A stretch of DNA of 64,000 nucleotides, from the NCBI RefSeq assembly GCF_046119375.1, contig NW_027362762.1, positions 453,840,001-453,904,000 of the forward strand. Direction: 5' to 3'. Source of the stretch: Phyllobates terribilis. Taxonomy: Eukaryota. Below are positions 1 to 64,000 of this stretch, piece by piece; the first letter of the stretch is position 1, and each line of letters starts with the position of its first letter. The position numbers and the translations under genes are program-made. The notes beneath the pieces are model-generated. The model had not been told where the DNA came from and ran no database searches. It worked only from the letters and a program-made list of their open reading frames with translations.

Positions 1-226
1 TGGTAATTTTGTTGACCGAACCTCAAGAGCAATTCACTCACTTCAGACTCTCAGGGATGACACCCAGAAATACATATCCTATTTTTTGCTTACTTGGCAG
101 GCAACAAATTATGTGGGTAGATGCCTTCGTACTCTCTCACTTTTTGAATGGGACCAAACATTCCACAGGGCCATGGGCTCCTCAACTAGCACAAGAGGTC
201 GCATATCTGCTCTGTACAGATGTCTA
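1..226 (+). mobile_element. L1-type LINE ORF2 C-terminal fragment, part 1 (interrupted by solo LTR)
   Basis: Frame of ORF 86..298 reads ...LSLFEWDQTFHRAMGSSTSTRGRISALYRCL, resembling late L1 ORF2. It continues in frame into 1258-1346 and 9252+ once the two LTR insertions are removed. Confidence 0.7.
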
Positions 227-1253
227 TGTGTCACCCTGGCCTGGATGCCACAAATGTTTAATAAAGCTGTGTCTGAGAGCAAGGGGGAGGTTCCCTAGTT
301 AGGGACCATTAGCATGCAGCACCTCCTGTCCCAGGCCAGTAGGGGGAGCAGGCTGCCCCTATAAAAGCTGGAACTGGGGGCAGGGTTAGAGAGAGCTGGC
401 CGACCTGTCTCTGAAGTGAGAGGCGTCCCAGAGAAGGGAGAGTCAGTTCAGCTGTAGCTGAGGAGGTTGTGTGGCAGTAGAGGAGCCACGAGCCAGGGAC
501 GGAAGGCGAGGTGAGCCTGTCCTGGCTGAGAGAGAAACTGATCTACCAGACTTAGGTGTCTGAGGCTGTTAGGATTCCAAGTCCTACAGCAAATAACCAG
601 CCCGCAGGGGATTGTATGTCCCTTGGCCTAAGAAGCCCGGAGGTTCCGCCACAGCAGAAGGGACCAGCAAAGCTGCACCCGGCCAAGAGTAGAAAGGGAC
701 TCAAGTTGCAAGCCATACGGGCGAGAAGACACGGCGAGCTCAGGAACGTGGGCTGTTACACCACGAGGAGGGAAATAGCCAGAAAGAGCGCAGAGAGCAC
801 GGTAGGCCTACACCCTCAACCTGACCAGGAGGGCTTCCCACTTGTTCTCAGACATCCAGGCCCCCTCCTAGCCGGGACTGTTTTTGGGTCTTCTCACCTG
901 TTCCAATAAAGACCCTGAACTGTTCAAGAGGCCTCCGTTTCCTGGCTATCGCGGTCTGAATCATCCCCTCCCTCACCTATCTATACTGCCCTGGGGCCAC
1001 ACTCCTCCCGTGGGGAGTTATATTATTCAGTGGTGCACACTTACATCTGGCCCAGCGGTCTGCACTGCAGCAGCGGTTATCCCTGACGGCAATCCACGGG
1101 TGGCGTAGTCGGAACTTACCCTATATATATATATCAAAAGACGGTTCCCCTTTAAGCCTGACACCCTGAGCACGGGACCGGGTCACCACTACTACTCCCC
1201 ATCCGCATCCAGAGGCCCGGCCCTGAGTACCCCACGGCCCAGGGGACGAGTCA
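227..1253 (+). mobile_element. Solo LTR (Gypsy-type)
   Basis: TG...CA ends; 4-bp TSD TCTA at 223-226 and 1254-1257; TATA-like CTATAAAA near 360; AATAAA near 905. Excision restores the L1 reading frame. Shares GGTGGCGTAGTCG and CCCTGAGCACGGG with 14537-15904. Confidence 0.8.
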
Positions 1254-1346
1254 TCTACATATACCCCTTGAATACATCTCAACCACGACAGCCCTTCCTT
1301 GTTGGACGCTCTCAATACCTGACACCGAGCTCTCCGACTTATTAAC
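1254..1346 (+). mobile_element. L1-type ORF2 fragment, part 2 (between two LTR insertions)
   Basis: Encodes HIPLEYISTTTALPCWTLSIPDTELSDLL, in frame with parts 1 and 3. Confidence 0.65.
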
Positions 1347-2827
1347 TGTGATGAACCTGTAGCCGCCATCTTGGTAATGATAAATCATATCCAGGGATGG
1401 CCACACTTCAGCAGCCCCCACCCTTGGGACCTTCTGTTAAAACGTCAACTAGATAGTTTCCCCCCATCCAGGCTCCTGTAAGATAAGAAGCCTACTTAAC
1501 ACTTGAATGCTAGGAGCTTCAAAGACTTCGAGAGGAAACACAGCCAGCAGGGGGGGGTGCTTCGTCTATCTGTACCTGACCATTTGTCCCATAGGACTAG
1601 TTTCTTTGTCTGTCACAAGCATGGAGGCATAAGATATAGAAACATGAAAAGTACACGCATGTTGCATGGGATGGGCCAATAAAAAAATATCACGGCGTCC
1701 CGGAGCCATTGCGCACACAAGCCTCCGCGGTAGACGTTTGTACGTGCTCTGGAAGCCAAGATATAGCGCGGAGCCATTCCTGAGGACCGTATGGTATCAT
1801 AATTGATATCAAAAGGTCGGTTACGGCGGCCCGAATCCATGGGAACCCCTGGGGGTATCATGAGACCATCCCAGAAGAAGTTATTGGGTTCCATAGAATT
1901 TGGGCTTCTGATCGAAGTTAGACCTGAGGGTGGAGACTGAGCCAGCTGACCTCACCAGCAGTGGGCGGGACAGGGCAGGTAAGATAGCAGGACAGACAAG
2001 AGACAAGTCAGTCTTGACCCAAGAGTGGGGTGCTGAACATCTGAGCACCAGCTGAGGCCACCAAGGGGAGGAGCAGTTTGACCATGCGGTGGTAGGCCTC
2101 AGCCTGTAACAAAGAACCGTGCCTGCGATCGCAGAATCCTCTCCCTGCGTCACAAGAAAATCAAGAAACCGGTAACTGATATGCTGTGGTGATTCTGTGT
2201 GTTGTATTCCATTGTTGTATAGTTTAGCCTGACCTTATACCTGTGTATATTTAGTTGTATATCGTGTATCTAGTGTATTATTATAATCAATTACCTCAAG
2301 TAATTGTGGGCCTGCCTTTTATTCTGCATAACGAACGCACGTCCGTGTGAGCTCGGCTCAAGCCAAAAACGCTACCCAGGGTTGGTTCCTGACCCGATAT
2401 AGGCCCATTCACGGACTGGGCGTATATCTAAAATAGGGACTGGTGGCAGCATACCAACTGGGGATTGGGGAAGGCTGGTAGTGACGGTCGGAGGTTCAGA
2501 TATATATATTCCTGGCGCGGCCAAGGAAGATATATATACCACCCTCACTACAGAGGGCCCCGATACCCAGTAGGTTACAGGACAGTCTCTCTGGCGACCG
2601 CTTATCCTAGGTGCAGTTCCTTGACTGACCTGAGGCTAAGAGGGCGCTAGCGAGTTGTGCTGTGTAGTGACGTTACGGTTTAGTGACGTTGAAGGGATAA
2701 CACACTACCGTGTTCCCTGCGCTGGTTGCAGCTACCTGGCACTACTTTCTCTAGGTGCAGTACCTTGACTGACCTGAGAGGTAAGGGGGCGCCAGAGAGC
2801 TGCACCCACCGGCCGGCTTTCGTCACA
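1347..2827 (+). repeat. 5' LTR of Gmr1-like element
   Basis: TGTGATGAAC...TTTCGTCACA, direct repeat of 7766-9246. Confidence 0.97.
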
Positions 2828-2828
2828 T

Positions 2829-2849
2829 TGGTGGCAGAGCGGTGGGATT
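2829..2849 (+). promoter_or_regulatory. Primer-binding site, tRNA-Leu-like
   Basis: TGGTGGCAGAGCGGTGGGATT 1 nt after the LTR. It equals the complement of the vertebrate tRNA-Leu 3' end (TGGTGGCAGCGGTGGGATT, recalled) plus a 2-nt AG insertion. Confidence 0.8.
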
Positions 2850-2970
2850 GCAGAATAATAGTGTTGTGGGACCCCTACTCCCAGGCACTAAAGACTGCCA
2901 GTGGTAACTTCCACTGCTGGAGTCTTAAGGTCAGCCCAACGTTAGACGGTCAGGCTAAAAGTATAACAAG

Positions 2971-5900
2971 GTGTGTGCAGAGCGGGCTGCGGAGCGGGCT
3001 GCGGAGCGGGCTGCGGAGCGTGAAGCTGCAGAGCGCCGGGAGGCTGCGGAGCGTGAAGCTGCAGAGCGCCGGGAGGCTGCGGAGCGTGAAGCTGCAGAGC
3101 GCCGGGAGGCTGCGGAGCGTGCAGAGCGAGCTGCGGAGCGCCAGCACCAACTGGACCTGGCCCAGCGGGGGCTTCCGCTAGAGCAACCAACCCATCAGGA
3201 GACCAAGTCGTCCAAAGTCCGAGCTGAGGACTTCCCTCTACTGGAGAAGGATGGGGACCTGGACTCCTTTCTGGTGGCATTTGAACGGACCTGTCTTCAG
3301 CACCATCTGGCCCGGGATCAGTGGGCCAGATACCTGACCCCCCGTTTGAGGGGTAAGTCCCTGGATGCCTTGGGGGACTTACCTGCCGGGGAGGTACAGA
3401 ACTACGACTGCATCAAGCGGGCCCTGATCCGGCAGTACAACCTCACTCCCGAGTCGTACCGCCAGAAGTTCCGGAGCCTGCTGCGTGGCCCCAAGGACAC
3501 CTGGACCGATCATATGCGGGCGCTGTTGAGAGCCGCAGAGCACTGGACCTCGGGTCTAGCGCTTACTACCCGCCAGGAGGTCCAGGAACTGTTCGTCACG
3601 GAGCAGTTTTTGTGGAACTGCCCAGAGGACCTCCGACAGTTCCTCCGTGACCGAAAACCAACAGGGGCTTCTGCTACAGCCGCCCTGGCAGACGAGTATG
3701 CCAATAACAGGGCGCCTGAGCTGAAGAAGTCTGCCAGCAGCACCTGGAGAGGGGGTAAGCCCAGTCATGCCCCTGTTTCCCCGGCCCCTAGAACACAAGG
3801 GGTGTATCCCCCTGTTGCCCTCTCCAGGCAAGGACCAGACGTAAGACGTTGTCATCTATGCAACAAACCAGGACACTTTAGGGCTGAGTGTCCCCAGCGC
3901 CAAAAGACCCCATCCCAGTCCCAGAGAGCGCCCAATGTTTTGTGTGTGGGAGGGGGTGGTGGTAGGTCCCTGGACAACATCCAACCCGTCACCATAGGCC
4001 GTTCTGCGGTCATGGGACTGCGGGACACGGGCGCTGAACGAACACTGGTACGGCCTGAGGTGGTGTCCCCCCAGGACTTGGTACCAGGAAAGACTCTTTC
4101 CGTCTCCGGGGTTGGAGGCGTGGAGCCGGCACTTCCCGTTGCCATGGTGTATTTGGACTGGGGTGCCGGAAGGGGGATGCGGGAGGTGGGAGTAACGCCA
4201 AATATTTCCGCAAATGTTTTATTAGGGACCGACTTGGGGCGTCTAGTATCGCAGTATGTACCCTCTGAACCCCCAAGTTCGGCCCCCCAAGAGTGTATTG
4301 ATTTGTCTGCTGCTAATGCCAACCATGTTGTATGTAGTGTGCGTCCTGCTGAGGAGGAGGGAGTGAAACCTGAGGGTAACACCTGCACAGACACAACACA
4401 AACAGGGTTAGTGAAAGCAGGTGGGGAGTGTGGGGATGCCCGCAGAGGTGCTCAGCCGGCGTGCCGTGACCTCTTGTCCTCCGGTGAGGGAGGGGGCGGG
4501 CAGGATTCTGTAGAGGGAAGCTCAGGGATGGAGAGGGGGGCAGCTACCGGCAGTGTAGGGCTCCCAGGGGTATCCAGGCTGCTGAGTATAGGCCCACTGC
4601 AGGGGGAGGAACAGGCCATGGGAGGTGGGGGTGTCCCAAGAGAGGAGCCGCCAGGTAAGACCCCAGGGCAGGAGTTCCCCACATCCGAGATGTCCAAAGG
4701 CCTAGGAAGCCTGCCTGATCGGGCGGCTTGGTCAGAAACAGAGGGGAAGCAGGCACTACCCACGGTCACAGCGGTCATAGCCGCTGTCACCAGGAGTGGG
4801 AGCGCCGGAGCCCAAGGAGCCTTGCAGAGGTCCGACGGCTTCCCCACTTCTGACCAAGTGTCTGCCGGGTCAGACAGCGGCCAGGTGACATGCCCGGAGG
4901 GGCTGACAGAGGATGTGGCAGTTTCGTCGATTCTGGCCACATCAAGTCAGGAATTTCAGGCTGCGTTGGAAGCAGACGACAGCCTGAAAGCTCTCAAGGA
5001 ACAGGCGGCACAGCCTCCCATGGAGTCAGACTGCGAGCGTGTGGTCTGGGACCAGGGACGGCTGTACCGGGTAACGGTCCAGCAGGGTTCACCGGAGGCG
5101 TGGCCCAGGGACCGACAGTTAGTGGTACCCTATCCGTTCAGGGCGGAATTGTTGCGGATCGCACACGAGATTCCGATGGCCGGACACCTAGGGATCGCTA
5201 AAACCAAGGCCAGGATAGCTCAGCATTTCTACTGGCCTGGGATGGGAGCCGCGGTGGGTGCCTACTGCCGTTCGTGTGACACCTGTCAGAGGGTGGGGAA
5301 GGCGGGGCCGCTCCCCAAAGCCCCACTGGTAACTCTGCCAATCATCGAAGAGCCTTTCTCGAGGGTCGCTGTGGATCTTATTGGACCTCTGTCCACTCCC
5401 AGCCACTCCGGGAAATGCTTCATACTCACGGTAGTGGACTATGCCACCCGGTACCCGGAAGCGGTAGCTTTGTCGTCCATTCGGGCCGACAAGGTGGCTA
5501 CCGCCTTACTGGAGATCTTCTCCAGAGTGGGTTTCCCCCAGGAAATGCTCACCGACCGAGGGACCCAGTTCATGTCGCGGCTGATGGAGTCCCTCTGTAA
5601 GCAAATGCAGGTGCAACATCTGGTGGCCAGCCCGTATCACCCACAGACTAATGGCCTGTGTGAGCGGTTCAATGGCACCTTAAAGCAGATGCTTAAGATG
5701 TTGGTCGACTCCCACGGGAGAGACTGGGAGCGTTACCTCCCACACCTCCTATTTGCTTACCGGGAGGTTCCGCAGGCCTCAACGGGGTTCTCCCCCTTCG
5801 AGCTCCTGTACGGGCGACGGGTACGGGGCCCCCTGGCTCTGGTGAAGGAAGCATGGGAAGGGGATTTGGCCACCCCCGAGGTGTCGGTCATCGAGTATGT

Positions 5901-7758
5901 CGTGCGCCACCGGGACAGGATGATGGCCTTGGCAAAGCTGGTGCAGGACAATATGGCCCAGGCCCAGGCCGACCAGAAGCGGTGGTACGACCAGAATGCT
6001 TGTGAGAGGACCTACCAGGTGGGTCAAAAGGTGTGGGTACTGGTCCCCGTACCACAGAACAAGCTTCAGGCAGCCTGGGAAGGTCCCTACTTCGTGCACC
6101 AGAAACTCAATGCCGTCACCTATCTGGTCACCCTGGATCACGCCCGTGGAAGGAGGAAGGCCTTCCACGTGAACATGATGAAGGCTCATCATGAGCGGGA
6201 AGCGACTGCCCACCCAGTGTGCAACCTTCCCGAGGAAGGAGAGGTAGAAACCCTCCTGGATCTGCTCACCCAAGCCAAGGCGGGTGGGTCCATCGAGGAT
6301 GTGGGGGTTGGCCACCAGCTCACGGAGGACCAACGGTCCCAGCTGGGGACCACCCTGCACCCCTTCCGGGGGCTGTTCAGCAGCCTGCCCGGAAGGACTG
6401 AGATGGCTGTCCACGACGTGGACACTGGCGATCACCCGCCGATCCGGCGTTCAGCATATCGGGTCTCTTTCGAGGTGCAGGGAAACATGCGCCAAGAGAT
6501 AGACGAGATGCTGAAGCTGGGGGTGATCCAGGCATCCAGCAGCGCGTGGGCCTCGCCTGTAGTCCTCGTACCAAAGAAGGACCGAACTACACGGTTCTGC
6601 GTGGACTACCGGGGGCTCAACGCTGTAACGGCCACCGATGCGTTCCCCATACCACGCATCGATGACCTGCTCGATCGGATGGCCGGGGCTAAGTACCTGA
6701 CCATCATGGATCTGAGCCGGGGGTACTGGCAGATTCCTCTGACCCCCGCGGCAAGGGAACGCTCTGCCTTTATCACCCCTTTTGGACTGTACGAGTCCAC
6801 AGTGATGCCATTCGGCATGAAGAATGCCCCTGCCACTTTTCAGCGGATGGTCAATACGCTGCTTGAGGGACTTGAAGGGTACGCGGCTGCGTACTTGGAC
6901 GATATTGCAGTCTTCAGTCCCACTTGGGAGGATCACCTAGAGCACCTGCGGCAGGTGCTCGGTCGGATCCACCGGGCAGGCTTGACCATCAAGCCGGAAA
7001 AGTGCCAGCTGGGCATGAGTGAGGTCCTCTACCTGGGTCACCGGGTAGGCGGGGGGGTTCTGAAGCCAGAACCGGGGAAAGTGGATGCCATCGCATCCTG
7101 GCCCACTCCTAGGACCAAAAAGCAGGTGATGTCCTTCTTGGGGACCGCCGGGTACTATAGGAGGTTCGTCCCACACTATAGCACCCTGGCCAAGCCCCTG
7201 ACGGACCTCACCAAGAAGAAGCTGCCCGTCGCAGTCGACTGGACAGTCGCCTGCGAGACAGCTTTCGGGGCACTCAAGGCCGCCCTAAGTAGCTCCCCTG
7301 TACTGCAAGCTGCCGACTTCGACCGGCCGTTTGTGGTACAGACCGACGCCAGTGACTTTGGCCTCGGTGCTGTGCTAAGTCAGGTCAACACGACAGGCCA
7401 GGAACATCCTGTCTTGTACCTGAGCAGGAAGCTACTGCCCCGGGAGGTGGCTTACTCCACGGTGGAAAAAGAATGCCTGGCAATTGTATGGGCCCTGCAG
7501 CGTCTGCAGCCCTACTTGTACGGGAGCCATTTCACCGTGGAGACGGACCACAACCCCCTCAGCTGGTTACACACAGTCTCTGGGTCGAATGGCAGGTTGC
7601 TACGCTGGAGCCTCGCTCTCCAGCAGTACCACTTCTCCATTCGCCACAGAAGAGGCCGTGACCACGGTAACGCTGACGGGTTATCCCGGCAAGGGGAGGG
7701 TGCAGAAGGACGCACGGGGGAACACAGGAATGTGCTACCCCCTCGCGCCCTCGTATAG
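2971..7758 (+). CDS. Gag-Pol polyprotein, 1595 aa (SCAN-like capsid, CCHC knuckle, protease, integrase, RT, RNase H)
   Basis: CHLCNKPGHFRAEC (3850-3891); protease DTG near 4024; integrase HHCC near 5163-5285 and D/D/E near 5374/5554/5662; RT YLDD 6892-6903; RNase H TDAS near 7341. The ORF opens on GTG and the first in-frame ATG is at 3514. Confidence 0.93.
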   Translation: MCAERAAERAAERAAEREAAERREAAEREAAERREAAEREAAERREAAERAERAAERQHQLDLAQRGLPLEQPTHQETKSSKVRAEDFPLLEKDGDLDSFLVAFERTCLQHHLARDQWARYLTPRLRGKSLDALGDLPAGEVQNYDCIKRALIRQYNLTPESYRQKFRSLLRGPKDTWTDHMRALLRAAEHWTSGLALTTRQEVQELFVTEQFLWNCPEDLRQFLRDRKPTGASATAALADEYANNRAPELKKSASSTWRGGKPSHAPVSPAPRTQGVYPPVALSRQGPDVRRCHLCNKPGHFRAECPQRQKTPSQSQRAPNVLCVGGGGGRSLDNIQPVTIGRSAVMGLRDTGAERTLVRPEVVSPQDLVPGKTLSVSGVGGVEPALPVAMVYLDWGAGRGMREVGVTPNISANVLLGTDLGRLVSQYVPSEPPSSAPQECIDLSAANANHVVCSVRPAEEEGVKPEGNTCTDTTQTGLVKAGGECGDARRGAQPACRDLLSSGEGGGGQDSVEGSSGMERGAATGSVGLPGVSRLLSIGPLQGEEQAMGGGGVPREEPPGKTPGQEFPTSEMSKGLGSLPDRAAWSETEGKQALPTVTAVIAAVTRSGSAGAQGALQRSDGFPTSDQVSAGSDSGQVTCPEGLTEDVAVSSILATSSQEFQAALEADDSLKALKEQAAQPPMESDCERVVWDQGRLYRVTVQQGSPEAWPRDRQLVVPYPFRAELLRIAHEIPMAGHLGIAKTKARIAQHFYWPGMGAAVGAYCRSCDTCQRVGKAGPLPKAPLVTLPIIEEPFSRVAVDLIGPLSTPSHSGKCFILTVVDYATRYPEAVALSSIRADKVATALLEIFSRVGFPQEMLTDRGTQFMSRLMESLCKQMQVQHLVASPYHPQTNGLCERFNGTLKQMLKMLVDSHGRDWERYLPHLLFAYREVPQASTGFSPFELLYGRRVRGPLALVKEAWEGDLATPEVSVIEYVVRHRDRMMALAKLVQDNMAQAQADQKRWYDQNACERTYQVGQKVWVLVPVPQNKLQAAWEGPYFVHQKLNAVTYLVTLDHARGRRKAFHVNMMKAHHEREATAHPVCNLPEEGEVETLLDLLTQAKAGGSIEDVGVGHQLTEDQRSQLGTTLHPFRGLFSSLPGRTEMAVHDVDTGDHPPIRRSAYRVSFEVQGNMRQEIDEMLKLGVIQASSSAWASPVVLVPKKDRTTRFCVDYRGLNAVTATDAFPIPRIDDLLDRMAGAKYLTIMDLSRGYWQIPLTPAARERSAFITPFGLYESTVMPFGMKNAPATFQRMVNTLLEGLEGYAAAYLDDIAVFSPTWEDHLEHLRQVLGRIHRAGLTIKPEKCQLGMSEVLYLGHRVGGGVLKPEPGKVDAIASWPTPRTKKQVMSFLGTAGYYRRFVPHYSTLAKPLTDLTKKKLPVAVDWTVACETAFGALKAALSSSPVLQAADFDRPFVVQTDASDFGLGAVLSQVNTTGQEHPVLYLSRKLLPREVAYSTVEKECLAIVWALQRLQPYLYGSHFTVETDHNPLSWLHTVSGSNGRLLRWSLALQQYHFSIRHRRGRDHGNADGLSRQGEGAEGRTGEHRNVLPPRALV

Positions 7759-7765
7759 GGGGAGG

Positions 7766-9246
7766 TGTGATGAACCTGTAGCCGCCATCTTGGTAATGAT
7801 AAATCATATCCAGGGATGGCCACACTTCAGCAGCCCCCACCCTTGGGACCTTCTGTTAAAACGTCAACTAGATAGTTTCCCCCCATCCAGGCTCCTGTAA
7901 GATAAGAAGCCTACTTAACACTTGAATGCTAGGAGCTTCAAAGACTTCGAGAGGAAACACAGCCAGCAGGGGGGGGTGCTTCGTCTATCTGTACCTGACC
8001 ATTTGTCCCATAGGACTAGTTTCTTTGTCTGTCACAAGCATGGAGGCATAAGATATAGAAACATGAAAAGTACACGCATGTTGCATGGGATGGGCCAATA
8101 AAAAAATATCACGGCGTCCCGGAGCCATTGCGCACACAAGCCTCCGCGGTAGACGTTTGTACGTGCTCTGGAAGCCAAGATATAGCGCGGAGCCATTCCT
8201 GAGGACCGTATGGTATCATAATTGATATCAAAAGGTCGGTTACGGCGGCCCGAATCCATGGGAACCCCTGGGGGTATCATGAGACCATCCCAGAAGAAGT
8301 TATTGGGTTCCATAGAATTTGGGCTTCTGATCGAAGTTAGACCTGAGGGTGGAGACTGAGCCAGCTGACCTCACCAGCAGTGGGCGGGACAGGGCAGGTA
8401 AGATAGCAGGACAGACAAGAGACAAGTCAGTCTTGACCCAAGAGTGGGGTGCTGAACATCTGAGCACCAGCTGAGGCCACCAAGGGGAGGAGCAGTTTGA
8501 CCATGCGGTGGTAGGCCTCAGCCTGTAACAAAGAACCGTGCCTGCGATCGCAGAATCCTCTCCCTGCGTCACAAGAAAATCAAGAAACCGGTAACTGATA
8601 TGCTGTGGTGATTCTGTGTGTTGTATTCCATTGTTGTATAGTTTAGCCTGACCTTATACCTGTGTATATTTAGTTGTATATCGTGTATCTAGTGTATTAT
8701 TATAATCAATTACCTCAAGTAATTGTGGGCCTGCCTTTTATTCTGCATAACGAACGCACGTCCGTGTGAGCTCGGCTCAAGCCAAAAACGCTACCCAGGG
8801 TTGGTTCCTGACCCGATATAGGCCCATTCACGGACTGGGCGTATATCTAAAATAGGGACTGGTGGCAGCATACCAACTGGGGATTGGGGAAGGCTGGTAG
8901 TGACGGTCGGAGGTTCAGATATATATATTCCTGGCGCGGCCAAGGAAGATATATATACCACCCTCACTACAGAGGGCCCCGATACCCAGTAGGTTACAGG
9001 ACAGTCTCTCTGGCGACCGCTTATCCTAGGTGCAGTTCCTTGACTGACCTGAGGCTAAGAGGGCGCTAGCGAGTTGTGCTGTGTAGTGACGTTACGGTTT
9101 AGTGACGTTGAAGGGATAACACACTACCGTGTTCCCTGCGCTGGTTGCAGCTACCTGGCACTACTTTCTCTAGGTGCAGTACCTTGACTGACCTGAGAGG
9201 TAAGGGGGCGCCAGAGAGCTGCACCCACCGGCCGGCTTTCGTCACA
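7766..9246 (+). repeat. 3' LTR of Gmr1-like element
   Basis: Preceded by PPT AGGGGGAGG (7757-7765) overlapping the pol stop codon; direct repeat of 1347-2827. Confidence 0.97.
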
Positions 9247-10104
9247 TTAACCATGCTAACCTACTCTATCAAAACACTTCCATTAGCCAGATATGTCGAA
9301 CTGACCCTAAGGATTTCCAACAGATCAGATATTTCCCCATCCAAGGGTTATAAAATGGGTGTCTGGCCAGCTGCTACATGCTTCAAATGTGGCGGCGCCC
9401 AAGCAGATATTACATATTGCTTGTGGTTGTGTAAGGGAATACTGGCTGAGGATCAGAGACTACCTCTCTGCCCTTTGACATATTCTGGGGCTTTTTTGTC
9501 TGGGTGGATCCCAATAAATACAGATGTGACAAAGGCTCTAAAGAAATTCTACCTTTAGTATCAGCAGCTGTAAAAAAAAGCGGTCATCCAATCTTGAATT
9601 TCTCCCCAGGCTTCACCACACAAACTATTTCTAGAAAAATTAACCTTAAACAACCAAGAGTAAAAAAAATTTTTTTAATACATGGGAAAGTTTAATTGGT
9701 ATTCTGTCCTCTAACATCCAGAATAAAATCAATACATATTTCTTCAACACAACATGGTACCTAGAAAGGGAGACAACTGAAGACCTATCCAAATAACCTA
9801 ACTAATACACCTTGAAATATTGGTGCGTGCAGAGAACCATGGACCAAACCCCCCTTCCTTCTGCCCCATCCCTCTGTTGTTGTTTCCTTTTCTTTTCCTC
9901 TTCTTAGTTGTTTGCTTATTTGTATGTTTATAGTAAAAAAAAAAGCCATTTAAAATTGTTTTATATTGTCTACATGCATTTAGTATTTATTGCGCAAACG
10001 TTTTATGTAATTCTCTGAACATATCAACCCTGGGTTGCTAGTTTGTTTTTCTTTTATTGATTATAATCTAAAATTTCAATAAAAAGAAGTTAAACAAAAA
10101 AAAA
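9247..10104 (+). mobile_element. L1-type LINE 3' end, part 3 (ORF2 Cys/His knuckle, 3' UTR, poly(A))
   Basis: ELTLRISNRSDISPSKGYKMGVWPAATCFKCGGAQADITYCLWLC matches the L1 ORF2 C-terminal CxxC...HxxxxC-type region; AATAAA 10078-10083; A-tail to 10104. Confidence 0.75.
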
Positions 10105-10225
10105 GTATCCTGTCATCCTTTGTCTGGAATAATGTATTGTATTGTATGGTCACGAAACATTTTATGATCCCTTGGGATGCTACAGCAATGGCCATGTTTT
10201 GTGTTAGGTTATACTATGTGGCACA

Positions 10226-10395
10226 TTAGAGAGCATTCCACAGTCTGACTGCTCTTACTGTAAAGAACCCTTTCCTATTTAGGTGCTGGAATTGCCTTTC
10301 TTCCACATGTAATGAGTGCCCCCTGGTCCTTAGTATGGTCTTTGGAAGAAATAAGTCATGTGCCAGTCCTTTGTACTGACCACACATATATTTAC
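10226..10395 (-). mobile_element. CR1 LINE 3' fragment
   Basis: Minus-strand RKGFFTVRAVRLWNAL, typical of the CR1 ORF2 C-terminus; similar to 32100-32220 plus 33470-33510. Confidence 0.75.
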
Positions 10396-11156
10396 AGGGG
10401 CGTACATAGAAATCATGGGGCCCCAAAGCAGAAGTTCTAATTGGGCCCCCCCCATCCCTCCAAAAAAAAGAAAATAACAAATTAGATAATTGTCGGGGTC
10501 ACAGAAGAGCAGATCTCACAACTTTCCATCCTTTACATAGTAATTTTCCACCTGCTGAAGTCCTAGATCCCTCTTTCATTGCCCCCATAAAAACTATGAT
10601 GTCAACAAAAGTGCCCCCCCCCCAAACACAGTATGATACCCCCATGGTGAATTCCTTCACATGCGCAGTATAATGACCCTACTTTACCCTACCTCAACTC
10701 CCAAGGCAAAGTATGGTGAGTGACCCCAACACAGTATGATCCCCCAACTGTGACCCCAACACAGCCCTCCATGCGGTATAATGGCCTGCACTAGCCCTCC
10801 AAACAGTAAGATGGCCCCCACACAAACCTTCACAAACTTTTCATCCTAAATCCCCATCTATTTGATGCCATAGTCGAAACGATTTTCTAATATACTTGAA
10901 TTAAAAATTAAAGCACCACTCCAGCGTGTTTTTTTTTTCACTGTTGGAGTGATACTTTAACTACACTATCTAACAGCTTTTCTCTTTTTCTGCTTCCTTT
11001 TGAGGAATGCCAACTGCGATACTCAAACGAAGCATCATCAGATAAAAATTGGAATCCCTCCCACCTTTACCCTAGTGAACAATAAAGAAGTGCTCAAAAA
11101 AATACAATCACATTTGGTGTCAACGTGTCCACAAAAGTATGATCTATAAAAACTAC

Positions 11157-13200
11157 AAGGGCTCGCTCACACGAGCGAATAAATCAGACAAGTGCAATCT
11201 GATAAAAAAATAGGATTGTACTCGGGCAGTGTAACACTATGGGGGAGCACACATCTGCGATTATTTTCTCATGCCGATTTGGCATGAGAAAACAATGGCG
11301 GTAAGAATCGGATCACACGCACCCATACAAGTCTATGGGTGCGTGTGACACATCGCACTGCACTCTGATGTTACCTGAGCGGGCACCGCTTCTGGCACTG
11401 AGTGCCCGGTGTCAGTTGTCAGAATCAGGTGACACCCAGGGGCGAAGTACCTGGCCCATAAGGCCCAGGGCACAGGGAGGTATTATTATGTACATCGTCA
11501 GAAAGGGGTTAAAGCTTGTACATGATAACAACAGTTTCCTAGGTTTATAATAGAAATGTGTCTGTAAAAATCGGATGCTTCTCTGATGGTCAGTGTGGGA
11601 TTCAATTTTTTCTTTCACCCATAGTCTCGGAAGAAAGTAGTCCATGCTGCGATTTTTTTCTCATGGACACTCAGACCAAGAAAAGAATCATTCATAAGAA
11701 CAACACTATTGAATAACACGGGTCAGTGTGCTGTCCGATTAAAAATTGGATAGCACATGTCCGAATTATATGCTCGTCTGCATAAGCCCTAAAACTGATG
11801 AAACTCTGATGGTAAAAGCTGACACTCTGGCCAAACACTGATGAAAATCTAATCCAAAAGACTGATAAAAATCAGTCAGTTTTTTGCGTACGAGAAAAAT
11901 CACTGATGTCTGAATGAGCCCTCAGTTAGGGATCCTTAGGCTATGGTCACACTATCAGTATTTGGTCAGTATTTCACATCAGTATTTGTAAGTCAAAACA
12001 CAGAGTGGCTAAAAAATACAGAAGTGGTGACGAGTTTCTATTATACTTTTTCTCTGAATGTTCCACTCCTGGTTTTGGCTTACAAATACTGATGTAAAAT
12101 ACTGACCAAATACTGATAATGTGACACTTAACATCAGTTTTTTTCACGTACGAGAAAAACTGATTTAGTTGCATCAGTGATTTCGGTCAGACTTTCATCA
12201 GGGTTTTATCAGAGTTTGATCAGAGTGTCATCAGTTTTTAACGTACATGAAAAAAAAAGGGTTCTCCACCTTTTCCTATTACACAGTCAGTAAAAATCGG
12301 ACCGCACTTATATGACATCTGAGTGCTGCCTGATTTTTTTTCATGGATTCATGGACTTGCATTGCTGATTCTGATCTGACACTCAGATCAATATCGGACA
12401 TGTCTTCGCAAATTTGCGTGGACTGCTAGGTCCTCAAAAAATCATGGACAAGTGAACAGCCTCATTCACTATCAGAGGTACAAATGCTATCAGTCAAAAA
12501 CATGGATAGCACTCGTCCACAAAAAAACAACATGAATGAGCCCTAGAGCCTCATTCACACATCTTGTTTAATCATGTACGTGATAAAATGGAAGCTGTGT
12601 CATCTGTATTTTGGATCAGTGTGTCATCAGTGAACGGTTCGTGTGTCCGTTTTTACCATCAGTGTCATCCGTGTTTTTCACAGATGGATAAAGAAAGAAA
12701 TAAACTACAGAGCTTCTCCTATGCTTTCTAATGTTACGGACAGCATACAGATATTACATAGATGTCATCCGTGTGCTGCACGTGTTTTTCATGGACTCAT
12801 AGACTTGTATTGACACTTTTCATCCGTGATGCCGGGAAAAAACAGACATCTCCAGGAGATGTGTATGGACACACGGTCTGTGAAAATACACGGACATGTG
12901 CATAGCAATATAGATTATAATGGGTACGTGCTGTATCCATGAAAAAAAGTGGATACAACATGTATGTGCAACACGGGTGTCTGAATGAGGCCTTAGAGCT
13001 CATGCAGACGTCCATGGATCTCGGTCCGATCTCAGACTGTAATGCACGGACTAGCTGCAGCTCTCCCATCCTGAGTGTGACAACTTCATATATTTCTCTG
13101 CGGCTATTACGCTCCTATCTGGAGACCCGCTGGCAATCCTCTCTGACTCTCACCAATTTGCACAGACGTCTGCATGAGCCCCAAGAGAGATGAAATCATA
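11157..13200. mobile_element. Cluster of nested TTAA/T2-type MITEs
   Basis: Repeated GGCTCATTCACAC / GGCTATGGTCACAC...GTGTGA..AGCC termini. An internal palindrome at about 11936-12125 recurs at 25267-25395 and 48535-48730. Confidence 0.6.
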
Positions 13201-14536
13201 GTGAATAATGACTATGTAAACTCAGAAACTCCATGAGAAAGTACACTCCATAATGCAATTTTACTGAAGCAAATATTATGAACAGACAAAATTTTTATGA
13301 ACAAATTAGAGAAATGACTGACCTGCTGCTCTATTTTGTAATGAGGATGAAAGTGCCCCATCGGGGATAAAGGTTCATAGTTCTGCCGATCGGTGCAGAT
13401 TCCAGAGGTTGGACCCAGACTGATAAGTAGGTTATCATCACCTATCCAGCAGATAGGTGATAACTTGTTGTCACCGGACAATCCCTTTAAGAGTCTTAGG
13501 GTTCACCCACACGTGTGTATAACACGGCCGAGTGCTATGGAATAAAACATTATTCTATGGGGCAGTTCAGATCTGCGATTATTTTCTCATGCTGAATCGA
13601 TATGAGAGAACAATCGCAGCATGCTGCGATTTCATCTGAGAATCAGAGCGCTCTCACCAATACAAGTCTACTGGTGCGTGTGAATCATTGGACTGCACTC
13701 GGATGTGATCCGAGTGCAGTGCGATTACCGCGGATGCCGGCAATGGAGGAGATGGAGAAATTACTTTCTCCGTCTCCTCCGCACCTGTGTTGCGATTCTG
13801 TCATGTAAGAGGATAGGAACACAGTCCAATGACACTCGGCTCACACTCACAGCAGAGCTGGAGCAGAGGGTCATTAGCTCTCGCATTAGATGCTATGCGC
13901 TAGTGTAACCCCAACCTTAAAGGGAATCTAACAGCTGATGCATGTTGCCTGATCCACGGACAGCATTTATCAGACACTGGCTGTATGATTTCAGCCATTT
14001 AAGTTTGACTCTTAAATGCTGTGTTGTTTCAGAGAAAACATATATTTAAAATCCGGCAGACGATCAGTCCTAGAGGCGGGTCCCCAGCAGCTTCTCCCCA
14101 CCCCATTCTGCTTGACTGACAGGTCTCTCGCTATGTGTGTATATAGGGAGAGACCTGCGGCGTTTCAGAGAAAAACATACCTACATGAAATGATGAAGCC
14201 AATATATGATACATGCTGTGATTCGAGCATATTCCTTTTAACCGGGTTGTCTGGTTTAGAAAAAGCATTTACAATTACACTATAAAGCCATTCTGAGTTA
14301 ATGAATGAGTCTCTCATTTGAAGCTGGGGTCACACATATCCATCCACATGACTAGCACGTGTTGCCTTATAGTCACCTCATAAAAGTCACAGCAGCTTGC
14401 CACTGGATCATTGAAAATGAATTGCAAATTGCTTGTTTATTGTTGCATGGTTTTTGCAAAAATGGCCATTGACAATAATGAAGCCATTTGTACAGGGAAC
14501 GCAGGGTTCCTGAGTACCCACATTCGGTAATGTGCC

Positions 14537-15904
14537 TGTGGCGCCCCTGAGGGTTCGACCGCCACAGGGATGCTGCACTTCTCTAATGGAGTGTAGTGTT
14601 CCTCCTCTGAGGTAAGGACAGTGTGATAGTCATGACCCAACCTTTGCATCCAACACCACACTTCTCCACCAGAGGGAGCTAGTATGCACTAGGTGCTGCT
14701 CCCCTGGTTACAGGGAGACTGGGGAACACAAAGTGGTAGGAACCAGTTAGTGGGTGAGGGTGGAGGACTTACAAGTTAGTTACGCTTCAAATCTGATATT
14801 TAATGTAAGGCCATCTTGGCTCTGCGTTCTCTGACTGTTCTCTGACTGTTCTTGACTGATGCCTGACAGTACTCGGCTGTACTATGGCTGTACCCTGACT
14901 GGTGTCAGAACGTGATCTCCTACCCTGAAAGTGGATCCTGTGTGGGCCTGCAGGGGATGGAGACACGGCCCTAGTCCCTAGGCCTTGGGATGATGGGCAG
15001 GCGGAAGATAAGGACTATCTCCACCCGTTCGAGGACCATGAGCAAGAAGGCCCGGGAGCTCTAGAGTGTGGCTCCACAGCAAATGGGTCCCGGGGAGGAT
15101 GCAGACGGAGCGGAGAACGCCACCTGTCCTCGCCTAGCTGATCTATTAAGAGTGACTCCGGCTGCAAGAGGGGTACCGGCCCCCGACACCCGACCTCGTC
15201 ACTCCAAGTCCTGGTTGGGAAAGCCCGGTAGGCCCAGAGGATCCCACCGGGCATCGGAAGGAGAGGAATTGCCACCCATGCCCTAGTTCTGAGAGGAGCT
15301 CAGAGGGAGACCCGGCCTATCCACACACGCACAGACGGGAAAGGGAGCGGTCTGTAGTGCAGGAACACTCTGGTGTAGGGTCCCGACTGAATGCTGGACT
15401 TCCTCGGAGGTAGTCGGACCCCCGTCCCTGGTAGCCGCAGGACTCCGCGGGGAGCAGGGAGTCGCCTTCCCGCTGTCGTCTCTAAGTGAGTAAAGCCTTG
15501 GAAGTTCACCCCTATGGCCTCCGGACTGTTCATTCTGCACCATGCCATGCGACGCGGTGCCCGTACTCCCCGCACTACTACCCCCTTCCATCCAGCCTGC
15601 CTGCCCCGAGGCCTTGCTCCGCCTGTGGGGAGCAGTGAGAACTTTGGCCGCCGTGACACCAGGCCTCGGCGGACTGCAGCGGCGCTGGTGACCCTTCACC
15701 AGGCACCACAGGTGGCGTAGTCGTTAAATAAGCCACTCAACCCGGACGAGCCCACAACATCTTCCTTTTCATGTGACGGCCCTGAGCACGGGTCGGGTCC
15801 GGGCCACGGCTGCACCCCATCTCTTCATCATAGGACCCGACGCCGAGTCCCCCCATCACCCAGGGTAAACTCAAAAGGGGCACTTTCGAGAATGAGGCGT
15901 CACA
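14537..15904 (+). mobile_element. Solo LTR (same broad family as 227-1253)
   Basis: Inverted ends TGTGGCGCCCC / GAGGCGTCACA; flanks TGCC/TACC (4-bp TSD with one mismatch); GC-rich; shares motifs with 227-1253. Confidence 0.7.
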
Positions 15905-17151
15905 TACCTCCCCAATTGTATGAGACAGTCATATGCCTATGGTTACCCATGCATGGCTTATTACCGTCAGTGACCTAATGGTCACACTAAGACAAATCAT
16001 TCTGAATGGTAGCCAATGTGGAAAGGTCTATTACTATATATTACAGTGGTCTTTTAATACAAGTTACTATATGTACCACTTACCCTATTTTTGTTATGTA
16101 CTCCGGCCCTGTGCGTCCTATGCACACTCTGCACATGTCACGTTTCCTTGCCTGTTGTGATGTTTTATTAAATCAATGAAGTTTATACTGTTTTCATTAT
16201 ATTTTGGACTTTTTTGATCAATCCCACCCCCTCCCTTGCTTGATTATTGCTATGATCCATTCTTTACTGTCCATTACTTGGCAGCCATACTACTTATAAC
16301 TTGATCTACTTAGTATTACTATCACTATCCTGCTATTTTCTATGAATCTCCATCAAGTTACTTTTATGAGGTGACTGGCATCCAGGACCCTCGCCAGTCA
16401 AGCGTTGAAACTACGTGGGACTCACGCCATTGATTAGCAAAGTGTGGAGTGACTACATACAAGAGCGTCTTTCTCCGGTGTCCTGGAGAGCTGGAACATG
16501 TACTGTATGGGGCCTGGGCCAAGCTACTAGGGGATATAGAGGTGGAGGAAAAATAAGAACAGATTGGAAGACTGTTAGAAGATATTTAATTAATGACAAC
16601 TGGAGAGATACACAATATTGTATAATGCATAGAGCTACAGTATATATAGCTTTAATCTGTCGTTTAATATCAGCTTACATCCAAAAAAACGTCCACACTA
16701 TCCTAAATGTAAGGCTTATAAAACAGACATGTTTCATGGATTATGGCAGTGTACTGTGGTTGAAATCCATTGAAAGATTGTACAATCAATCATAGAGAAC
16801 ATTTGACATATGAAATTACATCTGAATCATATGCTGTCAGTCTTCCATTATTAAGAAGAGGAGGGAATAGATAAGAGCACCTCAACAGTTCGTCTTCCAG
16901 TCCTCATTCACTCCATTCTCAAGATATATAAAAATGTCTTCTGAAAAGACTATCGCCTTCAACGCCCTCGCAATGTCTGATCAGTTAAAGTCCTTACTAT
17001 AGAACGGTTAGAGCCAGAACGCAGCAAAGATAAAGTGGAGAAACTTTATTCAAACACATTAAAATGCAAAAGAAATAAAACCTTTGTTTGTTTCATCCCT
17101 TTATAGATGTTGAATTGTATGCCCTGGGTAAGCTGAAAGTGTAACACTACT

Positions 17152-17636
17152 CTAAGGCTATGTTCACACATGTTGGGTTTTTCAGAGTTTTTTGCTGCAG
17201 ATTTTTATGTAAATTTTCAGCTGCGTTTTGCAGTACCAGCAAAGTCTATGAGAAACCAGAATTCTCTGTTCACACATCTTGATTTTTTTTTGCTGCCTAT
17301 TTCGTGCTTTGATTGGGTTTTTGGAAAATAGAGCATGTCACTTCTTTCAGCTTTTTTTTTCACAGTTTTTTCATCCATAGGAAGCAATGGGTGATGAAAA
17401 AAATGCTGAAAAACGCACCAAAACTTGCATCAGCATTTTGATGGCAAAATAGAATGGGATTCTTTTTTTTCACAGAACTTTATGTACATGCATAAATAGA
17501 GACAGAAGGACAGTGAAAAAACGAAAAAATGCACAAAAAACGCAGCAAAACCTGACGCAGCTGATTTCCTGCCAGAGATTGGTTTTGCTGCAGATTTGTG
17601 ACACTGAGAAGCCCAACAAGTGTGAACATAGCCTAA
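17152..17636. mobile_element. T2-type MITE
   Basis: Terminal inverted repeat TAAGGCTATGTTCACAC...GTGTGAACATAGCCTAA. Confidence 0.8.
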
Positions 17637-18194
17637 AGGGCCTCTTTGATACCCAAAGAAACTTAAGTGTTTGGTGCTAGTTTATTAAGTCTACCAAAAT
17701 TAATAAAGAAAAGGATCTCAATTGGTTATTATTAAGATGTCTTGTTTTATTTGATGATTCATTCTGTTATTTCTTCATTTTTATTTTCTGTTAAATTTTT
17801 TGGAAAAAAAAAACAATAAAATTATGTTTGAAAAAAGCAGGAACATGAAGACTATAAAGAAGCAATTTCTGGCTTGAACATGGCTTTGCCCATCCCTCTC
17901 TGTTAGTTGAAATTTATATGTAACAATATAAACAAGGGACGCGGCATATAAATCATTATTTTATACTATGCTTATTAAAAGGTCATTCCAAACATTAAAA
18001 TGTATCACCTATCCATGGTATAGGTGATGACTTGTGAAAATGTGAACTAATGGGGGCTTGACTGCTGGGACCCCCACAGATCCTGAGAATGGGCTCTGAA
18101 ATGGTTTGAAGATAGCCACCACTCTGTACTGACAGGGCATTTCAAAGCCATGCTATTTGAATTGACGGGAGTCCATATGGCTTTAACCCACAAT

Positions 18195-18708
18195 CTAAGG
18201 CTATGTTCACACGTGGCGCTTTTGGTGCGTTTTTTTTATGCATTTTTTAATGCAAATTTTCAGCTGCGTTTTACAGTACCAGCAAAGTCTATGAGATTTC
18301 AGAAATCTCATACACACAGCTTGTTTTTTTGTCCTGACTGTTTTGTCAAACTGCTGCGTTTTTGCAAAAAGCAGCGTGTCACTTCTTTTAACCTTTTTTT
18401 CAGCGTTTTTCACCTATTAAAAGTAATGGGGGGTGGAAAAAACGCTGAAAAAATGCTGCAAAAACGCAGGTATCAGGTTTTGCTGCGTTTTTGGTGCCAA
18501 AACCTGAGGAAGTTGAATTAGATTATTTTTTTTGTAACTAAACTTTATCAGCATGCACAAGAAACAAATGGACAGTGACAAAAGCGCTGTAAAAATGCAG
18601 CAAAAATGAAGAAAAAAATGCTTTTTTGAGGCGGAAACTTGACTGCCAAGAAAGAAGTTTTGGTGCAGAAAAAAAGCATCAAAAATGCAAGGTGTGAACA
18701 TAGCCTAA
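18195..18708. mobile_element. T2-type MITE
   Basis: Same terminal inverted repeat as 17152-17636; related internal sequence in the opposite orientation. Confidence 0.8.
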
Positions 18709-20051
18709 GAGTTATTATCTATCCTTTGGATAGACGATAACTTTTAATGCTGGGAATAAACCTTAAAGCTAGGTAGACTTGTCCTGGCTGTGGTAAAAAG
18801 CAAGGTAAGAAAACAGAACAAGGTTGGACGAAACTGTGAAATTTGGGGGAGCCATAATAGTGCTCTAAAAAAAAAGGTACATGTTCCCTACTGTACATCA
18901 GCATGCCTTCAACAGTATAATGTATATGAAGGCATATAAGATGGTTCTGTCATATTTCATACATATTTAAAAGGAAAAAAATGCATTGGTCCATCAGATG
19001 TTATATGTATGTAGCTATTTAAAGACACACAAGTCCCAACAGTATCGACAGGGTCTGCCGATGGTCTAATGGGTATGGGGGCGCCAGCTGACTGATTGTC
19101 GGGAGGGATGTCAATCGCGCATGTCCGATTTCAAACTGCTGATCACATTGTTCTCCGGGAGATAAGCTGCCAGCCGCCATGTCAGTCGCCGGCTTTATGT
19201 CAATCGGCTGCTTTTCCATAGTGAACAAAGGAGCGCTCAACTGAGCAAGTGCTTTTGTATATGGGAATGTCCCCTGAGATGGCTGTCGGTTGAATGATCA
19301 GCCGCAGCATCGTTCGGCCAACAGCCATCTAATGTGGTTATTAATGCAGCATTAGTTATTGCCATTCACATGACATGTTAACCAGAGACAGACCGATGAG
19401 CATGGATACCAACAGTGCATTTATACACCCTACAAAAGTCTAGGTGTCATTTTGATGTGAAAAATGTGAATAAGACACTAGGACAACTATTATTTGCTAA
19501 TCACCCTATGCAGTTAAATTGGGAAGCTTGTTGATAGGCTTTATATTAAATTATATTATTTATTTTAATCAGTGAAGAAACACGATATGTTCCAATGCTT
19601 GTTGAATTAGGGTATGTGCACATACAGCATAAAAATTATGTTGTGAAACCATCCTAAATCTAAACTGATTTTGGTACAGTTTTAGCCACGGCTTTCTATC
19701 ACTTGATTCCAATGAATGAAATTGGTGGTGAAAATCTGCAGCATTTCTGCAATCGATAGAGCATGCTGGGGACTCGGGAAACGTCAATGAATATTGACTG
19801 TTTCTTGGGGTGTTTTTTGTGAGCAAAAATCTGCAGGGACACTGAGTTTTCTGGGGCCATCCAGTTTTATTGTCATATTATTTTTATTTGCAGTAGAAGT
19901 AATTCAGCTAATAATAGTTTATAAATTGAGCATAGTAGAAAACCTAAATGGATTTTTACACTAAAAACATTTATCACCTATAAACAGATTAAGTAATAAA
20001 TGTATGATCGCTGGGGTCCCACCACTGGGAGACCCACCCTGCATTAGAATG

Positions 20052-21293
20052 AAGGTCCCTCTTCCAGACAGCACTACCAGAAATATGACTAAGCCCTGGA
20101 GTCGTCAGGGTTTATTCCATATAACAGACATAATTGCCCATACGGCTATGGAACTTCTACCCTTCTCCACTTTGCAAAGAAATTTTAAGTTACCAAACCA
20201 ATATTTTTATCAATATCTTCAAATTAGACACTATATTGGAACACTATTCAGTTCTCCCAAAGCTTCGCTTCCCATGCCTCTTGAACAACTTTGTAAATTC
20301 AGTGTTTCTGCTATGGGATTCATTTCGGGTATTTATAAATTTCTAATTGGCCTCATCTTTATGGTGCCTCCCTCGCCCTCCTATATGCAACAAAGGGCTA
20401 CATTTGTTGGCTTCCCTATACCTAGTAACATGGGCAATAAATATGGACAAAAACCGGCATTAAATATGGACGAAATAGGCCAAAACATCCATATTCTCTA
20501 TGCATAAGTAAAAACCAGTATAAGATTTTAGTTTTTGGTACCACACTGCTTTTCCATTCTACGTAATTCTAATATACCAGACACATGTTGGAGGTGCGGG
20601 GAGACAGGGGCTGACACAATCCACATTTTTTGTTCTTATGCTTTAATCCAAGCTTGCTGGATAAAAGTCCAAAACCTTATTTCAAGGGCAATAGATATAT
20701 CTATCCCATTGAATCGTCTATATTTCCTTCTAAATGTCCCACCATTCTCAACAGGGAAAAAAATCTGCTAGGTTACTTTTCCACTTTTTAACAGCAGCAA
20801 AATGTTTAATAGCAAAGAACTGGAAAAGACCCCAAATCCCATCATCGATAGATCTATATTCATGCATTAAAGATGTTAGAAATATGGAATATCCCACAGC
20901 TTTACTTAAAAATAGAGTGCCTTCAATGGCATCTGGTATATGTGGGATTACTATTGGGCTGAACATGATGTATAAATAGCTGAGTATTTAAAGATCTTTA
21001 TTGTTCTCCTGACCAATATGAATATCGCAGCATAGATTACCATCTTTTGTGATCATATGATTATTCTCCCCTTTTATTTTCCCTTTTATTTGTGTCTTGT
21101 CTGTCTTATCTTGCATTATTTTCATTTTTCTGTTTTACCAATTTTTTGTTTTCTTGATTTTTTAATTTTCTTGCATTATTACAAAGTTATTTAGTTCCAC
21201 TCTTGATCTTATATGTAAGTATTTTGCAATGATTCAACAATGTTTTATTCTTGTATTTGTGAAAAATTTCAATAACAACAGTTAAATAAAAAA
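20052..21293 (+). mobile_element. 5'-truncated L1-type LINE
   Basis: Degenerate ORF2 (YQYLQIRHY; DTCWRCGETGADTIHIFC; LTAAKCLIAKNWKRPQIPS); A-rich tail near 21285; possible TSD AGAATG on both sides. Confidence 0.8.
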
Positions 21294-22199
21294 GAATGGG
21301 GGTCCCGAGCCCCATTATGGAGTTGCAGTCAAGCATCTGCCCTGCCACCCCATTCGATCTCTGTGGGATGGACGGATATACCTGAGGACTGTATTCGGCT
21401 ACCTCTAGCAGTGTGAATAGAAGGGTAGTGTGAATGCGTGACCACAGCGCTATTCAAATTCTCCTGGAATTGGGGATCCAGGCTTCTTTTCTGGTTGAAC
21501 CCCCAGAAATTGTGTATTCTTTTTAAAATATCTCTCTTTAATACTTAAGTCAAAGATCTTGCAATGTTCTGTATAAATTGAAAAGTTGAGTTAAAAAAAG
21601 ATTCTGAGCAACTTCTATAAGCAACAATCATGTAAAACTGATGGAAATATTTACATCCAGCTATTTTACATTTGTTTGGTGGTGGTTATAGAAAACAGGA
21701 CACTTTTTCCCCACAACAAGAATTGCCAGTGGAATTTAAAAGTAGCCAATCTAGCCCATTGTGTCCAGACCTTGCAAAGCAAAACAACTTTTGTTTCTCC
21801 TAATGCAAATCCAAGTTGATTAGCATGAGCTAATAAGGTTTCTTTAGATAGGCTGTCCATACAAAGATAATGTAAAGCTCTCCTAGTAATGCAATTTGAT
21901 CAGATATTCGTAGGTTGTGAAGGTCCCATCAGGTTGTATGCAGTGGCAGATCACCACACAATGGCTCTGAGCCTAGAGGTGAGGACACCAGTCCATGCTC
22001 ATTCATACAAATAACTTGCTTGTCCTGAATATTGCTGACAGTATTTTGGTGTGGCTAGACAAGCAAAATGCCTTTATTGCAACAATGGAGGCTACAGTGA
22101 TACTATTACTGTGATTTGCAAATCCGAATAAAGACTTTAGTTACACGCACTCCTCAACATTACAATTGCAAGACCAAAGAAGGAAAAGGCATGGAGTTA

Positions 22200-22960
22200 T
22201 GGAAATCCCAGCATCCATAGACACGTTAGGGATATGCAAATGATGAAAAAAATGGAAATAAGCTTTTCAAACCAAATTTCAATTTATTCAGTATCGAATA
22301 TAAGTGCAGAGGTACACACAATTACACCCCTTGGTTGGTCAATGAGGTTATTAATGGTTGTCGGAGAATTCATTAAGATCCGCAGCTAAAGCTCTCTGCA
22401 ATTTCCGGAAAAAAGATATCCCAGATGTGCGCAATGGGAGACAAGTCCGGAGATGCTGCAGGCCATGATAGCACATTTAGGCCATGTAACCTGCTCACAG
22501 TAGCACGAGTAACATGCGGCCTGGTGTTGAAAAACAGCTCCTGGGACACTTTGTATCACACCGTATCACTGTTTCCATGACTAAATTAATGTAATGCAGC
22601 TCTGTTAGTGTACCTGAAATGAATACTAGATGGGTCCAGCCATTGTACATTATGCCAACCAACATCATAATCTCAGGAGTAGGACCGGTGTGACATTCCT
22701 TCGTGAAGGCCTTTTCTTGGCATAGCCTATGTGGTCTTCGGACCAATTTCTGGCTATCATTGTGTTCAAGACTTATCGCTAAAGAGGATAAACCTTCACT
22801 ATACCTTCCATTAGTGTCTTGCGCTGCTCCATGGTTGCCTTTTAGAGCGGTGATGGGACGTCAAAGGAACTCCTATAGCTGGACATTTGGTTTATAGCCC
22901 AATTTCATGAAGACACCTTCTTATAGTTTGTGTAAACACTGCTTAGCCCCAATAATCTGA
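22200..22960 (-). mobile_element. Tc1/mariner transposase remnant
   Basis: Minus-strand WPAASPDLSPIAHIW near 22425-22470 and a degenerate DDE segment (MLVGIMYNGWTHLVFISGTL) with stops and frameshifts. Confidence 0.7.
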
Positions 22961-23929
22961 ATGAGTTGAGCGACTGAACGATGTGCCCAAAAAAGCTTAT
23001 TCATCATGCATGAAATCATTTAGGTGAGCAAAAAAAATCTCATTCAACTTTCGGAAATTGTATAATGTAAATCGAGATTGTTCTCTCATTCAACGATTTA
23101 ACCTTCAAAAAGGAGGAGTGGAAAAAAAATTCATTCACTTGTTTCATTAAATTGTTTTTATACAGTATTAATGAAGTGTTTGTACAATACTTTATGGATT
23201 CATGTAATCAAAATAAATAGTATCATTTATGGGATTTGAACGGTGAACAAACCTACACTTCAGAATATCTGTGTGAACACAGAGCACAATGTTCGATGTT
23301 ATGATGTAACGATCACTATTTAACCATTTTATTCACGATTGTCGGTTTGTATGAACACTTGTCTGATATTGTTCGCTAGTCATTAGTTTCAATGGCATCG
23401 TTAATCATTTAAACGATTATCTGTTCGTGCAAACGAATCCTTTTAGGCTTGGTATGTGACATGGTACGTGACATACAACTGCACTTACAGTATAGAATGG
23501 ATCCATCATGGAATCAGTGGTATGGACATTTCTCCAAAGTGTCCCAGGAGCCATTTTGCAACACAGGAATGTCAGGCTGCATGTAAATCCCAAAATGCAT
23601 CTTTAATCCAGCCATTATTAAGAGCAGGAAAGCTACTTAATTTTTATGATGTCTCTCTGTTACAACATATTTTAATTCTACAAATAAATAAAGAAGATTT
23701 TAATGCTCTATCCTTGTGGCTTGACTAAAGATGCATTTTGGGATGAGCTATCCTGTGTCTTCTATGAGAAAGCCGCAGACTGACACGTCGGCTGATGGTT
23801 TATCTCCGGGAGAACAATGCGATCGTCAGTCTGAAATTGAACATGTGCAATCAACATCTTCCCCGACAATCAGTTGGCCAATGCTCTCATACACATCGAT
23901 ATGACGGTTTCAGCTAACATAGTCTAGTG

Positions 23930-24572
23930 TATACACGTCAAACTCCGGTCCATGGGCGAAATCTGGCCTGCAGGGTGGTTTAATTTGGCCCACGACACCA
24001 GAACCACCACCCCTATGTGGGGCCATTATTCTGTATGGAGGACTATGTGGGCCCATTATACTGTATGGGGGATTATTTGAGACCCATTATTCTGTATGGA
24101 GGATTATGTAGGGCCCATTATTCTGTATGGAGGACTATGTGAGGCCCATTATACTGTATAGAGGACTATGTGGGGCCCATTATTCTGTATGAAAGACTGT
24201 GTGGGGCCCATTATACTGTATGGAGGACTATGTGGGGCCCATTATACTGTATGGAGGACTATGTGGGGCACATTATTCTGTATGGAGGACTATTTGGCGC
24301 CCATTATTCTGTATGGAGGACTATTTGGGGCCCATTATTCTGTATGAAAGACTGTGTGGGGCCCATTATACTGTATGGAGGACTATTTGGGGCCATTATT
24401 CTGTATGAAAGACTGTGTGGGGCCCATTATACTGTATGGAGGACTATGGGGGCCCATTATTCTGTATGGAGGACTATGTGGGGCCCATTATACTGTATAC
24501 TGGTTGGCCCGTGACTTTGTCCAAGTTTTTCATTTTGGCCCTCTGTGTCTTTGAGTTTGAAATCCCTGGTCT
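23930..24572. mobile_element. Non-autonomous DNA element (hAT-like ends) carrying an internal minisatellite
   Basis: TCAAACTC...GGCCC at the left end and GGCCC...GAGTTTGA at the right end are inverted; the 31-bp array lies between them. Confidence 0.55.
24016..24497. repeat. 31-bp minisatellite, about 15 copies
   Basis: Unit GGGGCCCATTAT(A/T)CTGTATGGAGGACTATGT; period 31 measured at 24211/24242. Confidence 0.95.
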
Positions 24573-26589
24573 AGAGTGTATGGGGGCCTTGTCACACCAC
24601 TTTAAAAATCTAACTTTTCTATACTTAGGATAGATTATCACAATTTGATCAGCGGTAGTCCGACAACCATTAGCTGTTACTAGCTGTTACGGAGGGATGG
24701 AAACATTGAAAGGAGGTGATCTGCAGTACTCGACAGCGGCTGCCATACACTGAATGGAGCTGCACAGTTCTGTAGTTTACATCCAGGTGTCGGGTGCTAC
24801 GTCATGGTGCCAGATGTCGGACCCCTGCCAATCTGATATTAAAAGAACATAGGAAATTAAGAAGTCCAATGGCGCTGTCCAATTAAAATCACCTTTATTG
24901 CTGATGTGTTAAAACCAGGATAAAATTGTAGTAAATTACAAAAACATTGAGAAATAATAGAAAATGTAACATGGGCTACACTGTTTAACCTATATTAACA
25001 TTTTTTTTTTACTGTTTACTATGGTTTTAACACACCACCAATAAAAGTGGATTCAATCAGACGGCACCATTAGACTTCTTGTTTTCCTACTAGCCTTGCC
25101 AATGGACCCAAGGAGTGATCCGCATAGGAGCCGGCAGGCAGTCTACACCTTACTGTGGTTGGTTACCTAGAGCAACAGGTGAGCGCTTAATTTTTAAAGC
25201 TACCTATATCACCTAGAACAATATCACACATGAAAGCGCCCTTGTCTCCCTGATTTTCTTTTTTAGTAAGGCCATGTTCACACATTCAGTATTTGGTCAG
25301 TATTTTACATCAGTATTTGTAAGCCAAAACCAGAAGTGGGTGATAAATACAGAAGTGGTGATGTGTTTCTATCATACTTTTCCTCTGACTGTTCCATTCA
25401 TGCGGATTACATGTGTTTTTATTGTGTTTCCACTACGGAAGTGCAATAAAAACACATATTTGTTTTTTACCTGCAGATTTTCTAAATGTCCCTCAAGTCT
25501 ATGGGGAAAAAACGGTAAATAAAAGACTTATTAACCGCAAGAGAAATTGACTTACTGCAGATTTCAAATATGCACCACAGGTTAGGATCCGCAGCGTTAA
25601 TAAACAGCAGAGTGGGCATGAGATGCATATAAATCCCATCTACTTTGCTGGAACTGCTGTGTTTTTTTTTGCACACAAAAATACACAACAGAAAGCATGG
25701 TCCAAATACTTATCATGGGAACTTAGCCTAAGGGCTCATTCAGACGTCCGAGGATCTCGGTCCTATCATGGACCGCAATGCCCGGACTGGCCGCAGGTCT
25801 CCCGACTGGAGCATAACAGCTTCATAAATTTCTATGTATGGAGACGATCAGGCCAGTACGTGCATTGCGGACGAGATCCTCGGACATCTGCCTGTGCCCT
25901 AAAAAGGTTTTTCTGTGATAAAAGTGTAATTGGTGCTGGTGATGAAGTGTCAATGTTTTTGGTGCCTTTTTTAGGCCATGTTCAAATTACATTTTAGCCA
26001 AACGTCAGTGGCTCCATTGAGGATTCCTACTGAAGCCCTGAAAAACGGGATGAAAAACGGGAGTCAGGCCTATCTGCCAAAGAGGCCATTGACTTTAATG
26101 AAGCAGATGCAGTGATTTTGAGCGGTGTCTCACCTTATTTTTGGCAGTGTCCACCTTTTTAAGGGAGGCACAAAAACGCAGTTGACCATCTAAAAAAGTC
26201 TGGACACTGCCAAAAATGAAGCCAGACAGAGCACAAAATGACTCCATCTGCCTCATTAACGTCTTTGCCCCGTCTGTTGATTTGCCTGAATCCTGTTTTC
26301 AGGGCTGCAGGAGGAATCTCTGACAGAGCCACTGATGTTAGAAGCATGATGTGAATACAGACTAATATCGCGCGTCTGCATATGGCTGTACGTTTTTGGA
26401 TTAAAACAGCATCAAAACTACATTGAGAAAAATGCATGTTTTTCAATGCATTTATTCGCTGTGCAGGTTCCACAGTAAAAATAGGTAAAAAATGTTTCTA
26501 CCATAAAAAGCTGATTACGGCATTGCAAAACTGACATTTTCATATGCAGCTTTATCCTATTTAACTGCATCATGTGAATTAAGCGGTTC

Positions 26590-30039
<3,450 letters not shown>

Positions 30040-30098
30040 TGTCTTTCTGGGAGAGAAGAAAGTAACTTATTTTTTTTTGTTTTGCTGTGAAGTTGTTT

Positions 30099-30104
30099 AA
30101 TAAA
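30099..30104 (+). terminator. Polyadenylation signal of eef1a1o
   Basis: AATAAA 60 nt after the TGA, preceded by a U-rich tract. Confidence 0.8.
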
Positions 30105-31394
30105 TGTGCAAAGTTTAACTCTACTTGTGTCCTGTGTGAATTGTCACATGAGCTATTAACTAGCTTATCCTTATCGGTTATACTAAACTACACTTAAGGG
30201 TTTGCCTGACCAAATTGGACCAGGTCCCAGTGCACACACTGAGCTGCAGGGATTTGCTGACTTCTGAGCCAGGACGGTATGTTATACATACTCCTTGCCA
30301 GGGCTTGTCTAATGGGTGAAGCCTTGCTCCATAAACTTGTATAGAGAGGTTGTGCCCACTGGGCTATGGCCAGGAGTATGTATTATGCATACCTACCCTC
30401 GGTACTGGCTCAGAAACCAGCAGATCCCCCGCAGCTCATGCACTAGGGGATTTGTACATCTGTAAACTTATCGATTTGGATGGACCACATCCTTTACTGG
30501 ATGGGTACCTGTGAAATTAACTCTGAGCCTATCAAGAACTTAAAACAGCCTCTCTACACTGATTTGAGATGCTAAAAAAAAAAAAAAACTTGTCAAACGA
30601 CATGATTCCTAAATTAAAATCTGACTTCAGCATGCAAGCATCGGACAGCGCATCACATGTGCTACCAGTGACTTGCATGTTGTAAGCTGCCATCTTCTGG
30701 CCAGCAGCATGTACTGCAGCGCATAGACTCGCATTCAGTTGACATAAGAGCTGGTGACTGTGGCCCCCCCCCCTTCCCACACACCATTACACCCCTATGT
30801 AAACCCAGCTGGAGCTACATGCAACATTGCCATGTCTTACAGATTACTGTTATGCACAAGCTGCATAATGTCATAGCAAATGTTTTTTTGCCAGTCTCTA
30901 CAACTGGCAGGTCACAGATCAATGAGTCTGATTCTTCTCCCATGCCTGCTGTGACAACCTCCAGGACAAGTGGACCCTGTCAAGTATCTGCTAGGTTGCA
31001 TATCTTGGCTGTGACACAAGTTGCCATGTAGCCCTAACCTAAAACTTGCTCTCAAACAAACTACTTAGAAATGGTGAGCGGGAGGTTACCACTCACTGTA
31101 GCAGAGTGGTAACAACAGCTGGTTACTAAGTGCGCATGTGCCCCTAGTAACCTGCTGTTTATCATGGTTACCAGCCTGATCGCTAATCACACACAGCGAT
31201 GTGTGCTGACCAGCGGGAGGGCAAAGACCAAAAAATGGTCCAGGACAGTGATCAGTGAGCTCACAGCAGGGGCCTGATCGCTGCAAAGTGTCACATAGCA
31301 ACATCGCTGGTGAGGTCGCTGTTGCGTCACCAAAACCATGACTCAGCAGCGATCTCGCTAGCGATCTCGCTATGTGAGACGGGGGCTTTAGATT

Positions 31395-33760
31395 CTCTTG
31401 TAACGGGTAGTGCCACAGGATTGGAGGATAGCCAATGCGGTACTGATATTTAAGCAAGGTAAGAAGGTGGATCCAGGTAACTACCATCCAGTAAGTCTGA
31501 CTTCAGTAGTGTGCAAAGTTTTTGAGGGCATCAGATGACCTGCAGAGTTATATCACAGAGAAGAATATAATAAATGATCCGCACAGATTCATGAAAAATA
31601 GGTAGTGTCTAACCAACATGTTGGGTTTCTATGAGGAGATAAGAGCAAATCTGGATGTTGATAATGCAGCTGATGTGATTTATCTGGACTTTGCAAAGGC
31701 ATTTGATACTGTACCACATAGCAGCCTTATACTGAAGCTACAGAAGCAAGGACTTGGGGGAACTATATGTAGATGGGTAAGGAATTGGCTAAATGACAGG
31801 AAACAAAGTTGTCATAAATGGTACGTTCTCTAAATGGGATATAGACTGCAGTGGGGTGCGGCAGGGATCTGTACTAGGACCAATTCTCTTTATTAATGAG
31901 TGATGAGAAACTCCAGCACCTTCTCCATAGCCATAACAAGAAATATAAAGTTAAAACGTCAATCTTATTGATTCCATTAAAAAAAAAAAAACACCATGTG
32001 TAAGGCAAACTGCGCATTTCGAACCAAACAAGGGTTCTTAATCATCGGTTAAAAAGCTTGTTTAGCTTAGAAAAACGACACCTCAGAGGGGATCTCATTT
32101 ACATGTATAAATATGTGTGGTCAGTACAAAGGACTAGCACATGACTTATTCCTTCTAAGGACCAGGGGGCACTCATTACGGGTGGAAGAAAGGCGATTCT
32201 GGCACCTGGAAAGGGTTCTTTAACCCCTTTACAGCCCATGCCATATTAGTATGCACATTTGCGTACCCCCCGTTCAGTGAGGGCTGCTGCACTGAGCCCT
32301 CACTGAACTGAGCACATGTCAGCTGATTCTTACAGCTGACATGTGCCCGCAACAGCCGCGGGTGGAATCGCGATCCACCCGCGGCTGTTAACTTGTTAAA
32401 TGCCGCTGTCAATCTCCGACAGCGGCATTTAACGCGCGCTTCCGGGTTGCGCGTCATAAGCCCTGCCCATCGGCGACCCCATCACCTGATCGCAGGTCAC
32501 CGATGGGTGGGCATGACAACCCAGGGTCTGCAGCAGACGCCTGTGGTTGTCATGATCTGGTCGCTATGAGCGCCACCTAGTGGTCAGCGCTCATAGCACA
32601 GGACCATTTCAGCTGCATGCAGGGGATCTGCTGGTCCCCTGTATGTAGCAGAGCCGATCAGACAACTGCTGCTTCTAGTCTCCTATGGAGACTATTGAAG
32701 CATGCAGTAAGTGAAAAAAAAGTTTTAAATATTAAAAAAATATAAAAGTTTAAATCACCTCCCTTTCGCCCCATTCAAAATAAAATATAAAAAAAAAACC
32801 TACATAGACATATTTGGTATCACCGCGTTCAGAATCGCCCCATCTATCAATATAAAAAAAGAATTAATCCGATCGGTAAACGGTGTAATGAGAAACAAAT
32901 TCTAAACGCCATAATTACGTTTTTTGGTCACCGCAAAATTGCAATAACGGGCGATCAAAACATCGGATCTACCCCAAAATGTTATCAATAAAAACGTCAG
33001 CCCGGTGCGCAAAAAATAAGCCCTCACCCAGCCACAGATCCCGAAAAATGGAGACGCTACAGGTCTCGGAAAATGGCGCTATTTTTTTTTTTACCAAATT
33101 TTGGAATTTTTTTCCACTAAAATATAAAATAACCTATACATGTTTGGTGTCTACGGACTCGTAATGACCTGGAGAATAAGAATGGCAGGTCAGTTTTAGC
33201 ATTCAGTGAACATGGTAAAAAAAATAAACAAACAACTGTTGTATTGCACTTTTTTTTGCAATTTTACCACACTTGGAATTTTTTTCCCGTTTTCCTGTAC
33301 ACTATATGGTAAAACTAGTAATAGCGTTGAAAAGTACAACTTGTCCCGCAAAAAATAAGCCCTCACACGGCCATATTATCCAAAAAATAAAAACGCTATG
33401 GCTCTGGGAACAAGGGGAGCAAAAAACGAAAAAGCAAAAACGACAAAACCCAAGGTTGCGAAAGGTTTAAAGTCAGAGCAGTCAGACTGTGGAATGCGGA
33501 CCACAAAAGGTAGTAATGGCAGACATTATAACAGCTTTCAAAAAAGGGCTTGATGATTTCCTCGATACAGGTAACATTGTGGGTTACAGTTAAATTAGAC
33601 AAAATGTTAAACTTATAGTTGTACATTTGATCCAGGGTTCTAGGACTGATTGCCTTTCTCGGGGTCAAGGAGGAATTTTTCCCCGTGATGCTAATTGGCT
33701 GAATGTGCCCTGGGGTTTTTGCCTTCTTCTGGATCAACAGATTTAGGTAGAGGGATTTTA
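31395..33760 (+). mobile_element. CR1 LINE remnant (RT fragment and 3' end), interrupted by a MITE
   Basis: PGNYHPVSLTSVVCK and VIYLDFAKAFDTVPH. The 3' segment GGAAAGGGTTCTTT|AGTCAGAGCAGTCAGACTGTGGAATGC is split at 32220-33470. Confidence 0.85.
32220..33470. mobile_element. piggyBac-like non-autonomous element (about 1.25 kb)
   Basis: TTAA at both ends; imperfect CCCCTTT...AAAGG inverted termini; near-copy at 54529-55702. Confidence 0.75.
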
Positions 33761-35425
33761 GTAATACCTTTATTAGAATCATAAGAGTAATACAAAAAAT
33801 AAAACTAATTGAAAAAAATATAAACTGGTTCATTTGTAATAGTGCAGTAATAAAAATGGTAATACATTTGTAAGTCCTAGTCCCAGTAAATTAGTGTAGG
33901 GAGTATAATTTGTGGAGAAAGGTTGAACTCGATGGACCTAGGTCTTTATTCAACCTACGTTACTATGTAAAATTGATACCAATAAAAACGTCAACTCGTC
34001 CCGGAAAAAACAAGCCCTTACATGACTGTCGGCCAAAATACGGAAAGATTATAGCTCTCAAATATGGTGATGCAACAACCAAAAAAAAAGTGTCTTTTAG
34101 TGTGTGACAGCTGCCAAAAAAAAACAATATAAATCTGTTATTGCTGTAAATGCATCGACCCGAAGAATAAAGTCGTCTAATCACTTATACCGCATGAGGA
34201 AAAGCGTAAAAAATAAATAAAACCAATTCTTCACCTGCTGTTGATTTTTTTGATTTTGCCTCCCAAAGATCGCAGTAAGGCTCGGCTCATATCTATCCTG
34301 CACTCTACACTGAGTGCTTACACTGGGGTTTCTGTGTAAACCTCTGAAATACGTGATTGACGGAACCCCCAGCGGAAGATTCCCTATAATGAGGCAGATG
34401 GAGACACTGTGAATGCAGTCTGATCTATGATCCTCCGGTGTCCTTTTTAGGAGTGCATAAAAGTGCGGTCCGCCACAGTTTTGTGCACTTCTGAAAAGAA
34501 GGAAAACACTGAACAGAGGCCACATGGAGTCCAGAGTAACTCTGCTGCCTCATTACAGTGAATGGACCCCTCGGGGGTTTCATCTGAATCACGGCACTCT
34601 GAGATTTAAATGGAAACCCCAAAGTAAGTGCTCAGCATAGAGCGCAGGATAAATGTGTTCCAAAATGTTATGTAAAATGTTCCCAACAAAAGCTTCAAAT
34701 CAATCCACAAAAACAGCAAGTCCCCACTCAGGTGTGTCATCTGTTAACGGAAATATAGGGGACGTCCACGTTACTGGTAGCAGAAAGACTCTGGAAAAGC
34801 GAAATGGCTCCTCGCCCCCAAAATAAATCCAGTGAATTCTGCGCTCCCAAATCCAAATGCCCCTCTCCCTTCAGAGCCCGAGTGTGCCTAAACCACATTT
34901 AGCATAGACATATTTGGCAGTATGGCTAAACTGTACTGTACAGCCACATAATGGGTATTTCTACATTAAGCAGATTGTGGGACAAATTTTTGTGCCATTT
35001 TTACCCATTTCCCTGTGTGAAAATTAAAATCTGGGGCTAAAAGAAAATGTTGGTGGTAGAAATGTAATTATTTTTTCTTCACTGCCCAATGGTATAAAAT
35101 TCTGTGACCCACCTGTAATGTCAATATGATCACTGCCCCCTTAGATGAATTCATTGAGAGGTGTGGTTTGTAAAATGGGGTTCTGATGTTCTAGCACCTC
35201 AGGGTCTCTCCCAGTGGGTCATGGCATACACAAACCATAACAGTAAAAGACGTAGTTACTTACCGGTAACGGGATTTCTCGGAACCCATGACGGCACCAC
35301 GGAGAGAGGGGATATGTCATTCAAGGACAAGAAACCTACAGATAAAAAGGGCGGCACCTCTCTCCCGCATCAGTTGGTTTATAGAGCATCGAGAGGACCG
35401 CCAGGTTAGTAACACAAATTTTTAC

Positions 35426-35428
<3 letters not shown>

Positions 35429-35480
<52 letters not shown>
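35429..35480. repeat. (TA)26 microsatellite
   Basis: Pure TA run between the DIRS 3' ITR and the ICR. Confidence 0.95.
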
Positions 35481-35484
<4 letters not shown>

Positions 35485-35576
35485 TTTTGAAAAAGGAGCT
35501 TGCCAGACACACCCTGTGACTATACAAAGGCAACAATCAAATGTGCGCACCCATGTGTGAAGGGAGGGAATGTACG

Positions 35577-35659
35577 GGTGCCGTCATGGGTTCTGAGAAA
35601 TCCCGTTACCGGTAAGTAACTACGTCTTTCTCTTTCCCCATGACGGCACCACGGAGAGA
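35577..35659 (-). promoter_or_regulatory. DIRS internal complementary region (ICR)
   Basis: 35577-35629 is the reverse complement of 35246-35298 (1 mismatch); 35627-35659 is the reverse complement of 45243-45275 (2 mismatches); the halves join over TTT. Confidence 0.92.
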
Positions 35660-35677
35660 TTTGCAGAGAAGTGTGGA

Positions 35678-36951
35678 TTAGGGAGGGACCACCGCTTCCA
35701 GAACCCTTCTGCCAAAGGTAAGGTCTGAAGACGAGGTTAGATCTAGCCGGTAGTGTTTAAAGAATGTGGAAGGAGAAGACCAGGTCGCCGCTCTACATAT
35801 CTGTTCGATAGAAGCCCCAGCCTTCTCCGCCCAGGAGGCTGCCACTGCCCTAGTCGAGTGAGCCTTTAGGCCCGCAGGCGCGGTTTCCCCGCTTGAGGCG
35901 TAAGCCAGGGAGATGGCGTCCCTTATCCACCTTGCCAGGGTGCTCTTGGAAGCCTTCCGTCCCTTCCGAGATCCCTGGAAGCACGCAAAGAGAGACCTAT
36001 CCTTCCTACACTCTTGTGTGGCCTCTAAGTATTGTATAATGCACCTCCTGACGTCTAAGATGTGAAGGGTCTCTTCCCCCTTGTTTTTTGGGTCTGAACA
36101 AAAGGAAGGGAGGGTGACCTCCTGTGACCTGTGGAAGAGGGATCCCACCTTAGGAAGGTACGCTGGGTCAGTCCTAAGTGTCACCCTATCTTCTAGGATT
36201 TGCGTAAAGGGGGGCCCTGCTGATAAGGCTAGTATGTCACTAATCCGACGTGCCGATGTGAGGGCTACTAGAAGGGACGTCTTAAGGGACAGGATTTTAA
36301 GAGACGCGTCCGCTAGAGGTTCAAGGGACACCTGGTCAGAGCCGAAAGCACAAGATTTAAGTCCCAAGGAGGCGCATTCCAGGAGGGGATGGGCCTGGAC
36401 CTATGGGATGCCCTGATGAACCTGGAGACCCATCTATCCCTAGCCAGGTCGCAGTTATACAGGGCTCCCAGCGCCGCCACCTGAACCTTCAGAGTGCTTG
36501 TGGCCAACCCCTGCTCCAACCCCTTTTGAAGAAACTCCAAGATAGCAGTGATGGTGGACTCCCCCACTACTTCCGACCCCGTGAAAGAAAGAAATCTTCT
36601 CCAGGTTTTACCGTAGAGTTTGGTAGTTACGGGTTTCCTACTCTGCAGTAAGGTGGAGATTAAATTGGGGGAGAACCCTCTATCCCTCAAGAGCGCCCTC
36701 TCAAACTCCAAGCTGTCAGGTGCAGGTTTGCTACCTGTGGGTGAAGGACTGGTCCCTGGGACACCGGATCCGGAACTTCCGGAAGGACCCAGGGGTCGGA
36801 AGTGGACATTATCCTTAGCCAGGAAAACCAAGGCCTCCTTGGCCAGAAGGGGGCGATCAGGATCATGTTTACCTCGTCTTCCCTGATCTTCCTCAGAACT
36901 GCCGGAATGAGAGTAATCGGAGGAAAGGCATACGCTAGCTGGTGGTTCCAT
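35678..36951 (-). pseudogene. DIRS tyrosine recombinase (frameshifted near 36340)
   Basis: ORFs 36313..36951 (SAM-like N-terminus, STLKVQVAAL) and 35678..36367 (R...HSTR...AATW...HY catalytic motifs). Confidence 0.9.
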
Positions 36952-37972
36952 GGGATCGAGAAGGCATCTAGCGCCGCTGGGTTCCCCCTGGGGTCGATCG
37001 AGCAGAACGTGTCCACTTTTTGTTTTGCCAGTTGGCGAATAGGTCTATGGAGGGGTGCCCCCAAACCCTCGTGATTTTGTCGAACACTAGCTGGTTCAGC
37101 TCCCACTCGCCCTGTCTCAGCTGGGTCCTGCTCAGGAAGTCCGTCGTGACATTCTCTGTCCCTTTTATGTGGAGTGCCGATAGAGACTCTAGATTCTTCT
37201 CTGCTACCCGGAGGATGGAACTTGACACCCGTAGAAGAGAATCGGACCGGGTACCCCCCTGGTGATTTAGGTATGCCACCATTACCCTGTTGTCCGAAAA
37301 CACTCTCACGTGGTGCCCTCTTAGCGTGTCTAGAAATTCTAAGAGGCCATACTTCACCGCCAGAAGTTCCTTCATGTTGGAGGATACCCCTTCCAAATCC
37401 TTCGACCAGACCCCCTGAGCCACTTGGTCATTTAGATGAGCCCCCTGGGGCTTGCATCCGTCGTTAGAATCTGAGATACTGGTATTGCCCATGGGACGCC
37501 TCTGCCTAGATTGTCCCCCTCTGTCCACCATGTCAGGGAAAGCAAAGTTTTTGATAAGGTCAGCCGACCTTCTAAGTGCCGTCAGTGACCTTTCCGCCCC
37601 CAAGATCTCCCATTGTAAGCCCCTGGTGTGCAACTGAGCCCAGCGGACCCCCGGGATGCAGGCAGTCATGGAGCCTAGGAGGGACATTGCTCCCCTCAGT
37701 GTCATATCGGGATGGTTCTTCACGTAGGACACTCGGGCCATCATGCTTTGGATTTTCTCTGCCGGGAGACGGCATTCCTGACTCCTTGAATCTAACAGGA
37801 TACCCAAGTACTCTTGCACTTGATCTGGTTCCAGCCTGGATTTTTTCAGATTCAGAAGCCAGCCTAAACTCGTCAAGGAACCCATGACTTTTGCTAGATG
37901 GTCCTTGCAATGGCTGAACGAGTTGCCTATAATAAGTAGATCGTCCAGGTACGGGACTATTAGGATATTCCT
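36687..37972 (-). pseudogene. DIRS RT C-terminus, RNase H and N6-adenine methyltransferase-like domain (frameshifted)
   Basis: PYLDD; TTDAS; SSNMKELLAV; VFSDN; DLFA and AYAFPP...IAPFWPRRPWF. Confidence 0.88.
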
Positions 37973-37977
37973 CTCCC

Positions 37978-39337
37978 TGTTATGCACACGCCCGGGCTAA
38001 GCGGCGTGTGCGTGTGATTGTAGTGATTCCACTGGACCGTGCCGGAGAGTGAATGCCTGGAGGGGCGTGACTAAGTATTCACCCGATCCGACCAGGGTCG
38101 CACGACGGCATACGACGCCAGTGCACCAAGGAGGAACCGAGCAGAGGGACCAGGTGCTACTCCAGGACAGACCCCGGACACGGCTGTTGACCCACACTGG
38201 GGAATACAGGAACAGGCTGGTAGGCTGGCACACAGACTGGTGGGTATAGGCAGGCACGACTGGTATGCAGGCAGGCGGGTATGCAGGCAGGGGGGTAAAG
38301 GCAAGCACAGCTAGAGTGCAGACAGGGAGGCACTAGCAGGTAGGAACACAGGCGGGATAGGACCCAGTACACACCGGGACTCAGGAACAATACAGGCAGA
38401 GGGTTACAGGCAAGCACAGCTAGAGTGCAGACAAGGCTGAGCAGGGAGGACAGGGCTCTGTTCACACGGAACAGACAGGAAGGGAAAGACAGAGCCAGAT
38501 ACTCACACAGTACTTGCAGAGACAACAAGCAGGAGTTAGGTACGAGTTCAGACTCTGCAGAAAAAGGAAGGGAACGGACATAGAGGCAAAACAGGTAAAG
38601 GACAGGAGAGAGTTCAGACTGGAACTGAGTGTACGGAGGAGACCGACACTGCAGAGGGATACAGGAGCGGGTCTGGGAATACGGCCCCCAGAGAGGCGGA
38701 ACGAACAGGCAAGGAGCGTGTTCAGACAGGACAGACCAGACGCAGGAGCGGGTCTAGGAAATCGGCCACTAGAAGGCGGAACGAACAGGCAAGGAGCGTG
38801 TTCAGACAGGACAGACCAGAGAACACAAAAAGGACACAGTTCAGACACGGGAGCTGAAACCGCAAAGCAGGAGACATACAGGACTCAGTTCAGACACGGG
38901 AGCTGATACCGCAAAGCAGGAGACATACAGGACACAGTTCAGACACGGGAGCTGATACCGCAAAGCAGGAGACATACAGGACTCAGTTCAGACACGGGAA
39001 CTGACACAAAAAGCAGGAGACAAGAGACGGGACCTGGCACCTTCAGAGTGCAAGCACACACTGAAGGAAAACACTATGCTCAGGCAGGGATAGAAGGGAG
39101 CTGCTGAGCTATATACCAAGTGACAGACAGCAATAGGCTGAGGACGCACAAGGGGTGTGACCCACAGCAGGTACAAAAGGCAGGAAGTGATCGGGCGCCG
39201 CCCTTAAGCAGCAGAAACAGACACAAACAGACAGCATGGAGGGAAGCCAGAGAGACATTCTGGACAGGAGATCAAGTGCGCCCTCTTGCACAGTGGGAGA
39301 TGGACCACCATGCAAGGACGCCGCCAGGTATGTTACA
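37978..39337 (-). repeat. 3' LTR of the Gag-only element
   Basis: Follows the PPT on the minus strand; contains a 49-bp x4 array (38832-39021) and an 81-bp x2 array (38662-38821). Confidence 0.95.
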
Positions 39338-41013
39338 GTACCTCCCCCCTTACGCCCCCTCTTCTTCAGGCCTGCCAGAATCTTCCGCAGGGAATTCGAG
39401 GACCAGTCGTTCACTGGGTTGGAGGGGGACAGAGACTTGAGGGTAATCTCTGCTTCGAGGTACATCTTGTCAAGCTCACAGGAAAAAATAGACGGGTTAT
39501 CAGGTACATAATGAGGAAAAGTCACTGTCTCTTTGTTATCTGGTGGTATCCCGGAGGATTCAGGAAACAACTGGAGGTCCTCCGCCGGGTCAGAAGAGTG
39601 CAGAGGCTCAGAGAAAACAACTGCTTCAGAGTACACTAGGTCGGACTCACTGGAGGAAGCAGGCGAGGTATCGGGTACCGAGTATAGGAAAGTCTCTGTC
39701 CATTCACCACCAGGTGGCACCCCGAAGGGTTCTGGAGACAGCTGGCGGTCCTCCGCCTGGTCAGAGGGGTGTAGAGACTCACGGGTAACCTCTGCTTCAG
39801 AGTACACTAGGTCGGACTCACTGGAGGAAGCAGGCGAGGTATCGGGTACCGAGTATAGGAAAGTCTCTGTCCATTCACCACCAGGTGGCACCCCGAAGGG
39901 TTCTGAACACAACTGGAGGTCCTCCGCCTGGTCGGAGGGGTGTAGAGACTCGGGAGTAACCTCTGCTTCGGAGTACACTAGGATGGACTCACTGGACGAA
40001 GCGAGCGAGGTATCAGGTACAGAGTATAGGAGAGTCTCTGTCCTTTCGCTACCAGGTAGCACCCCGAAGGGTTCAGGAGACAACTGGAGATCCTCCGCCT
40101 GGTCGGAGGGGTGTAGAGACTCGGAGGTAACTACCACTTTGGGGTACCCATTGTCAGGCTCACAGGACGAAGCGGACAAAGTATTGTGTACCGGGTGTAG
40201 AGAGGTCTCTCTCCATTTGTCATCGAGTGGTATCCCGGAGGGTTCAGGAGGCAACAGGGGATCCTCCGCCAGGTAGTAGAGGTGCACAGACTCTGAGGTA
40301 ACCACAGCTTTGGAGCATCCTTGGACATGCACACCGGTTAAAGAGAGAGAAGCATCTGATGCCGGGTGCAGGAAGTTCTCCTGTGTGGAGTCTGGATGGG
40401 CAGAAGTCTCTTCGGGTAGGAGAACTGATGCACTACCCACGCACATTACCCATTGGGGTTTCTCCGGGATACAGGGAGATGAAGCTTCAGTAGGGACTTC
40501 AAGGTTGGGGTCAGGAGGTCTCAGGGAGGACAGACCCTGGCGTGACGGCTTGCCTCTAAGTCTAGCACGTCTGGACTGCCTCTTGAGGTTGAGAGAAGTA
40601 TTCCGGAAAGCGTAGTCACCCTGTGAGGATTCTGGGTGGGCAGTAGTCTCATTGGGCTGGAGGACTATTGCGCTACCCACACACATTACCCATCGGGGCT
40701 GCTCCGGGATATTGGGAGGTGAAGCTTCAGCAGGAGCCTCCGGGTTAGGATCATCGAAGACCATTAGAAAGGCCACCAGGAAGGCCATTAGGTCCCGGAG
40801 GATCGGATCCTGTGTTTCATATAGGGGGTTGATCCATTCCAAGGCATCACCCGCCAGGTAAGACATAATAAAGGCCACTTTAGCCCAATCGGAAGGAAAA
40901 TAGAGAGGGTAGGCCTTAAAGTGTAGCATGCATTGCTCCACAAATGCACGACACTGTCTTGGATCCCCATAGTAACGTGGCGGATCCGCAGGAACGAGAG
41001 CTGATAGATCCAT
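39109..41013 (-). CDS. Sushi/LDOC1-like Gag capsid fused to acidic Pro/Ser-rich 57-aa repeats, 634 aa
   Basis: ATG at 41013; PPRYYGDPRQC...AKVAFIMSYLAGDALEWINPL...FDDP resembles the RTL/LDOC1/PEG10-type capsid. No CCHC, protease, RT, RNase H or integrase motif. Confidence 0.85.
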   Translation of the reverse strand: MDLSALVPADPPRYYGDPRQCRAFVEQCMLHFKAYPLYFPSDWAKVAFIMSYLAGDALEWINPLYETQDPILRDLMAFLVAFLMVFDDPNPEAPAEASPPNIPEQPRWVMCVGSAIVLQPNETTAHPESSQGDYAFRNTSLNLKRQSRRARLRGKPSRQGLSSLRPPDPNLEVPTEASSPCIPEKPQWVMCVGSASVLLPEETSAHPDSTQENFLHPASDASLSLTGVHVQGCSKAVVTSESVHLYYLAEDPLLPPEPSGIPLDDKWRETSLHPVHNTLSASSCEPDNGYPKVVVTSESLHPSDQAEDLQLSPEPFGVLPGSERTETLLYSVPDTSLASSSESILVYSEAEVTPESLHPSDQAEDLQLCSEPFGVPPGGEWTETFLYSVPDTSPASSSESDLVYSEAEVTRESLHPSDQAEDRQLSPEPFGVPPGGEWTETFLYSVPDTSPASSSESDLVYSEAVVFSEPLHSSDPAEDLQLFPESSGIPPDNKETVTFPHYVPDNPSIFSCELDKMYLEAEITLKSLSPSNPVNDWSSNSLRKILAGLKKRGRKGGGTVTYLAASLHGGPSPTVQEGALDLLSRMSLWLPSMLSVCVCFCCLRAAPDHFLPFVPAVGHTPCASSAYCCLSLGI

Positions 41014-41153
41014 CTGGACGGTGCGTAATTTCGCCTGGAACTCAGCTAAGAGAAAAAAAATTTTATTTATTTATTTTAATGCATATATTCGCTGGAAAAC
41101 TTCTCAGAGGGCGAAGGCCGTGGGGCTCAACGGGAACCATGGCCTGAGCATGC

Positions 41154-42513
41154 TGTTATGCACACGCCCGGGCTAAGCGGCGTGTGCGTGTGATTGTAGT
41201 GATTCCACTGGACCGTGCCGGAGAGTGAATGCCTGGAGGGGCGTGACTAAGTATTCACCCGATCCGACCAGGGTCGCACGACGGCATACGACGCCAGTGC
41301 ACCAAGGAGGAACCGAGCAGAGGGACCAGGTGCTACTCCAGGACAGACCCCGGACACGGCTGTTGACCCACACTGGGGAATACAGGAACAGGCTGGTAGG
41401 CTGGCACACAGACTGGTGGGTATAGGCAGGCACGACTGGTATGCAGGCAGGCGGGTATGCAGGCAGGGGGGTAAAGGCAAGCACAGCTAGAGTGCAGACA
41501 GGGAGGCACTAGCAGGTAGGAACACAGGCGGGATAGGACCCAGTACACACCGGGACTCAGGAACAATACAGGCAGAGGGTTACAGGCAAGCACAGCTAGA
41601 GTGCAGACAAGGCTGAGCAGGGAGGACAGGGCTCTGTTCACACGGAACAGACAGGAAGGGAAAGACAGAGCCAGATACTCACACAGTACTTGCAGAGACA
41701 ACAAGCAGGAGTTAGGTACGAGTTCAGACTCTGCAGAAAAAGGAAGGGAACGGACATAGAGGCAAAACAGGTAAAGGACAGGAGAGAGTTCAGACTGGAA
41801 CTGAGTGTACGGAGGAGACCGACACTGCAGAGGGATACAGGAGCGGGTCTGGGAATACGGCCCCCAGAGAGGCGGAACGAACAGGCAAGGAGCGTGTTCA
41901 GACAGGACAGACCAGACGCAGGAGCGGGTCTAGGAAATCGGCCACTAGAAGGCGGAACGAACAGGCAAGGAGCGTGTTCAGACAGGACAGACCAGAGAAC
42001 ACAAAAAGGACACAGTTCAGACACGGGAGCTGAAACCGCAAAGCAGGAGACATACAGGACTCAGTTCAGACACGGGAGCTGATACCGCAAAGCAGGAGAC
42101 ATACAGGACACAGTTCAGACACGGGAGCTGATACCGCAAAGCAGGAGACATACAGGACTCAGTTCAGACACGGGAACTGACACAAAAAGCAGGAGACAAG
42201 AGACGGGACCTGGCACCTTCAGAGTGCAAGCACACACTGAAGGAAAACACTATGCTCAGGCAGGGATAGAAGGGAGCTGCTGAGCTATATACCAAGTGAC
42301 AGACAGCAATAGGCTGAGGACGCACAAGGGGTGTGACCCACAGCAGGTACAAAAGGCAGGAAGTGATCGGGCGCCGCCCTTAAGCAGCAGAAACAGACAC
42401 AAACAGACAGCATGGAGGGAAGCCAGAGAGACATTCTGGACAGGAGATCAAGTGCGCCCTCTTGCACAGTGGGAGATGGACCACCATGCAAGGACGCCGC
42501 CAGGTATGTTACA
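41154..42513 (-). repeat. 5' LTR of the Gag-only element
   Basis: TATATA at 42291-42286 (minus); predicted transcript start near 42261. Confidence 0.95.
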
Positions 42514-43110
42514 CTCCCTCAGATGGGCCATAACCTCTGCCACCACCTTTGTGAAGACTCTTGGGGCTATTGCTAACCTGAAGGGGAGAGCCGTATATTG
42601 GTAGTGCCTTATTGTGCCCCTTATCGGTATCGCTACCCTCAGGAATTTTTGGTAGTCTCTGTGTATGGGGACATGATAATATGCGTCCTTCAGATCCAGG
42701 ACAGACATAAAACAGCCTGGGAACAACAATTTCACAGATGTTTTTATTGACTCCATCTTGAACGAATGAAGTTTCAGAACCCTGTTCAATTTCTTTAGAT
42801 TTACAATAGTCCTGAATGTTCCATCCGGTTTCTTCCTGAGGAATAGAGGGGAGTAGAACCCATCGCCTACCTCCTGAGCTGGGACTTCCCAAAGGACTGC
42901 CTTGTCCACTAGGCCTAGAATCTCTTGTTCTAGAGCCAACTGCTCTACCTCTGAAGACCTCACAGGGGTTACTATGAAATTTGGACGGGGAGTGGAGAGG
43001 AACTGGAATCTTAGCCCCGATTTTATCAGGTCTAAAATCCAGCGCACGTTTGATATTTTTTCCCAGGCCGGGAGGAAATGGAGAAGCCTCCCTCCCACCT
43101 GGGGCTGCCT
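42514..43110 (-). pseudogene. DIRS RT N-terminal half
   Basis: VGGRL...FYSPLFLRKKPDGTFRTIVNLKKLN...LDLKDAYYHVPI...ALPF..APRVFTK. Confidence 0.92.
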
Positions 43111-43148
43111 TTCATTGGGCGGGTTTCTTATTGTCACTAGGGGGCCTG

Positions 43149-44671
43149 TTAAACAAAAACCCCTTGGCTTTTCTCTGCCTCCTGTCCTCCCACCTGTCCT
43201 GATCTTGGGGGGGGTCTCCTTCGCATGAATTTCCTACTCCAAAAAGATTTCCTAAAAGAAGTACCAGAGAGGACCGGGAAGCCTTTTTTGTTATCCCCGG
43301 CCTTGTCCAGGATATCATCCAGAGTAGACCCGAATAAGAATTCTCCCTCACACGGGATGGAGCACAGCCTAGACTTCGTTTGGAGGTCGCCTGGCCAGCA
43401 TTTGAGCCAGAGGGCCCGCCTAGCTGCGTTTGAAAAACTCCCAGCCCTAGCTGCCAGCCTGATAGAGTCGGCTGAGGCGTCAGCCAGAAAAGCCGCTGCG
43501 CCCTTCATCACTGGGATGGAGTCTATTATATCATCCCTTGAGGCTTTATCCTTCAACTGCGCTTCTAGTTGGTCTAGCCAGACCATCAAAGATCTGGCCG
43601 TGCATGTGGCTGCCACCGCGGGTTTTAACACCCCCCCCCCTGCCGCCTCCCAAGCTCCTTTAAAAAAGGAGTCAGCTTTCTTATCCATAGGGTCTTTAAG
43701 CACCCCCATGTCCTCAAATGGCAGGGAAAACTTTCTAGAGGCCTTGGCTATCGCAACGTCAATTTTAGGCGCCTTCCCCCAGAAGGAGCACACAGGGTCC
43801 TCAAAGGGGTATTTCCTTTTGGGTGACAACAACCCTTTCCTCTCTGGTTTTCTCCATTCCCTCTTAATCAGAGATTGTACTTGATCATTAAGAGGGAAGG
43901 ATCTCTTTTTCTTCTGTCCTAGGCCACTAAACATTATGTCCTGGATAGACTTTTTAGGGTGAGGATCAACGAACCCCATAGTAGACCTAACCACCTTAAT
44001 CAAGGTATCGGTTCCATCTGTAGGGAAACAGCTACGACCCCCGTCCCCTGAAGACGACTAAGACGATGAATCGGAGACTACTCCCTCCTCGTCTGAACCA
44101 CTGGACTCCAGCACCGGGGATAGGTGTCTAGTTTTCCCTTGTTTCCCCCCCCCCTTCCGCAGGGACTTAAAGGTGTCCTCCACCTGAGATTTAATCAGGG
44201 ATCTGAGTTTGGAGGCAAACTTAGGGGTCTCCTCACAGATAATTTGCTCGATGCATGAGTTGCACTGTCTCTTTTGCCATGCAGTGGGCAGATCCGCTGC
44301 GCAAAGCGCGCAGGCCCTGTGCTTGGACTTGCCCGTACTCTTCCTTCCCTGAGAAGAAAAGAGAGGGGGGTCTCAAGTTACAAGTGAGCTTTCACGAAGA
44401 TCACTTACCGACCCGTAGTAAGAGGGAATACCGGATTTGAAGAGGAACCCGTTCCAGTAGCTGGGTCCTTCATCGAGGCTGACGCCGCGCTGGAGTCCTT
44501 GCCACGTTGTGAAGACCTGCCAGAACGCCCGCTTCCTCCGTCACCTTGCCGTGAAGGGCCGCTGGAGGATCCTTTCATACGCTTCCTCTGAGGCGATGGT
44601 GAGTGGGGGTGCAGGGACTGCACCTCCTGCTCACTCATAGCTGCAGAGTGCCAGAGAATGCCAGGAAGCAC
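43149..44671 (-). pseudogene. DIRS ORF1/gag-like (disrupted)
   Basis: ORF 43149..44003 (WGKAPKIDVAI...LKDPMDKK...RRALWL...GEFLFG) is typical of vertebrate DIRS1 ORF1; the upstream portion is broken. Confidence 0.75.
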
Positions 44672-45339
44672 TTCCCCTGTGCTTCCCTGGCCATTTAAAC
44701 TTTATAGGGGTCCGCCTCCCCTTCTGGCCTGGCACCTGCGGCTATCAGGTGTGCCCCCCCCCCCCGCTAGGCCACCGCTGTGTACCATTAGTAAGGGGAG
44801 CGCCCCCCCCCATGCGGGCAGTTTCCTGCGCGCGTTTGAACGCGCCGCTCCCAGAGGGACCCGCGGCCGCGTCACTTCTCCAGGCAGTCGTCCGGCGCGC
44901 GCGCTTCGCGAAGCCCAGGCGAGCCTCCGACCCACCTGGGCCTCGACGCCACCGGAGACTGCGGCGATCCAGCTCTTTGCTGTGTCGCGTCTCCCTGCCA
45001 TCCTAGAGGCCCGCTGACCCCAGCGGTGGCGCTACAGGACACCGCACCAGCTGAGGCAGGGAACCCCCGCTGCCTGAACCGGTCTGGCCGGGCTTGGTAA
45101 GTTCTCATTTTCTTCTTTTCTTCATTCCTTTTCAGGAACTTCCATCCGTAGGTCCCTGTCAAGGACAGGAAACCAACTGATGCGGGAGAGAGATGCCGCC
45201 CTTTTTATCTGTAGGTTTCCTGTCCTTGAAGGGCGGATCCCCTCTCTCCGTGGTGTCGTCATGGGCAAAGAGAAATCTGTACTATAATATGGCGCTCCTT
45301 CCCTTCTGAGCTGTGCTTGAAAAGTAATTCCCGATTGCA

Positions 45340-45702
45340 TTAAGGGTCCGTGCCCACGATGCGTTTTTCAAGCGTTTATGCTGTGGAATTTTTGCAGCGT
45401 AAACGCTTGGGAAACGCTTGGTAATCCTTCTCCCATGGTCCCCAATGAAATTCCTCACTTTTAATGCCTATGCTGCGGAATTTTCCGCAGCATTTTTGAT
45501 GTGCGGAAAAATCTGCAGCATGTCCATTATTTGTGCGTTTACGCATGCGGAATTGCCATCTACAATGCATTAGAAAACGCAAGGCAATTCCACATGTGCA
45601 AAACGCGCGAAAAACGCGTGTCATATTCCGCACACGTTTTTCCGGGCAAGGAGATGCGGAAATTTTCTGCTTCATTTCTGCATCGTGGGCACATAGCTTT
45701 AA
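45340..45702. mobile_element. T2-type MITE
   Basis: TTAA...GTGCCCACG / CGTGGGCAC...TTAA; related copy at 59448-59830. Confidence 0.75.
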
Positions 45703-48536
45703 GGTATTGGCACACTTAGGAGAAATTTTTACAACAAGCTGAGGTCCATTTTTATCTACTAGCCCTTAGAACAATTTAAGATTTGGGGCTAAAACAACAT
45801 TTTAGTTGTAAAAATGTAATTATTCTTTTTTCAACACCCAATGGTATAAAATTCTGCAAGGCACATGTGGTGTCAATATGCTTACTGCACCCCTAGATTA
45901 TTTCATTGAGGGGTCTCATTTCCAAAATGGGGTCACTAGTGGGGGATTTCCACTGTTTAGGCACATAAGGGGCTCATCAAATGCGACATGGCGTTCGTTC
46001 TCGATTCCAGACAATTTTGCTTTCAAAAAGTCAAATGGCGCTCCTTCCCTTCCAAGCCCTTCTGAGTTCCCAAATAGTATTTTTTTCCCCACATATGGGG
46101 TATTGACGTACTTAGGAGAAATTGCACAACACAATTTTGGGATCCATTATCTCCTGTTACCCTTGTAAAAAAATTTGGGTCTAAGGTAACATTTTTGTAA
46201 AAAAAAGTTAAATGTTCTTTTTCTCCTTCAATATTGCTTCAGTTCCTGTGAAGCGACTGACGGGTTAATAAACTTCTTGAATGTGGTTTTGAGCATCTTG
46301 AGGGATGCAGTTTTTAACCCCTTTACGACATAGGGCGTATTAGTACGTATCTGTGCCCTGGGCCTTATGGACCAGATACATACTAATACGCCCTGGCGAT
46401 TTCGCCCGCACACAGAATGTGCGGGTGCGATCGCCGCAGGGTGTCAGCTGATTGTCACAGCTGACACCCAGGGCTATGTGCAGGGAGTGGTCCCGCACCG
46501 CTCTCGGCACATTAACCCCCGCAATGCTGCGATCGAAGTCGATCGCAGCATTGCGGTGACTAAGGGGAGGTGATCGGTGTACTCACCTCTTCCGGCCTCC
46601 AGCGCTGTCTGCCGCGGCTTCCTGGATGCTGCCATGACGACCCGATGAGGGGTCTAGTTTCCAAAATGGGGTCAATTGTGGGGGGTTTCCACTATTTAGG
46701 CACATCAGGGGCTCTCCAAACGCGACATGGTGTCCGCTAACAAATTGAATGGAAAATCGGCTCAAATTGTTAGCGGACACCATGTTGCGTTTGGAGAGCC
46801 CCTGTGTGCCTAAACATTGGAGCTCCCCCACAAGTGACCCCATTTTGGAAACTAGACCCCCCAAGGCACCTATCTAGATGCATAGTGAGCACTTGGAACC
46901 CCTAGGTGCCTTGGGGGGTTTAGTTTCCAAACTGGGGTCACTTGAGGGGGAGCCCCAATGTTTAGACACACAGGGGCTCTATAAACGCGACATGGTTCCA
47001 ATTTGTTAGCGGACACCATGTTGCGTTTGGAAAAAGTGGAAAAAAAATACTTTTTCATTTTTACGAATCAATTTGTGAAGCACCTAGGGGTTCCAAGTGC
47101 TCACTATGCATCTAGATAGGTGCCTTGGGGGGGTCTAGTTTCCAAAATGGGGTCACTTGTGGGAGGTTTCCACTGTTTAGGCACATCAGGGGCTTTCATA
47201 ACGCAACATGGCGTCCGCTAATTATTCAAGCAAATTTTACAATCAAAAAGTCAAATGGCGCACCTTCCCTTCCGAGCCCTGCCGTGCGCCCAAACAGTGT
47301 TTTTTCCCCACATATGGGGTATCTGCGTGCCCAGGGGAAATTGCACAACAAATTTTGGGGTCCATTTTTTCCTGCTACCCCTGCGAAAATAAAAAAAATT
47401 GGGTCTAAAGTAACATTTTTGTGAAAAAAGTTAAATGTTCATTTTTTTCTTCCACATTCCAAAAATTCATGTGAAGCACCTGAAGGGTTAATACAGTTTT
47501 TGAATGTGGTTTTGAGCACCTTGAGGGGTGCAGTTTTTAGAATGGTGTCACTTTTGGGTATTTTCTGTCATAAAGACCTCTCAAAGTGACTTCAAATGTG
47601 ATGTGGTCCCTAAAAAAATGGTTTTGTAAATTTTGTTGGAAAAATGAGAAATCGCTGGTCAACTTTTAACCCTTATAGCTCCCTAACAAAAAAAAATTTT
47701 GGTTCCAAAATTGTGCTGATGTAAAGTAAACATGTGGGAAATGTTATTTATTAAGTATTTTATGTGACATATCTCTCTGATTTAAGGGCATAAAAATTCA
47801 AATTTTGAAAATTGCAAAATTTTCGCCAAATTTCCGTTTTTTTCACAAATAAACGCAAGTGATATTGAAGAAATTTTACCACAGTCATGAAGTACAATAT
47901 GTCCCGAAAAAACATTCTCAGAATCAGGGGAATCCGTTGAAGCGTTCCAGAGTAATTTCCTCATAAAGTGACAGTGGTCAGAATTGTAAAAATTGGCCTG
48001 GTCATTAACGTGCAAACCACCCTCGGGGGTAAAGGGGTTAAAATGGTGTCAATTTGGGGTAGTTCCTGTCATATAGGTCCCTCAAACTGACTTTAAATGT
48101 GATATGGTCCCTAAATAATGGTTTTGTAAATTTTTTTGGAAAAATGAGAAATCGCTGGTCACTTTTACCCCTTCTAACTTCCTAACAAAAAAAATTGTGC
48201 TGATGTAAAGTAATCATGTGGGTAATGTTATTTATTAACTATTTTGTGTGACATAACTCTCTGATTTAAAGACATAAAAATTAAAAGTTTGAAAAGTGCG
48301 AAATTTTCAACATTTTTGCCAAATTTTCAGGTTTTTTTCTCAAATAAACGCAAGTCACATCGAACAAATTTTACCATTATTATGAAGTACAATATGTCAC
48401 AAAAAAAAACAATTTCAGAATCAGTGGGATCCGTTGAAGCGTTCCAGAGTAATTACCTCATAAAGTGACAGTGGTCAGAATTGTAATATTTGGCCTGGTC
48501 ATGAAGGTGAAAACAGGCTTTGGGGACAAAGGGGTC
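45703..48536. mobile_element. Large internally repetitive non-autonomous element; its left part at about 34680-35245 was separated by the DIRS insertion
   Basis: Recurring AAATGGGGTCAC...GGCACATCAGGGGCTCT modules; AAAGGGGTTAA-type end at 48031-48042; sequence continuity across the DIRS ends. Confidence 0.55.
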
Positions 48537-48757
48537 CATGTTCACACTATTAGTATTTGGTCAGTATTTCACATCAGTATATGTAAGCCAAAACCAGGAG
48601 TGGGTGATAAATACAGAAGTGGTGACGAGTTTCTATTATACTTTTCCTCTAATTGTTCCACTCCTGGTTTTGGCTTACAAATACTGATGTAAAATACTGA
48701 CCAAATACTGAACGTGTGACCATAGCCTTAGTCAAATATACTAATGAGGTGTTCAAT

Positions 48758-49051
48758 GCACACTTAGTGAGACCGTGCAGCTCAGTGCACACTTAGTGAG
48801 GCTGTGCAGCTCAGTGCACATTTAGTGAGGCCGTGCGGCTCTGTGCACACTTAGTGAGGCCATGTGGCTCAGTGCACACTTAGTGAGGCCATGTGGCTCA
48901 GTGCACACTTAGTGAGGCCGTGCAGCTCAGTGCACACTTAGTGAGGCCGTGCAGCTCAGTGCACACTTAGTGAGGCCGTGCAGCTCAGTGCACATTTAGT
49001 GAGGCTGTGCAGCTCTGTGCACACTTAGTGAGGCCATGCGGTTCTGTGCAC
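48758..49051. repeat. 29-bp minisatellite, about 10 copies
   Basis: Unit GCACACTTAGTGAGGCCGTGCAGCTCAGT; period 29 at 48758/48787. Confidence 0.95.
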
Positions 49052-49949
49052 CTTCCAATCAACTTGTTTTCTATCTATCTCTGCCCTCCTCTGTAAAGCC
49101 ACAGCTGTCAATCATGGAAGATGACGCATAAGTAGATGGAATACATTTGGGTGGGAAGGTGCACTGAGCACCTCATGGGTATATTTGAATAAAACATTTC
49201 TGGAAAACACAACAGTAAATTTGGGCACTAAAGGTTATTATTAGGGCTATGTTCCCTACAGGGTGCTGCTGTGCTTGGTTTGAACAGTCTTTTTGTGCAG
49301 ACTCCCTTTAAAGTGGCCTGACGCATGTTCCTCTATCAGCTAGTTCTCCCGACCACACGATCTATAGATGTACACTTGGCACATGCCCCCACCCTGCTTG
49401 GCATTTGGAATCTTTAGAGAGTCGCTAAGTACCCATTCACATGGGAACAGCTCATAGAATCATATAGTCACAGGTGAGCTCAGTTACACTCTTTACAGTC
49501 AGGGGGCGCTACAGACACAGTGATGGTGGTACATGATTGTGTTGCAATCTTTTCCATGTCTCATCCGCAGTGCAAGTAACAGGAGGGCAGGGGATGCAGC
49601 ATTTCTGGAGACATCTTTTGATAAAAGGCCATGTACATTTTTTTATTGCTGCAATAAATCTAAAATGAAAAATGCTGAAAATATTCTTTATTAAAAATGT
49701 CCTGCGGTATTATGTCTCCAGCTACTATGCATCTCCATGGTTACAGACAACAAACAAACTGTAGTCTCTATTTTACCTGCCCGCTGGAGGAGCCTGGGAC
49801 ACCAATGAGTGTGACAACGAGCGCCATCTCCATAAAGTCACATTTCTGTTAATCGGAATTCATATGCAAAACCAATCAGTTCTATTTCCCCATAGCTACA
49901 AGCCTGGCCCAGCTCTCACTTCACCCCAAAACCTCCGCGTCTCACTCAC

Positions 49950-50087
49950 TATACTGCGCATGACTGCTAAGAAAGCACGTGATCAGAGAGGCTACGTAAG
50001 AGCACGTCCAGGAGACGTTGGCGTCACTACTTCTCGCCCTATATAAGGAGAAAGCGGAAGTCTCGCGATCTCTTCCAATCTCCCAAC

Positions 50088-50093
<6 letters not shown>
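49950..50093 (+). promoter_or_regulatory. rpl11 promoter (ribosomal-protein type)
   Basis: TGCGCA (NRF1-like) near 49955; E-box CACGTG 49976-49981; TATATAA 50040-50046; ETS/GABP CGGAAGT 50055-50061; TCT initiator CTCTTCC 50070-50076, 30 nt after the TATA; YY1-type AACATGGCG over the ATG. Confidence 0.85.
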
Positions 50094-62590
<12,497 letters not shown>

Positions 62591-62613
62591 GCTGCTTCAC
62601 TTTATACAAAGTC

Positions 62614-62619
62614 AATAAA
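62614..62619 (+). terminator. Polyadenylation signal of rpl11
   Basis: AATAAA 24 nt after the TGA. Confidence 0.85.
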
Positions 62620-63887
62620 ATTTCCACTGCAACCTTTTGTACCTGGTCTTTATTTCTTACTATAGTGTCACAAAGCAATGGTTAACTTCATGCCAAAATA
62701 CCCATCAGTCTTATGACAATCTGGACAGGCCTGTGTGGGTCACAGCACAAGTATATGGTTAAATGCCTGGACATATGCTCCACACTAAAGGATTTGGTTT
62801 CTGGTCGTATAGTGAAATATATCTGCACCCATACCCAACCCTAAGTTTGTCCATGACAATGAATCTGTGAAGGCTGCTGTGCATCACAAGGCTGGTATTC
62901 TGTAAGATATGAAGGATAATGTGCAGACATGAAGTATACTGTGGGCTGCACTGCCATTCAGTAACAGCAGCAAGCCTCCCCATGTATGCAGCAGGCCTGC
63001 TGTGCCACACAGCACACTTGGATACTCTGCACCAGTGCCCTGTCCTATTGGTTGGGCATACTGTAGGTGTTTTATACTATGCACATAATTTCAGGTAGGC
63101 TAATAAATGGTTAACAGCTGTTCTATGCCTTAAAGGGAACCTGTCACATTGTATATGCACTCTGATCTGCATACAGCATGGTATAAAGGAGATGCTGAGC
63201 AGAATGATGTTATATAGTATTGTTGGAAAAGGTTTGGCTGACCTGTAGTCATTGCCATTGTGGCTAGTGGTTGGCCACTATACTACTCTATACGAACACC
63301 AGGGATTTTGATGAATAAAAGGCAATGATGACAGAACCACTTTCCACACATTGTTCAGCTTCTGCATTGGCAGGGCACCTGCAGATCAGATACTATTTTC
63401 TGACTGCTTCCCTTTAAACAAAACATGAAATTGGTGGTAGCTTGTGGGACCCTCTACAAGATACCTGGCATCCACCATGATTCACAGGGCTGTGTCTGCC
63501 TGCAGTGCGTGCCGTATAATAGTGGTGCTTCATTCTGACCTGTACCTGGGGAACGGTACCTCATTCTCTGCTGCTCACACCATAGTAACCCCCTTCCCTG
63601 TAGGGGCTCTGGGAGCCGGTAATTGCGGGTCTCTCTGCCTGCTTGTGTCACTAGGGCAGGCAGCCTGTGTACTGGGAGCAAACGCAGCTGAGCAGCATCC
63701 ACCACAGTGCAAGCAGGGGCTCGGTGACGTGTGCCAGGAGTTTGCCAGTACTTAACATGGCGGCGCGCGGCTTGGTCCACGTCACTATCCAGCATCCGCT
63801 TCCTTCAGCCCGGATTAGCCATGGCGAGCGCTCTGTAAGGAATGTAACCAAAGGAGTCTTCCGGTCTCGCACTTGCCAGTGCTAAAG

Positions 63888-63962
63888 ATGGCAGACCCCG
63901 TGGTGGTGGAAGTTGTGGAGAAGCTGCAATCGAGACTGTCCCCTAGTGCCGAACCCAAGAAG
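63888..63962 (+). CDS. eloa: Elongin-A (TCEB3), first coding exon; gene continues beyond the window
   Basis: MADPVVVEVVEKLQSRLSPSAEPKK|GTAAGG aligns with the recalled vertebrate ELOA N-terminus (..VVEKLQARL..PDPKK); CpG island; ELOA is the known neighbour of RPL11. Confidence 0.88.
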
Positions 63963-64000
63963 GTAAGGTGGCGACCGGCAGGCTGTGAGCCGGGGGATAA

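Follow-up and report, generated by a model that had tools for sequence, protein, structure and literature searches.

A 4536-nt LTR retrotransposon on the minus strand (37978-42513) of the window, the 64,000-nt stretch of Phyllobates terribilis DNA analysed here, almost certainly belongs to a recently active, high-copy, non-autonomous family of Tf1/sushi chromoviruses. Its protein keeps the capsid's N-terminal lobe only, without the second lobe and without a knuckle, and then continues into a disordered acidic tail. The enzymes have been lost while the half capsid has apparently been kept under selection, and thus the family probably depends for its spread on a full-size relative.

The 5' LTR (41154-42513) and the 3' LTR (37978-39337), both on the minus strand as are all features below except the target-site duplication, are identical over 1360 nt (0 differences) and end in TGT...ACA, while a perfect 5-bp target-site duplication (TSD), CTCCC on the plus strand, flanks the element at 37973-37977 and 42514-42518. 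Alignment thus bore out the identical LTRs, perfect TSD and polypurine tract (PPT) reported in the initial annotation. Its statement that the element had just transposed stands as an upper bound of ~0.2% on LTR divergence, obtained by simple arithmetic, from which no insertion date follows. The U3 region takes up ~250 nt, and the R/U5 region is long and pyrimidine-rich, with tandem repeats of 49, 80 and 16 nt. The target is a DIRS-like element whose RT/RNase H gene is interrupted by the insertion; the downstream and upstream parts of this gene lie outside the LTR retrotransposon at 36968-37972 and 42519-43233, respectively. A scan of the window with bacterial settings found no tRNA gene.

Genome-wide, 5,473 exact junctions between LTR and primer-binding site (PBS) and 15,919 LTR ends were found, with no matches for the controls of either search. 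A partner LTR end lay 3.0-4.4 kb away from 28 of the first 29 junctions on one contig, as against 5.2-5.4 kb in gag-pol elements. The same structure, with both LTRs and 0-5 mismatches between them, was present in 19/20 fetched copies; TSDs were perfect in 18 of the 20 elements and target sites differed in all 20. Near copies are 98-100% identical, with element lengths of 4268-5379 nt (19 copies) and LTRs of 1312-1718 nt. The family therefore shows what defines a non-autonomous LTR retrotransposon, being pol-less and dispersed, with a shared structure and distinct TSDs; together with the self-priming PBS described below, these counts upheld the earlier proposal of a non-autonomous sushi-like family. 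A search pattern allowing a longer spacer ahead of the PPT gave one match, itself a family member. At least 150 copies form a subfamily with two tandem lobes, which lie in one frame at 28/30 loci.

The cis-acting signals follow the Tf1/sushi layout. A TATA box (42286-42291; LTR position 223) occupies the same position in 20/20 elements, and the predicted 5' end of the RNA, 30 nt past the start of this box, coincides with a 10-nt self-primer (42252-42261) complementary to the PBS at 41142-41151. A 10-nt match of this kind has a chance of 0.006 in shuffled LTRs, and the PBS pairs with the predicted RNA 5' end in both the MFE and the centroid folds computed from the chosen start site. This self-priming signature, as defined in 10.1101/2022.12.06.519325, also occurs in autonomous chromoviruses of the P. 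terribilis genome. The PPT core (39341-39351), which is common to the helper family introduced below, directly precedes the 3' LTR. We infer that the element is expressed; the initiating Met of the ORF is preceded by four AUGs in R/U5 and by three in the interior, and its translation would thus need splicing, re-initiation or internal entry. A candidate splice-acceptor-like site, a pyrimidine tract followed by YAG (41046-41062), is present in 34/34 copies; no splice joint was seen in RNA contigs from 4 of the 10 listed runs, contigs that are uninformative on starts and strand. An upstream ORF of 25 codons (41063-41140) starts where the Gag start codon of the helper sits and, judged by sequence, is a decayed Gag N-terminus.

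The 1816-nt interior carries a single ORF (39109-41013; 634 aa, starting with the Met at 41013) within a stop-free frame of 653 aa (41070-39109). The initial annotation was therefore right that the 1.8-kb interior is nearly one open ORF, but the frame does not stop there: it passes through the PPT and runs ~230 nt into the 3' LTR. Pfam analysis of the 653-aa frame returned DUF4939 only (aa 26-105, E 9.7e-8), and Pfam, fold and alignment to the first lobe of helper Gag together place a five-helix capsid lobe at 40744-40992 (~aa 8-90). It is followed by a disordered linker (40285-40743) with an internal duplication of ~80 aa and a basic patch (aa 145-155), whose resemblance to the Gag C-terminus is marginal (44/1000 shuffles), and by acidic Ser/Pro/Glu repeats (39542-40310), comprising 4.5 in-frame units of 171 nt (57 aa) that differ in number between copies; 49 D+E are set against 7 K+R in 255 aa of this tail. 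BLASTP of aa 106-559 against helper Gag and Pol gave no significant match (best E 0.11), and derivation of the 57-aa repeat from the integrase SH3 region was unsupported (355-751/1000 shuffles).

A motif search of the ORF found no CCHC, protease or RT motifs, in agreement with the pol-less, knuckle-less reading of the initial annotation, which had however also held that no recognisable trace of the enzymes was left. The last ~17 interior codons (39343-39390), in the pol frame of the helper and overlapping the PPT region, match the C-terminal tail of integrase (71% over 17 aa, E 0.003). A profile of the second capsid lobe matched nothing in the window or in the relative L197 (control E 1e-33). 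Thus of the proposed sushi/LDOC1-like, Gag-only capsid the DUF4939 lobe was recovered, but as an N-terminal lobe alone, and the wording that the element supplies its own capsid is not supported, since it lacks both the second lobe and the knuckle.

The lobe was predicted to fold confidently. Its model fits N- and C-terminal capsid lobes alike and the fold search cannot separate the two; the lobe was therefore assigned as N-terminal from its position in helper Gag. A profile search of the PDB returned the Ty3 capsid (E 0.014); a PDB search with the single sequence gave no match, and neither Foldseek with the lobe model nor homolog searches of a 5.8-billion set gave any at E<=0.001. In a full HMMER scan with 1,389 matches, the best 150 of these cover only aa ~2-126, with a top identity of 56% among them. 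An atlas search with the long ORF placed a FAM127A-like protein first (0.88), which we take as a lead only. Complex prediction for the lobe with the helper capsid, alignments unused, scored 0.18 (mark 0.34).

The initial annotation had called for an autonomous partner, and a gag-pol chromovirus family of the same genome (L189-L194), encoding gag with CCHC and PR-RT-RH-IN-chromo, matches in PBS context and PPT junction. The PPT/LTR junction is up to 96% identical over 47 nt, the PBS and start context are similar, and its Gag is the closest found to the capsid lobe (50-57% identity). This family is abundant (18,109 junction matches) and includes young copies with LTRs 98-99.8% identical. In a tree of 25 lobes from the P. 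terribilis genome only, the half-capsid lobes joined the helper at 96/97; all their variants fall into a single cluster that excludes the helper and is borne on a long stem (0.81). On these cis ends and the closest Gag, the L189-L194 family is the probable candidate for mobilisation in trans; a closer unseen or a different partner is possible given the 50-57% lobe identity, the weak U3 similarity (z 2.9-6.1) and the long stem. A 1499-aa chromovirus family from a DUF4939 search was rejected as the closest partner (39% identity; no DNA match in 19/20 loci).

Membership of the Tf1/sushi lineage is indicated by the self-priming PBS and by a sushi-type Gag that groups with chromoviral Gag, even though the window copy, unlike autonomous chromoviruses, has no RT/IN with chromodomain. 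An older, 75%-identical relative with a broken ORF retains remnants of the knuckle, protease and chromodomain, which indicates that the family arose by stepwise deletion. The chromodomain remnant was supported in three relatives (L198, 0/1000 shuffles; L197, 5/1000; L120, 24/1000) and had no support in L112 (205/1000). The initial annotation would have yielded to a single copy or a simple internal deletion; there are thousands of copies, and the deletion origin is real but old and heavily remodelled.

The frame is open from ATG to PPT in 32/37 copies, a fraction inflated because copies were partly selected by similarity or long frames. An ordinary defective family, spread from a few source copies, could carry the ORF as an unselected leftover that is open through youth, as the high identity of near copies, the five broken copies of 37 and the broken older relative would allow. 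However, the frame is still open in both of two subfamilies that differ by 14%, the chance of meeting no stop after 217 neutral substitutions being ~0.003; large indels in the ORF (171, 195 and 279 nt) preserve the frame, compared with 16/52 LTR indels, and the lobe carries purifying signals. This improbable explanation is thus already largely refuted. Disrupted frames with dN/dS near 1, which the initial annotation had named as counter-evidence, were likewise not the pattern found, lobe dN/dS being below 1 in the deeper comparisons.

Lobe dN/dS was 0.35-0.48, with confidence intervals below 1, in 5/10 pairs, which are not independent; in the other five the interval spans 1, and the window copy against L118 gave 1.00. 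Other frames gave 0.95-2.65, and helper copies gave 0.15, so constraint on the lobe is much weaker than in the helper. In the first lobe of the double-lobe subfamily, shared variants comprised 8 synonymous and 6 nonsynonymous changes, as against 2 synonymous and 19 nonsynonymous or stop changes among private variants (p=0.006); the linker showed no such contrast (p=1), and variants in the single-lobe subfamily were too few for this comparison. These patterns argue that moderate protein-level purifying selection quite likely acts on the lobe.

Alternatively, the frame might be open for RNA-level reasons, with translation shielding the transcript from decay or routing it to where assembly occurs and the protein itself doing little; low lobe dN/dS would then stem from folding constraints that guard against toxicity of the product, or from recombination involving older copies of Gag. 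The linker, with dN/dS of 0.82-1.26 in seven pairs yet without stops, would suit this, as would the freely varying repeat number and the tolerated frameshifts of the LTR-encoded tail, which PPT slippage causes in several copies. The lobes also look mosaic, and within the same pair dS is far higher in the lobe (0.35-0.46) than in the linker (0.12), pointing to an exchange of segments. In contrast, the shared-versus-private difference confined to the lobe, the preserved fold, the spread of the duplicated lobe through the double-lobe copies and the clustering of all lobe variants apart from the helper speak for the protein, and we consider the RNA-level account rather unlikely.

We propose that the element derives from a Tf1/sushi chromovirus and now forms a family of its own, for which a related gag-pol chromovirus of the P. 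terribilis genome does the copying in trans. Its RNA would start ~30 nt after the TATA box, the 5' end would fold back on the PBS, and helper enzymes would reverse-transcribe and integrate it. The half-capsid protein, unable to build a shell, would join helper capsomers via lobe-to-lobe contacts, in the way RTL8 does with PEG10, and would favour packaging of its own RNA, co-translationally and perhaps via the basic patch. Such a packaging advantage in cis would explain both the purging of mutations from the lobe and the lobe duplication. We give about even chances to this role of the protein as an adaptor in helper capsomers; the fuller proposal, a mobile satellite whose selected adaptor loads its own RNA and whose lobe exchange and duplication record an arms race with the helper, is offered tentatively.

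A different function for the same protein would be that of a dominant-negative restriction or competition factor that poisons helper particles, like RTL8, Ty1 p22 or DRT2, so that helper transposition drops or helper enzymes are set free, perhaps en route to domestication. RTL8, of the same half-capsid design, is incorporated into PEG10 particles and reduces their release, and alone forms none (PMC11684626); restriction by truncated capsids is known in yeast (PMC10951436; PMC4599808), and the bulky acidic tail could disturb a lattice. However, the element depends on functional helper particles, the helper family is abundant and has young copies, and a factor acting in trans poorly explains the purging of mutations in transposing lineages; restriction thus seems unlikely. 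It is highly improbable that the protein forms its own shell or capsomers, the second lobe of the double-lobe subfamily replacing the lost C-terminal lobe to recreate a bilobed capsid. Both tandem lobes are in one frame and are predicted to fold, and the lobe model fits either capsid position, but a low-confidence linker joins them (pTM 0.49), the single-lobe subfamily spreads equally well, the nucleocapsid knuckle is absent and RTL8 alone makes no particles.

Gag-bearing non-autonomous LTR elements are known, and the designation of an undescribed class was thus too strong. The plant TR-GAG elements (PMC4350172) are likewise non-autonomous, pol-less and multicopy, with LTRs, PBS, PPT, a 5-bp TSD and one Gag-derived ORF, and the definition given there, a single Gag-like ORF in at least two copies, covers the present family. 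In contrast, the Gag precursor of TR-GAG1 has a whole capsid and a zinc finger where a half capsid without knuckle is found here, its PBS is of the tRNA type rather than self-priming, TR-GAG length is <=4 kb as against 4536 nt here (family ~4.3-6 kb), and the hosts are plants and a search for a partner had found none, as against an animal host and a probable partner. With Tf1/sushi chromoviruses (L189-L194) the element shares the self-priming arrangement of the PBS, the junction of PPT and LTR, the 5-bp TSD, the capsid lobe and the integrase tail remnant; it differs in having no second lobe, knuckle, PR, RT, RH, IN or chromodomain, and its linker and acidic repeats, ~1.3 kb together, match nothing in the helper. 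No relevant described animal family of such half-capsid elements was found in the openly searchable literature, Repbase, Dfam and subscription journals aside.

Among host genes, RTL8 (FAM127/CXX1) and LDOC1 (PMC11684626; PMC10516033) similarly keep the N-terminal capsid lobe only (DUF4939), with its fold, followed by non-capsid sequence, and are of sushi-type ancestry. They are fixed genes without LTRs, in contrast to the thousands of mobile copies here, and the half-capsid design was likely reached independently. Ty1 p22/p18 and DRT2 (PMC10951436; PMC4599808) are also truncated capsid proteins of retrotransposon origin, but represent C-terminal lobes of copia-type Gag with demonstrated restriction, whereas here an N-terminal lobe, with a proposed function, is encoded by a mobile element of its own.

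Full junctions number ~5,000 and LTR ends ~16,000, which makes the family a visible share of the 10.6-Gb genome. The mammalian half-capsid genes have been proposed to be trimmed after gene birth (PMC10516033), and the reason for, and timing of, N-terminal-lobe truncation in several of them is a standing question. Here the same architecture occurs in thousands of young mobile copies, and a single assembly also contains a probable helper, an intermediate of greater age and a subfamily in which the lobe is duplicated, so that this question becomes testable. The findings suggest a route for a retrotransposon parasite whose RNA is packaged via a protein, beyond an RNA signal only. If the adaptor satellite proposal is true, satellite-style capsid parasitism would exist among animal LTR retrotransposons, and the half-capsid architecture of RTL8 and LDOC1 could evolve within selfish elements before domestication.

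The element, at 37978-42513 on the minus strand, has a 5' LTR (41154-42513, minus strand) and a 3' LTR (37978-39337, minus strand) identical to one another over 1360 nt, a PPT adjoining the upstream side of the 3' LTR and a 5-bp TSD without mismatch, all as described in the initial annotation. Its target was a DIRS-like element (~35250-44100, minus strand; recombinase-like ORF at 35678-36400, RT/RNase H) whose RT gene it interrupts, with RVT_1 found in both flanks. The interior had been described as nearly one ORF, and a single stop-free frame was indeed read (41070-39109, minus strand), but the ORF, of 634 aa counted from the Met at 41013, runs on for ~230 nt into the 3' LTR. DUF4939 was its sole Pfam match and a motif search of the element found no knuckle, protease or RT, in agreement with the reported lack of PR, RT or CCHC traces. 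Across the family, LTR length ranges from 1.3 to 2.2 kb via U5 tandem repeats; in public runs, contig depth is 20-100 times higher over the LTR (41154-42513) than over the interior.

Within the 10.6 Gb host genome there were 5,473 occurrences of the exact LTR-PBS junction and 15,919 of the LTR end (controls 0 for both), so the element is not a single copy. Of 1,776 candidates from a DNA search, the 40 scored were all 99-100% identical; the 150 scored in a protein search were all 98-100% identical, and of 149 frame lengths compared from the latter, 130 fell in 57-aa steps. Twenty copies were taken from the 40 best matches, and 19 of them had both LTRs, with 0-5 mismatches; TSDs were perfect in 18 of 20 elements including that of the window, the TSD sequence being distinct in all 20. 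An unbiased check took the first 29 junctions of contig C1: in 28 the partner LTR end lay 3.0-4.4 kb off, leaving no room for gag-pol (autonomous elements: 5.2-5.4 kb). The half-capsid element family is thus real. Four same-strand LTR-PBS junctions ~4.1 kb apart form a tandem array at G000:C1:86492389-86504726, with further junction pairs at C1:29113098 and C1:109129787. In a run whose label names another organism, contigs with variant letters span 29 of 30 bins of the interior, so the family may be present beyond one species.

Likeness to autonomous Gag stops where the first lobe ends. A second-lobe profile found no match in the window copy or L197, a relative (control E 1e-33), and aa 106-559 matched neither helper Gag nor Pol; the remainder consists of a linker, which carries a basic patch and an internally duplicated segment, followed by 57-aa acidic repeats. 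In the AlphaFold model, aa 18-86 form five helices with high confidence and the chain is disordered beyond aa 90. The top structural matches of the lobe were retrotransposon-type capsid lobes: residues 41-121 of dArc1 (Z 9.1, with rmsd 2.7 over 75 aligned positions) and the N-terminal domain of Ty3 (Z 7.2, with rmsd 2.5 over 74). As C-terminal lobes score like N-terminal ones, lobe identity depends on sequence position. The capsid-like N-terminus anticipated earlier was recovered as a predicted capsid-lobe fold, but as the N-terminal lobe alone; judged by its sequence, the protein is half a capsid, with the first lobe kept and the second absent. A double-lobe subfamily of at least 150 copies (98-100% to query) carries a second, diverged lobe, with frames of 640 aa or more in 119 of 150 and two lobes within one frame at 28 of 30 loci examined; both lobes are predicted to fold, with a flexible linker between. 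Against window 40744-40992, the single-lobe L115, L118 and L122 have mosaic-looking lobes with segments typical of the double-lobe first lobe, which suggests recombination between the subfamilies.

No tRNA-type PBS was found in the element. Instead, LTR positions 253-262, 30 nt past the TATA start, find their complement in interior bases 3-12 (chance 0.006, shuffled LTRs); the copies keep this layout, one of 19 having a mismatch, and an RNA fold from an analyst-chosen, putative start pairs these segments. This is the self-priming signature of Tf1/sushi chromoviruses, as set out in part of 10.1101/2022.12.06.519325, and autonomous chromoviruses of the same genome bear it too. The autonomous partner sought was found as a candidate by sequence. 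With a PPT pattern built to exclude the window's own junction, 2,234 genomic matches were obtained. Among the first 30, pol is present at 28, of which 27 belong to one family and a single locus to another, and the remaining 2 are half-capsid relatives. The family with 27 loci has up to 47 nt in common with the element at the PPT/LTR junction (96% in one member, L148), some members also match a U5 stretch at 72-84%, and PBS and start context are alike. It codes for a CCHC-bearing Gag and for PR-RT-RH-IN-chromodomain. Among seven members examined, some keep gag and pol in long open frames and have LTRs 98-99.8% identical over the part covered, and the rest are broken. Its junction pattern gave 18,109 raw matches. 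On the shared junction, PBS context and related lobe (50-57% identical to the helper first lobe), this is the probable helper. A tree built from 25 lobes, all of this genome, places the 8 half-capsid lobes in a single group (99/100), which a long stem connects to the helper (96/97); one row drew a long-branch warning.

An older broken relative, L198 (G000:C1:42904700-42910700; 75-78% identical in DNA), aligns collinearly, within a single frame, with helper Gag, protease region and integrase end, and its knuckle-region, protease and chromodomain remnants were each matched by 0 of 1000 shuffles. For the chromodomain remnant, shuffle tests gave a weaker signal in L197 and L120 and detected none in L112 or the window copy. 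These remnants and their graded loss indicate that the family, although descended by deletion from a pol-containing element, originated by stepwise deletion and remodelling rather than one fresh deletion.

Two other kinds of retrotransposon were noted. A young gypsy element (1347-9248, plus strand; 1599-aa single ORF, identical LTR run of 1483 nt) has SCAN and CCHC in Gag and integrase ahead of RT, an order we take to be Gmr1-like. A second young chromovirus family (L081-L085, L089, L100) encodes gag-pol in one frame of 1499 aa; its LTRs are near-identical, and its self-priming PBS is similar to that of the half-capsid element.

The ATG-to-PPT frame was open in 32 of 37 copies, a set biased by the way copies were picked and excluding L047 and L114, which have no junction. 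Drift is one rival explanation of the open ORF; under neutral simulation the frame stays open with probability ~0.003 for the window versus L197 (217 aligned sites differ, no stop in either), and 0.09-0.13 when L112 and L118, which are closer, are compared. The large indels in the ORF (171, 195 and 279 nt) are in frame, in contrast to the LTR, where 16 of 52 indels are. By a counting method on 81 codons, with kappa set to 3 (10 within-family pairs, not independent), dN/dS among copies, singled out by the initial annotation, was divided: 0.35-0.48 with CI below 1 in five lobe pairs, but 0.43-1.00 in the other five, where the CI included 1. Shifted-frame controls gave 0.95-2.65, and helper versus helper 0.15. 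The linker gave 0.82-1.26 and the repeats 0.59-0.84 (seven pairs each). A second rival is that the frame is kept open by RNA-level selection. In the first lobe of 28 double-lobe copies, variants in at least two copies were 8 synonymous to 6 non-synonymous and private ones 2:19 (p=0.006), a contrast absent from their linker; the single-lobe set had too few variants for this test. The LTR-encoded tail is probably unimportant, because PPT slippage moves its frame in several copies. Ahead of the ORF, a pyrimidine tract and YAG, putatively splice-acceptor-like, are conserved in 34 of 34 copies, and the element has a 25-codon upstream ORF at the position of the helper's Gag start. The stretch between the acceptor-like AG and Met (41014-41045) stays 32 nt long in 32 of 34 copies, although it has single-base indels, which offset one another.

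The element works like a TR-GAG, but differs from these plant elements, as characterised in passages of PMC4350172, in size and in lacking a whole Gag with knuckle; size classes of this kind are regarded as a continuum in a recent paper (PMC13570524). Its protein is similar to those of mammalian half-capsid genes, for which truncation is proposed, in part of PMC10516033, as later than gene birth. No description of a mobile half-capsid family was found in the openly accessible literature searched.

RTL8 forms no particles alone, binds the PEG10 N-terminal lobe and is taken into PEG10 particles, according to sections of PMC11684626, which provides a precedent for half-capsid entry into helper capsomers. 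Two further rivals are that the half-capsid protein forms its own capsid, or that it acts in restriction. The best reading is that helper enzymes would copy the element in trans, while its half-capsid protein would join helper capsomers and favour the RNA of its own element; from the selection pattern, we infer that the protein may confer a cis advantage on that RNA.
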